Positions 1 to 64,000 of a DNA stretch of 64,000 nt are shown here, in pieces. This DNA is from Candidatus Poribacteria bacterium (GTDB taxonomy: Bacteria; Poribacteria; WGA-4E; B28-G17): assembly GCA_021162805.1 (NCBI GenBank), contig JAGGXZ010000182.1:17009-81008 (forward strand). Direction: 5' to 3'. Under the pieces are notes generated by a model. The model saw only the letters and a program-made list of their open reading frames with translations, was not told the origin of the DNA and made no database searches. The translations under genes and the position numbers were made by a program. How positions within the stretch are numbered: position 1 is the first letter of the stretch; each line of letters begins with the position of its first letter.

Positions 1-1
1 T

Positions 2-523
2 TATGCCCTCACCCCGGACGGCCAGAGGGCGGAGATCGCCGAGAGGAGTATCTCGTTGGGCCCGGGCGAAAGGAGGAGGTTGAACCTCTCATACAGGCCG
101 TCCGAGTGGGGGAGATATAGGATAAGGGCGTTCCTGAACCTCAACCTCGGATCGCTTGAGACCGATTTCGGGAATAACTTCGCCTCGGGCGAGGTTGAGG
201 TGAGACGATCGCCCGCGGTATGGGGTTCAGCTACGGTCTATCCGAATCCCTACAACGGCGGCCGCCTTCGCATGGCGTATCAGCTGAGCTCTGACGCCGA
301 CGTATTCGTCAAGATCTACGATCTAACAGGCCATCTCATCGGGGAGAGGGAATTCGTCAGCGGCACGAAGGGCGGGTTGTGGGGCCCTAACGATGTGGTC
401 ATATGGGACGGGAAAAATCGGTTCGGCGAGAAGGCAGCATCGGGGATCTATCTGATCCATCTCATCGCTGTAAATCAACACGGGAGCGTCGAGATAGGGA
501 GGAGAGTATGTCTCGTAAAGTGA
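2..523 (+). CDS. 3' end of a secreted protein ending in a T9SS-type (Por/FlgD-Ig-like) C-terminal sorting domain. The 5' end lies outside the window.
   Basis: The frame starting at nt 2 stays open to the stop at 521-523. The last ~90 aa (VYPNPYNGG...IYDLTGHLIGE...WDGKNRFGEKAASGIYLIHL) carry the same YPNP / IYxLxG / WDxK...GxY pattern as the C-termini at 2245-2535 and 41757-42027. Confidence 0.5.
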   Translation, partial: YALTPDGQRAEIAERSISLGPGERRRLNLSYRPSEWGRYRIRAFLNLNLGSLETDFGNNFASGEVEVRRSPAVWGSATVYPNPYNGGRLRMAYQLSSDADVFVKIYDLTGHLIGEREFVSGTKGGLWGPNDVVIWDGKNRFGEKAASGIYLIHLIAVNQHGSVEIGRRVCLVK

Positions 524-2535
524 TCCCGATCCTCATCCTCCCTCTGATCCTGATGATGATCCCCTTCCTTTACGCCGCTCCGCCCCATCCTGATCTCGTG
601 AGACGATGGAAGAGAGAAGGTGATATGACCCTCTCCTCTCAACTGCCGTTTGCCGGCCACGATCTCAGACCCGGCCGCTACGCCATTCCGATGAAGGATG
701 GGATCGAATATGTGCTTGTGATACGGGTGGATTTTCCCGATAAACCCGCCGTCAGATCGAAGGAGGAGGTGGACGGCTTCTTCTTCGGCAGGGATCAGGT
801 CTCGCTTTATACTTATTATAAGGAGGTCTCTTACGGCAAGATGACCATCTCCCCGGGACCTATGGGCGGCAGTCTCCCTTGGGGTGAGAAGTGGTATAGG
901 ATGCCAAAGAGGATGAGCTATTATGGCGAGGGGCGAATGATGCTCGATCGATATCATGAGCTGATACGGAACGCCTGCGACGCCGCCGATCGGGACATCG
1001 ATTTCTCGAAATACGATAGGGACGGGGACGGATATGTCGATCACCTGATGTTGATACACGCCGGGGACGATGAGGCTTCCTCAGGCCGGTTTGAGGATAT
1101 CTGGTCGATGTTGATCCCATCGGTCAACCTCAGATATGACGGCGTTCGGATAAACAACGTCGCCGTCGTAGCCGAGGAGCCGAGCTACCCGAAGCCTCAT
1201 CTGGGAATCTTCTTCCATGAGTTCTTCCATGATTTCGGTGCGCCCGACCTTTACAGCGGCAGTGTGGCGGGGCCACATGACCAGCAATGGAGCTTGATGG
1301 GGATGTTCGGGCCTTATCAGGGGGCGAATAGGAACGGACTTGCGCCCGCCCACATCTGTGGATATCTCAAATGGGATTTCGACGCCAGGCCGGAAAACGG
1401 CCGGCACGGATGGATCAAGCCGGTGGAGATCACGCAAAATACGGAGGCGCTCGTCATACCCGCCTTCGAGACGGGCGATCCGGATAAGGTCCTCTACAAG
1501 ATAGATATCCCCGGCAAAAACGGTAGGGAGTTCTTCCTCATAGAGAACCGCGAGAGAAACTCGGGGGGGATGTATGACACATATCTTCCAGAATCCGGAA
1601 TTCTGATCTGGCATATAGATGAGACCGCCCCTCGAAGCGATACGAACGCGTCGGAAAGGGTATGGGTGGAGGATCCGTCCGATCCTGAGCATCTCGATCT
1701 GGAGCATATAACCGCCGGGGCCGCCTATTCTCTGGATGACGGCCAGACCGAGTTCACCCCATCGTCCGAGCCGAACAGCGATGCCAACGACGGCACGCCC
1801 TCCGGCATATCGATCGTCAACATCGGACATGAGGGGATCAAGATGCCGATCACGGTCTACTTCGGCGATACCTTCGAGCCGAACGACACGATCCAGCTCG
1901 CCTACGGGCCGCTGCTTTACGGGATCAGCTACGCGTCCTATATATTCGACGGGAACGATCCGGCCGACGTATACAGGATCGATCTCAAAAGGGGCGAGCC
2001 GGTGGAGATAAAGGTGGAGGATATCCCTGAGGGGGTGGTGATCGATGCCAAGCTGGTGGATGGGCTCGGCAACGTGTTGGCGAAAAGTGAGGAGGGGGAA
2101 AAGGGGTTTATCATCCTTTACAACCCGCCCGGCACCGGAACCGGATATCTGGTGGTAAGACGTATATCCGGATACGACCCGATCCACGCCTATCACGTCC
2201 GCATCGATCCTGTCACTCCATCATCCTCGCCGTTGAAGCTCACCAAGGTCTACGCCTATCCCAATCCGGTCCATCGAGGGGATAACGTGAGGTTCCACTT
2301 CGAGCTCGAGAACAAGGGCATGGCTGATGTGGTGGAGATATCCGTCTTCAATTTGAACCTGGATAGAGTTTACGGTGGGAAGATGGAGGATGTTATAGGG
2401 CGAAACGAATTCGGACCGTGGGATCTGAGAGATCCTAACGGCAGGAGATGCGCTCCGGGGATATATCTCTATCTTATCTCAGCCCGCCGAGGGAAAGATG
2501 TCTCCAGGGCGATCGGCAAGCTGGCGATTGAGTGA
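508..2535 (+). CDS. Secreted M6-family zinc metalloprotease (immune inhibitor A-like) with a PPC domain and a T9SS-type C-terminal sorting domain
   Basis: RBS AGGGAGGAG lies 4 nt upstream of ATG 508. N-terminus is hydrophobic (IPILILPLILMMIPFLYA). HEFFHDFGAPDLY is an HExxH zincin motif as in M6/InhA. There is an EPNDTIQLAYGP...DPADVYRI pre-peptidase C-terminal-like segment. The C-terminus reads VYAYPNPVHRGDNV...WDLRDPNGRRCAPGIYLYLI. Confidence 0.75.
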   Translation: MSRKVIPILILPLILMMIPFLYAAPPHPDLVRRWKREGDMTLSSQLPFAGHDLRPGRYAIPMKDGIEYVLVIRVDFPDKPAVRSKEEVDGFFFGRDQVSLYTYYKEVSYGKMTISPGPMGGSLPWGEKWYRMPKRMSYYGEGRMMLDRYHELIRNACDAADRDIDFSKYDRDGDGYVDHLMLIHAGDDEASSGRFEDIWSMLIPSVNLRYDGVRINNVAVVAEEPSYPKPHLGIFFHEFFHDFGAPDLYSGSVAGPHDQQWSLMGMFGPYQGANRNGLAPAHICGYLKWDFDARPENGRHGWIKPVEITQNTEALVIPAFETGDPDKVLYKIDIPGKNGREFFLIENRERNSGGMYDTYLPESGILIWHIDETAPRSDTNASERVWVEDPSDPEHLDLEHITAGAAYSLDDGQTEFTPSSEPNSDANDGTPSGISIVNIGHEGIKMPITVYFGDTFEPNDTIQLAYGPLLYGISYASYIFDGNDPADVYRIDLKRGEPVEIKVEDIPEGVVIDAKLVDGLGNVLAKSEEGEKGFIILYNPPGTGTGYLVVRRISGYDPIHAYHVRIDPVTPSSSPLKLTKVYAYPNPVHRGDNVRFHFELENKGMADVVEISVFNLNLDRVYGGKMEDVIGRNEFGPWDLRDPNGRRCAPGIYLYLISARRGKDVSRAIGKLAIE

Positions 2536-2545
2536 TGATAGGCTG

Positions 2546-2887
2546 TCAAAACCGGAAGAATATCTTTCGGCTCCTGCGTTCCTCATCTATCCTCTCGGCA
2601 TGTTCCAAGACGATCTCCCTTGGACACGCCTTCGTGAAGATATATAGCCCGGGGATGAATATGATCAGAATCGGAACAATCGGGTCATCGAGTCTTCCTA
2701 GAGGCAGGAAATCGGGCCAGAAATCCACGGGCATGATGTAGTATAGGGCGAAGAAGATCACGGAGATGGCGCCGAAAATCAGGGGTATGAACTTCAGATA
2801 GACCGGAACCCGCGGATCCCAGAACAGCCTCCAGGCGAGCTTAAGGAAATTGGGCAGGTGATATATAAACCTCAGAAGTTTTAACAA
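2546..2887 (-). CDS. DUF1232 (YkvA-like) small membrane protein
   Basis: LAWRLFWDPRVPVYLKFIPLIFGAISVIFFALYYIMPVDFWPDFLPLGRLDD matches the DUF1232 consensus (WRLxKDPRVP...IPDFIP.LG.LDD). Confidence 0.6.
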   Translation of the reverse strand: MLKLLRFIYHLPNFLKLAWRLFWDPRVPVYLKFIPLIFGAISVIFFALYYIMPVDFWPDFLPLGRLDDPIVPILIIFIPGLYIFTKACPREIVLEHAERIDEERRSRKIFFRF

Positions 2888-2967
2888 CCTTCACCCCTCC
2901 AAATTGATATCCTTTCCCAAGTTTTCACGGGGGAGGGGCGAAAAATCTTTCGCCCCCAAAATCTTCC

Positions 2968-4107
2968 TCAGACGTATCCTGGCATCTCAGATAGGTCTCT
3001 GGCGTTCGGATGCCAGAGCCTGGTCAGATATGCCTCGAGCACGCCTCTGTTTTTATGCGGACGCTCGATACACGCTAGGACGAGCTCGTGGTCCACCTCG
3101 TCTGTCATCTGTATAAGCGCTTTGAGCCTATCCATATTGTTGATCAGCGCCCGATCGACCGGCATTCTCTCGGGGTTTATATCTATGCCGAGATACCCCC
3201 TATACCCGTGCATCTTCAGCACATATAGGGCGGCAAAGGCCTGTTCGGGGGAGATCACCCCGACGTTCAGGTCTTGGTCGTAATTACCCAGCGGTTGACT
3301 GTTCCAATGCGTATGGGCCAGCCTGCCCTGCCTCAATATCCTGCTGAACGAATACGCCAGATCCTCAAATCCCATCAGAACATGCCCCACCTCAGGGTTG
3401 AGCGTCACAAGGGCATGTCCCTCCTCAAGCAGCCTTCGGTTTTCCTCCGATGAGAGCTTTTTCTCGACGTCCTGAGCCATTATGAGTCCGTCGGCGGTAT
3501 TGCGATAGATGTTGTTGCCGCGAGGCTCGTAAGGTTTGGGCTCGATGGCGATCCTCACCCCCGGAACGGCATCCATCGCCTCGGCTAACCCCTCTTCGAA
3601 TCTATCCCACATAGCGTAGAAATCGATGCCGAAAGCCATCTCGAACCCGTCGATGCCGGGCCATACGATAGCGAAGTCGGTGTCGAGCTCCTTGTTCAGC
3701 TCAAGCGTCCTTATGGTTCGTTGGATGGCCTTACGCCTCACCTCGGGTATGGGCGATGAGAGGGAGCCGAACTCGAACTCCGGATCGTAGAAGAGACCGG
3801 GGACGATCGTGATCAGCCTTAACCCCGTATCCTTCTGAAGTTGTTTGTAAAGCTCGATGTTCTCCTCGTTCACCTCGGTCGGGTAATGTGCCTCAAGCCC
3901 TTTAAGCCCGTAATCCACCAACTCAGCGGCGATATCCAATCTCTCCTTGATGCTGAGCTCTCTTCCGTATCTGGCGTGGAATCTGCTTGCCGCGGGGGAG
4001 AAGTACCACACGCCGGCGGAGAACTTCGGCTCGAGCTTGAACTCCCTAAGATGTTTTATAAGTTCATCCCCCTTTCGGACCTTTGTCTGATCTCTCAGAT
4101 CTAACAT
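2968..4107 (-). CDS. Xylose isomerase-like TIM-barrel sugar isomerase (class I XylA-like, ~379 aa)
   Basis: RBS GGAGGG precedes ATG 4107 (MLDLRDQ). AIEPKPYEPRGN matches the FEPKPxEPRGD signature. HTHWNSQPLGNYDQDLNVG parallels the metal-site block HIDLNGQHGPKFDQDLVFG of class I xylose isomerases. Length fits class I. Confidence 0.55.
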   Translation of the reverse strand: MLDLRDQTKVRKGDELIKHLREFKLEPKFSAGVWYFSPAASRFHARYGRELSIKERLDIAAELVDYGLKGLEAHYPTEVNEENIELYKQLQKDTGLRLITIVPGLFYDPEFEFGSLSSPIPEVRRKAIQRTIRTLELNKELDTDFAIVWPGIDGFEMAFGIDFYAMWDRFEEGLAEAMDAVPGVRIAIEPKPYEPRGNNIYRNTADGLIMAQDVEKKLSSEENRRLLEEGHALVTLNPEVGHVLMGFEDLAYSFSRILRQGRLAHTHWNSQPLGNYDQDLNVGVISPEQAFAALYVLKMHGYRGYLGIDINPERMPVDRALINNMDRLKALIQMTDEVDHELVLACIERPHKNRGVLEAYLTRLWHPNARDLSEMPGYV

Positions 4108-4346
4108 ATCACCCTCCGTCGATCGGCGTATTGACCCCAAGGGGATCATTGTTATTTTAACATACCCTTTTCATCCATTACAAGCTGTAAGGGCGAGGCG
4201 TAGGGGTTTTCAACGCTTTTCACCGACACTGTAGTGGCAGGCCCCCGTGCCTGCCAGAATCGAGGGCATGCACAGGGGCATGCCCCTACCTATGCTCGAT
4301 TATGCCAAATCATTGAAAAGCCCTCGGCGAGGCGATCTCCTGCAGG

Positions 4347-4375
4347 TTTGCACCTATCCGATTCCTGTGATATAA
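4347..4375 (+). promoter_or_regulatory. Sigma70-type promoter (TTGCAC-N17-TGaTATAAT, extended -10) for the yicC-gmk operon
   Basis: TTGCAC at 4347-4352, a 17-nt spacer, TG at 4367-4368 and TATAAT at 4370-4375. It sits ~25 nt upstream of the yicC start. Confidence 0.5.
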
Positions 4376-4400
4376 TCTTGTCCGGTAATCCCGAACAGGG

Positions 4401-5288
4401 GTGAACGAATTGAAAAGTATGACGGGCTACGGGCGAAGCTCCATTGAGACACCTTTCGGCAGGCTCGTCGTTGAGGTTAAAACGGTCAATCACAGATACA
4501 GCCAGATCTCCTCTCGAATTCCCTCTCAGCTCTCATCGCTCGAACCGAAAATACTGAAATCGCTGAAGCATAGGATCGCTCGTGGGCAGATCTATCTGAA
4601 CATGGAGTTGATCTCCGATGAGGGGACCACCTTCCCCAGAAAGGTCGTGGTGGATATCGATCTCGCCAGACAGTACAAGCGTTATCTCGATTCCCTTCGC
4701 GAATCCCTTGGGATAGATGAGCCGGTTTCGCTCTCTTTGATAGGATCGATGCCGGGGGTTTTCGAGTTGGTCGAGCCCGATCTGGATGAGGAGAAGACAT
4801 GGCGGTGGTTGGAGGAGGGATTGAACGAGGCTTTGGATGCCTTGGATGAGTCGAGGCTTGCTGAGGGGGAGAGGATGAAATCGGATATGTCCCAGCGGCT
4901 TTCCCTTATCGCCGGATCGATTGAGAGGATCAAGGAGATCGCCCGAAACGACGTGGAAAGATATATGAGAAAGCTCTCAGAGAGGATGAGGGAGATTCTG
5001 AAGGGTGAATACGATGAGGCGAGGCTCATGATGGAGGCAGCCATGCTGGCTGAAAAGTCGGATGTCTCCGAGGAGATCGTCCGAATGGAGAGCCATATAA
5101 AACGGTTTGAGGAGCTGGTCGAATCGGATGATCCCGTCGGCAGACAGATGGATTTCCTGTTGCAGGAGATGCTCAGAGAGGCTACAACCATGGCTTCCAA
5201 GGCCATATCGGCCGAGATCGTCTCCGAAACGGTGAAGATGCGGTCGGAGATAGATAAATTGAGAGAGATGGCCCAGAATGTCGAGTGA
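4401..5288 (+). CDS. yicC: YicC-family stress-induced protein
   Basis: N-terminal MTGYGRSSIE is the YicC hallmark, and the rest is a charged coiled-coil-rich protein of ~290 aa. A GTG at 4401 or the ATG at 4419 could be the start. The stop overlaps gmk. Confidence 0.75.
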   Translation: MNELKSMTGYGRSSIETPFGRLVVEVKTVNHRYSQISSRIPSQLSSLEPKILKSLKHRIARGQIYLNMELISDEGTTFPRKVVVDIDLARQYKRYLDSLRESLGIDEPVSLSLIGSMPGVFELVEPDLDEEKTWRWLEEGLNEALDALDESRLAEGERMKSDMSQRLSLIAGSIERIKEIARNDVERYMRKLSERMREILKGEYDEARLMMEAAMLAEKSDVSEEIVRMESHIKRFEELVESDDPVGRQMDFLLQEMLREATTMASKAISAEIVSETVKMRSEIDKLREMAQNVE

Positions 5289-5913
5289 GGGACAGCTCAT
5301 CGTCATATCCGGGCCTTCCGGCTCGGGCAAAAGCAGTCTCGTCGATCTGCTTCTGAGGAGAAATCCATCCCTGCGCCGCTCCATCTCCGCCACAACACGT
5401 CGGCCCAGACGAGAAGAACGTGATGGCGTGGATTACCACTTCATGAGCGTCGAGAGGTTCAAGGAGGGGATGGAGAGGGGGGAGTTCCTGGAGTGGGCGG
5501 TCTATAACGGGAACTACTACGGCACACCCAGAAAAGGGGTGGATGAGGCTATCTCCAGGGGAGAGGATATCCTGCTGACGATAGAGGTTCAGGGAGCAGC
5601 TCAGATAAGGAGGATCTATCCCGATGCCCTGCTCATATTCATCTTACCTCCTTCACCGGAATCGCTGAGGGAAAGGATCAAAAGGCGCGGGAGCGAATCG
5701 GAGGAGGAGATCGAACGAAGGCTCCGTATAGCGGAGGATGAGATATCCAAGATAGAGATCTACGACTTTTTCGTCATCAATCGGGAGGGCGAGCTGGAGA
5801 AGGCCGCTGAGGAGGTGGAGAGGATCATATCGATCGGAAAACACCGTTTGACCAGGGGAAGGATCGAGAAGATCAAACGCTTATATAGGGTGAGAACTTT
5901 AGCTCCAGTATGA
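5278..5913 (+). CDS. gmk: Guanylate kinase
   Basis: P-loop GPSGSGKSS, then SATTRRPRxxExDGVDYHF and YYGTP, typical of guanylate kinase. The yicC-gmk-rpoZ neighbourhood is the conserved one. Confidence 0.9.
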   Translation: MSSEGQLIVISGPSGSGKSSLVDLLLRRNPSLRRSISATTRRPRREERDGVDYHFMSVERFKEGMERGEFLEWAVYNGNYYGTPRKGVDEAISRGEDILLTIEVQGAAQIRRIYPDALLIFILPPSPESLRERIKRRGSESEEEIERRLRIAEDEISKIEIYDFFVINREGELEKAAEEVERIISIGKHRLTRGRIEKIKRLYRVRTLAPV

Positions 5914-6371
5914 CCGGACTAAGCATAGAGGATATCAAAGCAAATCTTGATAGTATGATGCGGAATCTCCATCAGGAGTTCGGAGATCGACTTATAGCCG
6001 TTGTCGTTTATGGAAGTTATGCTCGTGGATCGGCTAAACCGAAATCTGATGTTGATCTTCTGGTGGTGGTGAGGGGATTGCCGCGAGATTGGGATACCAT
6101 TCACCGTTTGGAGGATAGGTGGACGTTCAAAGGGCGACAATTTGGAAAGCGCTTCCAAGTTATGTTTGTAAGCCCGGAGGATGTAGAAGATTCCGTGGAA
6201 TATGCGGCGCCGTTGATGCTGGAGATTTATAACGCTCATAAAGTTATCTTTGATCAGAATGGATTCTTCAGAAACTGTATAATTCGTATGGAGCATCTCA
6301 TAAAGGAACGAGGAATCCGAATGAAAAGACAGGGGGTCTGGGAGGTTCCTGAGAGTGTTATCCCATCGTGA
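5910..6371 (+). CDS. Pol-beta-type nucleotidyltransferase (MNT-like toxin-antitoxin partner)
   Basis: GSYARGSAKPKSDVDLLVV is the GS...D.D minimal NTase motif. The start overlaps the gmk stop (ATGA). Composition is visibly more AT-rich than the flanks. Confidence 0.7.
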   Translation: MTGLSIEDIKANLDSMMRNLHQEFGDRLIAVVVYGSYARGSAKPKSDVDLLVVVRGLPRDWDTIHRLEDRWTFKGRQFGKRFQVMFVSPEDVEDSVEYAAPLMLEIYNAHKVIFDQNGFFRNCIIRMEHLIKERGIRMKRQGVWEVPESVIPS

Positions 6372-6810
6372 TATCAGCCGGGCTTTACTGATAGAGGCAT
6401 ATACCGATTTAAAGGCAGCGCAAGTACTAAGGCAGGCGGGCATTTACGCTCGATGTATAGCCCACTGTCAACATACCGTGGAAAAGACGCTTAAGGCGGC
6501 ATTGGCCATTAGGGATGTGCTCATCACCGATCGTCATGAAATATCAGAGGATTTCAGGCAGACTTGCTTTGACTGGGAATGCTGCAGCGAATTGGCGGAC
6601 ATCGCTGTTGAGATGGAAGCAATGAGGTCCCGCACGGAATATCCGCTATTTGGACGCCGAGATCTACCTATATGGCTTCCCTCTGAACGGTATACGGAAG
6701 CCGATGCAGATGAGGCTTTGGAGAAAACTCGATATGTGTTTAACACGGTGAAGTGCCGGTTATCGGACGAGTATGATATCCATTTCGAGATCGGAGGTGA
6801 TAAGGTATGA
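6355..6810 (+). CDS. HEPN-domain protein (partner of the preceding NTase)
   Basis: About 150 aa, all-alpha-like composition, immediately overlapping the NTase. The NTase+HEPN operon is a classic pairing. The stop overlaps the rpoZ start (ATGA). Confidence 0.6.
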   Translation: MLSHRDISRALLIEAYTDLKAAQVLRQAGIYARCIAHCQHTVEKTLKAALAIRDVLITDRHEISEDFRQTCFDWECCSELADIAVEMEAMRSRTEYPLFGRRDLPIWLPSERYTEADADEALEKTRYVFNTVKCRLSDEYDIHFEIGGDKV

Positions 6811-7145
6811 GAAACGTGATGATCGAAGATCTGGAGGAGATCGTCGGAAACAAGTATCTTGCTGCCAATATCGCGGCCAGACGAGCACGCCAGCTTAACA
6901 TAGGCGTTAGGCCTAGGATCAAGACAAACCACGTGAAGTATCCTTCCATCGCTTTGGAGGAGCTGGCCGCCGGAGAGTTGGAGTATAAACCGCTGCCGCG
7001 GGAGGCCAAACCGGATAGAGCTCTCTATCCCAGCAGAGAGGTGGACGAGGAGATCTCCGAGGAATTCCGCAAACAGATGCGATTTGTCACCGAGAAGGAG
7101 GAGATGAGAATGGATAGAGAGGCAATGGAGTTCGAGGATACCTGA
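6807..7145 (+). CDS. rpoZ: DNA-directed RNA polymerase subunit omega
   Basis: LAANIAARRARQL matches the RpoZ core (LxxxAAKRARQL). Small protein in the conserved position after gmk. Confidence 0.8.
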   Translation: MRNVMIEDLEEIVGNKYLAANIAARRARQLNIGVRPRIKTNHVKYPSIALEELAAGELEYKPLPREAKPDRALYPSREVDEEISEEFRKQMRFVTEKEEMRMDREAMEFEDT

Positions 7146-8347
7146 TGGACGCCCTCAAGGATAGGAACATACTTCTGGGAGTCACCGGAGGGATAGCGGC
7201 TTTTAAGGCCGCCTCCCTTGCCGGTCAGCTCATCAAGTTGGGAGCGAGCGTGAAGGTGGTGATGACCCATAATGCCACCCAGTTCATCTCGCCGCTCACC
7301 TTTCAAACGCTCTCGCGCAACCCCGTCTATCTCGATATGTTCTCCCCTATCAGTTGGCAGCCCGAACATATATCGCTGGCCGACTGGGCTGAGCTTTTCG
7401 TCATAGCCCCGGCGACCGCCAACGTCATAGGCAAACTCGCCCATGGGATAGCGGACGACCTTCTGACGACGATCGCTCTGGCCGTCAGGTGTCCCATTAT
7501 ATTGGCGCCCGCCATGAACTCCAACATGCTCGATAACCCCATCCTTCAGGATAACCTGGGATATCTGGAGGAACAGGGGTTCTTCATCATCGCTCCCGAA
7601 TACGGTCCCCTCGCATGTGGATATGAAGGGAAAGGGAGGCTGGCCGATTTAGACGTGATCGTCGAGACGATCAGGATGACTTTGACACCTAAGGATCTTG
7701 AAGGGATCAAGGTTCTGGTTACAGCCGGACCGACGAGGGAGAGGATTGATCCGATCAGGTTCATCACCAACAGATCCAGCGGTAAGATGGGATACGCCTT
7801 GGCGAGGGCCGCCCGCGACAGAGGCGCTCAGGTAACCCTGATAAGCGGCCCCACATCGCTCAGATCTCCTCCGTATGTGGAGTTTATCCAGGTCGAAACC
7901 GCCCTGCAGATGAAAGATGCCGTGATGGAGCGGTTCAAATGGGCGGATGTGCTCATCATGGCGGCCGCCGTGGCGGATTACAGGCCGAAAGAGAGCTTGG
8001 AGCGTAAGCTCAAAAAATCCGATTCAGAGTTGGTTCTCAGGCTCGCGCCCAACCCTGATATCCTTGCCGAGCTGGGCGGAGAAAAGGGAAATAAGATCCT
8101 GGTCGGATTCGCCGCGGAAACGGAACACGTCGTCTCCAACGCCCTGGAAAAACTGCGCGCCAAGAATCTCGATCTGATCGTCGCCAATAACATCCTGGAA
8201 CGAGGAGCCGGATTCGAATCCGACACCAATATCGTCACGATAATAGACGAAAGGGGAAAGGCCGAAAAGCTTCCGATCCTTTCCAAGGATGAGGTCGCGC
8301 ATAGAATCCTGGATAGGATATCAGAGATGATCCGCGGTGAAGGTTAG
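7145..8347 (+). CDS. coaBC: Bifunctional phosphopantothenoylcysteine decarboxylase / phosphopantothenate-cysteine ligase
   Basis: N-terminal flavoprotein fold (ILLGVTGGIAAFKA...PAMN) plus C-terminal DFP/CoaB ligase (GPT.E.IDPVR.I.N.SSGKMG...AAVADYRP). About 400 aa. Confidence 0.9.
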   Translation: MDALKDRNILLGVTGGIAAFKAASLAGQLIKLGASVKVVMTHNATQFISPLTFQTLSRNPVYLDMFSPISWQPEHISLADWAELFVIAPATANVIGKLAHGIADDLLTTIALAVRCPIILAPAMNSNMLDNPILQDNLGYLEEQGFFIIAPEYGPLACGYEGKGRLADLDVIVETIRMTLTPKDLEGIKVLVTAGPTRERIDPIRFITNRSSGKMGYALARAARDRGAQVTLISGPTSLRSPPYVEFIQVETALQMKDAVMERFKWADVLIMAAAVADYRPKESLERKLKKSDSELVLRLAPNPDILAELGGEKGNKILVGFAAETEHVVSNALEKLRAKNLDLIVANNILERGAGFESDTNIVTIIDERGKAEKLPILSKDEVAHRILDRISEMIRGEG

Positions 8348-9146
8348 GCCCAAAAAAAGGTTAGGACAGAACTTCCTCAAGGATGAAGGATACCTCGCCC
8401 GTATCATCTCATCGGCGGAGGTGTCGGAGGGCGATCTTGTCTTGGAGATCGGAGCCGGCACAGGTGAGCTGACGCAGTTCCTGATCGATCGGGCCGATCA
8501 GGTGATAGCGATCGAGGTAGATGCGGACCTGATCCCAATCTTGGAAGGGAGGTTCTCATCTTCATCCAAGCTTCATCTCCTTCACGCTGATGCCCTGAAA
8601 CTGGATTGGGTGAACCTGATCCGGGGGATCGATTCCTGTCGCAAAGCTAAGCTCGTATCGAACATACCCTATTACATAACCGCACCTCTTATCGAGAAGG
8701 CGATAGAAAGCAGGTCGGCTTTGAACCTATGTGTCCTGACCGTCCAGAAGGAGGTCGCTCTACGGATATGCGCCTCACCCGGCGGGAGGGAATATGGATC
8801 TTTGAGCATAATGGTTCAGTATCACGCCGACGTGGAGAGGCTTTTCGACATACCGCCTGGAGCCTTCCGGCCGAGCCCCGGCGTCTCATCCAGTGTCATC
8901 AGGATCAGATTTAGGGAGGAACCGAGGGTAAGGGTGAAGGATGAGAAGTTGTTTTTCAAGATCGTCAGGGCGGCCTTTCAGCAGAGACGCAAGATGATCG
9001 TAAACGCACTCAGATCACTCGGACTCGATAGGAAAAGGCTTGAGGAAACGTTAAAGCGAGCCGATATACCTCCAGAGAGCCGACCCGAAATGCTGAGTCT
9101 GGAGGAGTTCGGGAGATTAGCCGATGGGATGGCTGAACGCGTTTAA
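8337..9146 (+). CDS. rsmA: 16S rRNA (adenine1518/1519-N6)-dimethyltransferase
   Basis: PKKRLGQNFL at the N-terminus, the SAM-binding motif LEIGAGTGELT, and ~269 aa. Confidence 0.9.
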   Translation: MKVRPKKRLGQNFLKDEGYLARIISSAEVSEGDLVLEIGAGTGELTQFLIDRADQVIAIEVDADLIPILEGRFSSSSKLHLLHADALKLDWVNLIRGIDSCRKAKLVSNIPYYITAPLIEKAIESRSALNLCVLTVQKEVALRICASPGGREYGSLSIMVQYHADVERLFDIPPGAFRPSPGVSSSVIRIRFREEPRVRVKDEKLFFKIVRAAFQQRRKMIVNALRSLGLDRKRLEETLKRADIPPESRPEMLSLEEFGRLADGMAERV

Positions 9147-10194
9147 CGTTTTAACGTTCAACGTCCTAACGCTCAGTTTCATACTATCATCTATACCCCT
9201 CGCGGATGTCAAGACGATATCGACGATCAGAACGGCTATGCATTCCCTTACGATCAAATCGGAATTCGATATCGCTGAAAGGAGAGCTATCTTTCACACA
9301 GCGATGAAGTTCCCATCCCCTCCTGAAGGACTGAGATGGAGGCTTGATCTTTACTCGTCTGATGGAGAGCTCATCAAGCGATTCGAAGGTGGGAAACTTC
9401 CTCCAAGCGTGATCGTCTGGTCGGCGCCAGGTGATCTGAGCGGAGGTGTGATCTACCAACTCACTCTCTCGTTCAGGGGAGTTGATTTCCCATCAACGCC
9501 ACGAGCGATCCTCCTGCCTACCTCACGATACATCTCCGAACTCCCCAAATTTCGCCTCCAAGCTCAACCGAAAGAGCTATCGGGTGGGACCTCCACCTTG
9601 GTGATCATCACCCCTATAGGAACGACTCACCTATCTATTCGGCCTAAGCTATGTGTGATGGACGAGGAGGGGGCGGAAGTATGGGGGAGAAAGCTGAATG
9701 GTGGACCGGAGCTGGTGAGGTGGGATGGGAAGGATGCTCATGGCAAGTCGGTCAATCCAGGGGTCTATATATGTGTGGTAAGAGAGAAAGGTATGATCCT
9801 TTCGAATTTCGTTATCTTGGTCGTAAGGCCTCCCGAGGAAAAGGGTTCCTTCTTCTCATCCTCGATACTCTTTCACCCCAAATCAGCAGAACTCACCTCG
9901 GAAGGTATGAATCGGATCGGCGAAGTTCTCTCCTTTGTCAGAGCTCATCCTGGGGTGGCTGTGAATCTGAGAGTTGGTATATCTCCCGGCGATCCAATCC
10001 GGGGGTTAGAACTGGCTTACAAAAGGGTCAAAGAGGTGATAGGGCAGCTTGATCGGGCTTCTCCGGGTCTCATCCGAATAACAGGGTTCATCCTGGAGAG
10101 CGATGAGGTCAGAGTGGATCTAGTTCCCTATCAAAGCGGAAATTTCTTCCCATCTCTAACCCCTTCCTCCGATCGTAGCTCCGATTCTCCCTAG
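9124..10194 (+). CDS. Hypothetical exported protein with a FlgD-Ig-like WDGKD..G..V.PGVY segment and a possible degenerate OmpA-like C-terminus
   Basis: Hydrophobic N-terminus. WDGKDAHGKSVNPGVYICVV resembles the FlgD-Ig / CTD motif. C-terminal FHPKSAEL...RVGISPGD...ELAYKRVKEV loosely resembles the OmpA/MotB C-domain. The start codon is uncertain. Confidence 0.3.
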   Translation: MGWLNAFNVLTFNVLTLSFILSSIPLADVKTISTIRTAMHSLTIKSEFDIAERRAIFHTAMKFPSPPEGLRWRLDLYSSDGELIKRFEGGKLPPSVIVWSAPGDLSGGVIYQLTLSFRGVDFPSTPRAILLPTSRYISELPKFRLQAQPKELSGGTSTLVIITPIGTTHLSIRPKLCVMDEEGAEVWGRKLNGGPELVRWDGKDAHGKSVNPGVYICVVREKGMILSNFVILVVRPPEEKGSFFSSSILFHPKSAELTSEGMNRIGEVLSFVRAHPGVAVNLRVGISPGDPIRGLELAYKRVKEVIGQLDRASPGLIRITGFILESDEVRVDLVPYQSGNFFPSLTPSSDRSSDSP

Positions 10195-10214
10195 TCATTT
10201 AGCCTCCAAAGTCA

Positions 10215-10230
10215 TGGCATAGAAATTGCT
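10215..10230 (+). promoter_or_regulatory. Candidate sigma54 (-24/-12) promoter upstream of fliL
   Basis: TGGCAT-AGAAA-TTGCT, with GG at 10216-17 and GC at 10228-29 (12-nt offset), matches the TGGCAC-N5-TTGCW consensus. It lies ~95 nt upstream of the fliL ATG. Confidence 0.4.
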
Positions 10231-10321
10231 TTCTGACCTTAGGCGCTGGGCCTTTAAACGCCATTTCACTATAGGCGGCGGATTGCCGCCGCTGATGTTC
10301 ACGAGTGGGAGGTCTTAATAA

Positions 10322-10828
10322 ATGGCGAAGGAGAAAAGAATAGAAGGGGAAGGGGAAAAAAATGGAGGTTCAGGGATGCTTAAAAACCTCATTCCGTATC
10401 TGGGAACTTTGATCGCTTTAACCGCCATCGCGTATATAATGGTAACCAGATTCATGCCCGCACCGCCCTCCAGTGCCTCAATACAGCGGGGAGCAGTTCA
10501 AAGGAAGGAGGCCGAAACTGAAGAAAACGGGGTGCTTTATGAGTTTGGAGATGTCATCGCCAATCCGGCTCAAACTGAGGGCACCAGATTTCTGAAGGTG
10601 ACCATCTATCTGGAACTGCGCAAAGGGGAATATCAGAAGATCGTGGATAAGTATAAACCAAAACTGCAGGATGTGACCCTACAGATCCTTTCCTCAAAGA
10701 CGGTGGAAGAGCTGGAGGACGTATCCAAGAGGGGAGATCTCCGGAAGGAGATAACCGATGCAATGAACTCAGTGCTCGGAAGGAAAGTTGTGTTGAAGGT
10801 ATTCTTCACCGAATTCGTCATCCAGTGA
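10322..10828 (+). CDS. fliL: Flagellar basal-body-associated protein FliL
   Basis: Short charged N-terminus, a single TM segment (LIPYLGTLIALTAIAYIMV), then RFLKVTIYLEL...LSSKTVEEL...VFFTEFVIQ, which is the FliL consensus. Confidence 0.8.
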   Translation: MAKEKRIEGEGEKNGGSGMLKNLIPYLGTLIALTAIAYIMVTRFMPAPPSSASIQRGAVQRKEAETEENGVLYEFGDVIANPAQTEGTRFLKVTIYLELRKGEYQKIVDKYKPKLQDVTLQILSSKTVEELEDVSKRGDLRKEITDAMNSVLGRKVVLKVFFTEFVIQ

Positions 10829-10843
10829 TCAGAGGTTGAAAGG

Positions 10844-11896
10844 ATGGAGAAGCTTCTCTCTCAGGAGGAGATAGATGCTCTCTTAGATGCTATATCGAAT
10901 AAGAGGATCGATGAGGCGCGTCAACCATCCCAGGATGAGCCGAAATCCGTTAGGCTTTACGATTTCAGCAGGCCGGGCAGGGTTTCAAAGGATTACACCC
11001 GTTCCTTACATATCCTGCACCGCCACTTCGCCAGAATCTACAGCTCTTCCCTCTCATCGCTTCTGAGAACGCTTGTGGAGATAGAGTGCACTCAGGTGGA
11101 GCAATTGACGTACGGCGATTTCCTAATGTCCCTCTCGGAGATGTCCTGTCTGGTTATATTCTCCATGGAGCCGCTTAAAGGGGTAGCGGTGATGGAGATA
11201 GGACCGCAGTTGATCTTCCCCATGGTGGATAGACTGCTGGGAGGATCGGGGATGACATCAGTGGAACCTCATAGGATGACCGAGATCGAAAAATCCATAA
11301 TAGAGCGGGCCATAAAGGCCTCTTTAGAAGCCCTCGGCGAGATATGGAAATTCGTCTCCAAGGATATCAACGTTGAGCTTCAGAGAATAGAAACCGATCC
11401 GCAATACGTTCAGGTTATGGCCTCCAGCGATACGGTTATGTTGATCGTATTCGACGTTAAATTCGGTCAGACGATCGGGATGATGAGCATATGTTATCCC
11501 TTCTCTATGATAGAACCGGCCCTTATCAACGCCCGACCTGAGCAGTGGCTTTTCAACTATCATAGCGGCGGCGATGAGAAATACACGCCTGAGATACGGA
11601 GAAGGGTGGAGAAAGCGGATATAGTCGTCAGGGCCCATTTCCCACCAAGCAGGATAAAGCTTGGAGATCTCCTGAGACTGAAGGTGGGAGATATAATCAA
11701 ACTCGATGTGAGAATCAAAAACGGAAAGCTTCTCGATCCGGTCATACTGGATGTCGGCGGCCAGAAACGGTTCGTCGCCAAACCGGGGAGGGTCGGCAAA
11801 AAGAAGGCGGTCAAAATCATCGGCGTTTTAACTGACGAGGATGAGATAAACTTCCACGGGACCGGGAGTGTGAAAGATGGAGAATCTAAAGCCTGA
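10844..11896 (+). CDS. fliM: Flagellar motor switch protein FliM
   Basis: N-terminal [10 protein letters not shown] (the CheY-P-binding LSQxEIDALL motif), a middle FliM domain and a C-terminal FliN-like segment. About 350 aa. Confidence 0.9.
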
Positions 11897-12290
11897 AGAG
11901 ATAAACAATATGTCGCCGGAGGAGCTTCAGAGCTTAGCGGACTCCTCCCAAGAGGACGTTTTAGGAGAGGAATTTCAGGTGGAAGAGGGAGAGGAGAAGA
12001 TATCGATCCCATATGAGGAGGAGCTCCCGAAGGACAACATAGAGCTGCTGATGGATGTCGAGCTGGATGTCATAATCGAGCTGGGCCGGACCAAGATGCG
12101 GATAGGAGACATATTGAGGCTGGTGCCGGGCGCTATAATCGAACTGGATAAGCTCGCCGGCGAGCCGGTGGATGTTTTGGTCAACAACAAGCCTATCGCT
12201 AAGGGAGAAGTGGTGGTCCTGGACGAAAACTTCGGCGTGAGGATCACCAGCATAATCAATCAGGAGCAGAGACTTAAAAGCCTAGGGTGA
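11877..12290 (+). CDS. fliN: Flagellar motor switch protein FliN
   Basis: C-terminal SpoA/FliN domain ([58 protein letters not shown]). Overlaps the fliM end. Confidence 0.85.
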
Positions 12291-12293
12291 GGG

Positions 12294-12788
12294 ATGAAGA
12301 GGAATTTGTTGAGTTTTGGAGTTCGTTGCGTTATAGCGTTCGTTACGTTCAGCGCAATGGCACAATTCGCCTGGACAGGGCAATCGGGACCTAAGGGTGG
12401 ACTCGATTACGAGAGACCCGATCTCCCAGGCATGCCCGATCTCCTAGGAGCGACACTGCGCGTGGCATTGGGGCTTATCATCGTGGTAGCCCTTCTTATC
12501 GGAGGGTTTTACCTTCTAAAAAGGCTTTCAGGTAGGGTGAGGCTGCAAGAGGAAGACATACCGGTCAAGCTGCTCTGGCAACAGAGCATCGGGCCGAGGC
12601 GATCCATATGCCTGGTCAAAGTTCTCGATAAGGTGCTGGTATTGGGCGTGACGAACACAAACATATCCCATCTGATGACGCTAACGAATGAGGAAGCGAG
12701 CTCACTTGAGATCCGACCGGAGATGGGCGGATCCACCGATCTCATCTCAGCTTTCAAAAAGCTGAGCGGTTTGAGGTTTAAAAGATGA
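12294..12788 (+). CDS. fliO: Flagellar biosynthesis protein FliO
   Basis: Single TM segment (LGLIIVVALLIGGFYLL), then LLWQQSIGPRRSICLVKVLDKVLVLGVT, the FliO pattern (hydrophobic stretch, then rxxl-VxVgxxxLLLGVTxxxI). Positioned between fliN and fliP. Confidence 0.6.
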   Translation: MKRNLLSFGVRCVIAFVTFSAMAQFAWTGQSGPKGGLDYERPDLPGMPDLLGATLRVALGLIIVVALLIGGFYLLKRLSGRVRLQEEDIPVKLLWQQSIGPRRSICLVKVLDKVLVLGVTNTNISHLMTLTNEEASSLEIRPEMGGSTDLISAFKKLSGLRFKR

Positions 12789-13540
12789 GAAGGTGGGTTG
12801 CCATAGCTGTGATCGCCCTGTCTCTGATTCCCTGTCTTTGCCAGGGCCAGCAGATCATACCTCTACCCCGCATCACCGTCGATGTGGGAGCGGCCAATGC
12901 GGAAAACCCACGGCAGCTTTCCACGGCCATACAGATCCTTTTCCTAATAACAGCCCTCTCCCTGGCACCCGCCTTCCTGATTATGATGACATCGTTCACC
13001 AGGATCATAGTAGTGCTTTCGTTTTTAAGACATGGACTTGCGACCCAGCAGTTGCCATCCAATCAGATATTGGCAGGGTTGGCCTTATTCTTAACCGTCT
13101 TCGTGATGATGCCAATATGGAAGGATATAAACGAGAACGCCCTCAAACCCTATCTGGATGGTAAGATAGATCAATCCCAGGCGTTCCATAATGCCATCTC
13201 CCCGCTTAGAAAATTCATGTTCAAACAGACAAGGACAAAGGATCTGGCCTTAATGGTCAAGCTCTCCGGGATGCCGAAACCCAAAAACGAAAATGATGTG
13301 CCCACGTATGTCCTGATACCGGCCTTTGTGATCAGCGAGCTGAAAACGGCGTTCCAAATAGGATTTCTGCTTTTCGTGCCGTTTCTGGTGATAGATATGG
13401 TCGTGGCCTCAATATTGATGGCCATGGGGATGATGATGGTGCCGCCGGTGATAATCTCACTGCCATTTAAAGTCCTGCTTTTCGTGCTCGTGGACGGATG
13501 GAGCCTCGTCGTCGGCTCTCTTGTGGGCAGTTTCAGATAG
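12785..13540 (+). CDS. fliP: Flagellar export-gate protein FliP
   Basis: Signal peptide plus the highly conserved FliP core ([45 protein letters not shown]...[26 protein letters not shown]). Confidence 0.9.
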   Translation: [251 protein letters not shown]

Positions 13541-13549
13541 GGGGAGACT

Positions 13550-13819
13550 ATGGAGCTTGAAAGGACGGTCTATGTATTAAGTGAAGCGATAAAGCTCGTT
13601 TTTCTGCTTTCAGGGCCCGTGCTGTTGGCCTGCCTTGGCGTGGGACTTATAGTGAGTGTCCTTCAGGCGCTCACTCAGATCCAGGAGATCACTCTCAGTT
13701 TTGTGCCCAAGATATTGGCCGCCTTCGTGACGCTGGCGATATTTCTGCCGTGGATGCTGAAGTTGGCTGTCAGTTTTACTACAGCTCTGCTCAGAAACGT
13801 AGACCTGTTCATCAGATAA
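13550..13819 (+). CDS. fliQ: Flagellar export-gate protein FliQ
   Basis: 89 aa with two TM segments. GPVLLACLGVGLIVSVLQALTQIQEITLSFVPKI matches FliQ. Confidence 0.9.
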   Translation: MELERTVYVLSEAIKLVFLLSGPVLLACLGVGLIVSVLQALTQIQEITLSFVPKILAAFVTLAIFLPWMLKLAVSFTTALLRNVDLFIR

Positions 13820-13891
13820 CCTTCGTTCATATTGAGGAACAAGGAGCGAGAAAATAATGACAAGGAGACAAGGTGACAATGGGATAAAGAG

Positions 13892-14662
13892 ATGGGTATA
13901 GATTTAACGGGCATGGAAAGGTTCATATTGGTTCTCTTTAGAGCTGCTGGAGTTGTGACCTTCGTGCCTTTTTGGGGAAGTAGGTTGATACCTGTTAAGG
14001 TCAAGATAGGGCTCTGCTTCGTCCTGGCCGTCGTGTTCTACTCCATATCGGCGGGGGTAAGCTTCTCGCCGACGGAGGATATATTCAAACTGAGCTGGAT
14101 GATACTGAAAGAGACAGCCGTCGGTGCTGTGTTAGGTCTGGCCGGACATGTGGTGTTCTCCGGGGTGGAACTCGCAGGCGAGATGGCGGGGATGCAGATG
14201 GGGCTTAGGATGGCAACAGCTGTGGACCCCCAGTTCGAGACACAATCATCCCTGCTGGCCCAATTCAACGTGCTCTTCGCTCTGATGGTGCTTCTAGCGA
14301 TAAACGGACACTATTGGTTCTTGGAAGGCTTGGCCAGATCGTTCCGACTTATCCCACCTGGAGGAATGGTACTGCGTGAGGTTACCTTCGCTCGGATGAT
14401 GGCCCTCGTGGGGGATTTATTCCTGATAGGCCTGAAGATGAGCGCACCGATAGTTGTAGCTATGCTGATAACGAATGCCGCTTTGGGGTTAATGGTGAGG
14501 GTGGTACCTCAGATGAACATCTTCGTCGTAGGATTTCCCGTCCTGATCGCCGTTGGTCTGATCCTTCTTTTCTTCTCCTTGAAGGCTATCGCCTATCTCC
14601 TGATAAACCTTTTCCTGCAGATGCATAAGGACATAGACTTTCTCATCGGAGAGTTAGGATGA
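13892..14662 (+). CDS. fliR: Flagellar export-gate protein FliR
   Basis: About 256 aa polytopic membrane protein, with FLLVLFRAAGVVTFVPFWG...VLGLAGHVVFSGVELAGEMAGMQMGL typical of FliR. The stop overlaps the next ORF. Confidence 0.85.
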   Translation: MGIDLTGMERFILVLFRAAGVVTFVPFWGSRLIPVKVKIGLCFVLAVVFYSISAGVSFSPTEDIFKLSWMILKETAVGAVLGLAGHVVFSGVELAGEMAGMQMGLRMATAVDPQFETQSSLLAQFNVLFALMVLLAINGHYWFLEGLARSFRLIPPGGMVLREVTFARMMALVGDLFLIGLKMSAPIVVAMLITNAALGLMVRVVPQMNIFVVGFPVLIAVGLILLFFSLKAIAYLLINLFLQMHKDIDFLIGELG

Positions 14663-17217
14663 AGGAGAAGGGTTTAAGCTCGAAGGAGGTCGAAAGGCTA
14701 TCGGCTATCCTGAGAAATGAAGCGGCCAGCACTCGGGAGAGGCTCCTGGCAATCAGAGCCCTCTCGACGATCGACTCGCCGCACGTATTAGCCAATATAT
14801 TGTTGGTTGCCAGCTCACAGAATAAAAGGCTAGCTCAGGAAGGAGCTGAGTTGATAAGGAAGCTCGATCAAGCCTCCCTCTTCAAGCTTCTGGATCATAT
14901 GCTGCTCAATAGGGAGGAGATCGGCTACTTCGGTCAGAAGATGTTTGAGGTTCTCTACAAGCTGAGGGAACAGGATGTGCTCAAATATATAGTGATAAAC
15001 GCCATCAAAAACGGGGAGGAGTGGGGGGAGAAAAGGCGGACCTTAAGCCAGTGGATGAGAAATTTGGGGCTGATAGAAAAATACGTGGATCTTCTAGGCG
15101 AGCTTCCGGTTGAATTGGCCAAATCATTGGGAAAGATCCTCAAGAAGGTTGATGACAGGGTGGTGCTTGATATAGCCCGATCGGCGAAAGGTATAAAGGG
15201 TATAAACAAAGAGAAGAGCGTTAAACTCCTCGATGTCCTTTATGATGTGGCGGATAACGAGGGAATAGCTCCGATATTGGTCAATCTGCTCTCGAGCGAC
15301 GATCAGAGAATAAGATCCAAAACGGCGCTTATACTGGGTAAGCTTTCGGATAACCTCCATTTCTTCCATAACGCCCTTAAAGATCCAGATCCGCGCGTCA
15401 GAGCCAATGCGGTGGAAGGACTATGGGGGCTTGATAACCCAAAGGCGAGGGATATATATCTAGAGGCTCTCGGCGATGAGAACAACCGCGTTAGAGCTAA
15501 TGCGGCCAAAGGACTCTACGAGATGGGTGATCCTAGGGGACTTCAGGTGTTGAAAGAGATGATTGATGATCATGATGGGATGATGCGCGCCAGTTCCGCC
15601 TGGGTGTTGGGCGAGATGGGAGATACCAGTATGATAGGGAAGCTCGAAAGTATGGCTGCCGGAGATCCAGCTGAGATAGCCCGCCGCAATGCCATCAGGG
15701 CGATCGAGAAGATACTCACCAAAAAGGTTGTTCCCACCCTGCGGGATCTCATCCGCTTTATGAACAAGATCGATCCGGATGCGGTTTCAAACCCTCTGAG
15801 GTTTTTCAGAAGAATTGCTGCCCTGAGATCGATAAGATCTGAGATGCTTGTTGAGGTGCTCAGCGCTGCTCCGCCGGTCGATTCCCCGATCGTAAGGCGC
15901 AAGCTGATAGAATCCATAGCCGGCGGTCTTGAGGATATGGCGGATGACGGTTTGCTTCTACTCGCCTTGATGTCGGCGATCCGATTTGACAAGATGTCGT
16001 TCTGGAGCAGGATCATAGAGGGTATCCAGGCGATGATACAGAGGCCGGAGGATAGATTGACGATCCTCAGCGGAGGGGTGGAAACGATGCCGGATATGCT
16101 CCTGGCGACCCTCAAAGAGGGCATGCCCTCAACTGCCGCTCCCATAGCCGAGATCCTAAGATGGGAAGATGAGGCGATAATCGAAAGACTGAAACCTCTG
16201 CTTGATGATTCGAACCCTCTCGTTAGATCGCTGGCAGCGGAGACGATCGGCCTCCTCGGAAGATTTGAAACGCTCGATCGGCTGGAGGAGATGGCTCGAT
16301 CCGATCCTGATCCTTCTGTCAGGGAAAAAGCTCTGAAGGCAATTGAAAGGCTGAAAACAACGGCCGAAATCACCTCTACCCTTCCCGATGAACTGCATAT
16401 GAGGATCCTCCATCTTTCGTTGGAAAACCTTCCGGAGATCTCAATCTCAGTGTCTCTCATGGATGGTAACTCGAACTCTATAGATACCTTGAGGGAAGAG
16501 GAGATCCACCTCTTCGAAAACGGCAGGCCGATAGACTGCAGATTCGAGCGACTTGGAGAGGAAATGCCGGTTTATGTTGTGATACTGATGGACTACAGCT
16601 TGAGCATGTCGGACGAAGATATATACAGGATGGAAGAGGCTGTCTCAGAGTTTATTTCCTCAGTGAAAGGTGAGGATCGAATAGCGATCCTGAAGTTCGC
16701 CTCAGAGATATACGTCCCACAGCCGCTGAACAAGGTGGATCGCCTGCGTCATGACCCTATCAGAGGAGGATTTAAGGGGGACAGAGACGGAACCATGCTA
16801 TATGATGCCTTGGATAGGGCGATCTCTATCCTCAACGAGCTGGAGGGGATAAAGCTGGCCATAGTGCTGACCGACGGGGAGGACAGCGGAAGTACCAAGA
16901 CGGCCAAAGACGTCATCCATAACGCTCTTAAAAACGGGATAAGCATCCACGCCATAGCTCTGGGAGATGAGGTCGACGAGGGAACACTCAGAAACCTGGC
17001 CATATCGACCGGTGGCGCCCTATATGCCACCGGCGATCCCGGTGAGCTTGGAAAGATCTACCGGGAGATCTCATCCTCACTGCAGTCCCATTACAGATTG
17101 AGCTATAGGTCTTGGGCCTGGGATAATGAAGTCCAAAACGCATTTTTAATCATCAGAGCTGATCTCGGCCCGTTAACCCCTGAAGCTTGGACAAAGGTGA
17201 TACTGAGAAATGGCTGA
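14659..17217 (+). CDS. Cytoplasmic HEAT-repeat + von Willebrand factor A (VWA) domain protein embedded in the flagellar export operon. Function unknown.
   Basis: ATG 14659 overlaps the fliR stop (ATGA) and the 3' end overlaps flhB ATG 17210. No signal peptide or TM. HEAT/PBS-lyase-like repeats: DPDPRVRANAVEGL, DENNRVRANAAKGL, DHDGMMRASSAWVLGEMGD, DSNPLVRSLAAETIGLLG, DPDPSVREKALKAIERL. C-terminal VWA with MIDAS residues (LMDYSLSMS...GTMLYDAL...LTDGED). Confidence 0.7.
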   Translation: MKEKGLSSKEVERLSAILRNEAASTRERLLAIRALSTIDSPHVLANILLVASSQNKRLAQEGAELIRKLDQASLFKLLDHMLLNREEIGYFGQKMFEVLYKLREQDVLKYIVINAIKNGEEWGEKRRTLSQWMRNLGLIEKYVDLLGELPVELAKSLGKILKKVDDRVVLDIARSAKGIKGINKEKSVKLLDVLYDVADNEGIAPILVNLLSSDDQRIRSKTALILGKLSDNLHFFHNALKDPDPRVRANAVEGLWGLDNPKARDIYLEALGDENNRVRANAAKGLYEMGDPRGLQVLKEMIDDHDGMMRASSAWVLGEMGDTSMIGKLESMAAGDPAEIARRNAIRAIEKILTKKVVPTLRDLIRFMNKIDPDAVSNPLRFFRRIAALRSIRSEMLVEVLSAAPPVDSPIVRRKLIESIAGGLEDMADDGLLLLALMSAIRFDKMSFWSRIIEGIQAMIQRPEDRLTILSGGVETMPDMLLATLKEGMPSTAAPIAEILRWEDEAIIERLKPLLDDSNPLVRSLAAETIGLLGRFETLDRLEEMARSDPDPSVREKALKAIERLKTTAEITSTLPDELHMRILHLSLENLPEISISVSLMDGNSNSIDTLREEEIHLFENGRPIDCRFERLGEEMPVYVVILMDYSLSMSDEDIYRMEEAVSEFISSVKGEDRIAILKFASEIYVPQPLNKVDRLRHDPIRGGFKGDRDGTMLYDALDRAISILNELEGIKLAIVLTDGEDSGSTKTAKDVIHNALKNGISIHAIALGDEVDEGTLRNLAISTGGALYATGDPGELGKIYREISSSLQSHYRLSYRSWAWDNEVQNAFLIIRADLGPLTPEAWTKVILRNG

Positions 17218-18265
17218 AGATCAGGAGAAAACCGAACAGCCAAGTCAACGAAGACAGGAGAAGGCACGGGAAAAAGGGGAGGTTCCCAGAAGTCGCGAGC
17301 TGAATACGGCTATTGTGCTCCTGATAGGCCTTCTCGCTCTCAGATTCCTCGCGCCGAGAATATCGCTCGGTATCGAGGATACCTTCAGAGCCATGTGGAA
17401 CTCTGAACTCTGGAAGACAGATGGAATTTCGTATGACGTTCTCCCAATGGCGATAGTCAGAATGTTGTGGATCGTGCTGCCGATAATGTTGATCCTGGCC
17501 TGTGTTGGATTCATGGTCGGATTCGCTCAGGTTGGAGGAGTCTTCTCAATCCAGGCGATCACCCCCGATCTAAGCAGGATAAGCCCGGGCAAGGGGGTAT
17601 CGAGGATCTTCTCCAAGATGGGAGCTATGGAGATGGTCAAATCGCTGATAAAGATCAGCGCTATCGGATATATAGGATATACGACCATCAGGGGTCAGAT
17701 GGATAAGCTGCCCTTATTAACATCGGAGAATGCCGCGGGGATCGCCGCATATGCTATGAAGGCGATCTTCGATCTGGGAATGAAGGTCGTCGTGCTGATG
17801 CTGTTCGTGGCGGCGATGGACTACGGATTCCAGAGATGGCAACATATACAGAACCTCAAAATGACCCGTAGAGAGCTAAAGGAGGAGCTGAAGGAGACGG
17901 AGGGCGATCCGATAATCAGATCGATACTCAGGGAAAGAGGAATGGAGATCGCCAGAAGGAGGATGATGCAGGAGGTTCCCAAGGCGGATGTCGTCGTCAC
18001 AAACCCACAGCATATAGCCGTAGCTTTGAAATACGACAAGAAGATCGCCCCCAGCCCTCTCGTCGTGGCCAAAGGAGCGGATCTGCTGGCGCAGAGGATA
18101 AAGGAGATCGCCAGGGAACATAAAGTGCCTATCTTCGAGAATCCACCCCTGGCGAGGGCTCTGTATGAAACGGTCGATATCGGGGAGATGATACCGGAGG
18201 AGCTTTATTTCGCTGTGGCGCAGATACTGGCTCAGGTTTATAGGATGAGAGGTGTTGCGGTATGA
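17210..18265 (+). CDS. flhB: Flagellar export protein FlhB
   Basis: N-terminal EKTEQPSQRRQEKAREKGEVPRSRELN (the FlhB start), four TM segments, and a C-terminal autocleavage region VVVTNPQHIAVALKYD (NPQH in place of the canonical NPTH). Confidence 0.9.
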   Translation: MAEDQEKTEQPSQRRQEKAREKGEVPRSRELNTAIVLLIGLLALRFLAPRISLGIEDTFRAMWNSELWKTDGISYDVLPMAIVRMLWIVLPIMLILACVGFMVGFAQVGGVFSIQAITPDLSRISPGKGVSRIFSKMGAMEMVKSLIKISAIGYIGYTTIRGQMDKLPLLTSENAAGIAAYAMKAIFDLGMKVVVLMLFVAAMDYGFQRWQHIQNLKMTRRELKEELKETEGDPIIRSILRERGMEIARRRMMQEVPKADVVVTNPQHIAVALKYDKKIAPSPLVVAKGADLLAQRIKEIAREHKVPIFENPPLARALYETVDIGEMIPEELYFAVAQILAQVYRMRGVAV

Positions 18266-20370
18266 GATCCGAGGCCCTCGTCCCCACAAATTCAGGCTTC
18301 GTCTCGAGGGTGACAAGGCAAAGCGATATCGCCGTCGCATTAGGTGTGATCGGCATACTTTTCGTTATGCTTGTGCCGATGCCCGCCCTCCTGTTGGATA
18401 TGCTGTTAGCCATGAATATAACCTTCTCGCTCGTCACACTGCTTATCGTCCTTTATGTGACCAAACCCCTGGACTTTTCGGTCTTCCCATCGATGTTGCT
18501 TATAGCGACCCTCTTTAGGCTATCGCTGAACGTGGCCTCTACCAGGAGGATACTGCTCTACGGCGATCAGAGCGAGTTCGCCGCCGGTCATGTGATAAAT
18601 TCGTTCGGTAAGTTCGTCGTGGGGGGGAACTACGTCATCGGCTTCGTGGTCTTCCTGATCCTCGTGATCATACAATTTGTCGTTATAACGAAGGGTGCTG
18701 GCAGGGTAGCGGAGGTCGCCGCGAGGTTTACGCTGGATGCCATGCCGATGAAACAGATGTCCATAGACACCGATCTCAGCGCCGGTTTGATCACGGAGGA
18801 GGAGGCGAGAGCCAGGAGGGAGACGGTGGCGCGAGAGGCGGACTTCTACGGTGCTATGGACGGCGCAAGCAAATTCGTCAGAGGCGACGCCATAGCGGGA
18901 TTGATAATTACCGGGATAAACATCATCGGAGGATTGCTCATCGGCGTGCTTCAGAAGGGGATGCCCATATCGGAGGCCGCCAGGAGATATACGCTTCTCA
19001 CCATAGGCGATGGCCTTGTCAGCCAGGTGCCCGCTCTGATCATATCCACAGCGGCAGGCGTGTTGGTCACGCGGGCTGGAGCGGAGACCGATTTCGGAAA
19101 GAGCCTCACCGGTCAGATACTCTTTCAGCCCAGAGCCCTCGGCATAGCATCGGCTGTGCTTTTCGCTCTCGCACTTGTTCCTGGGCTTCCCAAGATCTCT
19201 TTCTTCATGCTCTCAGGTATCACCGGATCGCTGGCCTATCTGCTTATGCGCACTTCGCCTGCACAGGCGGAGACCGAAGAAGGTGAGGAGAAGAAACCCT
19301 CCCCCGAAAGCGAGGTTGAGGAGGTGGAGCGGATGCTGGATATGGACATCATGGAGCTGAACATAGGCTATAACCTCGTGCCGCTCGTAGATGTGAGGCA
19401 GAACGGAGTTCTGCTTGAGAGGATAAAGATGATAAGACGCAGATGCGCCAGAGAGCTGGGCATCATCGTGCCGCTCATAAGGATAAGGGATGATATGAGC
19501 CTGCCACCTAACGGATATTCGATCATGATCAAGGAGAACGTCGTGGCCAAAGGCGAGGTCATGCTCAATCACTATCTGGCGATGGAGACGGGCAGGGTGA
19601 CGGAGAAGATCGAGGGGATACCTACCACCGAGCCGACCAACAATATACCGGCACTGTGGATACGTGAGAAGGACAAAGAGAGGGCACAGATGGCAGGATA
19701 TATGGTCGTCGATCCGGTGACCGTCATAGCCACTCATCTCATGGAGACGATAAATAAACACGCCCATGAGCTTCTAACCAGACAGGATGTCCGGAGGCTT
19801 TTGGACAGATTAAGTGAGAGATACCCCGCTCTCGTGGATGAGCTGATTCCAAACCTGTTGTCCCTGGGCACGGTGCAGAAGGTGCTTCAGAATCTATTGA
19901 GGGAAGGGGTGCCGATCAGAGATCTGATCACGATCTTGGAGACGCTCTCAGATCACGCCCAGACGACCAAAGACCCTATGCTGCTTACGGAATTCGTCAG
20001 AAGAGCGCTGGGCAGAACGATCTGTAAGGAGCTCGTAGATGAGGACGGCACGCTCAAGGTTTTGACCCTGTCACCGGAGGTGGAGAGGAACATAGCTGAT
20101 GCGATACAGGATAAGGACGGGACGATGTATCTCGCACTCGATCCGGAGGTGGCTCGAAAGATCGTAAACGGGATCGCTACCGCGATAACCGAGATGGGAC
20201 AGCTTCAGGTTCAGCCCGTCATACTATGTGCCGAACCGCTTGTCAGACCTTTTCTGAGGCAACTGGTGGAAAGATTTATCCCCGGACTGGTAGTCCTTTC
20301 CTATGAGGAGATCCCTCCGGAGATGGAGGTAAAGCCGTTGGGCGTTGTAAACATTGAGGGGACGGATTAA
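18262..20370 (+). CDS. flhA: Flagellar export protein FlhA
   Basis: About 700 aa. Conserved TM core (LRLSLNVASTRRILL...FVRGDAIAGLIITGINIIGGLLIGV...DGLVSQVPALIISTAAG) and the FHIPEP domain. Confidence 0.9.
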   Translation: MRSEALVPTNSGFVSRVTRQSDIAVALGVIGILFVMLVPMPALLLDMLLAMNITFSLVTLLIVLYVTKPLDFSVFPSMLLIATLFRLSLNVASTRRILLYGDQSEFAAGHVINSFGKFVVGGNYVIGFVVFLILVIIQFVVITKGAGRVAEVAARFTLDAMPMKQMSIDTDLSAGLITEEEARARRETVAREADFYGAMDGASKFVRGDAIAGLIITGINIIGGLLIGVLQKGMPISEAARRYTLLTIGDGLVSQVPALIISTAAGVLVTRAGAETDFGKSLTGQILFQPRALGIASAVLFALALVPGLPKISFFMLSGITGSLAYLLMRTSPAQAETEEGEEKKPSPESEVEEVERMLDMDIMELNIGYNLVPLVDVRQNGVLLERIKMIRRRCARELGIIVPLIRIRDDMSLPPNGYSIMIKENVVAKGEVMLNHYLAMETGRVTEKIEGIPTTEPTNNIPALWIREKDKERAQMAGYMVVDPVTVIATHLMETINKHAHELLTRQDVRRLLDRLSERYPALVDELIPNLLSLGTVQKVLQNLLREGVPIRDLITILETLSDHAQTTKDPMLLTEFVRRALGRTICKELVDEDGTLKVLTLSPEVERNIADAIQDKDGTMYLALDPEVARKIVNGIATAITEMGQLQVQPVILCAEPLVRPFLRQLVERFIPGLVVLSYEEIPPEMEVKPLGVVNIEGTD

Positions 20371-20432
20371 GCCCGCAAAGGCATGTTTCTTGCTTAACTT
20401 TCACCTCGATACCGTCAGGGGGAGTTCGACAG

Positions 20433-21578
20433 ATGCAGATTAAGAGATATTATGGCAAAAGCGTTCATGCCGCTCTGGAAAAAGCAAAGGCGGAGCTCGG
20501 TCCCGATGCCATACTGCTTCATACCAGGACGCTCAAGTCCAGTATCCTCGGCGGCTCGACTGTTGAGGTGATCGTCGCCGTAGATAGAGAGGCACCCTCA
20601 GAGATAGATGAGGTGATCGGCGACGACGAGGAGAAGAACGAAGAGCCGGTCGAACGAGCAAAGGCTATCCTAACTGCCAATTCCTACAGACGAGCCGAAG
20701 GAGGTTACGAGCTTAAACATATAGGCGAGGAGCTGTCGGAGATAAGGGATCTACTACACATACTCCTGTCAAACGTCAAGAGGGAACAATCACTGGATCT
20801 CCCCGAGACGGTGCAAGGGATCTATGAAAAGTTCATCAAGAGCGAACTTGATCCGGCGATAGCTTATGATCTGGCCAAAGGCCTAGAACCATGTTTTTCA
20901 GATAACGGCAAATTGATAAACGAGAGGTTGGCCGAGCTGATCGGCAAGGCGACGAAGTTCAACGGTGGGATAACGCTGCAAGGTGGGATGAAAAGCGTAG
21001 CGCTTATCGGACCAACAGGTGTGGGCAAGACCACCACTATCGCTAAGCTGGGGGCTTACTTTAAGCTTAAACTCAAAAGGAAGGTGGCCTTTCTGACGAT
21101 CGATACCTATAGGATAGCCGCCGTTCAGCAGCTTCAGATATACGCCGATATAATGAGATCGCCCCTGAAGGTCGCCGATGATCCGGAGGAACTGGTCAGG
21201 GAAGTCGAGTCTCTTTCTGACCACGATCTCATCCTGATAGACACGCCTGGGAGAAGCCATTACGATGCGGCGAGGATAGGCGAGATAGAGAGGTTCATAG
21301 CCGTCTTGCCTCAGGTTGAAGTTTATCTGTTGATCAGTGCTTCCACGAGAAGCAGGGAGATATACGAGATATTAAACGGCTTCGGGAGTGTAGGGGTGGA
21401 CGGCTTGATCTTCACAAAACTGGATGAGGCCTCATGTTTCGGATCGATCGTCAATGCCGCAATACGCTCCGGCAAACCCCTGTCCTACTTTACGACAGGC
21501 CAGGATGTGGCGGGAGATATAGAGGTCGCCACGGTGGAAAGAGTGACATCCCTACTTTTAAGAGGTTTCAGGAGATGA
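20433..21578 (+). CDS. flhF: Flagellar biosynthesis GTPase FlhF (SRP-type)
   Basis: SRP-GTPase motifs VALIGPTGVGKTTTIAKL, DTPGRS and TKLDE. The N-terminus (MQIKRYYGKSVHAALEKAKAELGPDAILL) is FlhF-like. Confidence 0.85.
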   Translation: MQIKRYYGKSVHAALEKAKAELGPDAILLHTRTLKSSILGGSTVEVIVAVDREAPSEIDEVIGDDEEKNEEPVERAKAILTANSYRRAEGGYELKHIGEELSEIRDLLHILLSNVKREQSLDLPETVQGIYEKFIKSELDPAIAYDLAKGLEPCFSDNGKLINERLAELIGKATKFNGGITLQGGMKSVALIGPTGVGKTTTIAKLGAYFKLKLKRKVAFLTIDTYRIAAVQQLQIYADIMRSPLKVADDPEELVREVESLSDHDLILIDTPGRSHYDAARIGEIERFIAVLPQVEVYLLISASTRSREIYEILNGFGSVGVDGLIFTKLDEASCFGSIVNAAIRSGKPLSYFTTGQDVAGDIEVATVERVTSLLLRGFRR

Positions 21579-21580
21579 GC

Positions 21581-22501
21581 ATGAAAGATCAAGCTGCCAA
21601 TCTCAGAAAGCTTTTCTCCAATCCGACACTCGATATTGACATGGAGGAGGAGCCGTTAGTTCGACGGCATAACCCACGATTCCGCACGATAGCCATAACG
21701 AGCGGCAAAGGAGGGGTTGGTAAGACGAACTTCGCCGCTAATTTAGGAGTAGCGCTTTCACAGATAGGAAAGAAGGTGATCATCTTCGACGCCGATCTGG
21801 GGCTGGCGAACGTCGACGTCTTCTTCGACCTCCATCCGAAGTACAACCTCAAACACGTCGTGAGTGGCGAGAAGGAGATAGAGGAGATACTACTGGAAGG
21901 ACCCACCGGTATCAAGGTGGTTCCAGCAAGCTCAGGCGTTGAGATGATGGCTAATCTGCCGGAGAGGGAAAGGAGAAGATTGATCGTAAAACTGGGGGAG
22001 TTGTCGAATATGGCCGATGTGATGATCATCGACACGGCTGCCGGAATATCGCATAATGTGCTGGCCTTTGCCTCGGCGGCGGATATGATCATTATAATGA
22101 CCACCCCCGATCCTGCCGCCATAACGGATGCTTATGCCACGACTAAGGTACTATCCCGAAGGAAAAAGGGGCCGTTTATGCTCATCGTGAACATGGCCGC
22201 CGATGAGAGCCAGGCAAGGGAAGTTGCACTGAGCCTGATCCTGGTGGTGCGGAGATTTCTGGAGTTGGAGCTCAATTATATCGGCTTTATCCCTTTCGAT
22301 CCGTTCGTCTCCAAGGCCCTTAAAGGACAGGTGCCATTGGTGTTGAAATACCCGGGCGCTCCGGCCTCCAGGCACATAATGGCCATTGCCAGCAGGATCT
22401 ATAGCATACTCGGGAGCACGAAACGGACATGTCATATGGATTTCTTCGAGAAGATATCTCTTTCCCTGGAAAGGTCGCTAGGATCGGAGGAGGAAGAATG
22501 A
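21581..22501 (+). CDS. flhG: MinD-like ATPase FlhG (FleN/YlxH)
   Basis: Deviant Walker A (ITSGKGGVGKTNFAANLG), a ParA/MinD fold, and position right after flhF. RBS AGGAG lies 6 nt upstream of ATG 21581, and an alternative ATG at 21575 overlaps the flhF stop. Confidence 0.8.
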   Translation: MKDQAANLRKLFSNPTLDIDMEEEPLVRRHNPRFRTIAITSGKGGVGKTNFAANLGVALSQIGKKVIIFDADLGLANVDVFFDLHPKYNLKHVVSGEKEIEEILLEGPTGIKVVPASSGVEMMANLPERERRRLIVKLGELSNMADVMIIDTAAGISHNVLAFASAADMIIIMTTPDPAAITDAYATTKVLSRRKKGPFMLIVNMAADESQAREVALSLILVVRRFLELELNYIGFIPFDPFVSKALKGQVPLVLKYPGAPASRHIMAIASRIYSILGSTKRTCHMDFFEKISLSLERSLGSEEEE

Positions 22502-23202
22502 ATCAACCAATCCTTAAGCCCGGAATCAAGGTTCAGGTCGAAACGCTATCCGGGGCTCCCAGATGCAGGTTCCTGAGCCGTATAACTCATATCGACGACT
22601 ACTATATCTATATAGCCAAACCCTCTATCTACGATTTCGAGGATGGAGGGCAAACCGGTATACCTCCCAATACACTGCTCAGGGTCTCATTCTCGCTCAG
22701 CGAGGGAGAATTCGCTTTCGATTCGACCGTGAAGGGAAGACAGGCGGATGGATCGTATGTTCTAACCCGACCCCGAAGGTTCTACAGATGGAAAAGACAA
22801 TTTCTGAGAGTTGAAACCTCACTTTGGGTCAGATATGCCGTGATCCCAAGGGTGGAGATGGCCGGCAGGGTGGATCAAGTCAAACGAGCCTATGCCATGA
22901 CGGCCAATATAAGCGGAGGGGGAGTGCTCTTAAAACCTCAGGAAACCCTGCCGGTAGGCGCTATACTAGAGATGGAGATAGAACTCCCCGGAAGATCCGA
23001 TCCTATTCTGGCGATCGGTAGAGTAGTACATACCAAGTCAGGCAATGGTGTGGAGTTCCTCATCATAAACGAGCTCGATAGAAATGAGCTTATAAAATAT
23101 CTATTTGAAGAGGATAGAAGGAGAAGAAGAAGGCTTAGGGAGAAGGGATATGGAGGAGATCTACCCACCGGAATTTATCCCCATTCATCTGGAGATCGTT
23201 AG
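22498..23202 (+). CDS. PilZ-domain protein (putative c-di-GMP-binding flagellar regulator/brake)
   Basis: RBS GGAGGAGG. The start overlaps the flhG stop (ATGA). PilZ motifs RRFYRWKRQ (RxxxR) and NISGGG (D/NxSxGG). About 235 aa. Confidence 0.7.
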   Translation: MNQPILKPGIKVQVETLSGAPRCRFLSRITHIDDYYIYIAKPSIYDFEDGGQTGIPPNTLLRVSFSLSEGEFAFDSTVKGRQADGSYVLTRPRRFYRWKRQFLRVETSLWVRYAVIPRVEMAGRVDQVKRAYAMTANISGGGVLLKPQETLPVGAILEMEIELPGRSDPILAIGRVVHTKSGNGVEFLIINELDRNELIKYLFEEDRRRRRRLREKGYGGDLPTGIYPHSSGDR

Positions 23203-23330
23203 AACGGATGAGCTGCTACCGCTTAAAGCGTTAAACATAATGCTTAACGAGATGCGATCGAAATTAGACATGAAACTGATGAAGGAATTCATAGGATTTC
23301 TCGCCCAGAGCGAGAAGGCCACTCCAATCC

Positions 23331-24137
23331 ATGGAGGGAAAGCAGAGGAGAAAAATGCTGGAGGAACTTTGGGGGGCTTACAAGCTCAACGGCGATAAAA
23401 GGGCGAAGGATGAGATTATCAAACAATGTTTGCCTATGATAAGAGCCATAGCCCAGAGGCTTTCCATATATGCCTCTCCATCTCATGACATCGACGATCT
23501 GGTCAGCGCCGGGATAATAGGTCTCCTGGATGCCATAGAGAAGTTCAACCCTTCTAAAGGCGCTAGCTTTAAAACATACGCCACTTACAGGATCAAAGGT
23601 GCGATCTTGGATGAAGTCAGGGCGTTGGATTGGGTGCCGAGGTCCACGCGGGAGAAAGCTCAAAAGCTGGAAAAGGCCTACTCTGAACTCGAACAGCGCC
23701 TGATGAAACCTCCCTCAGAAGAGGAGGTAGCCGATTACCTGGGGATATCGGTCGAAGAGCTCAGAAAGACGCTGCTTGAGGTCAGCGGTATGGCACTGTT
23801 AACGCTGGAGGATATCGCCCTGGACAAGGAGGAAGAGGGGGCGATCAGGGATTTCATAGCCGATCCGAAAGCGGCGAACCCCGAAGACCAAATGGCCTTC
23901 GAGGAGGCGAAAAGTATATTGGCCGGGGCGATCCAATCCCTGCCTAAACAAGAGAAGATCGTCCTCAGCCTCTATTATTATGAGGAAATGACCATGAAGG
24001 AAATCGGAAAAGTTCTGGGGGTCTCCGAGTCCAGGGTGAGTCAGATACATTCAAGCGCCATCTTGAGGCTGAGGGGGAAGCTCAAGAGATTAAAGGAAGA
24101 TCTGCTTGCTTCTGTCGGGAGAAGAGCCTATGGATGA
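23331..24137 (+). CDS. fliA: Flagellar sigma factor sigma-28 (FliA)
   Basis: Sigma70 region 2 (DDLVSAGIIGLLDAIEKFNPSKGASFKTYATYRIKGAILDEVRALDWVPRS) and region 4 HTH (EEMTMKEIGKVLGVSESRVSQIHSSAILRLR). About 260 aa. Flagellar context. The true start may be the internal M at 23355. Confidence 0.85.
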   Translation: MEGKQRRKMLEELWGAYKLNGDKRAKDEIIKQCLPMIRAIAQRLSIYASPSHDIDDLVSAGIIGLLDAIEKFNPSKGASFKTYATYRIKGAILDEVRALDWVPRSTREKAQKLEKAYSELEQRLMKPPSEEEVADYLGISVEELRKTLLEVSGMALLTLEDIALDKEEEGAIRDFIADPKAANPEDQMAFEEAKSILAGAIQSLPKQEKIVLSLYYYEEMTMKEIGKVLGVSESRVSQIHSSAILRLRGKLKRLKEDLLASVGRRAYG

Positions 24138-25008
24138 AGGGAAGATCGTCAGAGAAAGACAAAGGGAAATCATAGAGGGGGATCTGAGGCTAACCGGATC
24201 GGAGAGGTTCTTCGAGGGTGACCTGATCGTTACCGGTAACGTTCGGGATGGCGTCTCCATATGCGTTAACGGGAGCGTTGAGGTCTATGGGATGGTGGAG
24301 GCAGCGGTAATAAGAGCACATGGCGACATCATCGTCCATGGCGGTTTGCCCGGCAGAGCATATCTCGATTCAGGTGGCAGCGTGATCATCCATTATGCCA
24401 ACAACTCCAGCATCGTCAGCACGGGAAACATCTTCATCAAGACGGGCGCCACACACTGCATGCTCACAGCCGATAATGAGATCTCCCTTGACCCTGAAAG
24501 GGGGTTGCTTTCAGGAGGAAGAGCAAGGGCCGGTAATGCCATCACCGCCGCTACCCTCGGTTCGCTTTACAAAACCGAAACCATTCTGGAAATCGGTATA
24601 ACCCCTATCTTCAGAGCCGAAAGCCAGAGAATCGCCGAGCGGATCGAGTTCCTCAGGGAGGAATTAGACAAGACACGGAAGGTGTTCGACCTGGTCGTCA
24701 ACTCCGATCCGCGATTCCTCTCCAAACGCCAGCTCAAACTGCTCGACCAGATCCCACTCCTCCAGATGAAGCTCTCCTACCTGTCAAAGGAACTGGGCAA
24801 ATACTCCAGGATGTATCAATCGGTCCAAAAGGCCATAGAGGAGGATCTGTCCGGGGGATTTATAAGGGTTTTCAAGAAGGTCTATCCCGGCGTCAAGATC
24901 ACGATCAACTTCACAAGCATGCAGATCACGGATATGCTTGAAGATGTCATATTCGAGGAATCGGGAGGTAGGATAAGATGTCGAAAACCGGATGGCGTTA
25001 TCTCCTGA
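24130..25008 (+). CDS. FapA-like (DUF342) flagellar assembly protein
   Basis: The start overlaps the fliA stop. Repetitive beta-helix-like segments (GDLIVTGNV.DGVSICVNGSVEVYG...GDIIVHGGL) followed by a coiled-coil, as in DUF342/FapA. Confidence 0.55.
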   Translation: MDEGKIVRERQREIIEGDLRLTGSERFFEGDLIVTGNVRDGVSICVNGSVEVYGMVEAAVIRAHGDIIVHGGLPGRAYLDSGGSVIIHYANNSSIVSTGNIFIKTGATHCMLTADNEISLDPERGLLSGGRARAGNAITAATLGSLYKTETILEIGITPIFRAESQRIAERIEFLREELDKTRKVFDLVVNSDPRFLSKRQLKLLDQIPLLQMKLSYLSKELGKYSRMYQSVQKAIEEDLSGGFIRVFKKVYPGVKITINFTSMQITDMLEDVIFEESGGRIRCRKPDGVIS

Positions 25009-25994
25009 ACTTCATCCTCTGTCTATCCCTCATATCCCTGATCTCCGTGAGAGGAGAGGGGGTAGAACTGATGGGTTTGAGATATAGATCCTCGGATAAT
25101 GGGTCCAGGATAACCCTCGATTTAAATGGGATGGCGAAATACGAGATCACTCCGGCGAAAGGGAAAATCCTGATCATCCTTAAAGGGTGTAGATCGGGAA
25201 TAGGATCTATTCCCGATCGCTTTAAGGATAAACTTGTGAGATCGATCGACGTCAAGCCAAGTGGGGAGGATCTATCAATCACGATCGATCTAAGGGAGAA
25301 GGCAAACCTCAGCGCCTTTATGACCCGATCTCCCTATAAGCTCATAGTCGATCTCTATCCGCTTCCCAGGCCTAAACCCAAACTTAAACCCAGCCTGGCT
25401 CCGGCAAAGATCACCGTCAAACGGCCTTCCCCTTCACCTTCGAAAACACCGCTTCAGGCAGCGGCGATGAGGAGGCCGACACATCGGAAATCCACCCCAT
25501 CTCAGCCAAAGCCGAAGGAGAAACCTAAGCCGAAAAAACCCTCACCGTCCGTCACATACCCTCCCCCCGAGGATAAAAGCGATGCCGGCTCCTCCTCGCC
25601 TGATCTCGCGTCGATGTTGAGCAGGGCTGAGAGGGAGAGGACGGGTGATGTCGAAATGCCAAAGGTTGGAATCGGCATCCCACCTCTCCTCGTGGCTCAG
25701 CTTTTCTTCAATCTTATCCTCCTCGCAGCGCTATATCTGCTCTGGAGAAAGATCGATAGATTAGCCTCTGGGATGAAGGATAAAGGCAAACCCTCCGGAG
25801 TTGGGAGCTTCTCTGAGGTTTTAGATGAGATAGTTGATCTGCAGGCCCTGGAGATCACGGAGGATAGGGATGACCCCAAGGTTCGGAAGGTGAAGAGGAT
25901 GTTAAAGGAGGGCCTTTCAGTGGATGAGATCGCCAAAAAGACCGGAATTCCAAAAGGCGAGGTAGAGCTCATATCCAGCCTATCGGGGATCTGA
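24978..25994 (+). CDS. Membrane protein with a periplasmic AMIN domain, Pro/Lys-rich linker, one TM helix, and a C-terminal sigma-region-4-like HTH
   Basis: Signal peptide. AMIN-like beta segment (RITLDLNGMAKYEI...KLIVDLYPL). PKPKxKP low-complexity linker. TM helix LLVAQLFFNLILLAALYLLW. C-terminal KEGLSVDEIAKKTGIPKGEVELI resembles a region-4 / LuxR-type HTH. Confidence 0.45.
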   Translation: MSKTGWRYLLNFILCLSLISLISVRGEGVELMGLRYRSSDNGSRITLDLNGMAKYEITPAKGKILIILKGCRSGIGSIPDRFKDKLVRSIDVKPSGEDLSITIDLREKANLSAFMTRSPYKLIVDLYPLPRPKPKLKPSLAPAKITVKRPSPSPSKTPLQAAAMRRPTHRKSTPSQPKPKEKPKPKKPSPSVTYPPPEDKSDAGSSSPDLASMLSRAERERTGDVEMPKVGIGIPPLLVAQLFFNLILLAALYLLWRKIDRLASGMKDKGKPSGVGSFSEVLDEIVDLQALEITEDRDDPKVRKVKRMLKEGLSVDEIAKKTGIPKGEVELISSLSGI

Positions 25995-26022
25995 TTCCGC
26001 TACGCCTTAGATCAAGCTGTAG

Positions 26023-26055
26023 GGGCCAGGCACTCCTCCTGGATGCCTGGCCCCT
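26023..26055 (+). terminator. Hairpin terminator candidate ending the flagellar transcription unit
   Basis: Perfect 11-bp stem GGGGCCAGGCA / TGCCTGGCCCC with an 11-nt loop, followed by the A/T-rich TATAATATAAAGTCT. It lies 29 nt after the stop of the last gene. Confidence 0.45.
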
Positions 26056-26216
26056 ATAATATAAAGTCTACGGTTTGTATTTTCCGCGGGAGTATGGATA
26101 TAATAAATATGCTAAACGTTCGTATATCCCGTTGAGTGTAGTTCTCATCTACTCCCGCTACACTCAGCGATAATATGAACGGATACCAAAACTCCATTCA
26201 GAGGTAACGGTTCGAG

Positions 26217-27962
26217 ATGAAAGTCCTACTTTCCGGAAATGAGGCGATCGCCCGCGGCGCCTATGAGGCCGGAGTAACGGTCGCCGCCGGGTATCCGGGA
26301 ACACCCAGCACCGAAATCCTCGAAACCCTGGTCAAATACAAGGATTCAGGAATCTACTGCGAGTGGGCGCCGAACGAGAAGGTGGCGCTTGAGATGACCG
26401 CCGGAGCGGCGATGGCCGGTGCCAGAGCCATGGCCACGATGAAACACGTCGGCCTGAACGTAGCCGCCGATCCCCTTATGACCCTGGCATACACGGGGAT
26501 TAAAGGCGGTTTATTGGTCGTCGTGGCCGATGACCCCGGCATGTATTCATCACAAAACGAACAAGATTCCCGAAACTACGCCCGTTTCGCCAAGGTCCCT
26601 CTCTTGGAACCCTCGGATAGTCAGGAAGCCAAGGAGTTCGTCAAACTGGGATTGGAGATCTCGGAGAGATTTGATATACCCGTTATCCTCCGCAGTTCCA
26701 CCCGTATCTCCCACTCGAAGAGCGCTGTTACGTTGGGGAGACGAATTGAAAGGGATGTGGAGATCGCCTTCGAGAAGAACCCCCAGAAATACGTGACAGT
26801 ACCCATCTATGCTCGAAAAATGAGGCTCAAGCTGGACGAGAAGTTCAAAAGGCTCTCCCAGTTCGTCAACACCCTCGAGTGTAACAGGATTATCGAGAGG
26901 AGCGATAAGCTGGGCATAATCACCAGCGGCATCGCTTATCAATATGTGGCCGAGATATTCCCCGATGCATCGATACTCAAGCTCGGTATGAGCTTCCCCT
27001 TCCCCGATAAGCTCATCCTAGATTTCGCCTCCAGGGTTGAAAAAGTGCTTGTCGTCGAGGAGCTGGATGATTTCCTCGAGGAGCATGTCAAAGCTCTGGG
27101 GATAAAGGCGATAGGGAAAGAGCTAGTTCCGCGGATCGGCGAGTTAAATCCCGATATACTTGAATCGGTCAGAGCGAAGCTCGAAGGACGTAAGGTCGAA
27201 GTTCAAGGCGGATCGGAAAAGTTCGATCTTCCCCCCCGACCGCCGGTCATGTGTCCGGGATGTCCTCACAGGGGGGTTTTCTACGCCTTAAGGCGATTTA
27301 AGCCTGTGGTGGTGGGTGATATCGGTTGCTACAGCTTGGCTGTTTTCCCTCCGTTGGAGATGCTGGATACCATAATCTGTATGGGTGCAGGTATATCGGC
27401 GGCACACGGTATGGATAAAGCGGGAGCTAAAGGGAATATCGTCGGGGTGGTGGGCGATTCAACCTTCTTCCACTCGGGGATCACCGGCCTCCTGGATATC
27501 GCCTATAACAGGGGAAAATCCACGATAATCGTGCTTGATAACAGAACAACGGCCATGACCGGCCATCAGGTGCATCCCGGTACAGGTCAGACGCTCATGG
27601 GCGATAAAACCCGTGAGGTGTCGATCGAGGATATAGCCCGTGCGCTCGGCATAAGAAGAATCAGGACGATCGATCCGTATGACCTTAAGGAGACGGAAAG
27701 GATCTTGGGGGAGGAGATCAACTCGGACGAGGCATCCGTGGTGGTCTCGCGAAGGACGTGTGCCTTGCTTTGTCGCGATCAGTGGGAGAAGCCGTATCGG
27801 ATCGATCCGGAATTATGTCGGATGTGCCGCAGATGCCTTAACCTGGGATGTCCTGCGATAGAGCTGACGCCTGATGGTAACTCCATCAGGATAAACGAAC
27901 TCCTATGCATCGGCTGCGGTATGTGTGAACAGGTATGTCCCTTTAAGGCGATTATGAGGTAG
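26217..27962 (+). CDS. iorA: Indolepyruvate:ferredoxin oxidoreductase alpha subunit
   Basis: About 580 aa. N-terminal pyruvate-flavodoxin/ferredoxin oxidoreductase and TPP-binding domains. C-terminal 2x[4Fe-4S] cysteine clusters (CRMCRRCLNLGCP...CIGCGMCEQVCP), the IorA architecture. Confidence 0.8.
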   Translation: MKVLLSGNEAIARGAYEAGVTVAAGYPGTPSTEILETLVKYKDSGIYCEWAPNEKVALEMTAGAAMAGARAMATMKHVGLNVAADPLMTLAYTGIKGGLLVVVADDPGMYSSQNEQDSRNYARFAKVPLLEPSDSQEAKEFVKLGLEISERFDIPVILRSSTRISHSKSAVTLGRRIERDVEIAFEKNPQKYVTVPIYARKMRLKLDEKFKRLSQFVNTLECNRIIERSDKLGIITSGIAYQYVAEIFPDASILKLGMSFPFPDKLILDFASRVEKVLVVEELDDFLEEHVKALGIKAIGKELVPRIGELNPDILESVRAKLEGRKVEVQGGSEKFDLPPRPPVMCPGCPHRGVFYALRRFKPVVVGDIGCYSLAVFPPLEMLDTIICMGAGISAAHGMDKAGAKGNIVGVVGDSTFFHSGITGLLDIAYNRGKSTIIVLDNRTTAMTGHQVHPGTGQTLMGDKTREVSIEDIARALGIRRIRTIDPYDLKETERILGEEINSDEASVVVSRRTCALLCRDQWEKPYRIDPELCRMCRRCLNLGCPAIELTPDGNSIRINELLCIGCGMCEQVCPFKAIMR

Positions 27963-28935
27963 TTCCGAATTCCCTTTTGTATCTGCAGATCACGGGATCG
28001 GGGAGATCGATCCTTCCGGCGAATATCATAGAGGAGGCCCTACAGCCGCCGAAGCATCCCTTTTCATATATCTGACACTCAGCACACCGCGATGGCAAGC
28101 TGAAGATCCTCTTACCGCGCCTGAAAATCGCCTCTACCGGCTCATACTTTATATTGCCGAGATAAAATTCCGGGTTATATCTGAAGTATCCACATGGCAC
28201 CACAGTCCCATCGCATAAAATGGAGAAATGCTCCTCTCCCGCCGTACAGGGGTCGCCGTTTAAAGCCTCGCCGACGTAGAAGATAAAGTCTGAGGAGTTT
28301 CCCTCCACCACGTCGCTGATAAATTTAAGAGCTTTGACCCATTCGTCGATGGACATGTTTAGGATCTCCTCATTGATCCTGCCTCTTCCCACAGGCATGA
28401 ATCTATCCACATAGATAGCCTTAACCCCAATCTTACGGGCGAAATCCACGTATCTTCCGAAATCCCTCCAGTTCACCTTGGCAACGACAAAGAGCAACGT
28501 CACGTTGAAACCTGCTTTCATGAGGTTTTCCACGCCTTTCACCGCTCTTGTGAAATTTCCCTCACCTCTGATTAAATCGTTGATCTGAGGACATGATCCG
28601 TCGAGCGATACCCCTATAAGCGTGTACGGGTTGGTATCCTTGAGCTTCAAGGCGATCTCCCTCGTGATGAGGGTCCCGTTGGTGTTGAGTATAACCCTCA
28701 GGCCTATCCGCCCGGCGAAATCGATCAGCTCGAACAGATGGGGATAGGTAAACGGCTCGCCGCCGATCATATCGAAATATCTAAGCCCGATTCCCTTAAG
28801 CTGAAGCATCAAGTCCTTAATCACTTCAGGATGAAGTTCCTTTCTCGGCTCATCACCTGATCTGGCGTAGCAATGTCGGCACCTCAGATTACAACCGTTG
28901 GTTATCTCGCACTCCACTATGTACGGCCTCGTCAT
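27952..28935 (-). CDS. Radical SAM / SPASM-domain protein (maturase-like, orphan)
   Basis: CNLRCRHC (CxxxCxxC) sits 10 aa from the start. The C-terminal Cys-rich segment (CAECQIYEKGCFGGCRAS) is SPASM-like. The 3' end overlaps the iorA 3' end (convergent). Start ATG 28935 is preferred, TTG 28944 is possible. Confidence 0.75.
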   Translation of the reverse strand: MTRPYIVECEITNGCNLRCRHCYARSGDEPRKELHPEVIKDLMLQLKGIGLRYFDMIGGEPFTYPHLFELIDFAGRIGLRVILNTNGTLITREIALKLKDTNPYTLIGVSLDGSCPQINDLIRGEGNFTRAVKGVENLMKAGFNVTLLFVVAKVNWRDFGRYVDFARKIGVKAIYVDRFMPVGRGRINEEILNMSIDEWVKALKFISDVVEGNSSDFIFYVGEALNGDPCTAGEEHFSILCDGTVVPCGYFRYNPEFYLGNIKYEPVEAIFRRGKRIFSLPSRCAECQIYEKGCFGGCRASSMIFAGRIDLPDPVICRYKREFGTTS

Positions 28936-29184
28936 GGTCCTCAACCTATATCCCCGATGAGTTTCACGCCCTTTAAATTATACCATATCATCCAAAATGG
29001 GAGGTCTTCGAGATCACCTTACTACGCGCCTCGAGCCCTGTGACATCACCAAGGTGAAATGGAAAAAGCGGAGCGCGATGGTTCATCCTTCCAGCAGAGA
29101 CGCAAGGCTTTGTTCCAATAAGGGATAGGAGCAGCCCCGTGCCCACCCAAAAATATGGGCATAGGACAATCACAGGGATTTTCC

Positions 29185-29499
29185 CTACTCTATCCGGGGC
29201 ATCGGCTCGTAGAGCGTGATATCTTCCATGGGATAATGATCCCTGTTGTAGGTGACGAGCACCAGGTTTAACACGTAAGCGGTTGCGGCAATTATAGCGT
29301 CCGCCTGTCCTAAAGTTAAACCCCGACGTCTGAACTCCCGCCAGTATTCCGCCGCCTTAAAAGCTATAGCTCCGTCCACGGGAATTTTATACAGCACGCT
29401 GAGGAATTGGCGGGTAACCTCCTCCTCTTCAGGACGTACCCCGATCCAGACTTCAAACACGGACAGCGTAGAGCAACCCAAAGGCTGTTCGACCTCCAT
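29185..29499 (-). pseudogene. PIN-domain (VapC-like) fragment, apparently N-terminally truncated
   Basis: GLTLGQADAIIAATAYVLNLVLVTYNRDHY matches the VapC C-terminal core (D.LIAATA...LvT.N..dF). The N-terminal ~40 aa with the first catalytic Asp are absent: an in-frame stop lies 6 codons upstream of the first Met. Confidence 0.4.
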
Positions 29500-29643
29500 C
29501 TTCTCGAGGAGTTCCTCGGAGCTACCAGGTCATTCCCCTATCTGAGTTTGATCTTGAGCGGTTTAAAACCCCGTGCTATAATCGTAACGGATCTGCCTGA
29601 TGGTTTGATTGAGAAGCGTTAGACTCTGGATGCTAAACGAAGA

Positions 29644-30887
29644 GTGAGGAGGATAAAGATGATCAGTATTCCACCAGCGTTGCCGGTCTGGTTGACAGTG
29701 ATGGCACTGCTAACGGCATCCGAAACTGTACCCAAGTGGGAGGTCTTTGAGGTCACCTTACACGCCACGAGCTCTCCGGAGAATCCGTTTACGGATATCA
29801 CGTTGACGGCGACCGTCACCAAGCCGGATGGGGAGAAGGTGACGATCGATGGCTTCTATGACGGCGATGGAAAGGGCGGTCAGAGCGGGGATATCTGGAA
29901 GCTGCGCTTCTGCCACTTCTTCCGCTATGCCGACGGCGGATATGTATATCTGATGGGCAACTTCCTGGATGATACCGCCCCGCCTAAGGAGCGCTACAGC
30001 CACACGCTCCTGAGCGAGGAGATCACCGAGGATAACCGCCAGCATATGATCGATCGAGCGCGCAAGCTATATAAGGCCAATAAGATCAACATCTACATAG
30101 CGAACAAGGGCGACTACGGCGGCATCTCCACAACTCCTTGGCTCGGCACGGCGGAGAGAAACGATAAAACGCGGTTCGACCTCGCCCGCTGGAGGATGTA
30201 CGAACGGATTATCAGGCAGTTGAAGGAGGAGGGGATTATCGCCGAGCTGTGGTTTTTCGCCGATGACAGCGGCTTCGGAAAACTATCCAGGGCCGATCGT
30301 GAGCGGCTCATCCGATACGGCATGGCCCGCCTGAGTGCCTACCCGAACACGATGTTCGTGTTATGCCTTGAGTGGCAGGAGGGTTGGAGCAAGGAACAGG
30401 TCGCCTCGGATATCACCTTCGCGCAAAAACACAACCCCTGGCATCGGCTGTGGAGCGTCCACGGCGTCACGGGAAACTTCGCCTTTCCGAATCAGCCGTG
30501 GATCGACTTCATGGCGACGCAGCCCGGCAACGATGCCGAGCCGAAGACCGTCCCGCCGACGTGGATATCATACTGCCGTCGTACGATTTCATTCGTAAAC
30601 ACCTCGCGAGCGAGATCCCTCATATGCATCCGACCGATATAGTCCTGAACAATCCTGAAACCACGTGGTGTCTCGCCGACCCCAGCAGAAGCTATCTGGT
30701 TTATACGCTGAACGGCGGAGAGATCAAGCTTGACCTCTCCGATGCCCAGGGAAGCTTCCTCGCCCGCTGGTTCGATCCTCGAACGGGGAGGATCATACCG
30801 GCAGCGGCCATCACAGGTGGGAAGAGCATCCTCCTGAAAACTCCAGATGAGGAGGACTGGGTTCTGTGGATCAGGGCGAAACGTTGA
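29644..30887 (+). pseudogene. Frameshifted DUF5060 / DUF4038 (GH140-like) / collagen-binding-like domain protein (putative glycoside hydrolase)
   Basis: Frame 1 (29644-30642) encodes a signal peptide, the DUF5060-like N-terminus (WEVFEVTL...NPF.D..L.A.F) and the DUF4038-like body. Sensible protein sequence continues in frame 3 (about 30550-30887, ...VDIILPSYDFIRKHL...FDPRTGRI...). A single indel near 30535-30555 is implied. Confidence 0.5.
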
Positions 30888-31050
30888 CTTACCCGGCAAG
30901 CAGATGAGGATCGTGGGGCTCGCTGACGAGGAAGGGTTGAAGGGATAGATGATGATGTGATACACTTATCTAGCAATTGGCGGGAAGTTTTTGAAGTCCG
31001 GTGAGCGCGGGGCTGGCAAGCGATCTCAGCTCTGAAGGAGGTTATTCCTG

Positions 31051-34000
31051 ATGGAGAGAGGAAACAGGAGGCGTGGGACAGGAAAGAGGAAACAGAAAAG
31101 ATATCTCGGTCTTCTGCCTCCTGACTCCAGTCTCCGGTCTATCTGTAGAGCGATAACGCTCGTGACGTTTCTCCTCATAACCGGCTTCACGGCTTTCGGG
31201 GATAGCCCCGACACCTACATACTGCCCCTGTCACCGCCCAACGTCATCGGCCATTCGGATGTGACGATCTGGTGGAGCGGTAGACCCTCCGATGAAGCCG
31301 GATTGATCGGATTTTATTACAGCCTGGACGGCTCTCCCTTCACCTTCACCGATTCAAACCACGTCACCCTTTGGAATCTGACCAAGGGAGAGCATCGTCT
31401 GCTCGTCAAATCGATAGACAGCACGTTGAGACAGGACGATCAGCCGGCCGAGCTGAGCTTCAGGATCTCGCCGGTGGTGCGAGGTGAGCCGGAGGTGAAC
31501 GATACGCCCGATCTGGCGGTGGATCTGCCTCTGGGGGTGGAGATGAGAGGAGTGAGCCTGCTCGGCGGGGGAGACGTGGACTGGTATAAGGTCGCATTCC
31601 CTCAGGACGCTACCGCAGCGACGGTGACCTTCCGGAGGGATGGCGGAAACTCCTCCACTGAGATCTCGCTCTACCTGAACACGCCCTCCGAGGGGAATAA
31701 GGCTGCCTCCTTCAGCGTGAACGTCTCGAACGGCGAACGCGGATCGGCGACCGTCGGCATCTCTCCCGATTCGACCCTTTTCATCAAGGTCGCCCCGTCG
31801 CCCGACGAGAAACATCCCCTCTATATCCTCTCAGCCGATTACATCCCGGCCTCTCCCCATGGGATATGGGAGGTTGAGGATAATTCATCGCCCGCTTCCG
31901 CCACTCGATTGAGCCTCGTGGAGGATCGGGTCACGGCCATCGGCATGAAAAACGGGGATCAGGATTCATCCGATTGGTATAAACTGCATTTCGACCTCAC
32001 CTCTCCAAAGCTACTCAGGCTGAATCTGTCGAGGCTTCAAGCCGCCGGTGAGACATCGGTTCAGATCTTCAAGGGAGCGATCATCTCCGACATCTCCCAG
32101 GTCTCCGCCCTCTCCGTCTCGCCGCTGAGCAATGGATGGGGTTCGATCTCGTTCCTGGTCTCGTTCGGCGACTATTACGTCAGGGTGTCCAACGATCAGG
32201 AGGGGGTGGGAAACACCTACCAGATCACCCTCACGCTTGGCGATCTCCCGCCCGGATCAGAGTATGAACTTGAGCCTAACACGGTCTCCCCCCAGGAAAA
32301 CCCCGATTACGTCACTCCGCTCGGCGTGGAGATGGGGATCTACGGATATAGCTGGGGCGATGGGGATGATGACTGGTTCAAATTCAACCTCGGCAGGAAG
32401 GGTCTGCTCTGTCTGACGCTTCAGAGACCTGAGGGGATCGGTCAGACGGAGCTCCAGCTTTTCAACTCCAATCTGATACCGATCTCCTCCTTTCAGATCT
32501 CCCCATCAACCTCTCAGCGTGGAAGCCTCCCCGTTCCCGACGCCGATCCAGGAACATACTACGTCAAGATCGTCCCGTCGGGTGAAAGGGAGACGACGAG
32601 ATATAGGCTGAACGCCCTCTTGATAGGCTCGATAGAGCATAACGCTCAGGAGCCGCTCGGTCTGGGGGATGAACTCAGGGTAGCCGTAAATTGGACCGCC
32701 GGCAGGGAGGTGTATCTCACGCTGGAGGGGGATTTCCAGGACGAGGAGGCGAGGAAGCGATTTGAGAGGATGCCTTTGAGCGAGGTCTCGCCCGGCCGGT
32801 ATGAGCTGTCATATGTGTTGAGGGAAGGCGATTCGGTTGAAAACGCCAGGATGCTCTTCACCTTCAAGACCCCTCAAGGGGATGAGGCGCTTTACGAATA
32901 TTCCGAGAGGATCACCCTCCAGGCGGGAAAGGCCATTATAGATGCCAAACACGATGCCGATCACATCCTCAAGTCGGGCGAGAGGTTGACCGTAACCCTA
33001 ACCTCCTCGATAACCGACGGCACCGCCTCCTTCGACATAGTTGGAGGGACGAAGGATCCTTCGCCCTTACTCAGAGGGGGGATACCGCTCTACGGAGACG
33101 GCAGGGGGAACTATTCCGGCTCATACGTCGTCCAGGAGGGCGATCTGGTGAGAGAAGGAATCGTAAGGGTTAAACTCGTCGATAGATTCGGCACGAAGTA
33201 TGAGTTTGAGATAAAGGAGCCGGTTAGCATCGATGCCGTCAAACCCTCTCCACCCTCAGAGTTGAGGGGCGAGGACGTGCCGGAGGATAACGGCTTCCAG
33301 ATACAGTTGAGCTGGAGCCTTTCGCCCGATCCGGACGTATCGGAATACAACGTATATATCTCGCCTATCCCCATCACATCGCTTCAGGCGCTTTCGCCGA
33401 TAGCTCGCGTTAAGGGGAGGTCATGCCAGGTGCAGGTCGAGCGGAACGGCGTGGGCTATTATTTCGCCGTCACGGCGGTTGACATGGCCGGAAACGAATC
33501 GGATCTAAGCGATGGGGCCATAACGGGACCGGTTCAGGCGTTGGATAACCTCCCGCCAGCGGCTAAATCGGCATCACACGACGTAACCGGCATAGTTTCA
33601 ACCCTGAACCCCGTCATAAACGTCAAGCTCCAATCCGAGCCCGGAATCACTCCCCTTCTGACGATCCCCGGTCTGGTTCGGGATCTTCCACTTGAGGAGA
33701 AGAAAGACGGGGTCTACACCATAAGCTATTCGGTCCCCAAAGGGGTGGAGCTGAGGGACGTCCTGCTCTCCCTTAAGCTCAAGGACAAAGCTGGAAACGA
33801 AAGCTCGATCGATGTTCCCCCACCCATCACGATCGATACGAAACCGCCTCAGATCAAATCGGTCAAACATGACGGAACGAGGCTGCTGGTGGAGGGGGAT
33901 GAACTGAAGATCACGCTTGAAGGCGAGGTGGGATGTCAGGGATGGTTCGATATCGAAGGGCTGGTGAAGGGGATCCCGCTCTATGACGACGGCGAACACG

Positions 34001-37000
34001 GGGATGGCGCCGGCGGAGACGGGGTCTACGTCGGGACGTATCGGGTGAAGACGGGAGATAAGGCGATGGAGGCAGCGGTGGTGGCTCATCTGAAGGATAA
34101 GGCGGGCAATGAGTCGAGCATGGAAGCAGTCAGAAAGGTGAATCTGGACACAACCCCTCCCTCCATATCAAAGGCGAAGGTCGAGGGTGAAAGCTTCAAG
34201 CTGGGGGATGTGGTGAAGGTTGAGCTTTGGGGCGAGGCGGGATGTCAGGGTAAATTCCGGATAGAGGGGCTGGGCGTTGAGGGGAAGCTGTACGATGACG
34301 GCGAACACGGGGACGGAGAGGCGAATGACGGCATGTATGTGGGAAGCTGGAAGGTCGGGAGAGGCATCGGGGGAGAAGATCTGTCGGTGATAGCTATCCT
34401 TGAGAAGTCCAACGGCAAGTCGGTTCAGATCGAGGCGGGCAGTGTCAAGGTGGACGGCGTTCCCCCGCCTGAGGTGGAAGGGGTGAAGGTCGAGGATGTC
34501 CCGGACGATGAGGGATACAGGGTCAGGGTCAGTTGGCAGGGAGTGAAAGTTGAGGACCTGAAGGGATATCTCGTCTACCTCAGCTCCGACAGCATAGGGG
34601 ATCTCTCGACGATGAGCCCTATTGCCGAGACGGAGAAGGAGAGCGTTCTGCTGGATGTGGAGGAGAACGGGCGGCAGTATCATTTCGCCGTGGTGGCCGA
34701 GGACGAGGCGGGCAATATCTCCGCCTTAGGCGCCGGCAGTGTCACTGTGGGAGACGCGCTGGATAATCTCGCTCCTCCGAAGCCCATCGATCTGAAAGCC
34801 GAGATGGTGGAGGGGGGAAGGATCTACATCGGATGGGAATACCCGAGCCTACCGGCCGACTGGGCTGCCTTCAAAGTTTATATATCACAGAATCCAAATC
34901 TCTCCGGAGGAGAACTCGTCCGGATCACCCATAACCAGGTCAGATCGGCCGATCTGCCGGCAGATAAGGATGGGGATTACTACATAGGGCTCAGCGCCGA
35001 GGATATCAGCGGGAACGAGTCGGAGATAATCCGGATCGGGCCGATCAGGGCGGGCGCAATCTCAGCCATGGATGAGAGGCTTATCTCCCTTCCAAAAGGG
35101 ATCATAAGGGGGGATGGCGTGCTCGTCTGGTGGAGAGGATGGAAGAATGGAGGGACGAAAGATTTCAGATATCGCCTGGATGGAGTTGAGGGGGAAGCTG
35201 AGGGACCATATCTTCTCATCCGATCGCTCACCCCAGGCGATCACGAACTGGAGATAGAGCTTAACGGAGAGGTTATATCCCGCGAGTTTCGAATCGAGCC
35301 GATGGAGCTGAAACTGGACGGGAAAAAGGAGACCATCCTCCCCAACGCCAAGCTCATCGGCCCCGGCACATGCAGCCTCGTCCTGATGAGAGACGCCACG
35401 CTCAATCTGGTCGGCGAAAACGGCGGCGTCGAGGTAAAGCTCTATCGAGACGATGACCTTCTTATGGAGGGCCAGGGGGCGATATCGCTTAAGGCGGGGA
35501 TATATAGGGTGGAGACGAAGGGAAGCGTGACCATCTATCAGAGTCCCCTCGCAGCAGATGCGGATATGGAACCCAACGATGAGGATGGCTTTCCCCTTCA
35601 TGGCGATTCGATCATCTCAGGCATGATCCAGAGAAAGGGCGATGTTGATCTCTACCGCCTCCGCGTTGAAGGAGGAGAGAGGCTGGCCGTGACCTTGATC
35701 TCCTGGGGCAACCTCCAGCTCGGTATCAGGGACGAGAGGGGAACTGAAGTGGAAACCGATGAGGACCAGGATGGGGGATATCGGTTCTATCTGAGCCATC
35801 CCCTGAGCGCGGGGGAGTACGTTATCGAGGTTAAGGGTGATGCCGGGGCGATCTATCAGATAGGCCTGATCATCCTGAAGGGCATAGGGGTCGATCGAAG
35901 GGCGATGATGAAAGCCGGGGATCTGCTGAGGGTGACCGTCGATTGGGCGACGGCCGGCGAGATATGGGGCGAGGTGAAGGGATTGATCGAGCCCGTGAGG
36001 CTCTCCGGAAGCGGAGGGTTGATGGGAATGGAATATAGGATAAAGGACGGCGATGATCTCTCAGACGGCAGGGTGAGGCTGGAATTCAACGTCTCAGGCG
36101 AGGTGATCCCCTTCGAGATCCCCGGCGTGAGGATAAACGTGGACACCGTCCCTCCCAGGATAACCCGGGCTCAGCATGACGCCGTCAAACCGCTTAAGGC
36201 CGGGGATAAGATCGGGATCGAGGTGGGCGGCGAAAGCGGATGCGAGGGGTGGTTCGAGATAACGGGAATCGCCGAGGAGATACCGCTTCAGGAGAAGGAG
36301 GCCGGAAGGTACGAGGGGGAATATCAGGTGAGGGAAGGGGATAACACGTCGGGCTCTGACGTGATATGCTATCTCCGAGACGGGGCCGGTAACGAGACCA
36401 AGGCGGTCGTGAAGGGCAGATCGGGCGAGTTCGACAAGGTCGTGATCGATACGCTCCCGCCCCGTATAGATGAGGTGAGCTATGAGGGAGAGGGGGTGCT
36501 AATTGAAGGACAGATCCTCAAGGTGATCGTGAAGGGTGAGGCGGGCTGTCAGGCTTGGTTCGATATCGGCGAACTCAGACATGATCTCCCGCTTGAGGAG
36601 AAAAGGGAGGGGGAATACGAGGGAAGCTATCAGGTGAAGATGGGCGATCAGGCCCTGGGCGTCAGGATAATCGCCCATCTGAAGGACGCCGCCGGAAACG
36701 AGAGCGTCGTCGAGTCGCGGGACGCCCTGGACATAGATACCATCCCGCCGCAGATAGAGTCGGTCGAGCACGATGCGACGAGGACCCTTAGGCTCGGCTC
36801 AGTTCTCACCGTGCGCGTTAAGGGGACGCCGGGCTGCGATGCCAGATTCTCGATAGAGGGGGTCGTCGAAGACCTTCCACTCGGTGAGACGGGAGATGGG
36901 AATTACATCGGAACCTATACGGTCAAGGAGGGCGATAGCGCCGATAGGGCGAAGGTGATCGTTCGCCTGGTCAAACCAAACGGGAAGTCCGCCTCAAAAT

Positions 37001-40000
37001 CGGCCTCCCTCAGGATCTCAATCGACACCGATCCGCCCGAGCCGGTCCAGGGGGTCACTGCTGCCGATAAGCCTCTCGATGAAGGATTCACCCTGATTCT
37101 ATCCTGGGATCGATCGGATGAGCCTGACTTCTACGCATACAGGATCTATCGTTCGCCCACGCCCATCCTCTCGACGGAGGAACTTAAGCCGATCCTCGAG
37201 CTCAGATCGGCGGATATCACCCGAACCGAGGTGAATGTGCCGGAGAACGATTCGGACTACTACTTCGCCGTGACGGCGGTGGATGAGGCCGGCAACGAAT
37301 CGAAGCTGTCGCTTAAGTCGGGGGGCTCCATCTTCGGCCCCATCAGAGCCCTGGATAACCTCCCCCCGCCTCCCGTCACGGGCGTTCGGGCCGAGGATCG
37401 GCCGAGCGATCTGGGAGGTGTGATCGTCCTCAGATGGGATGGGCCCTCCCCGGCGGAGGACTTCAGCCGGTATAACCTCTACGTCTCAAGAGAGCCGATC
37501 GCCTCTACGGAAGGGCTCAACCCGATAAAAGTCCCCGATCGGAACGTCACGGCCTATGAGGTGCAGACGGCGGACGGGGTGGATTACTATTTCGCCGTGA
37601 CGGCGGTGGACAGATCGGGCAATGAGTCCCCCTTAGCTACGACGTCCGTCTTCGGACCGGTTCAATCCATCCCGAACATACCTCAGGGTGAGCCCGTGCC
37701 CGGCCGGATCGTCGCCGCTCCGCTGGGATTATCGCTCTCCGACGCTGTGATATTTCATCTTTCCCGGTGGGTTCCCTCGCCCGAGCCGAAACCCATCCCC
37801 GGATACCTGTATCGATTGGATGACGGATCATATGAGCTTTCCGCGAGCAGCCATATCGCCTTTTTCGGGCTCGCCGACGGGGGACATGTCTTTTGGGCGA
37901 AACCGGCGGATCGCCCCGACACGCAGCCGATCAAATGGGAGTTCAACGTGTTGAGAAGTCCCGTGAGGGAATCCGAGCCGAACGACACACCTGAAACGGC
38001 GTTCCGCCTGAGCTCCGGCCAGCCGGTTGTGGGAACCAACTCCGATGACGGCGATGTGGACTGGTTCTCGATACAGATCGACTCACCGGGGATGCTCGAT
38101 ATTACCTTCGGAAGGGAGAAGGGGATCGGGCGGAGCACGATCTCGATTTTCCATGGGTTGGAGACGGCCAAGGCGATCGATGAGTTCACCGTGGACCCCT
38201 CCACAGGCGGCAGAGGCCACTCGAGCGTAGGGGTCTCGCCCGGGCGGTATCTGGTAAGGGTTATCTCTAAGTCGGAAAACCCCGCGGCGGAGTATCGCAT
38301 CTGCGCTGTCTATCGCGAGCTCAAGCCGATCTACGCCTGGGAGGTCGAGCCCAACGACGAGTGGATGGCCGCGAACGCGGTTCGGATCGATAACGCCCTG
38401 GAGTTGATCGGCGAGGGAGGAGGAGGTGATAAGGACTGGTTCACCTTCACGGAGACCGTTGAAGGCGAGATGCTGGAGCTGAAGCTCATACGATCGGGCG
38501 GAAAAAGCACGATCAGGCTGATCACATTTTACGGATCGCCCTCCGAAGGCGGGGTTCAGGTGGACGAGCTGAGTCTGGATTCCGATCATGCGGAGGCCGA
38601 AAGCTGGGTGGGATTAAAAGCGGGAAAGTATTACATGCTTATAGAGAGTCCCGATAAACCTCCCCGATTTGAATACTCGCTTCTCCTGATCAAGAGGAAA
38701 CCCGAGGGATCGATGGAGTTCGAGCCGAACGATAAGCCCGATATGGCTTCCGGTATATCGGTTGACGACGTAATATCCTGCAGAACCTTCTCGAACGGGG
38801 ACGTCGATCTATACGCCCTTCAGGTCAAATCGCACGGATCGCTCGCCATCGGAATCGAGAGGGCGAACGCAGTGGGGAAAACGATAGCGGAGCTGAAACG
38901 GCTCGACGGCACGATGATCGCCTCGGCGAAGGCCGATCCCTCAAATGAGGGCCGGGCCTCCTTGAACGCGGAGGTCAACCCCGGAGGATATCTCCTGGCA
39001 GTCAGGACGGAGAACGAGAGGCCGGGCGATTATACGATCACGACCGCTCTGGTGAAATCCGCCTTGCATGATGCCCGAAAGCCGCTCGGCATCGGCGATA
39101 AACTGAACGTCCGGATCGAGTGGCTCCCCGAAAAAAGGGTCACGCTCACCCTGCCCAAGGTGATCAGGGACATCGAGATGAATGAGGAGGAGCCCGGGGT
39201 TTATACGGCGAGCTATACGGTGAAGGAGGGGGATACACTTTCCGATCAACCCTATGTGAGCCTCTTCCCTGACGTCTCGACCTCTGAAGCGGCGAGGCTT
39301 TTCCTCCAGCCTCAGATTCTGATAGACACGATGCCGCCCGGGATAGAGGAGATCTCCCATGACGGTCACGATCCGATTCCGCTCGGCGGAACGTTGCACG
39401 TTAAGCTCAAAGGCGAGCCCGGCTGCAAGCTCGCATATTTCGAGATCCGGAAAGGCGATTTCCTGAGAAGGGTCGAGATGGAGGAAAAGGAGAAGGGGGT
39501 TTATGAGGGCGAATACACCGTTGTCTCCGGGGATGACGTCCGGGGTGCCTCCGTGGTGGGGTATCTGGAGGATGAGGTCGGGAACGTCAGCAGCAGAGAG
39601 GCCTTCACGCCTGTGACCTTCGACACCTTACCTCCGGAGATCACCGATCTCTCAGTCCTTATCTCCAGGGGAGGAGGGGATTTCGTCCCTGTCGACGTGA
39701 CGTCCGACAGGGTTTTAGGAGAGAGCGATTCCCTCAAGGTCGTCATCAGATCTGAGCTCAACGCTAAAGCCGAATTCGAGATCGAAGGGTTCAAATCGGG
39801 GTTGAAGCTGAGAGATGACGGCGCTCAGGGGGATGAGGTGGCCGGTGACGGGATATACGCCGGAATCTACGTCGTCCATAGGGGCGACTCGATCGAAAAC
39901 ACCCCCATCAAGGTCATCGTCACCGATAAGGCCGGCAACTCACAGGAGTTATACGCGCCGGTTACGATCACCATAGATGCTGTCCCGCCTAAGATCCAGG

Positions 40001-42027
40001 AGGTGACCCATAACGGCGACAAACCCCTCAGGAGGGGCGATCTGCTTGTGGTGAAGCTGAAGGGCGAGCCCGGAAACAGGGCTTCGTTCAACATAAACAA
40101 CCGAAAGGATAAAAAGGGAAAGCTCGTGAAGATCCCGATGGCCGATGACGGCACGGGATATGACGAGACGGCGGGCGACGGCATATACACGGGCGTCTAT
40201 GAGGTCAGACCGGATGATAGCATATTGAACGGGTCTCTGATCGGCTTCCTGGCGGATGAGAACGGCAATGAGAGCTTCAAGTTCTCGCCCAAACCGCTGA
40301 CACTGGATTCCACCCTGCCTGAGCCGATCGAGGGGCTGACCGCTCAGGATAAGCCGGACGATGAGGGTTATGTGATAATCCTCTCGTGGCAGCCGAGCAA
40401 AGAGACCGATTTCGATCACTACAACGTCTATCGCGAGACGAAACGGATAAGCATAACAAGAGGGTTGATCCCCGTCCTGAGCAACCTCACCCTGCCGCAG
40501 ATGACCACGGCAGAGGTGCCGGTTCCGGCGAATAACACCGACTATTACTTCGCCGTCACCGTGGTGGATAAGGCCGGAAACGAGTCACTGATCCGGGACG
40601 GCTCCTGGGTCGGGCCCGTTCAGGCCTGGGATAACATCAAACCCGATCCGGTTACCAAGGTGACGGCGGAGGATTATCCGGATGATCAGGGGAAAGCACT
40701 GCTGGTGAAATGGGATACCCCTTCGGCCGCGGAGGATTTCGATCACTATAACATCTACGTATCGACGACGGAGATAAGGACGTTGAATGAGTTGAAACCC
40801 GCTGCGTCTGAACCCAATAGGGAGGCCTATTCCGTCAAGGTCGAGGTCGATGAGGATAACGTCCCGTATTATGTCGCTGTCACGGCGGTTGACAGGAACG
40901 GGAACGAGTCGGACCTCGACGCTCTTGGGAACTCAACCTGGGGGCCTGTTCAGTCCCTGGATAACATCCCACCTCAGCCTGTAACCGGAGTCTACGCCTA
41001 TGACACCCCCGGGGATGAGGGCGGAAGGATAACCGTGGTTTGGAGTCCGGAAAAGGACCTGAGCGTGATCGAGCACAGGATCTACATCTCCTCCGGACAG
41101 ATCACACCGGATGAGGATCTCTCGAAGCTGGAGTTCATCACCGTTCCCGTCCCAGCATTTGAACGGCAGGTTGACGTTCAGAGCGACACGGCGATCTACG
41201 TCGCCGTAACGGCCGTCGATTCGGGCGAAAATGAGTCGAAGCTCACCTCCGACTCAGTATGGGGGCCCGTATATGCCGTGTCGAACAGGGTGAAGGCGGA
41301 TAGGGAGACGGTTATCTATGCCGGATTCGATCCGAGAATACGGATCAAACTGCCCATCGGATCGGGCGAGGAGGGGAAACTGCTGGACATCCTGATACCG
41401 GAAGATCCCGAGATACTCAAGCGTATAGATGAGGCCAACAGGCTTTCGGCCCTGGATATCTCGCTCATAAACCCGGATTACGAGGAGGAACTTCAAAGTA
41501 CGGTCATCCAGGTCTCCTATACCGGCAGGAGGCTCTCCAAGCCGGCCGAGCTTACGCTATCGTATCCGGAGTTCACCGATAACGCCGGGGTGGAGAGGAG
41601 GGTGAGGATATTCAGGCTGAATCCGTCTTCGACGACGGGCGTCTGGGAGCTTCTTCCGGGCAGGCAGGTCGTCGATACGATCCGAAACACCGTGACCGCC
41701 TCCACGGATACCCTCTCGGCCTTCAGGGTGGCGGTTTTAAATCTGCCTCAGACTCTGGACAAGGTCAAGGTCTATCCCAACCCCTATATCTACGGTCGAT
41801 CTTCGAGCGGCAGGATCACCTTCGTGAATCTGCCTGAGAAGGCGACGATACAGATCTACACGCTGACGGGCGAGCTTGTAAGAACTATCCAGGTCGAGCC
41901 GATGGCCGGGAGGGCATCGTGGGATCTGAAAAACGAGGCGGGCAGACCGGTCGGAGGTGGGATATACGTCTATCTGGTTAAAGGTGAAACAGGTAAAGCC
42001 CGAGGGAGGATAGTCATATTGAAATAG
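31051..42027 (+). CDS. Giant (3658 aa) multi-domain cell-surface protein with PPC-like, fibronectin-III-like and Ig-like repeats and a T9SS-type C-terminal sorting domain
   Basis: A single uninterrupted ORF. The N-terminus is basic with a hydrophobic segment. About 7 PPC-like modules (E.EPND...GDVDWYK/F). About 8 FN3-like modules (...LSW.....YNVY.S...YYFAVTAVD.AGNES). About 10 Ig-like modules (D..PP.I......GD.L.V.L.GE.GC...F.IEG...L.D.G..GD..AGDG.Y.G.Y.V). The final 90 aa (KVYPNPYIYG...IQIYTLTGELV...WDLKNEAGRPVGGGIYVYLV) is the CTD. Confidence 0.85.
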   Translation: MERGNRRRGTGKRKQKRYLGLLPPDSSLRSICRAITLVTFLLITGFTAFGDSPDTYILPLSPPNVIGHSDVTIWWSGRPSDEAGLIGFYYSLDGSPFTFTDSNHVTLWNLTKGEHRLLVKSIDSTLRQDDQPAELSFRISPVVRGEPEVNDTPDLAVDLPLGVEMRGVSLLGGGDVDWYKVAFPQDATAATVTFRRDGGNSSTEISLYLNTPSEGNKAASFSVNVSNGERGSATVGISPDSTLFIKVAPSPDEKHPLYILSADYIPASPHGIWEVEDNSSPASATRLSLVEDRVTAIGMKNGDQDSSDWYKLHFDLTSPKLLRLNLSRLQAAGETSVQIFKGAIISDISQVSALSVSPLSNGWGSISFLVSFGDYYVRVSNDQEGVGNTYQITLTLGDLPPGSEYELEPNTVSPQENPDYVTPLGVEMGIYGYSWGDGDDDWFKFNLGRKGLLCLTLQRPEGIGQTELQLFNSNLIPISSFQISPSTSQRGSLPVPDADPGTYYVKIVPSGERETTRYRLNALLIGSIEHNAQEPLGLGDELRVAVNWTAGREVYLTLEGDFQDEEARKRFERMPLSEVSPGRYELSYVLREGDSVENARMLFTFKTPQGDEALYEYSERITLQAGKAIIDAKHDADHILKSGERLTVTLTSSITDGTASFDIVGGTKDPSPLLRGGIPLYGDGRGNYSGSYVVQEGDLVREGIVRVKLVDRFGTKYEFEIKEPVSIDAVKPSPPSELRGEDVPEDNGFQIQLSWSLSPDPDVSEYNVYISPIPITSLQALSPIARVKGRSCQVQVERNGVGYYFAVTAVDMAGNESDLSDGAITGPVQALDNLPPAAKSASHDVTGIVSTLNPVINVKLQSEPGITPLLTIPGLVRDLPLEEKKDGVYTISYSVPKGVELRDVLLSLKLKDKAGNESSIDVPPPITIDTKPPQIKSVKHDGTRLLVEGDELKITLEGEVGCQGWFDIEGLVKGIPLYDDGEHGDGAGGDGVYVGTYRVKTGDKAMEAAVVAHLKDKAGNESSMEAVRKVNLDTTPPSISKAKVEGESFKLGDVVKVELWGEAGCQGKFRIEGLGVEGKLYDDGEHGDGEANDGMYVGSWKVGRGIGGEDLSVIAILEKSNGKSVQIEAGSVKVDGVPPPEVEGVKVEDVPDDEGYRVRVSWQGVKVEDLKGYLVYLSSDSIGDLSTMSPIAETEKESVLLDVEENGRQYHFAVVAEDEAGNISALGAGSVTVGDALDNLAPPKPIDLKAEMVEGGRIYIGWEYPSLPADWAAFKVYISQNPNLSGGELVRITHNQVRSADLPADKDGDYYIGLSAEDISGNESEIIRIGPIRAGAISAMDERLISLPKGIIRGDGVLVWWRGWKNGGTKDFRYRLDGVEGEAEGPYLLIRSLTPGDHELEIELNGEVISREFRIEPMELKLDGKKETILPNAKLIGPGTCSLVLMRDATLNLVGENGGVEVKLYRDDDLLMEGQGAISLKAGIYRVETKGSVTIYQSPLAADADMEPNDEDGFPLHGDSIISGMIQRKGDVDLYRLRVEGGERLAVTLISWGNLQLGIRDERGTEVETDEDQDGGYRFYLSHPLSAGEYVIEVKGDAGAIYQIGLIILKGIGVDRRAMMKAGDLLRVTVDWATAGEIWGEVKGLIEPVRLSGSGGLMGMEYRIKDGDDLSDGRVRLEFNVSGEVIPFEIPGVRINVDTVPPRITRAQHDAVKPLKAGDKIGIEVGGESGCEGWFEITGIAEEIPLQEKEAGRYEGEYQVREGDNTSGSDVICYLRDGAGNETKAVVKGRSGEFDKVVIDTLPPRIDEVSYEGEGVLIEGQILKVIVKGEAGCQAWFDIGELRHDLPLEEKREGEYEGSYQVKMGDQALGVRIIAHLKDAAGNESVVESRDALDIDTIPPQIESVEHDATRTLRLGSVLTVRVKGTPGCDARFSIEGVVEDLPLGETGDGNYIGTYTVKEGDSADRAKVIVRLVKPNGKSASKSASLRISIDTDPPEPVQGVTAADKPLDEGFTLILSWDRSDEPDFYAYRIYRSPTPILSTEELKPILELRSADITRTEVNVPENDSDYYFAVTAVDEAGNESKLSLKSGGSIFGPIRALDNLPPPPVTGVRAEDRPSDLGGVIVLRWDGPSPAEDFSRYNLYVSREPIASTEGLNPIKVPDRNVTAYEVQTADGVDYYFAVTAVDRSGNESPLATTSVFGPVQSIPNIPQGEPVPGRIVAAPLGLSLSDAVIFHLSRWVPSPEPKPIPGYLYRLDDGSYELSASSHIAFFGLADGGHVFWAKPADRPDTQPIKWEFNVLRSPVRESEPNDTPETAFRLSSGQPVVGTNSDDGDVDWFSIQIDSPGMLDITFGREKGIGRSTISIFHGLETAKAIDEFTVDPSTGGRGHSSVGVSPGRYLVRVISKSENPAAEYRICAVYRELKPIYAWEVEPNDEWMAANAVRIDNALELIGEGGGGDKDWFTFTETVEGEMLELKLIRSGGKSTIRLITFYGSPSEGGVQVDELSLDSDHAEAESWVGLKAGKYYMLIESPDKPPRFEYSLLLIKRKPEGSMEFEPNDKPDMASGISVDDVISCRTFSNGDVDLYALQVKSHGSLAIGIERANAVGKTIAELKRLDGTMIASAKADPSNEGRASLNAEVNPGGYLLAVRTENERPGDYTITTALVKSALHDARKPLGIGDKLNVRIEWLPEKRVTLTLPKVIRDIEMNEEEPGVYTASYTVKEGDTLSDQPYVSLFPDVSTSEAARLFLQPQILIDTMPPGIEEISHDGHDPIPLGGTLHVKLKGEPGCKLAYFEIRKGDFLRRVEMEEKEKGVYEGEYTVVSGDDVRGASVVGYLEDEVGNVSSREAFTPVTFDTLPPEITDLSVLISRGGGDFVPVDVTSDRVLGESDSLKVVIRSELNAKAEFEIEGFKSGLKLRDDGAQGDEVAGDGIYAGIYVVHRGDSIENTPIKVIVTDKAGNSQELYAPVTITIDAVPPKIQEVTHNGDKPLRRGDLLVVKLKGEPGNRASFNINNRKDKKGKLVKIPMADDGTGYDETAGDGIYTGVYEVRPDDSILNGSLIGFLADENGNESFKFSPKPLTLDSTLPEPIEGLTAQDKPDDEGYVIILSWQPSKETDFDHYNVYRETKRISITRGLIPVLSNLTLPQMTTAEVPVPANNTDYYFAVTVVDKAGNESLIRDGSWVGPVQAWDNIKPDPVTKVTAEDYPDDQGKALLVKWDTPSAAEDFDHYNIYVSTTEIRTLNELKPAASEPNREAYSVKVEVDEDNVPYYVAVTAVDRNGNESDLDALGNSTWGPVQSLDNIPPQPVTGVYAYDTPGDEGGRITVVWSPEKDLSVIEHRIYISSGQITPDEDLSKLEFITVPVPAFERQVDVQSDTAIYVAVTAVDSGENESKLTSDSVWGPVYAVSNRVKADRETVIYAGFDPRIRIKLPIGSGEEGKLLDILIPEDPEILKRIDEANRLSALDISLINPDYEEELQSTVIQVSYTGRRLSKPAELTLSYPEFTDNAGVERRVRIFRLNPSSTTGVWELLPGRQVVDTIRNTVTASTDTLSAFRVAVLNLPQTLDKVKVYPNPYIYGRSSSGRITFVNLPEKATIQIYTLTGELVRTIQVEPMAGRASWDLKNEAGRPVGGGIYVYLVKGETGKARGRIVILK
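33530..34440 (+). repeat. Block 1 of tandem ~100-aa Ig-like repeats inside the giant gene (3 copies)
   Basis: Repeats begin DNLPPAAKS / DTKPPQIKS / DTTPPSISK. Two copies share near-identical DNA, e.g. tacgatgacggcgaacacgggga at ~33978 and ~34290. Confidence 0.6.
36130..37040 (+). repeat. Block 2 of tandem Ig-like repeats inside the giant gene (3 copies)
   Basis: Repeats begin DTVPPRITR / DTLPPRIDE / DTIPPQIES. Each has G.PGC(E/Q/D)..F.I.G and GDG.Y.G.Y.VK.GD. Confidence 0.6.
39325..40310 (+). repeat. Block 3 of tandem Ig-like repeats inside the giant gene (3 copies)
   Basis: Repeats begin DTMPPGIEE / DTLPPEITD / DAVPPKIQE. Same motif set. Confidence 0.55.
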
Positions 42028-42035
42028 GGTGAAGG

Positions 42036-42788
42036 ATGAGATACCTGATAATGGGCGATATCCATGCCAATATGGAGGCCTTCGAAGCCGTCTTGAAAGA
42101 GGCTATGGGGTTTTCGCCCGATGTATGCCTTTTTCTAGGCGATGCCGTCGGATACGGTGCTGATCCGGATGAGGTCGTGATGAGGTTGCGGAGGTTGATC
42201 CCTCAATTTTCTAAATTCTTCGCCGTCAGGGGGAACCACGATAAGGTTGCATCCGGGGTGGAGGAGGGGTGGAGTTTCACCGAGCATGCCCGTAAGGCGG
42301 CGCTGTGGACGAGGGAACACCTCTCACCGACGAACAGGAGCTACCTGAGGAGGCTGCCTCAAGGCCCAGTGGGCGTCAATCCCTCCATACAGATCTGTCA
42401 CGGATCGCCGATGGACGAGGACCTTTACATACTCAATAACTTCAGAGCATTGAACATTCTGAGCTATGACGAACACAGGATCACCTTCTTCGGCCATACG
42501 CATGTGCCCGTCGTATACGAGCTTCTCGGCGACCACTTTCACGTCAACCTGCCCTCAGGCGATGAGAGCATATTCAAACTCCATCCCGAAGGCAGGTATC
42601 TGATCAATCCCGGATCGGTGGGCCAGCCGAGGGACTTCAATCCCAAGGCCAGCTTCGCGGTTTATGATGACGATGAGGAAACGATCACGATAAAGAGGGT
42701 GAGCTACGATATCGAAAGGGCGGCCGATAAGATCGTAAAGAGCAACCTGCCGGGCGTGAACGCCGAAAGGCTTTTCATCGGGAGGTGA
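42036..42788 (+). CDS. Metallophosphoesterase (calcineurin-like phosphoesterase family)
   Basis: GDIHAN, GDAVGYG, GNHD and GHTH motifs. Starts 9 nt after the giant gene's stop. Confidence 0.8.
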   Translation: MRYLIMGDIHANMEAFEAVLKEAMGFSPDVCLFLGDAVGYGADPDEVVMRLRRLIPQFSKFFAVRGNHDKVASGVEEGWSFTEHARKAALWTREHLSPTNRSYLRRLPQGPVGVNPSIQICHGSPMDEDLYILNNFRALNILSYDEHRITFFGHTHVPVVYELLGDHFHVNLPSGDESIFKLHPEGRYLINPGSVGQPRDFNPKASFAVYDDDEETITIKRVSYDIERAADKIVKSNLPGVNAERLFIGR

Positions 42789-42791
42789 AGG

Positions 42792-43805
42792 ATGAGGGCG
42801 ATAATCTTTCCCAGGCCGGGCGAGATCGAGCTTAAAGATGTGCCCGATCCCGTCCCCGCCCCGGATGAAGCGGTGATCAAGGTCAAGGCGTCCGGAATCT
42901 GTGCAACCGACATACATATCTGGTTCGGTGAGTTTATAGCCACCTACCCCGTTATTCCGGGCCATGAGTTTTCAGGCGAGGTGGTCGAGGTCGGCGATAA
43001 GGTGACGGCTTTCAAGGTGGGCGATAGGGTGGCCGTGGATCCTTGCATCTACTGCCATAGCTGCCCCGCATGCAGATCACATGCCGAAAACTTCTGCCAT
43101 AACTTCAAAGCCTATGGGCTTCAACTCAATGGCGGATTTGCCGAATATGTGGCCGTTAAGGAAAGCAACCTATACCGGATAGATGACCTCTCCTGGGAGG
43201 AGGGGGCGATGGTGGAGCCGCTGGGATGCGTGGTCCATGGGTTGAACCAGGTGGCGCCGATCAGGCCGGGCGGACACGGGTTGATCTTCGGAGCCGGACC
43301 CATCGGGCTTTTGAACATGCAGCTCTACATGCATAGCGGCCTGAGCACCGTTACGGTGGTGGATGTGATGAAACATAAGCTTAAAATAGCCTCTGATTTG
43401 GGAGCAACGCACGCCATCTTAGCCGATAATTCCCTCAACGAGAAGCTCAGAGAGATCCGCCCGGAGGGATTCGATCTGGTGATAGACGCTACGGGAAATC
43501 CGAAGGTCGTTCAATCGGCCTTCGATTACGTAGCCGATAGGGGCAAGATATTGATCTTCGGCGTCTGCCCACCTGACTCGAGAATCACCATCTCGCCGTA
43601 TGAGATCTATAAGAGAGAGCTTAAGATCTACGGGAGCTTCTCCCTGCTTTACACGGCCGCTCAATCGGTGGATCTTCTCAGATCGGGAAGGATCAAGGTT
43701 GAGCCTCTCATCTCCCACCGTTTCACGCTGGAGAGGTTCGTCGAGGCGTTCGAGTTAAAGAGAAATAATCCCAAACCGATGAAGGTTATGATAGTTGAAG
43801 CTTGA
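42792..43805 (+). CDS. Zinc-dependent alcohol dehydrogenase (MDR family, threonine/sorbitol dehydrogenase-like)
   Basis: GICATDIH, GHEFSGEVVEVG, the structural Zn site CxxCxxC....C (CIYCHSCPACRSHAENFC), and the Rossmann motif GAGPIGL. Confidence 0.85.
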   Translation: MRAIIFPRPGEIELKDVPDPVPAPDEAVIKVKASGICATDIHIWFGEFIATYPVIPGHEFSGEVVEVGDKVTAFKVGDRVAVDPCIYCHSCPACRSHAENFCHNFKAYGLQLNGGFAEYVAVKESNLYRIDDLSWEEGAMVEPLGCVVHGLNQVAPIRPGGHGLIFGAGPIGLLNMQLYMHSGLSTVTVVDVMKHKLKIASDLGATHAILADNSLNEKLREIRPEGFDLVIDATGNPKVVQSAFDYVADRGKILIFGVCPPDSRITISPYEIYKRELKIYGSFSLLYTAAQSVDLLRSGRIKVEPLISHRFTLERFVEAFELKRNNPKPMKVMIVEA

Positions 43806-43859
43806 CGTGAGCTGTATGATATTCTATATTAAAGGCAGATAAACGCTGGAGGTGATCAG

Positions 43860-44096
43860 ATGAAGGGCGTTTACGCCGCTGCGGTGGTTCTGGCGATGTT
43901 GTTCGTCTCCCAGGTCTTTGCCGCTAACCTCTGGTATGACAACTTCAACGACAACAAGCTCGATCCCAAATACATCGTCAAGTATGATCCACAGGAGGCG
44001 GGTAACGGCGCCAAGCTTCCTCGGCAAACTTACCACCACCTGGGGCGCCATCAAATTCAAGCGCTCATATTATCGCTAAGTGTAGCAAAGATCTGA
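43860..44096 (+). CDS. Small exported hypothetical protein (possibly an N-terminal fragment of a larger secreted protein)
   Basis: RBS GGAGGTGA. Signal peptide (AVVLAMLFVSQVFAANLW). The ORF stops just before the structured repeat at 44122. Confidence 0.3.
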   Translation: MKGVYAAAVVLAMLFVSQVFAANLWYDNFNDNKLDPKYIVKYDPQEAGNGAKLPRQTYHHLGRHQIQALILSLSVAKI

Positions 44097-44121
44097 GAGG
44101 TTAGAAGTGCTTATTTCTCAG

Positions 44122-44255
44122 GATGAAAAGGAACGAGGAACTAGGAGCGAGGAACGAGGAAGCACCTTGATTTCGAATTGCGAATTTCGGATTTCGAAAT
44201 TCGAAATTTGCATACTTTCGTTCCTGGTTCCTTTCTCCTCGTTCCTCCTCATGGC
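44122..44255. repeat. Composite inverted-repeat element: GGAACGAGGA-unit arms flanking a TTCGAA-palindrome-rich spacer
   Basis: Left arm GAAAAGGAACGAGGAACTAGGAGCGAGGAACGAGGAAG (44126-44163). Right arm TTTCGTTCCTGGTTCCTTTCTCCTCGTTCCTCCTC (44216-44250) is its imperfect reverse complement. The central ~45 nt contains ATTTCGAATTGCGAATTTCGGATTTCGAAATTCGAAATTT. Confidence 0.5.
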
Positions 44256-44270
44256 CCTTAGGGAATCACT

Positions 44271-46598
44271 ATGATCTCAATTCAAATTCTGGTTCTTCCC
44301 CTATTCCTTTTCTCAGCGGATCTCATCCCGAATGGAGGTTTTGAATCCGGCCTTTCGGGATGGAATAAAGTATGGACTCGTGAGCCTGGAACAGGTCAAG
44401 TTTTCCTAGATGAGAGGATCCGTCATAGCGGGAAACGATCTGCCAGGATAGAACATAAAGGCGAAAAGGACTGGAGCTTTGACCCCGACCTGCGTCTCCG
44501 GGCCTGTCCGGGCGACCTTTTCAAACTCAGGGCGTGGGTGAAGATCAAAGGAAAGGGATCAGTAACGCTCTGCGTTGTGACATACAATGGGAAAGGTGAT
44601 GTCATCAAGTGGGTCTTCGCCCCAAAATCAGTTCGGGGGACGTGCGATTGGCATCCGCTATATACGAGATTTGTTATACCGCGGGGAGTCTCTAGAATCC
44701 ATCCTCGCTTGATCGGAAGCGGTCCAGCTATAATATGGCTGGATGATTTCTCGATGGAAAGGGAGGGCAACGTGATGGAGATGCGGGATGAAGGGATGCC
44801 GTCGACGTTGAGTTTGAGCAATAAAACCATCTCGGTCACGCTCCACACCGACGATGCAGCCCTCTCCGTGCTCGATAAACGCACCGGGGAGATCTGGACT
44901 CAACGTCCTAAAGGTCAGGACGTGATCCTCAGGAGCGCAAGGATGGTGGATGATAACATAGAGATGGAGCTGTTCCACGTCCCCTCGGCCCTAGAGGTGA
45001 AGGCGACTCTCAAGCTCGACGGCGATCTGCCGGAGTTCACCCTTTCGCTGTCGGCCAAAGGGGATCTGCTGAGCCCCCTCAGGTTTCCACATCCCTTTGT
45101 GACCGATCCCGGCACCTACCTTGTCATTCCGATGAACGAGGGGATCTCCTATCCCGTCGATGATGAGAGCATCCCGCCCATGAGGCTCATCGCATACGGC
45201 GGACATGGGATCTGCATGGCGTTTTGGGGGACGACGGACGGTGGGAGAGGTTATATGGCCATAATTGAAAGCCCTGATGATGCCGCCATACGGATAGATC
45301 GGGTGGAGAGCAGGCTATGCGTTGCGCCGGAGTGGGACGCACAGAAGGGGAAATTCGGCTATAAACGCTGGCTCAGATATGTCTTCTTCGATAAGGGCGG
45401 ACATGTCGCCATCTGCAAGCGATATCGCTCCTATGCCAGGGAGATCGGGCTTTTCAAGACGCTTGAGGAGAAACGCAGGGAAAACCCAAATGTGGATCTT
45501 CTCATCGGAGCTGTGAACGTATGGTGTTGGGAGAGAGATGCTCTTGCGATCGTTCGGGAGATGAAATCGCTGGGGATCGACCGGATCCTGTGGAGTCATA
45601 GGGAAAAGCCGGATGTGATCGAAAAGATGAACGAGATGGGGATCCTCACCAGCCGATACGATATCTATCAAGACGTGATGAATCCTGAAAACTTCAAGCA
45701 TCTCCGAGGCGTACATCCCGATTGGCCCACGGAGGCCTGGCCGAAGGACATCATAATCGGTCCGGACGGCGATTGGGTGAAGGGATGGCGGGTCAGGGGA
45801 AAGGACGGCAGATGGTATCCGTGTGGTGTGCTCTGTGACAGACAGGCCCTTAAATACGCCCGAAAACGCATACCCGAGGAGCTTAAAACCCATCCCTACC
45901 GATGCCGATTTATCGACACCACCACTGCATCCCCCTGGAGGGAGTGTTATAGTCCGGATCATCCCATGACCAGAAGTGAGAGCAGACATTGGAAGATGGA
46001 GCTTTTGAGGTTCGTCTCCCAGGAGATGGGATTGGTATGTGGAAGCGAGACGGGACATGATGCCGCCGTGCCCTATGTGCACTATTTCGAGGGAATGCTG
46101 AGCCTCGGCCCCTATAGGGTGCCGGATGCGGGACGCAATATGCTTAAGATCTGGGAGGAGGTGCCCGAAAGGGTGGCCAAGTTCCAGCTTGGACATCGAT
46201 ACCGACTCCCGCTTTGGGAACTCGTCTATCATGACTGCGTTGTGGCACAGTGGTATTGGGGAGACTACAACAACAAACTGCCGGCGCTCTGGGACAAGCG
46301 AGATCTCTTTAACATCCTCTACGGCACGCCGCCCATGTTCATGTTCAACAGGGAGATATGGAATCGCTACAGGGATCGTTTCGTCCAGAGCTACAAAAAC
46401 GTCTGTCCCGTGGCCCGTGCTGTAGGATATGCCGAGATGACCGACCACCGCTTCCTGACCCCTGATCGGGATGTTCAGCAGACGCTATTTTCAAACGGGG
46501 TTATCATCACGGTCAACTTCGGCGATAAACCCTATCATCTGCCCGACGGGACCGAGGTGCCGCCCATGGGATTTCACGTAGCAGGTGTAAACAGATGA
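44271..46598 (+). CDS. Secreted carbohydrate-active enzyme candidate: N-terminal CBM4/9-like beta-sandwich plus a large putative glycoside-hydrolase domain
   Basis: Signal peptide. ADLIPNGGFESGLSGWNK...WLDDF is typical of CBM_4_9-type sugar-binding modules. The remaining ~600 aa are enzyme-like (many conserved W/D/E/H blocks) but I cannot assign a GH family by eye. Confidence 0.4.
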   Translation: MISIQILVLPLFLFSADLIPNGGFESGLSGWNKVWTREPGTGQVFLDERIRHSGKRSARIEHKGEKDWSFDPDLRLRACPGDLFKLRAWVKIKGKGSVTLCVVTYNGKGDVIKWVFAPKSVRGTCDWHPLYTRFVIPRGVSRIHPRLIGSGPAIIWLDDFSMEREGNVMEMRDEGMPSTLSLSNKTISVTLHTDDAALSVLDKRTGEIWTQRPKGQDVILRSARMVDDNIEMELFHVPSALEVKATLKLDGDLPEFTLSLSAKGDLLSPLRFPHPFVTDPGTYLVIPMNEGISYPVDDESIPPMRLIAYGGHGICMAFWGTTDGGRGYMAIIESPDDAAIRIDRVESRLCVAPEWDAQKGKFGYKRWLRYVFFDKGGHVAICKRYRSYAREIGLFKTLEEKRRENPNVDLLIGAVNVWCWERDALAIVREMKSLGIDRILWSHREKPDVIEKMNEMGILTSRYDIYQDVMNPENFKHLRGVHPDWPTEAWPKDIIIGPDGDWVKGWRVRGKDGRWYPCGVLCDRQALKYARKRIPEELKTHPYRCRFIDTTTASPWRECYSPDHPMTRSESRHWKMELLRFVSQEMGLVCGSETGHDAAVPYVHYFEGMLSLGPYRVPDAGRNMLKIWEEVPERVAKFQLGHRYRLPLWELVYHDCVVAQWYWGDYNNKLPALWDKRDLFNILYGTPPMFMFNREIWNRYRDRFVQSYKNVCPVARAVGYAEMTDHRFLTPDRDVQQTLFSNGVIITVNFGDKPYHLPDGTEVPPMGFHVAGVNR

Positions 46599-46612
46599 AG
46601 GGGGCAGGGAAA

Positions 46613-46843
46613 ATGGCTGTGCGCGATATAACTATCGCTAAGATTCGGCAATTACCCGAATCCTTAGTTCAAGAGGTAAGCGATTTCATCGATTTTCTGC
46701 TGATGAAACATGATAAAACACGCTGGCTGTTATGGATACATTTCGCTGAAGCCTTAGAGCTAGCCGAATCCGATTTTGATGAATATCTGGCTAACCTGGA
46801 GAACTATGAAGATCGCCTTGCGCGTGGGGAAATCCAATGGTGA
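46613..46843 (+). CDS. Type II antitoxin (DUF2281-like) paired with a MazF/PemK toxin
   Basis: About 76 aa. AKIRQLPESLVQEVSDFIDFLLMKH resembles DUF2281 antitoxins. The stop overlaps the toxin start. AT-richer than the flanks. The alternative upstream start at 46595 overlaps the previous gene. Confidence 0.5.
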   Translation: MAVRDITIAKIRQLPESLVQEVSDFIDFLLMKHDKTRWLLWIHFAEALELAESDFDEYLANLENYEDRLARGEIQW

Positions 46844-47181
46844 CTATACATCGTGGTGACGTGGTACTATGTGACTTAAACCCGATAGTCGGTACAGAAC
46901 AATCGGGTATACGGCCCGCCGTTGTTGTTCAGATTGATCGTGCGAACGCTGTAAGCCCTCATACGATCATCGTGCCTTTTACAACAAAAATCCGACGAGC
47001 TCTTTTGCCTTCTCACGCCTTTGTTCCCGCAGGGATCGGAGGTCTGAGCAGAGATTCGGTAGCACTTTGTGAACAGATCCGTGTGATAGATAAGCGAAGA
47101 ATCATTAAAGTCCTTGGTCACTTGGATAATCCATATCTCGAAGAAATAGCGAAGGCCTTGCGTACGATCCTTGGATTATAA
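46837..47181 (+). CDS. mazF: MazF/PemK-family endoribonuclease toxin
   Basis: GDVVLCDLNPIVGTEQSGIRPAVVVQ matches the PemK/MazF N-terminal motif (GDIv.vdf.P..G.E..g.RPalVls). About 114 aa. Confidence 0.75.
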   Translation: MVTIHRGDVVLCDLNPIVGTEQSGIRPAVVVQIDRANAVSPHTIIVPFTTKIRRALLPSHAFVPAGIGGLSRDSVALCEQIRVIDKRRIIKVLGHLDNPYLEEIAKALRTILGL

Positions 47182-47193
47182 AGGTGGGATGAG

Positions 47194-48348
47194 ATGAGAA
47201 GGATATTTCTGAAGGACATGGCGTATCACAAGGGCAGGGTAGCGCTTACCACCCTCACCATCATGGCACTTGTTATGCTGATTCTTCTGATCGGCGGCAT
47301 AATGAACGGGTTGCGTTGGGAGGCGAGGAGATATCCCGAATACACGGGCGCCGATATCTGGGTCTCAAGCGAGCGTTCTGGCGGCGTGTTCGTGGGGTTT
47401 TCCATACTTAACCCCGAATATGTGGAGCCGGCTTTGAGGGATGAAGGGCTGGATAAAGATTCGATCTCGCCCCTTATCTTCGCGCAGGTGCAACCCCTTA
47501 TCCACGGAAAGGAGACCAAGGCGGTTGTGGTGGGGTGCAGGATCGACAAGCTGGGCGGTCCCAAGAAGAGAGATATCATCACGGGAAGGCTCTTCACGCC
47601 AGGGCCTAAGGGATATGCGCCGGAGGCCAAGCTCCCACCGCCTGAGGTCGTGGTGGACGAAAGCGCCGGATTGGAGGTTGGGGAGACAGTAGAGCTATGG
47701 GGTAGGCAGTTCAGGGTTATCGGCAAGGTAAGACACCTTTTCTTCGTCTTCGATGTCCCCATAATCTTCATGGATCTCTCCCAGGCGAGGATGGGGATAT
47801 TAAAGAACGCCATCTACGTCAACAGCTACATCGCAAAGGTCAAGCCCGGATATTCGCCCGATGAGGTGGCTGCCCGCCTGGATAAAAACGCCGATGTTCT
47901 CGAGGCCGTTGAGGTGAAAAGCACAGATCAGATCATAAGGACGATCTTGCGTAACTACGTTGATGAACCGATGAAAGGGGTTCAGTTCCTCAGGATCGTC
48001 CTCTGGATCGCCTCCGGATTGATCGTGTTGATGATCACATATGTTACCACGCTCGAAAAAACACGTGAGATAGGGATACTCAAAGCGATTGGAGCTACGA
48101 ACCGATACATCATCTCGATGACGATGAAACAGGTGTTGCTCATGACGGGCGCGGGTCTCACGTTGGGGATACTGTTGGCGAGGTTGGCGGTCTACGGTTT
48201 CCCGATCTTCGTCCTGATAAACTGGAAGGAGGCGGGACTGGCTGCCGGAGTAACATTGGCCGTCTGTTATGCAGGTGGATACTGGGCTGCCAGACGAGTT
48301 TTGTTCGTCGATCCGATGATAGCCTTCAGGGGAGAACTGGAGACATAA
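47194..48348 (+). CDS. ABC transporter permease, FtsX/MacB-like
   Basis: N-terminal TM helix, a large periplasmic MacB_PCD-like domain, and a C-terminal FtsX domain with 3 TM helices (ILKAIGATNRYIISM...). No ATPase gene is adjacent. Confidence 0.75.
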   Translation: MRRIFLKDMAYHKGRVALTTLTIMALVMLILLIGGIMNGLRWEARRYPEYTGADIWVSSERSGGVFVGFSILNPEYVEPALRDEGLDKDSISPLIFAQVQPLIHGKETKAVVVGCRIDKLGGPKKRDIITGRLFTPGPKGYAPEAKLPPPEVVVDESAGLEVGETVELWGRQFRVIGKVRHLFFVFDVPIIFMDLSQARMGILKNAIYVNSYIAKVKPGYSPDEVAARLDKNADVLEAVEVKSTDQIIRTILRNYVDEPMKGVQFLRIVLWIASGLIVLMITYVTTLEKTREIGILKAIGATNRYIISMTMKQVLLMTGAGLTLGILLARLAVYGFPIFVLINWKEAGLAAGVTLAVCYAGGYWAARRVLFVDPMIAFRGELET

Positions 48349-49666
48349 CCTCCTCGATCCGATCCGGAAGGATGCCGACGAGATAGGCCATATCCAGAAT
48401 CGTCCATCTGTTCCTTATCTCCCTGGCGTGTAAGACGGCTTCCCTGAACTCCTCCTCGCTCACTCCTATCTCATCAATCCTCGTCGGAGCGCCTGCGGTT
48501 TTCAAATTCTCCAAAATCTTATGAGGTGGGACCCAACTTTCGAGTATCAATCCTCTGATATGATCCCATTTCTTTTGTATCTTGCCTAAAACACGTTTCA
48601 TCTCATCAGGAGGGAGCCATTTCCCCTTGAACTCTTCCAGCACCTCCTCCGCCATACCGCCGTATCTTTCCTTGAACTCCCCGATCCTTTCCCCGGGTGG
48701 CCGAAACGCCGAGGGGTTGGGCTGCCATTCCTCAGGTGACATCTCCAGCCAGATGCCGTAAATCTTCGAGGTCACTATGGTCCCGATCCCGACCTGTTCC
48801 CCGTGCATGGCGGGAGTTCTTTCGGATCGATGTGCCTGCATATCGAGCCAATGGGAGATGAGATGTTCCCCGCCTGAAGCCGGGCTTGAGCTTCCGGCTA
48901 CGGTCATGCTGATTCCGGATTCGATCAGGGCGTCCAAGAGGAACGCAACCGCGTCGGGATCGCCTCGCTTTATACCTTCCAATCTTCCTTCCAGTTTTCT
49001 CTCAGCCGAAGATACGCCCATCCGCGGCAGGGGGCAGTAGTATCCGCCGAACAGAAGGCTTGAAAGATGCCAATCTAAGTCGGCGACCGTCTTGGACTGC
49101 AGATCCGCGTATCCGGACGAGTTCATCCTGGAGGGCGCCGAGGCAACTATATCCGGTTCGGTTGCAACACCCAAGGGCGGACGCGCCGGCAACGTTCGTT
49201 TTACGCCATGCACCGATAATGCGGCTATCGAGGAGGTATACCCGTTCATGCTCGCCGCCGTCGGTATGACGATATAGGGTTTCCGCGCCTTGTATGCCCC
49301 CCATTTGGCCAGATCGTTGACCGTTCCACTTCCCACCGCCACCACACCTGATACATCTCTGCCCGCGGAGAACACCTCTATACCCAGCTCCTCGGTAGCC
49401 CGGGAGGATGAAGGGAAGATCATCTCCATAACATCAAATCCCGCCCCGATGAGTCTCCTCTTTGCTCTTTCGCCCGCGACGCGGTATGTCGTCTCATCGG
49501 CGACGAGCAACACCTTCCCGGACCATTCTTCCTCTTTTAACCTCTCCGGAAGTCTCCCCAAGGCCTCAGGTTTCAGGTCAACCCATTTTGTCGGGATGAC
49601 ATGTTCGCGCCCGCAAAGCTCACATCTCCATCGTCGTCCGAGCATATCACGGAATCTAAAGCTCAT
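48326..49666 (-). CDS. Glycerol-1-phosphate dehydrogenase-like protein (DHQS/iron-ADH/GlyDH superfamily) with an N-terminal CxxC...H extension
   Basis: GSGTVNDLAKWGAYKARKPYIVIPTAASMNGYTS and SGYADLQSKTVADLDWHL resemble the G1PDH (EgsA/AraM) blocks GGGK.IDVAK......P.ISIPT.ASHDGIAS and G.GD.ISN.TA..DW.L. The N-terminus has CELCGREH. Confidence 0.5.
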   Translation of the reverse strand: MSFRFRDMLGRRWRCELCGREHVIPTKWVDLKPEALGRLPERLKEEEWSGKVLLVADETTYRVAGERAKRRLIGAGFDVMEMIFPSSSRATEELGIEVFSAGRDVSGVVAVGSGTVNDLAKWGAYKARKPYIVIPTAASMNGYTSSIAALSVHGVKRTLPARPPLGVATEPDIVASAPSRMNSSGYADLQSKTVADLDWHLSSLLFGGYYCPLPRMGVSSAERKLEGRLEGIKRGDPDAVAFLLDALIESGISMTVAGSSSPASGGEHLISHWLDMQAHRSERTPAMHGEQVGIGTIVTSKIYGIWLEMSPEEWQPNPSAFRPPGERIGEFKERYGGMAEEVLEEFKGKWLPPDEMKRVLGKIQKKWDHIRGLILESWVPPHKILENLKTAGAPTRIDEIGVSEEEFREAVLHAREIRNRWTILDMAYLVGILPDRIEEVMSPVLP

Positions 49667-49689
49667 GGTTTCCCTCCTGGCTAAGGTGG

Positions 49690-50685
49690 CTAGAAGCTTA
49701 AGGTGAGCGATGCCCTGTGTGCGTCGCCCAGATCACCGTATGAGATGAAAGCGTAATCTATCCTATAGTTTCCGGATCTATATCCTATTCCGCCGCTGAG
49801 CCTTGAAAGACCGGATCGATCGGGATCCGTCCGATATCCCACCCTAAGTGAGAATCCATTGGCCATTTGATATTCCGCTCCCAATCTGAACAGATTTGCT
49901 CCGCTGGAAGGCAGATCAGCCTCACAGGCCAGTATAAGTCTGTTTTCGGGGGGAGGTCCGCCTTCGGCGACAGCTCTTCTACGTCCTTTGAACTTCAACT
50001 GGTAGCTAGCTCCGAAGGCGATTTCGGTGGGGATGACGGCGGTTTTCGATGAGAATCCCTCCGCGCTGAACTTCACGTCCCTATAGCAGACTCCTACCCT
50101 CAGATCGGGAAGCGGCGTTTCGTAGATAAGGCCAAAAGAAAAGGATGAGCCCTGTCTTTGGTATTGGGGCATAGAGGAAGACGTCCCTTCGAAGGAGAGG
50201 CCGCTGCGAGCCAGCTTGAAGGTCGTTCCCAGCCTTACATTCATCATCGGAGCTGTTCCGAGGCCTACCTGAAAGAGGGTATCGGAATAACTGAAGGTTC
50301 CATCCTCCGCGTATCCCCACGCTCCGGCGCTTGACTCGACCGTTCTGACATCGGGGGGAGCATGGAGGTATGAGATGGAGGCGGCGACGGTGAAGAGATC
50401 GGCTATGGGCTGGGCGAAGCTGATCCATTCGTATCGTATGCCTCCGAACCACTCGTAATGCGATGCCATCAGTTGTGGAGAGTTCAACCCACTTAGACCG
50501 GCGGGATTGAGGGATAAGGAGGAGATATCGTCGGCCATACCGACACATGCCTCTCCCATACCGGACGATCGGACTCCCATGGATATCCCCATCACCTGGA
50601 AATCCACCGTTCCTCTCGTTCCCTCCTCCGCGGCGGCTGGGAAGATAAGGATGATGGACAGTATCAACGCCAGCAGAACACGCAT
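49690..50685 (-). CDS. Outer-membrane beta-barrel protein of the FadL/PorV/PorQ-like family
   Basis: Signal peptide. N-terminal GVRSSGMGEACVGMADDISSLSLNPAGL resembles the FadL/PorV N-terminal motif (G.Ra.GmGGA..A.aDDasA...NPAGla). Alternating beta-strand pattern with C-terminal ...LTLSF (aromatic terminus). About 331 aa. Confidence 0.5.
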   Translation of the reverse strand: MRVLLALILSIILIFPAAAEEGTRGTVDFQVMGISMGVRSSGMGEACVGMADDISSLSLNPAGLSGLNSPQLMASHYEWFGGIRYEWISFAQPIADLFTVAASISYLHAPPDVRTVESSAGAWGYAEDGTFSYSDTLFQVGLGTAPMMNVRLGTTFKLARSGLSFEGTSSSMPQYQRQGSSFSFGLIYETPLPDLRVGVCYRDVKFSAEGFSSKTAVIPTEIAFGASYQLKFKGRRRAVAEGGPPPENRLILACEADLPSSGANLFRLGAEYQMANGFSLRVGYRTDPDRSGLSRLSGGIGYRSGNYRIDYAFISYGDLGDAHRASLTLSF

Positions 50686-50957
50686 TATCTGACGCCCCCT
50701 CCTTCAACCGATTTTAACCTCAATTTGAGCTCATCGAGGGCCTTGTTGAGTATCTCCACCTCGTTCTCCTTGGCCTTCAGTTTCTCTCTTGCGTTCCTCA
50801 GCTCCTCGGCCAGCCTCTTGCGTTCGGCCATCTCCTGTCGATACATCCTCTCCATCCGCTTGAGCTTGACGCCGTAGAAGGTGGAGAGAGCAGCCAGAAA
50901 TATGAAGATAGCGGCCACCGTCGCCGAGATTATGTAGAAGGTTCGGTTGGTGAACAT
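50685..50957 (-). CDS. Small membrane-anchored coiled-coil protein (FtsB/DivIC-like?)
   Basis: One N-terminal TM segment (FYIISATVAAIFIFLAAL), then a heptad-rich charged segment (ERKRLAEELRNAREKLKAKENEVEILNKALDELKLRLK). Confidence 0.3.
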   Translation of the reverse strand: MFTNRTFYIISATVAAIFIFLAALSTFYGVKLKRMERMYRQEMAERKRLAEELRNAREKLKAKENEVEILNKALDELKLRLKSVEGGGVR

Positions 50958-50971
50958 TCCGATGTCTGGTG

Positions 50972-52234
50972 TTATCTCCTGCTTTTTCTTATGAGCTTAT
51001 CCCTTTCCTCTTTCGTCATCTCATAGAGGAATCTGAACAGCTCCACATCTTCCTCTGTTAGCTCCACCTTACGCCTGGCCATGGCAGCTCTAGCGGTCTC
51101 TATGCCGTGTTTCAGTCCCATACCCCTGCTGAACCTATTCCTGAAGAACCAGGTGAACGAGGGGATGAACTTGGGCAGCAGTTCTCCGGCTGCCGGCAGG
51201 ATGTTACACATCATCCCCACGACGCTTCCGGTGGTGAACAGGGAACCGAGACCTGTTTTCGTGTGATCTCCGACGAACATCCCCACCTTCATCTCGTTCG
51301 AGTCGACCAATTTCCCTCTGATATAGACCTGAACCTGGGTGTAGTCGTTTTTGAGGTCGCTGTTGGTGGTGAGCGCCCCTAAGTTCACCCACTCACCTAT
51401 GTAGGCATGTCCTACGAATCCGTCGTGATATTTGTTCGAGTATCCGTGGAAGATCGATTCCTCGACCTCACCTCCTACCCTGCAGACGGGACCGATGGAG
51501 GTGCCCTCTCTGACCTTAGCGCCGACTATCATCGTGTCTCTTCCTATGTATGCCGGACCTTCAACGCGCGTGTGAGGATAGATCTTGGCGCCCTCATCCA
51601 CGTAGACCGGGCCCTCAGTTGTATCGAGCACGACGAACGGCTGAACCTCAGCCGTCTCGGCGACGAAGACCTTATCCTTATCGCCGTATACGACGGCATA
51701 TTCGGCAAATTTGCCGTAGATCCCGCTCCGGCCGAACGACTCGAAATCCCATCTCATCGCATCAGGGTTGTAATTGATAAGCTCCCACGGATATGAAAGC
51801 AGCGCCGTGTCCATCTCCTCCTTCGGCAGGGAGGATCTCAGATTCTCCAGAAGCTGTGGAAGGGTATCGGCCCTGTTTTCCTCTACAGTCTGCCGCTTTG
51901 CCCTGATATAGACCACCTCATCCCCCTTGATGCCGACCACCTCGTCTCCCTCAAGGGAGATCTCGCCATATCTCATCAGCCATCGGCCGTTTAAAAACAG
52001 GGTATCATCCTTCTCGAGGTAGCTCAGATCGTTTATGGCGTTGACGCTGACCCTTTTTTTGAACGTCGGGACGAGGTAATCCCTGAGGAAAACGCAGACC
52101 TCCGTTTCCGGGAAGTTCCTTCTGATCCTCTCAAGTAGGCTTATATAGCCACATCTGAGCTCAAACGTCGCCCTCGTGAGGGTAAGAGGGAAGAAACAAT
52201 CAAATTTTTCATCTTCAAACACGCAGATTCTCAT
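50972..52234 (-). CDS. Putative sugar nucleotidyltransferase (NTP_transf_4-like) with a C-terminal left-handed beta-helix (hexapeptide-repeat) domain
   Basis: The N-terminus (MRICVFEDEKFDCFFPLTLTRATFELRCG) is as in 'putative sugar nucleotidyl transferase' proteins. The C-terminal half has [LIV]G..... hexapeptide periodicity (VGAKVREGTSIGPVCRVGGEVEESIFHG...). Confidence 0.5.
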   Translation of the reverse strand: MRICVFEDEKFDCFFPLTLTRATFELRCGYISLLERIRRNFPETEVCVFLRDYLVPTFKKRVSVNAINDLSYLEKDDTLFLNGRWLMRYGEISLEGDEVVGIKGDEVVYIRAKRQTVEENRADTLPQLLENLRSSLPKEEMDTALLSYPWELINYNPDAMRWDFESFGRSGIYGKFAEYAVVYGDKDKVFVAETAEVQPFVVLDTTEGPVYVDEGAKIYPHTRVEGPAYIGRDTMIVGAKVREGTSIGPVCRVGGEVEESIFHGYSNKYHDGFVGHAYIGEWVNLGALTTNSDLKNDYTQVQVYIRGKLVDSNEMKVGMFVGDHTKTGLGSLFTTGSVVGMMCNILPAAGELLPKFIPSFTWFFRNRFSRGMGLKHGIETARAAMARRKVELTEEDVELFRFLYEMTKEERDKLIRKSRR

Positions 52235-52262
52235 TGTTATCCTCCATGGTTAAGATTATCCT

Positions 52263-53273
52263 TTATCCGATTTCCCTCTGGCTTTTCTGCCCCTGAACGA
52301 CAGTCACGGCGACGACGCCGACTATATCCTGAACGCTCGCTCCCCTTGAAAGGTCGTTCACCGGTTTTGAGAAACCCTGAAATAGCGGACCGTATGCCTC
52401 CGCGCCGGCCAGATACTGTGTGAGCTTATAGGCGATATTGCCGGCGTTAAGATCGGGGAATATCAGAACGTTCGCCCTACCCGCCACCGGACTTTCATCT
52501 TTCACCTTCCTGGCCGCCACCTCAGGGACTATGGCCGTATCAGCCTGAAACTCACCGTCTATCAGCAGATCCGGAGCCTTCTCTCTGGCGATCTTAAGCG
52601 CCTCGATGACCTTATCGGCGAGCGGGTGAGCGGCACTGCCCCTGGTCGAGAAGGAGAGCATGGCAACCTTTGGCTCCCATCCCAGCAGCTCTCTGGCGCT
52701 CTGGGCTGAGGCCACCGCTATCTCAGCCAGCTCCTGGGGGGAGGGATCGACGTTTACCCCGGCATCGGCGTAGATGAAGGCGCCATCCTCACCATATGGG
52801 CAGCCGTCAACATACATGATGAAGAAGCTGGACGGGATGGTGAACCCCTCCCTGAGGCCTATCACCAGGTGTGCGGCCCTTATCACGGCGGCCGTTATAC
52901 TTGCGACTCCGCCGATCATCCCATCGCAATCCCCAACCCTCACCATCATAGCGGCGAAGTAAAGCGCCCTTCTCATCAACCTCTTCGCCACCGCCTCGGA
53001 GGCATCGGGCCTTACCCTGAGATATTCGGAGATGTATCCCTTCATATCGGGAAATCTGCGGGGATTGACGATCTCAACCCCTTCTAGGGAGCACCCGATC
53101 TCCTGGGCGAGCTTACCGAGCTTCTCCTCATCTCCAATAAGCACCGGATATGCGATCCCCTCCCTGACAAGGATCTCCGATGCCCTTAGCACCCTTTCGT
53201 CCTCGCCTTCCGGTAGGGCAATCCTCTTGGGGTCTCTCTTAGCCTGCTCTATGATCTTCCGGATCGGGTTCAA
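52263..53273 (-). CDS. pta: Phosphate acetyltransferase (or phosphate butyryltransferase)
   Basis: About 336 aa. Pta/Ptb family blocks (RIALPEGEDERVLRA...; SFFIMYVDG...; ADAGVN; GRANVLIFPDLNAGNIAYK; GPLFQG). Confidence 0.85.
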   Translation of the reverse strand: MNPIRKIIEQAKRDPKRIALPEGEDERVLRASEILVREGIAYPVLIGDEEKLGKLAQEIGCSLEGVEIVNPRRFPDMKGYISEYLRVRPDASEAVAKRLMRRALYFAAMMVRVGDCDGMIGGVASITAAVIRAAHLVIGLREGFTIPSSFFIMYVDGCPYGEDGAFIYADAGVNVDPSPQELAEIAVASAQSARELLGWEPKVAMLSFSTRGSAAHPLADKVIEALKIAREKAPDLLIDGEFQADTAIVPEVAARKVKDESPVAGRANVLIFPDLNAGNIAYKLTQYLAGAEAYGPLFQGFSKPVNDLSRGASVQDIVGVVAVTVVQGQKSQREIG

Positions 53274-53294
53274 GATGCACCTCCGCTCTGTGCT

Positions 53295-54089
53295 TTAAAC
53301 GATAGAGCTTCCCAGCTCCTTCCACATCCTCTCGGCATAGAGGTAGTAATCCTTTCTCGCCAGTTTGCTCGCTGCTCCCTCATCTAGAACGACTATGGTG
53401 TTAGGGTGGAGCTGGAGTGCTGAAGCGGTGATCTGATTTGTGATGGGACCTTCAATCGCCTTGGCCACCACTTCGGCCTTTCTCTCACCGTTTGCAAGCA
53501 ACAGGCAAGTCCTCGCCTCCAATATCGTCCCAACCCCCATGGTGATGGCCGCCCGCGGCACCTCATCGAGGGAGTCGAAAAACCTGGAGTTGTCTATCCT
53601 GGTCTGCTCATCCAGTGCGATAAGTCTGGTTCTCGATGCTAAAGATGAGCCGGGTTCGTTGAAAGCTATATGTCCATCTCCGCCTATTCCCAAAACCTGA
53701 AGGTCTATGCCGCCCGCATCCTTGATCATCTTCTCATAGTTACGGCAGTACTCTTCGATATCCTCCATCGGGACGGTTCCGTCGGGGACGTGGGTGTTTT
53801 CAGGTTTGATATTTATGTGGTTGAACAGGTTTTCGTTCATGAAGTATCGGTAGCTTTCGGGGTGGGTCGGCGGAAGACCATAGTACTCATCCAGGTTAAA
53901 GGTGATAACGCTGGAGAAGTCCAGATGTTCCTCCCTATGCATCCTGATCAACTCCTTGTACATACCGACCGGTGTGCTGCCGGTAGCCAACCCTAAAACG
54001 CAGTTCGGCTTCCTCCTCACCAGGGATGCTACGATCTGAGCGGCGGTCTTCGACATCTCCTCATAATCCTTTCTGATCAGAACCTTCAC
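53295..54089 (-). CDS. nagB: Glucosamine-6-phosphate deaminase
   Basis: NagB signatures: VLGLATGSTP, FNLDEY, LGIGGDGHIAFNEPGSS and HPN. About 264 aa. Confidence 0.9.
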   Translation of the reverse strand: MKVLIRKDYEEMSKTAAQIVASLVRRKPNCVLGLATGSTPVGMYKELIRMHREEHLDFSSVITFNLDEYYGLPPTHPESYRYFMNENLFNHINIKPENTHVPDGTVPMEDIEEYCRNYEKMIKDAGGIDLQVLGIGGDGHIAFNEPGSSLASRTRLIALDEQTRIDNSRFFDSLDEVPRAAITMGVGTILEARTCLLLANGERKAEVVAKAIEGPITNQITASALQLHPNTIVVLDEGAASKLARKDYYLYAERMWKELGSSIV

Positions 54090-54284
54090 CTCAACCCTCC
54101 TTCAGGTTTTTTCGCCTTAAAGGCGGGACAAGTATATCATAAAGGAGGTAGCGGAGTCAACGGACCGCCGTAAAGTGGGTGCATAAGAAATTTATCGGTA
54201 ACAGGAGGACAAGAGAGGGATGACAAGATAGATGGGATTATGTCAAAATAAACTCCGAAACCAAAATGGTTCCGGAGGGAAAAA

Positions 54285-54704
54285 ATGACCATAGAAACAA
54301 TAACACGATACCTTCAAGAGAGTCAAGCCCTTGAGGAGAGAGTCCGTGGAGAAAGCTTCCAACAGATAGAGAGAGAAGTCTTTCTATACGTGAAGAGGAT
54401 AGGAGTAGCTCTTATGACAAGCATTCTCAACAGGCTATCACATGAAGATCATGAAGAGAGGAAAGGAGAATATGAAGGGGAATTTCAAGGGTATAGGAGG
54501 AGGAAGATAAGAACGATAATGGGAGAAGTTGAGTATAAGAGAGCCTATTACTGGAGCAAAGAGAGAGGAGGATATGCGCCATTTGATCAGAAACTGGGCC
54601 TGGATGGAGGGAACTTATCACCCTGGCTGAAAGAGGGGGTAACACTGCTTGCTCCAGCGCTTTTAGTTTCATGGCCTGGTCTTGTGAAAACCCCTGGTAT
54701 TTAG
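54285..54704 (+). mobile_element. N-terminal fragment of an ISLre2/UPF0236-family transposase (pseudogene)
   Basis: RRRKIRTIMGEVEYKRAYYWSKE...YAPFDQKLGL resembles the UPF0236/ISLre2 transposase block (R.R.i.T.fGei.f.R..Y.......Y.LDE.LGl). The ORF degenerates into junk after ~115 aa. Confidence 0.4.
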
Positions 54705-54834
54705 ATTTCCACTTAAAGAAGGTTGATTGTGACACCCCATATTTCCTGCATACGGCGGCAATGGTGGTGTCAGGTAGCTGTGATTCAGCCAGTATCTTTA
54801 TGATCTGGTCTATACTGAACTTCGATTTGCCCAT
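54570..54834 (-). mobile_element. IS3-family transposase OrfA-like fragment (HTH)
   Basis: MGKSKFSIDQIIKILAESQL...TIAAVCRKYGVSQSTFFKWKSKYQG is the classic IS3/IS911 OrfA HTH N-terminus. Downstream sequence is degenerate, and no OrfB follows on this strand. Confidence 0.5.
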
Positions 54835-54975
54835 TCTCCTGTCCCCCTTTATCTGCGTTATATTCTTCCATACTCCACTCAATTTGTTCCAGTTTTTGGG
54901 GGGCAGGTCAATCCAAAGGGTAGGAAGCAATACAACGGTAGGGTTGAAAGGAGCTTCAGAACTGATGATGAGGAG

Positions 54976-55314
54976 TTGTATAGACCCTTTCTGATGGAGA
55001 TAGAGGATGTGGATCAGTTCCTCTCATTTGCTCAGAGTTGGCAGAATTTCTACAATAATGAGAGAGCTCATTTCGGAAGGGGGATGGATGGTTTATCTCC
55101 CATGGAGTTTCTGAGGAAGGAGGGGTATGATTTCCCTGACACTATAGGTTCATTCCCTGTTATGGTGTTGGATGAGGTGGCGTTGGAGGTGCAGGTGAAG
55201 TTCTATCAGATGGGTGGTAACGATCTATTGGCACAATACATTTGTCCCGATCTGATTTGCCACCAGTTTGAGATAGAGACGTGGAAATCAGATATGAAGC
55301 GTGATACGGACTAG
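54976..55314 (+). mobile_element. C-terminal fragment of a DDE/rve-integrase-type transposase (pseudogene)
   Basis: FLSFAQSWQNFYNNERAHFGRGMDGLSPMEF matches the rve C-terminal tail (W...YN.eRPH..Lg..tP.ef). There is no upstream catalytic domain. Confidence 0.5.
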
Positions 55315-55339
55315 TGAGAGGAGATACTTTCAGCCGCTG

Positions 55340-55368
55340 ATCTACTATTTTGACTGATACGGTCTACC
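55340..55368 (+). promoter_or_regulatory. Sigma70-type promoter candidate (TTGACT-N17-TATAAT)
   Basis: TTGACT at 55340-55345, a 17-nt spacer, and TATAAT at 55363-55368. It sits immediately after the IS remnant and ~200 nt upstream of the TolB-like gene. Confidence 0.4.
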
Positions 55369-55564
55369 GGTGTATAATTTAAACAGGTGGAAGGAGAAAT
55401 TCTGGAAACCCAAGTAAGCTCGGAAGGCGGAAGATGCGGATTACAAGATCACTTTCGCCACGGGAGATGGCAGCATCAGTGTCGCCTGACGGAGGGAGGA
55501 TGGCTTCTAAGGGCTTGGGGAATGCTTTAAATCCGATGATTAGGAACTCAGGGGGGAGATAGCG

Positions 55565-56566
55565 GTGAATACGGCGAGGGAAATAATCTGTAGAGCAATT
55601 GTGCTTTCTATCCTTACCTTCCTCTGCCTCACCCCATCGATGGCGAAGATAAAGCCTCCGAGGGACATCAAACTCGTCTTCACGACGAAGCTCACGACGC
55701 AGACCAGCGACATATTTCTGCTTGAGAGTCTCGACGGTAAGCCTATCAACCTGACCCAAAACCCCGCTCCCGACTCCTATCCCAGATGGTCTCCAGATGG
55801 GAGGAGGATCGCCTTCGTCTCCGAAAGGGACGGTGATGAGGAGATCTACATCATGGATATCAAGACCCGTAAGGTCGAAAGGCTGACCCACCATCCAGGG
55901 GGAGATAGGTATCCGACGTGGTCCCCGGATGGCAGAAAGATAGCGTTCCTCTCAAGCGGTGAGAACGGGAAGTGGGATTTACGGCTCATAGATCTGATCA
56001 CCCGTAGGGTTAAGATCCTCTCAAAGGTGGTGACGGGATCTTTCGACTGGCATCCGGATGGGAGGAGATTGATCCTGGGTCATCGGGATTCGAGGAGCTT
56101 TTACTTTCTGGATGTGAATCGGGATCAACCCGTCCGGGATTTCCAGGAGATGGAGAGGGTGTCCATACCTCATATCCTCTCGCAGCTTTACAGCCTCTCC
56201 TGTTGCCGGGATGGGGTGAGGATAGCATATGGGGCGAGCGAGACGTCGGCGATATCCGACATACACGTCCTAGATCTGAGAAACGGCAGGTATAAGAACC
56301 TATCAAAGTTGGCATTGAAACCTCCCGGCAGATACGATAACGATCCGAGATGGACGCCCGACGGGAAATTCATCCTCTTCTCGTCGAACAGGGACGGGAA
56401 CGGAAGCGAGGTGGATATATACCTAATGACGGATGAGGGTGAGATCGCTGAGAGGATAGAGCTTGAGGGGACAAATTACTTTCCGGACGCTTTCGATCCC
56501 AAATATGCCTATCCCGTCCCCGATCTCACGCTGAGGCTAAGCCTGTGGGGCTTGATAAAAAGATGA
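55565..56566 (+). CDS. TolB-like periplasmic beta-propeller (PD40 / WD40-like repeats) protein
   Basis: GTG start. Signal peptide. Repeated PD40 units (YPRWSPDGRRIAFVSERDGDEEIY, YPTWSPDGRKIAFLS, DWHPDGRRL, DPRWTPDGKFILFSSNRDGNGS..DIY). Confidence 0.75.
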   Translation: MNTAREIICRAIVLSILTFLCLTPSMAKIKPPRDIKLVFTTKLTTQTSDIFLLESLDGKPINLTQNPAPDSYPRWSPDGRRIAFVSERDGDEEIYIMDIKTRKVERLTHHPGGDRYPTWSPDGRKIAFLSSGENGKWDLRLIDLITRRVKILSKVVTGSFDWHPDGRRLILGHRDSRSFYFLDVNRDQPVRDFQEMERVSIPHILSQLYSLSCCRDGVRIAYGASETSAISDIHVLDLRNGRYKNLSKLALKPPGRYDNDPRWTPDGKFILFSSNRDGNGSEVDIYLMTDEGEIAERIELEGTNYFPDAFDPKYAYPVPDLTLRLSLWGLIKR

Positions 56567-56657
56567 GGATTATCCTCTCTCACAATCTGAACGTCGCGCT
56601 GTCTCTCCTTACGTCAGCGATAGCTGGCGTATCTCATGGAACAAAAAGGGCCTTGCT

Positions 56658-57050
56658 TTATGATTTCTTTGGGCCGAGCAGCCTGATCCTCCTCTCAACG
56701 TCGGGATAGCGGGTCATCCTCAGCTCGTTGAACTTCAAGATGACAAGTTCCGCTAAATAGAGCACCTCGCTTCCCTCCTCCAGATGACCGGAATAGACCT
56801 CCTCATCCCTGTATGAGATGACGACATGAAGATGCGGTTCTCCGTCAGCGATCACCCCGCTGACGGAGACCAGCTCCAACGGCTTTTCGATCGTGAAGAA
56901 TCTGTTCTGGGGCGGGAAATCGGTGTGCTCTATGTGATGCAGATGACAGGATTTCAATGTCCCAATTCCCGAAACCACCACGCCGTTTTGGATGTCGTGC
57001 TTGCGGATAGCCTCCTTAACGGACTCCAGCAACATCTCGCCGGGCTCCAA
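56658..57050 (-). CDS. DUF296 / PPC-domain protein
   Basis: About 130 aa. VSGIGTL...LEL.S.SG.I.DG.PHLHVV matches the DUF296 core. Confidence 0.55.
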   Translation of the reverse strand: MEPGEMLLESVKEAIRKHDIQNGVVVSGIGTLKSCHLHHIEHTDFPPQNRFFTIEKPLELVSVSGVIADGEPHLHVVISYRDEEVYSGHLEEGSEVLYLAELVILKFNELRMTRYPDVERRIRLLGPKKS

Positions 57051-59346
57051 CCCTATCCTCGGCGGAAAGCAAAGCGCCGTCCTTATATCTGGGAGTCCCC
57101 TCTCGATGGATCAGCTCAGCTCGATCGGCCATCTCCTCAGGCGATCCCTCGAAGAGAAAGGGTACCCCATTCGAGGGCCGCATGCGGGCAGCTCGATCCG
57201 CCTCCTCCCGTTCCCTCCACGTATAGAGCCTTCCCACCATCAGCGAGCTGGTACGGCCGATCATGCCGATCTCCTTACCGCCCCCCGGCTCGAACAGCGT
57301 CCACAAAGCCGCGTGAAAGGCACGGGTGGCCACCTCTTTGAACACCTTCTCACCCGTCAACTCGTAGGCGTAGGCCAGACCGGGCGCCACCATCATGTTG
57401 ATATAGTGCGGGTATACGTCCTCGCGGTGTTTCCGATTGAAAGCGTTCCACTCGTAGATGAAGGCCTCGATGTTCTTAACCCACATAACCTCGACCAGGA
57501 AACGGCTGATATTCACGATCGCCTCCTCAGCCGCCGGGTCGCCCGTGAGACGATGGTAACGCTCCAGCCCCTCCAACACCACCCCTAACATGAAGGGCTT
57601 GCTGCCATCCTCCTGGCAGATGCGCCACCATCGTATGGGATTTCCGCCGATATGGGAGATCTCCTCCAGCTCGCGATCCGGGTCAGAGGTGAAGCGCGCT
57701 AAGAACGCCACCATCTGCCGCATCTTGTCCAGCAGTTTCGGATCACCCGTGACCTCAGCTACGCCGGCCAGCGCCACCAGAGGCCAGCCTACAGCCCGTT
57801 CACACCCCAAAAAGTGTCTACGGACGGCATCGTCGCCTTCTCCGGCGAATATGCCCACGAGGAAATCGGCGAGGGAGCGAGCCGCCTCCCAGCTCCACAC
57901 ATCCCCGTAGAGCAGGTAATTCAGGAGGAGGCCATCGGTCCAGTAATGTCCGAGTTCGCCGCCGGAGGGACGATGGCCGGCGTGATCCTCAGCTTGGTCG
58001 TAGTAACCGTGGAAGCGCATATCCCCATTCGTGGCCTTGCAGTCCACATCGGCCATGTGTACGGCTGAGTGGTAACCCACCTCGCCGTAAAGCGGATTGC
58101 CGGTACGGATGAACTGTAAAAAATAAGCATAGGGGGTATCGTATTCGTTATCCGCGTACATCCGATACTTGCTTCCATATGCCCCCAAAGCCATAGGCCA
58201 GTCGCCGTAGTGCTGTAGGCCGAAGTAATCCGCATCCTGATGCTCCTCGTCGTCCAAAGCGACCGGTGCACCTCGCTCGCCGCCCTTCTCCCTCTCGAGG
58301 GAGGAGAGCCGACCGCCCTCCAAACAGGCGGTGATGGCCCGTTCATATCCGGGGAAGAGCTTCCGGGTCCGTTCAGAGGAGGCCATCAGCGGTCCGAAGA
58401 CCTGCGTGGCACAGGCCCGTTCGGGGTCCAAAGACCAGGAGATAGGCCGAACATCCTGTGACCTCAGTGCGATGCGCACCGAGTGGCGGAAGCTCGTCCC
58501 GCCCTGCACCGCGAGCGGCTCCGCCTCCGCGGGAAAGAAGCTCAGATGCACCTTTTCCCCTTCGACGGAGATCGAAAACGGGGCTCGCTGCCAGCCTTTC
58601 TCCAGGATCACGAAGGCATTTTGGCCCCTAAGCGCCGCCCGCGGATGTCCGGCCACTTCAGGGGCATCGTCGAGGATATAGAAGCCGGGACGCAGAACCG
58701 TCAGTTTCCCGTGCACGCCATCCAGACCCGGCCATGCCCAGCCCCCCGTGCTGAACCGCAGAGTGGCGCCCAGCTCACGCAACCGACATCGTCCCTCCGT
58801 CAGAAAGCTGATACGTTGTTGCCAGTGCAGAAGGGCATTGACCGGATCCACCCGTAGCAGATGATCGAAGCGCAAACCCTCCCTTCGCCGCTGACGCAGG
58901 CGCAGAAGCGGCGCTATCGGACTGGATTCCACCAGTTCCAAATCGTATTCCCCATGACACTCCAGCTCAGGATCGGTCCGAACCAATCCCGGATGAATCT
59001 CCACCCTCTCATCCCCCACCTCGAACGTCCAGAGGGCATCGGAACAGATGAGGCGCGCGTTCCCCAGCTCTATCGAGCTATCATCCTTTAGCTCGATGGA
59101 ATCGGAACGTATCTTATCGGGTATAAGTTTCAGCTCAGAGCTCTCCCCGTCCAGCCGGGCATGGATGAAGATCCATTTGACGCTGCCGTCGGGCCAGCGA
59201 GCCCGCTCCTCCCACCACAGCGGTAAGGGTTTCCCCCGTTGATCCATCAGCATGAAGCCGCCGCCGGATTCCACCTCGCCCATGGCAAAGGGAATCCCGC
59301 ACAGCAGCAAACCGTTTTCCGTTGGATTGTGAACCGTTATTCTCAT
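57016..59346 (-). CDS. Large (776 aa) hypothetical enzyme-like protein, possibly a glycoside hydrolase / polysaccharide lyase-type alpha/alpha-toroid protein
   Basis: Long uninterrupted ORF with codon-biased GC-rich composition. The central region is rich in conserved aromatic/acidic blocks (YFGLQHYGDWP, YADNEYD, GYHSAVHMADVD, GHYWTDGLLLNYLLYGD). No family assignable by eye. Confidence 0.5.
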   Translation of the reverse strand: MRITVHNPTENGLLLCGIPFAMGEVESGGGFMLMDQRGKPLPLWWEERARWPDGSVKWIFIHARLDGESSELKLIPDKIRSDSIELKDDSSIELGNARLICSDALWTFEVGDERVEIHPGLVRTDPELECHGEYDLELVESSPIAPLLRLRQRRREGLRFDHLLRVDPVNALLHWQQRISFLTEGRCRLRELGATLRFSTGGWAWPGLDGVHGKLTVLRPGFYILDDAPEVAGHPRAALRGQNAFVILEKGWQRAPFSISVEGEKVHLSFFPAEAEPLAVQGGTSFRHSVRIALRSQDVRPISWSLDPERACATQVFGPLMASSERTRKLFPGYERAITACLEGGRLSSLEREKGGERGAPVALDDEEHQDADYFGLQHYGDWPMALGAYGSKYRMYADNEYDTPYAYFLQFIRTGNPLYGEVGYHSAVHMADVDCKATNGDMRFHGYYDQAEDHAGHRPSGGELGHYWTDGLLLNYLLYGDVWSWEAARSLADFLVGIFAGEGDDAVRRHFLGCERAVGWPLVALAGVAEVTGDPKLLDKMRQMVAFLARFTSDPDRELEEISHIGGNPIRWWRICQEDGSKPFMLGVVLEGLERYHRLTGDPAAEEAIVNISRFLVEVMWVKNIEAFIYEWNAFNRKHREDVYPHYINMMVAPGLAYAYELTGEKVFKEVATRAFHAALWTLFEPGGGKEIGMIGRTSSLMVGRLYTWREREEADRAARMRPSNGVPFLFEGSPEEMADRAELIHREGTPRYKDGALLSAEDRVGARRDVAGVR

Positions 59347-59483
59347 TCGTCATCTCCCCTTTTACCCTTCCTCCCCGGTCGCTCAGCTCCGAGGAAACCA
59401 CCCCCGTCCATCCATGAGGTTAAATTTCACATGTGATCGCCTTGAATTATACAACGAATGACGGAGGGAGAGGAAGATTTTAT

Positions 59484-59512
59484 TTGACATGTGATGGGAA
59501 ATCCGTTAGATT
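59484..59512 (+). promoter_or_regulatory. Sigma70-type promoter candidate (TTGACA-N17-TAGATT)
   Basis: TTGACA at 59484-59489, a 17-nt spacer, and TAGATT at 59507-59512. About 45 nt upstream of ATG 59556, which has RBS AAGGAGG. Confidence 0.35.
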
Positions 59513-59555
59513 TAGATCGATTGAGAGATAGGATTGAGCAAGGAGGTATTGAGGG

Positions 59556-61406
59556 ATGTCAAAGGCGAAGAAGCTCGTCGTAATCGGTTTCGACTCGGTT
59601 TCACTGAAGACCCTCGAGCAGTTTGTGAAACGAGGCGTTATGCCAACCGTGGGACGGTTGATGCGTGAAGGTTGCGTCACTCAGACGTGGCCTTGCTTCC
59701 CTATGGAGACGGGGACGAACTGGGCGTGTCTGGCTACCGGTGCATCGCCGTGGGTCTCAGGCTGCAACATGTCAGTTCATTTCCCGGGCACGCCGCTAAA
59801 TCAAAGAAGCAGCGGATTTCCCTCGTCGGTCTGCAAAGCTGAACAGCTTTGGACAACGGCTCACAAGGCAGGCAAACGCTCCATCGTGTTCGATTGGCCG
59901 CAGTCATATCCCCTGAAATTCGAGGATGGCATCATTCACGTCGGGGAGGACGGCCGCCCCGATAACGCCATACGCGCTCTGCAGGAGGTTCGAGCTTATA
60001 TGACGCACCCGAAGAGGCCCGGTCCCCATGTAACGCAGATTCAACCGCGTCCCGCTGAAGGTTGGAGGTACGCGCCGGAGGATGCCCTCGAGTTTGAGGT
60101 CAAGATTGAGCCGGGACCGATGAGCCGATACAGGAAAGTTGATCCGCTATACGCTCTGATCCTGAAGGGGGAGAGAGGCTATGAGAGCGTGTCCCTTTAT
60201 CCCTCACGTTCATCCGCTGAACCTATACTTTCCCTCCAGACGGGTCGGTGGACTCAATGGGTGAAACATACCTTTATAGCGGATGGCACGCCCGTCGTCG
60301 CAGGGCTGAGAGGCAAATTGCTGAAATTATCGCCTGATGCCAGCGAAGTTCACCTGTATCTCAGCGAGATCTACCCGATAGACGATTTCGTCCACCCCGC
60401 CGCTCTGGCGCCCGAACTCGTGGAACGGTGCGGACCTTTCATCATCCAGTGCTCACGCCAACAGGTCGTCCTAGGGGGAGCGTCGGACATCGCCACATAT
60501 TTCGATGAGCAGGAGTATCTCGCCCGATGGTGGCGCAATGCCGCTGAATATATCCTCAGCAATTACGATTGGGATCTCTTCATGCTCAAATGGCATGGGC
60601 CTGACTGGACGAACCATCTCGCCATGTATATGATCGATCCCCGCCACCCGATGTATAGGGAGGACCGAGCGGAGGAGGGGTGGGCGCTGTGGGACAGGCT
60701 CATGAGCTGGGGCGATGAGATCGTAGATAAGGTGATCCAGGCGGCCGGCCCGGATACGCTTGTGGCGCTCGTGTCCGACCACGGCGGCGATACCATGCTG
60801 CCCGGTATCGGCGTCCACAGCAATCCCAACAGGGTCCTGCGGGAAAACGGCTGGCTGGTCTACAAGGAGAAGGGTGGAATCGACTGGACCAAAACCAAGG
60901 CGTTCGGCGTCGAGCATTATGTATACCTCAACGTGAAAGGACGCGATCCCCAGGGGATCGTCGAGCCGGGGGATGAATATCTCTCCCTGAGGGATGAGAT
61001 CATCGAGGCGCTGCTCGAGGCGAAGGATAGCTCGGGACGACATCTTTACAGGGTGGTGCTTCCGATGGAAGAGGCCGGGCGATTGGGAGTTGGCGGCGAC
61101 CGGGTGGGTGATATCTTCATGATCCCCTCCAAGCCTCATCCGCTGGCCAGGATCTCCAAAGAGGAGTTCTGGAAGACGCACTCAGAGGAGGAGACGGGGA
61201 CGTGGGACTGGCCGCGGCTCAATTCGGGGACTCATTCGGACGATTCCTACTTCATCCTTCAAGGTCCGGGCGTGAGGAAGGGGTATCGCCGCGAGCGACC
61301 GACGCTCATCACCAGCGTTGCTCCCACCCTTGCCGTGGCCTGGGGCATTCCGGTGCCGGCGGATGCCGATGGGAGCGTGCTATGGGAATTCCTTGAGAGG
61401 GGGTGA
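59556..61406 (+). CDS. Alkaline-phosphatase-superfamily protein (type I phosphodiesterase / nucleotide pyrophosphatase-like)
   Basis: N-terminal KLVVIGFDSVS...TGTNWACLATGASP resembles the AlkP-family metal/nucleophile region. C-terminal ALVSDHGGD and GTHSDDS resemble the second metal-site motifs (DHG / H..D). Confidence 0.65.
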   Translation: MSKAKKLVVIGFDSVSLKTLEQFVKRGVMPTVGRLMREGCVTQTWPCFPMETGTNWACLATGASPWVSGCNMSVHFPGTPLNQRSSGFPSSVCKAEQLWTTAHKAGKRSIVFDWPQSYPLKFEDGIIHVGEDGRPDNAIRALQEVRAYMTHPKRPGPHVTQIQPRPAEGWRYAPEDALEFEVKIEPGPMSRYRKVDPLYALILKGERGYESVSLYPSRSSAEPILSLQTGRWTQWVKHTFIADGTPVVAGLRGKLLKLSPDASEVHLYLSEIYPIDDFVHPAALAPELVERCGPFIIQCSRQQVVLGGASDIATYFDEQEYLARWWRNAAEYILSNYDWDLFMLKWHGPDWTNHLAMYMIDPRHPMYREDRAEEGWALWDRLMSWGDEIVDKVIQAAGPDTLVALVSDHGGDTMLPGIGVHSNPNRVLRENGWLVYKEKGGIDWTKTKAFGVEHYVYLNVKGRDPQGIVEPGDEYLSLRDEIIEALLEAKDSSGRHLYRVVLPMEEAGRLGVGGDRVGDIFMIPSKPHPLARISKEEFWKTHSEEETGTWDWPRLNSGTHSDDSYFILQGPGVRKGYRRERPTLITSVAPTLAVAWGIPVPADADGSVLWEFLERG

Positions 61407-61410
61407 ACCG

Positions 61411-61974
61411 ATGTTTAAGGCAGGCGCTTCGCAGGTGGTCATCACCCTGCCCGTCGGAACGGCGCTCAGAGGATATTTCAGAAAGCGGATCTCCGACGGC
61501 ATACTCGATGATCTCCACGCCAAAACGCTGGTCTTGGACGACGGCGAACGTCAGGCGGCCCTGATCATATGCGATCTGATAGGGGTGACTAAGAATGCCA
61601 TTAAAGCCGCCCGGAAGTTCATCTCCGAACGATGTGGGATTCCCGAGGACTCGGTGATGATAGCGGCAACTCATACCCATACAGGGCCGAGCCTTGAGGA
61701 CTCCGGGTTTTCGCCAGTTGATCCGGATTGGTACGCTCTATTCCCCAGGCTGATCGCCGGAGGGGTGACGGCGGCTCTGGGCCGGTTGAGGCCCGCCGAG
61801 GTTGCCGTATACGTGGGACGTGAGGATTCCATCGCCTTCAATCGCCGATATCGGATGAGGGACGGCACGGTCAGGACGAACCCAGGCATGGGAAATCCGG
61901 AGGTGGTCGAGCCTCAGAAGTCCATCGCTGAAAGTATCTCGGAGGATAGACCGGGACACTGGACGGAGAGATGA
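61411..61974 (+). CDS. Neutral/alkaline ceramidase N-terminal-domain-like protein, apparently truncated (188 aa)
   Basis: AGASQVVITLPVGTALRGY...LHAKTLVLDDGERQAALIICDLIGV...AATHTHTGP resembles the start of Ceramidase_alk. The ORF ends after ~190 aa and overlaps the 3' end of the convergent gene. Confidence 0.4.
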   Translation: MFKAGASQVVITLPVGTALRGYFRKRISDGILDDLHAKTLVLDDGERQAALIICDLIGVTKNAIKAARKFISERCGIPEDSVMIAATHTHTGPSLEDSGFSPVDPDWYALFPRLIAGGVTAALGRLRPAEVAVYVGREDSIAFNRRYRMRDGTVRTNPGMGNPEVVEPQKSIAESISEDRPGHWTER

Positions 61975-63686
61975 TATTTGCTCATCTCTATCTGAGCCCG
62001 AAGGGCTTTTTTCATCTCATCTATGGATCTGTAGGTAAACGGGTTCAGCTCGGCGAGCCTCTCCTTAGAGAGCCCCGGCACCTCCACCGGCACCAGTACC
62101 TTATCCCCCCAGATGGGATGAGGTTCGTATTTGACGGCTCCTCTGGCGGCCTGGAACAGGAACAGCTCGGTCTCCTCTATTGAGGGTCCTGTTCCTCCTA
62201 CCGGTCGCATTTTACCCCTCTGCATGGAGAAGATCGCCCTCGGTACCTCCAGCTTTTCGCCGTTGATCTCGGTCTGGACCCATCTATAGACAGCTCCGAC
62301 CCTGCCGGTCGTGTTCAGTTGATAGACTTCGACGGGATTATCCGTTCCCTCTCGTTCCTTCATAAACTCATAGAACCTGTTAACATGTTTGGCGCTACCC
62401 ACACCCATGGTGAAGGGCAGGCAATATCGGCTGACGAATTTCTCCTCGCCTACGCCTTCCAGACTTTGAGCGGGATGGCCCACCGTTCTACCGTCGGCCA
62501 GGACCTTAGCGGCAAAGGCAGGATCGTTTATCTTCAGCCACGCGTAATCCGTCACATAACCCGGACTTATGAACACGGCCATGTTAAGCGGACCGCTGGA
62601 GTAGGGAACACCGTCGTAATATCCCGTATCCTCTAACATCAGAACGGATCTGGCATTTTGGTTCGGTATACCCTTAAACTGAAGTATCTTCCCCTCAAAG
62701 CTCACGTTCCCCTTATCATCCCATTCGGTATTCTCGTGCAATGCTTTGGGGGAAGTGGCCGCCTTGTATATAACGACCTGATTCTCATCCACATCTTCAG
62801 TTTTCGTCCATGCCCCTTTTTCCGAGCAGTAGACCCTATCCCTGAATACGGCCACGATATCGTCGTTCTTGATCACCTGGTCGGAGATGAAATCCAGCGG
62901 ATTAACACCGAAAAGCGTCTGAAACCTCTGGGCAATCCTCTCGTCCACCACGTAAAGGCCATGTGTTGATTTCCCGCTTCCAGTCAACCCCCAAACGCAC
63001 ATCACCATCCGCCTGTTGGTCCCATCTATCCGTTTGACCGTGAACTCCTTGAGCGAAGCATGCTCGCCTGTGCCTCCCTTTTTGTAGGCGTGAAGGATCC
63101 AGTGTGAAAGAAAAGCCTTTTTCGTTTCCCCTTGATATGAGCTGACGGTCACTATCGTGTAGTTGTGGTTGGGGAAACGCATAACCATCAACATCCTATC
63201 CGTGCCTGGGATGCTCGGGTTGTTCAGATAATGAGGTATATGAAAGAGCTCTACCTCAGGTTCCTCACTCGGATCGGCGGGGAAGTTAAGGTTTTTCCAC
63301 CTATAGGCTATGTCCGGAAACTGGGGATCACAGTAAAGGCGACATCGCATCGCCGCCACCGTGCCGGGAGGGCCAAGCGTGGCGTCAACGGCTATGATGG
63401 GTCTGGCCAGTATATGTTCTAGAACGCGGAGCATGAGAAATTTATGTTCCTCCCGTAGCTCATCCTCGCTCTCGATCACGACCGTGTTTTGTGCCGACCG
63501 ATGCCATATGTTGGAGCTCCACCCGTAGCTGCCGTTTTTGAACCTCGTCCCATAGGTCTTGGCCCTCTCAAGCAGGTCATCGGGGTTATACTGAACCGCT
63601 TGGATACCACAGCTCTCCTTCATGCGAACTATCTCGCGGAAGATCTCCTTAAACCTGGATATACCTATATCATCCGTGGTAAACAT
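61914..63686 (-). CDS. P-loop protein with PEP carboxykinase (ATP)-like kinase motif
   Basis: CVWGLTGSGKSTHGL resembles the PckA kinase-1a motif FFGLSGTGKTTLS. About 590 aa. Start ATG 63686 (MFTTDD) is preferred over 63740. G-rich RBS. Confidence 0.4.
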   Translation of the reverse strand: MFTTDDIGISRFKEIFREIVRMKESCGIQAVQYNPDDLLERAKTYGTRFKNGSYGWSSNIWHRSAQNTVVIESEDELREEHKFLMLRVLEHILARPIIAVDATLGPPGTVAAMRCRLYCDPQFPDIAYRWKNLNFPADPSEEPEVELFHIPHYLNNPSIPGTDRMLMVMRFPNHNYTIVTVSSYQGETKKAFLSHWILHAYKKGGTGEHASLKEFTVKRIDGTNRRMVMCVWGLTGSGKSTHGLYVVDERIAQRFQTLFGVNPLDFISDQVIKNDDIVAVFRDRVYCSEKGAWTKTEDVDENQVVIYKAATSPKALHENTEWDDKGNVSFEGKILQFKGIPNQNARSVLMLEDTGYYDGVPYSSGPLNMAVFISPGYVTDYAWLKINDPAFAAKVLADGRTVGHPAQSLEGVGEEKFVSRYCLPFTMGVGSAKHVNRFYEFMKEREGTDNPVEVYQLNTTGRVGAVYRWVQTEINGEKLEVPRAIFSMQRGKMRPVGGTGPSIEETELFLFQAARGAVKYEPHPIWGDKVLVPVEVPGLSKERLAELNPFTYRSIDEMKKALRAQIEMSKYHLSVQCPGLSSEILSAMDF

Positions 63687-63781
63687 TCCCCACCCCCATG
63701 CTTTTCGATTAATTATATTTCGTCCATTTCGGGATGTCAAGCTATTGCGCTTCCGATGAAGAAGGAGCGATATCCCAGAGG

Positions 63782-64000
63782 CTAGGAGAGTATATCGGGG
63801 CTGATGGCAAGTATAACATCGAATTCACCGCCGTTGAATTTGAAAGGAACCCATAGGCTACATAGATCCCCGCTTCCCATATCTATCTCATAATCCCTTC
63901 CCGATATTATGGTGGGTATCGACAGATTGAACTCAAGTCCCATATCCGAAAGGAAGGAGTTAACGCTTCCGGATATCATATTGGCGATCTCACCTAGAGC
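63782..64000 (-). CDS. Partial hypothetical CDS running off the window edge
   Basis: The reverse-strand frame is open from 63782 to the end of the window. No recognizable motif. Confidence 0.2.
   Translation of the reverse strand, partial: ALGEIANMISGSVNSFLSDMGLEFNLSIPTIISGRDYEIDMGSGDLCSLWVPFKFNGGEFDVILAISPDILS

Follow-up and report, generated by a model that had tools for sequence, protein, structure and literature searches.

A single unbroken open reading frame (ORF) of the uncultured Candidatus Poribacteria, at 31051-42027 on the forward strand of the analysed stretch of DNA (64,000 nucleotides, referred to as the window), encodes a giant protein of 3658 aa in which 31 modules are ordered in three super-repeats, followed by a tail and a C-terminal sorting domain (CTD). 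The evidence supports a non-catalytic, modular protein built from PPC, FN3 and Ig-like beta-sandwich units, which is probably a Sec-exported, CTD-sorted and Ca2+-stiffened adhesin fibre of the cell surface; since it combines a signal peptide with a type A CTD, it is best read as an adhesin-like protein, located at the surface or secreted. The block structure of the super-repeats is unusually regular and previously undescribed, its component domains all being known.

The first-pass annotation of this DNA had reported one ORF of ~10.98 kb, which was confirmed, and a GGAGG Shine-Dalgarno sequence was found ~8 nt 5' of its ATG. The predicted product has a mass of 398 kDa and is acidic (pI 4.7). 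By inspection, its N-terminus was predicted to form a Sec signal peptide in which a strongly basic n-region precedes a hydrophobic core (aa 31-49, the sole hydrophobic 19-mer in the entire protein), followed by AFG|D. Comparison with a 96%-identical relative gave dN/dS values of 0.13-0.29 and showed no stop codons, on the basis of which the gene is, judged from its sequence, functional. A scan of the whole window detected no Rfam family at the gathering threshold; a regulatory RNA in the 163-nt leader was considered and rejected, the sole weak match being a spurious snoRNA (E=0.11).

Modules were delimited by fragment BLAST and by iterative HMMs built from the protein itself; full-length self-BLAST of the protein returned the identity match alone. 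The census comprised 7 PPC-like, 8 FN3, 13 Ig-like and 3 Y_Y_Y-like head modules (per-domain i-E 1e-24 to 1e-53 in super-repeat A), and their order follows H-PPCn-Ign-FN3n three times before a 164-aa tail and an 85-aa CTD (Table 1), each super-repeat containing a Y_Y_Y-like head, 1-3 PPC, 4-5 Ig-like and 2-3 FN3 modules. Earlier estimates of ~7 PPC and ~8 FN3 modules proved to be exact, and that of ~10 Ig-like modules has to be raised to 13. The Ig-like triplets previously placed at 33530-34440, 36130-37040 and 39325-40310 correspond to aa 829-1139, 1695-1996 and 2756-3090, respectively, and the PPC sites at 35550-35880 and 37950-38900 to aa 1505-1620 and 2307-2678. Overall, the block layout that had been proposed holds for the module classes and their places, but it missed the three heads and the stretches at aa 1419-1504 and aa 3410-3573. 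The first of these stretches, 87 aa following the second head module, had no Pfam match and scored ~1 bit against every module HMM, which leaves its interpretation as a degenerate PPC module unsupported; the same applies to the 164-aa tail as a degenerate module, likewise at ~1 bit.

Table 1. Features of the giant gene and its surroundings in the window (positions in nucleotides of the window; aa, residues of the 3658-aa protein; H, head; P, PPC; I, Ig-like; F, FN3)
Feature	Position	Strand	Composition	Basis
M6-family metalloprotease with same CTD type	403..2535	+		TIGR03296, 152.6 bits
Third CTD, in partial window-edge ORF	2-520			CTD HMM, E=1e-8; TIGR04183, 24.9 vs 23
Start codon and predicted Sec signal peptide	31051..31200	+	aa 1-50	Inspection of sequence
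Super-repeat A	31231..35052	+	H-P-P-P-I-I-F-I-I-I-F-F: head aa 61-142; PPC x3 aa 146-277, 274-409, 411-535; Ig x2 aa 519-628, 624-732; FN3 aa 725-830; Ig x3 aa 829-1139; FN3 x2 aa 1132-1334	Intragenic HMMs
Super-repeat B	35086..37668	+	H-[87 aa]-P-I-I-I-I-F-F: head aa 1346-1418; 87-aa stretch aa 1419-1504; PPC aa 1505-1620; Ig x4 aa 1604-1996; FN3 x2 aa 1989-2206	Intragenic HMMs
Super-repeat C, family-invariant terminal block	37714..41277	+	H-P-P-P-I-I-I-I-F-F-F: head aa 2222-2305; PPC x3 aa 2307-2678; Ig x4 aa 2660-3090; FN3 x3 aa 3083-3409	
Conserved tail, between last FN3 and CTD	41278..41769	+	aa 3410-3573	
CTD and stop codon	41770..42027	+	aa 3574-3658	T9SS type A / FlgD-Ig type
Metallophosphoesterase	42036-42788	+		Pfam Metallophos/Metallophos_2
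Zn-dependent alcohol dehydrogenase	42792-43805	+		Pfam ADH_N/ADH_zinc_N
PorV/PorQ-family outer-membrane beta-barrel	49690..50685	-		NF033709, 100.3 bits vs 90

Searches with domain profiles upheld the assignment to the PPC, FN3 and Ig-like classes. The FN3 class matched Pfam fn3 (PF00041) with 73.1 bits, against a threshold of 25. Single Ig-like modules gave weak profile matches, and at the whole-protein level Big_13 (42.4 vs 27 bits), Big_3_2 (40.5 vs 23.3) and DUF4625 (30.5 vs 27) passed their thresholds, as did choice_anch_X (NF041940; 86.4 bits vs 25) in four stretches; no significant match of the Ig-like class was found among PDB sequences. For the PPC class, a profile of the seven copies matched the collagen-binding domains of the clostridial collagenases ColG/ColH (E=5e-10 to 3.6e-6), with EKENND...D..DYY of ColG aligned to the consensus ExEPND...GDvDWY, a part of ColG that we take to be its double-Ca2+ site. 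The motif ExEPND...GDxD[WL][YF] (E-x-E-x-N-D ... D-x-D) is intact in five of the seven copies, and the AF2 model of the PPC module reached a pLDDT of 80.8. The ColG/ColH collagen-binding domains are themselves PPC domains (PMC6168687), and both homology and fold are common to the PPC modules and solved PPC/CBD structures. Against Pfam PPC (PF04151), single modules covered the full profile length with scores of 15.8 and 18.3 bits (threshold 25.9), and there was no match at the whole-protein level. Because of the ColG/ColH homology and the motif in five of seven copies, the PPC modules would most likely represent ligand-binding, Ca2+-stiffened elements. The best single head module scored 13.7 bits against Pfam Y_Y_Y (PF07495; threshold 26.6), 7 of 27 head copies in the family gave weak Y_Y_Y matches (best E 0.0014), and the family profile of the head matched the Y_Y_Y region of the HTCS sensor 4a2l (E=0.0023). 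The AF2 model of the head is a 7-strand beta-sandwich, and the designation of the heads as Y_Y_Y-like is suggestive only.

The tail is present at the same position in every family member, with a length of 155-172 aa. It had no Pfam match, its homologs formed only 3 clusters in 5.8 billion sequences, and its AF2 model, derived from a 3-sequence alignment, was poor (pLDDT 25-60). The CTD passed TIGR04183 with 34.8 bits in the whole protein and 33.7 bits in isolation (cutoff 23; aa 3574-3656 of 3658), and Pfam FlgD_ig (PF13860) scored 28.5 bits against a threshold of 27 in the whole protein and 24.9 in isolation. Pfam Por_Secre_tail (PF18962) reached 15.0 and 17.4 bits (threshold 27). The AF2 model of tail and CTD combined was poor overall (mean pLDDT 51), with values of ~70-80 in the CTD, for which Foldseek retrieved PorZ (E=6e-5), PorU (2e-4), FlgD and the RemA CTD (TMt 0.67). 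The T9SS-type CTD recognised in the first-pass annotation, with the motifs quoted there, is thereby substantiated by TIGR04183, at a length of 85 aa. As an observation that weighs against the profile identities, two Pfam models, Por_Secre_tail and PPC, remained under their gathering thresholds.

An exhaustive search with a whole super-repeat as the query retrieved about a dozen giant proteins that keep the same module grammar; a query consisting of head and PPC (aa 2222-2434) gave no matches in a word-indexed database. All named members of the family are from Candidatus Poribacteria and are annotated only as 'hypothetical protein'. Orthologs contain from 2 to 4 blocks and measure 2,400-4,600 residues, and the ending H-P3-I4-F3-tail-CTD is invariant throughout the family.

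Directly downstream of the giant gene, the metallophosphoesterase and Zn-dependent alcohol dehydrogenase genes that had been noted before were recognised again, with gaps of 8 nt and 3 nt, respectively (the first being 23 nt if the 245-aa phosphoesterase start of other gene callers is right). Their co-transcription with the giant gene, earlier considered probable, is locally plausible in view of these tiny gaps and of a first terminator-like hairpin only at 44179, but the arrangement is not conserved: the downstream genes differ at both orthologous loci checked (L005 and L006), and therefore no functional link is implied. The giant gene alone is common to the neighbourhoods of the window and of L005, L006 or L007.

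Besides these genes, the window encodes a PorV/PorQ-family outer-membrane beta-barrel, 7.7 kb downstream of the giant gene, which also matches Pfam UPF0164 (27.5 vs 21.4 bits) and whose distant homologs match Pfam PorV (PF19572) and bear the name PorV/PorQ family. The barrel may belong to the machinery that sorts CTD proteins. Its NCBI name is only 'UPF0164 family protein', and UPF0164 also occurs in phyla without known T9SS. The M6-family metalloprotease has its CTD at aa 617-706 (E=5e-9 with the CTD HMM) and is presumed to be a second cargo of the same pathway. Moreover, two distant MAGs each have a strong PorV/PorQ gene (199 and 207 bits) immediately after the gene for a protein whose CTD is related. 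The earlier idea of CTD-dependent export is strengthened by the PorV/PorQ-family gene, the two further CTD proteins in the window and this recurring adjacency of CTD cargo and PorV. Genes for SprA/Sov, PorU, PorZ, PorK/L/M/N, GldKLMN or any further T9SS component besides the barrel were found neither in the 64-kb window nor in the 10 kb past its right edge, and it counts against the T9SS reading that the barrel is the sole putative T9SS component found. Flagellar and chemotaxis genes occur on the contig, the right flank consisting solely of chemotaxis and motility genes, and the source organism, which carries these genes, is motile; no gliding genes were found in the annotated parts of the contig.

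It is conceivable, albeit unlikely, that the CTD adopts a T9SS-like fold in an organism without a canonical T9SS, in which case the protein would follow another or reduced pathway (e.g., one with a PorV/PorQ-like barrel) or remain periplasmic or outer-membrane associated. In agreement with such a situation, Kamke et al. 2014 described TIGR04183 domains and no Por structural genes in single-cell genomes of Poribacteria, leaving the pathway open (PMC3909097), while NCBI taxonomy places Poribacteria outside the Bacteroidota and the FCB group, reviews limit T9SS to Bacteroidetes/FCB, and ~74 kb of the contig holds only the PorV/PorQ-family gene. However, the 2014 genomes were incomplete single-cell assemblies, T9SS genes are usually scattered and ~74 kb covers little of a genome, the curated type A profile recognises the CTD above its cutoff, and in other lineages such cargo has PorV-family genes next to it. 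For Poribacteria, which were reported to have many Por-type CTD proteins, a reduced or divergent outer-membrane pathway based on a PorV/PorQ-like barrel, with the lineage-restricted giant family as its largest cargo and as the main contact organ of the cell, appears quite doubtful.

In the preferred reading of a CTD-sorted surface adhesin, the N-terminal signal peptide would direct export via Sec, after which the type A CTD would carry the protein over the outer membrane via a type IX (Por) or Por-like pathway, and the barrel may take part in this sorting; the CTD was matched directly by its profile, and the pathway is what we infer from that match. At the surface, ~31 tandem modules could form a fibre of ~100-140 nm, a length estimated from the module count with ~4 nm per module assumed. 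The CTD end with the invariant H-P3-I4-F3-tail would be nearest to the cell and the variable blocks would point outward, with Ig-like and FN3 modules as spacers and PPC modules as possible binding sites for a protein or polysaccharide polymer.

Soluble release is common among the type A CTD cargoes of Flavobacterium, and the giant protein might similarly lose its CTD and serve as an extracellular matrix or substrate-capture scaffold together with neighbouring secreted hydrolases. Such a role would fit the presence in the window of the M6 protease with its CTD and of several genes that resemble glycoside hydrolases (DUF5060/apiosidase-like, GH129-like and GH127-like). We nevertheless consider it improbable, as no cohesin/dockerin-like pairing modules were found, the hydrolase neighbours are not conserved beside orthologs, and the invariance of the block beside the CTD speaks for a fixed anchor at the cell-proximal end. 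Very improbable, too, is a self-assembling S-layer-like or sheath lattice over the cell instead of an adhesin fibre: its great size, acidity, repetitiveness, lack of catalytic domains and export would suit a lattice protein, but no SLH, S-layer or other known lattice domain was present among its Pfam and NCBIfam matches, which weakens the 'S-layer-like' label of the first-pass annotation, and a linear array of ~31 modules in a family with 2-4 blocks is typical of fibrillar adhesins and not of lattice subunits.

At the DNA level, tandem-repeat and DNA-repeat searches detected only diverged module homology. Exact direct repeats in the giant gene reach 20 nt at most (codon-shuffle mean 13.5, maximum 16), the DNA repeat families of the modules are 60-76% identical, and the modules share at most 51% amino-acid identity, several of them having their reciprocal best match in a distant ortholog of another species and not within their own protein. 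The stretches at ~33978 and ~34290 that had been described as near-identical turned out to be identical at 55 of 100 positions. With a longest exact repeat of 20 nt and families at 60-76%, the inference of duplication, recombination and collapse is therefore without basis: recent duplication or ongoing recombination is not supported, given the low amino-acid identity, the best matches in the ortholog and the dN/dS values, and neither is the suspected risk of assembly collapse, given the agreement of independent assemblies, with the contig of an independent MAG (L004) colinear with the giant gene. Repeat number was also compared in relatives, and an 82%-identical relative has an identical module count. 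It is hardly credible that the ORF is an artefact in which assembly produced a chimera or collapsed or expanded the repeats. Two short-read contigs (L001 and L002) do break within the gene, and the Ig-module DNA of L004 contains two 100-N runs; however, L004 matches 31243-41942 colinearly at 96% identity and differs in length by in-frame indels of 9 nt and 6 nt only, the same product of 3658 aa is called in ENA and JGI assemblies of other samples, the 82%-identical relative agrees in module count, and the longest exact repeat is far under read length.

Among characterised systems, SprB and RemA of Flavobacterium johnsoniae, giant adhesins that Bacteroidota secrete by T9SS, resemble the giant protein in combining a Sec signal peptide with a C-terminal T9SS sorting domain, in their size of hundreds of kDa, and in repeated beta-sandwich modules without a catalytic domain; display as a long filament would be expected for the giant protein as well, and the model of its CTD superposes on the translocon-bound RemA CTD (8gl6_D, TMt 0.67). 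The giant protein differs in its origin from another phylum, Ca. Poribacteria, where a T9SS is hypothetical, in the modules that it combines (Y_Y_Y-like head, PPC, Ig and FN3) and their super-repeat order, and in a host with flagellar and chemotaxis genes. Moreover, SprB uses a type B CTD, whereas that of the giant protein is of type A (TIGR04183). The likeness to ColG/ColH consists of profile homology (E=5e-10) and of the E-x-E-x-N-D and D-x-D elements kept in 5/7 copies, but the giant protein is without a peptidase and carries seven copies within a structural array, of which single copies are under the Pfam PPC threshold and for which collagen binding is hypothetical. The RTX adhesins LapA, SiiE and MpIBP, Ca2+-stiffened and exported by type I secretion, are analogous long acidic strings of Ig-like modules that hold ligand-binding modules away from the cell; the giant protein, however, has no RTX repeats or T1SS signal, and its candidate ligand-binding PPC modules stand in three groups and not at one tip. 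The 'eukaryote-like' repeat proteins of Kamke et al. 2014 (PMC3909097) come from the same phylum, have CTDs of the same family (TIGR04183) together with FN3 and bacterial Ig-like domains, and are likewise predicted to lie at the surface. That study lists domain families and not this giant family or its super-repeat grammar, and it did not find Por structural genes, in contrast to the PorV/PorQ-family gene close to the cargo in the window.

Since the component domains and giant CTD-tagged adhesins were already known, the finding is largely ordinary. It does define a coherent, unnamed family with a strict higher-order grammar, which provides a ready marker for Poribacteria. The occurrence of Por-type CTDs without recognised Por machinery in Poribacteria had been noted in 2014, and the window now shows a PorV/PorQ-family barrel encoded on the same contig as three CTD cargoes, making the question of the Por machinery directly testable in available MAGs. 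Finally, the giant family may represent the principal structure by which Poribacteria attach, and attachment matters for them as sponge symbionts or particle-attached cells.

The giant reading frame proposed by the first-pass annotation at 31051-42027 on the plus strand was borne out as one uninterrupted ORF of 3658 codons, with a Shine-Dalgarno sequence (GGAGG) approximately 8 nt 5' of its ATG. The encoded protein is large and acidic (398 kDa, pI 4.7), and its sole hydrophobic segment (aa 31-49) is located between a very basic N-terminus and AFG|D, a pattern read, by inspection, as a probable Sec signal peptide. Comparison with L004, an independent MAG contig, yielded dN/dS values of 0.13-0.29 across all module classes, which shows this genuine gene to be subject to purifying selection.

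Modules were counted by fragment self-BLAST combined with four iteratively built intragenic HMMs, which detected 7 PPC-like, 8 FN3, 13 Ig-like, and 3 head modules, arranged as three super-repeats that are followed by a tail and the C-terminal sorting domain (CTD). The 7 PPC and 8 FN3 modules counted earlier were thereby reproduced, whereas the earlier estimate of about 10 Ig-like modules was too low and the head class had been missed; the nucleotide positions previously assigned to the Ig triplets, and to the PPC groups further along, agree with the HMM-defined modules.

Architecture of the 3658-aa protein (H, head; P, PPC-like; I, Ig-like; F, FN3)
Feature	Position (aa)	Module order	Remark
Block A		H-PPP-II-F-III-FF	
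Block B		H-[87 aa]-P-IIII-FF	
Block C		H-PPP-IIII-FFF	
Head copy	61-142		intragenic HMM; overlooked at first pass
Head copy	1346-1418		intragenic HMM; overlooked at first pass
Head copy	2222-2305		intragenic HMM; overlooked at first pass
Unassigned stretch	1419-1504		87 aa in block B; outside all module classes
Tail	3410-3573		outside all module classes
CTD	3574-3658		

Profile searches established a non-catalytic, modular protein with true PPC, FN3, and Ig-like modules. FN3 scored 73.1 bits in Pfam (cutoff 25), and the Ig-like class reached summed scores of 42.4 for Big_13 (cutoff 27) and 40.5 for Big_3_2 (cutoff 23.3), while Ig-like modules taken singly scored weakly and the class had no match among PDB sequences. 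In four Ig-like copies, the motif DDGxxGDxxAGDGxY of NCBIfam 'choice-of-anchor X' was recognized (86.4 bits, cutoff 25). Single PPC modules remained below the Pfam cutoff of 25.9 (15.8 and 18.3 bits). The element ExEPND...GDxD[WL][YF], kept in 5 of the 7 PPC copies, aligned with the EKENND...D..DYY region of ColG, which forms the double-Ca2+ site of that protein. Moreover, the seven-copy PPC profile matched the collagen-binding domains of ColG and ColH (E=5e-10 to 3.6e-6), which are themselves PPC domains (PMC6168687). The head module is predicted to fold as a 7-strand beta-sandwich, its family profile matched the HTCS sensor 4a2l at E=0.0023, and Pfam Y_Y_Y matches, all below threshold, were obtained for 7 of 27 head copies; these profile matches are only suggestive of a weak resemblance to the Y_Y_Y domain.

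The repeats appeared considerably more diverged than initially proposed. The DNA stretches at ~33978 and ~34290, described as near-identical, share 55 of 100 positions, and no exact repeat in the gene exceeds 20 nt (codon-shuffle mean 13.5, maximum 16). DNA repeat families display 60-76% identity, and the most similar modules reach amino acid identities of 51% (FN3), 47% (Ig), and 32% (PPC). Recent duplication, as suggested from these repeats, was not supported: several modules pair by reciprocal best match with the ortholog at locus L006, which is 44% identical to the giant protein, rather than with modules of their own protein, and at least part of the array is therefore older than that split. 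Neither was the suspected assembly collapse supported, as 31243-41942 aligns colinearly with L004 (96% identity), interrupted only by two in-frame indels of 9 and 6 nt; the 3658-aa product was called likewise in other assemblies, and an 82%-identical relative has the same module count. Despite its diverged repeats, the gene is difficult to assemble from short reads: L004 contains two 100-N runs inside Ig-module DNA (4967-5066 and 7600-7699), standing for 230 and 224 nt (window 36224-36453 and 38987-39210), the short-read contigs L001 and L002 terminate within the gene, and a 1-nt indel in L002 breaks the tail ORF.

Exhaustive HMMER searching with the 1188-aa block C as query revealed around a dozen proteins, 2,439-4,629 aa long, each matching the block over its full length. 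In every one, a signal peptide and a head module form the N-terminus, and H-P3(4)-I4-F3, a tail of 155-172 aa, and a CTD form the C-terminus, with 1-3 further, variable blocks ahead of this invariant ending. Every named member carries the name 'hypothetical protein [Candidatus Poribacteria bacterium]', and tail homologs were restricted to 3 clusters among 5.8 billion sequences. Assemblies of other samples in ENA and JGI also contain the locus. The giant protein belongs to a conserved family, and its own gene is located close to genes for other CTD cargo and for a PorV/PorQ-family protein.

The downstream metallophosphoesterase and Zn-ADH genes were confirmed, with gaps of 8 and 3 nt. These gaps, and the lack of a terminator-like site between the giant gene and 44179, make the proposed co-transcription plausible; however, the orthologs at L005 and L006 have other downstream genes, so functional coupling is not implied. 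Directly upstream, two overlapping plus-strand ORFs in different frames (29644-30642, DUF5060 plus apiosidase-like, and 30372-30887) may represent a single glycoside-hydrolase gene cut by a frameshift or sequencing error. Radical SAM/SPASM and PIN-domain proteins are encoded at 27952-29499 (minus strand), between pyruvate:ferredoxin-oxidoreductase-like and glycoside hydrolase genes. The region 54001-56000 has a GC content of 0.475, versus ~0.52-0.58 in flanking windows, and contains short ORFs, one called UPF0236 (transposase-like) in public gene calls; it may be a small mobile-element remnant.

A flagellar cluster occupies 10844-24137 (plus strand), encoding FliM, FlhB, FlhA, an FlhF-like SRP GTPase, a MinD/ParA-like ATPase, and a FliA-type sigma factor. 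Chemotaxis and motility genes were also found in the 10 kb past the right edge, where a chemotaxis operon (CheA/B/R/W/X/Y, MCP, MotB) lies at 12359-21851 of the contig sequence L021. The source organism looks motile and free-living, and not an obligate sponge symbiont. An 852-aa HEAT-repeat and von Willebrand A protein (14659-17217, plus strand), encoded within this flagellar gene run directly upstream of FlhB, is an uncommon neighbour for genes of flagellar export. Approximately 650 nt upstream of the flagellar genes, 9124-10194 (plus strand) encodes a 356-aa protein that lacks a Pfam match and has an internal CTD HMM match (aa 170-223, E=4e-5); this protein could be a diverged form of the hook-cap protein FlgD, the FlgD Ig domain being related to the CTD fold.

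The T9SS-type CTD recognized earlier was substantiated by NCBIfam TIGR04183, the type A sorting domain, which matched the last 85 residues at 34.8 and 33.7 bits (cutoff 23), although the Pfam Por_Secre_tail cutoff of 27 was not passed (15-17 bits). The AF2 model of tail plus CTD is of poor quality as a whole (pLDDT 51), with values of ~70-80 within the CTD, and its best Foldseek neighbours were PorZ, PorU, FlgD, and the CTD of RemA as bound in the T9SS translocon. The CTD HMM also matched the C-terminus of an M6-family metalloprotease (403-2535, plus strand; TIGR03296, 152.6 bits) and a partial ORF at the left edge (2-520, plus strand), and the window therefore contains three cargoes of the presumed pathway. 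Furthermore, the minus-strand ORF 49690-50685 encodes an outer-membrane barrel of PorV/PorQ family model NF033709 (100.3 bits, cutoff 90), 100% identical to an NCBI 'Candidatus Poribacteria bacterium' protein named just 'UPF0164 family protein'. Its distant homologs contain Pfam PorV and are called PorV/PorQ family in Cloacimonadota, Zixibacteria, Fidelibacterota, and Elusimicrobia. Its minus-strand gene run comprises GlmU-like, Pta, and Fe-ADH-like genes and no T9SS cluster, and the window and the 10 kb past its right edge yielded no T9SS component other than this barrel. CTD cargo and a PorV/PorQ barrel form a recurring gene pair in two unrelated MAG loci retrieved with the tail plus CTD query, L008 (UBA9089, 13-3977) and L009 (Yes71-08, 56-2096): in both, a strongly matching PorV/PorQ gene (199 and 207 bits, respectively) comes immediately after, and on the same strand as, a gene for a CTD protein, which is clostripain-like in L008 and 362 aa long in L009. 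The other CTD proteins, the barrel, and these pairs lend extra weight to a CTD-dependent pathway.

The giant protein would thus be exported by the Sec system, after which its CTD would carry it over the outer membrane, to be anchored or displayed as a fibre of perhaps ~100-140 nm, in which the PPC modules could act as Ca2+-stiffened ligand-binding elements and the Ig-like and FN3 modules as spacers. It belongs to a known kind, the giant CTD-sorted adhesin-like surface proteins, and has a neat super-repeat grammar not described before. Poribacteria are placed outside Bacteroidota and the FCB group in NCBI taxonomy, and TIGR04183 domains have been described on poribacterial repeat proteins in a study that detected no Por structural genes and left the pathway open (Kamke et al. 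2014, PMC3909097). The protein provides a modest link to this open question on secretion in Poribacteria. The PorV/PorQ-family barrel stands in a phylum reported to be without Por structural genes.
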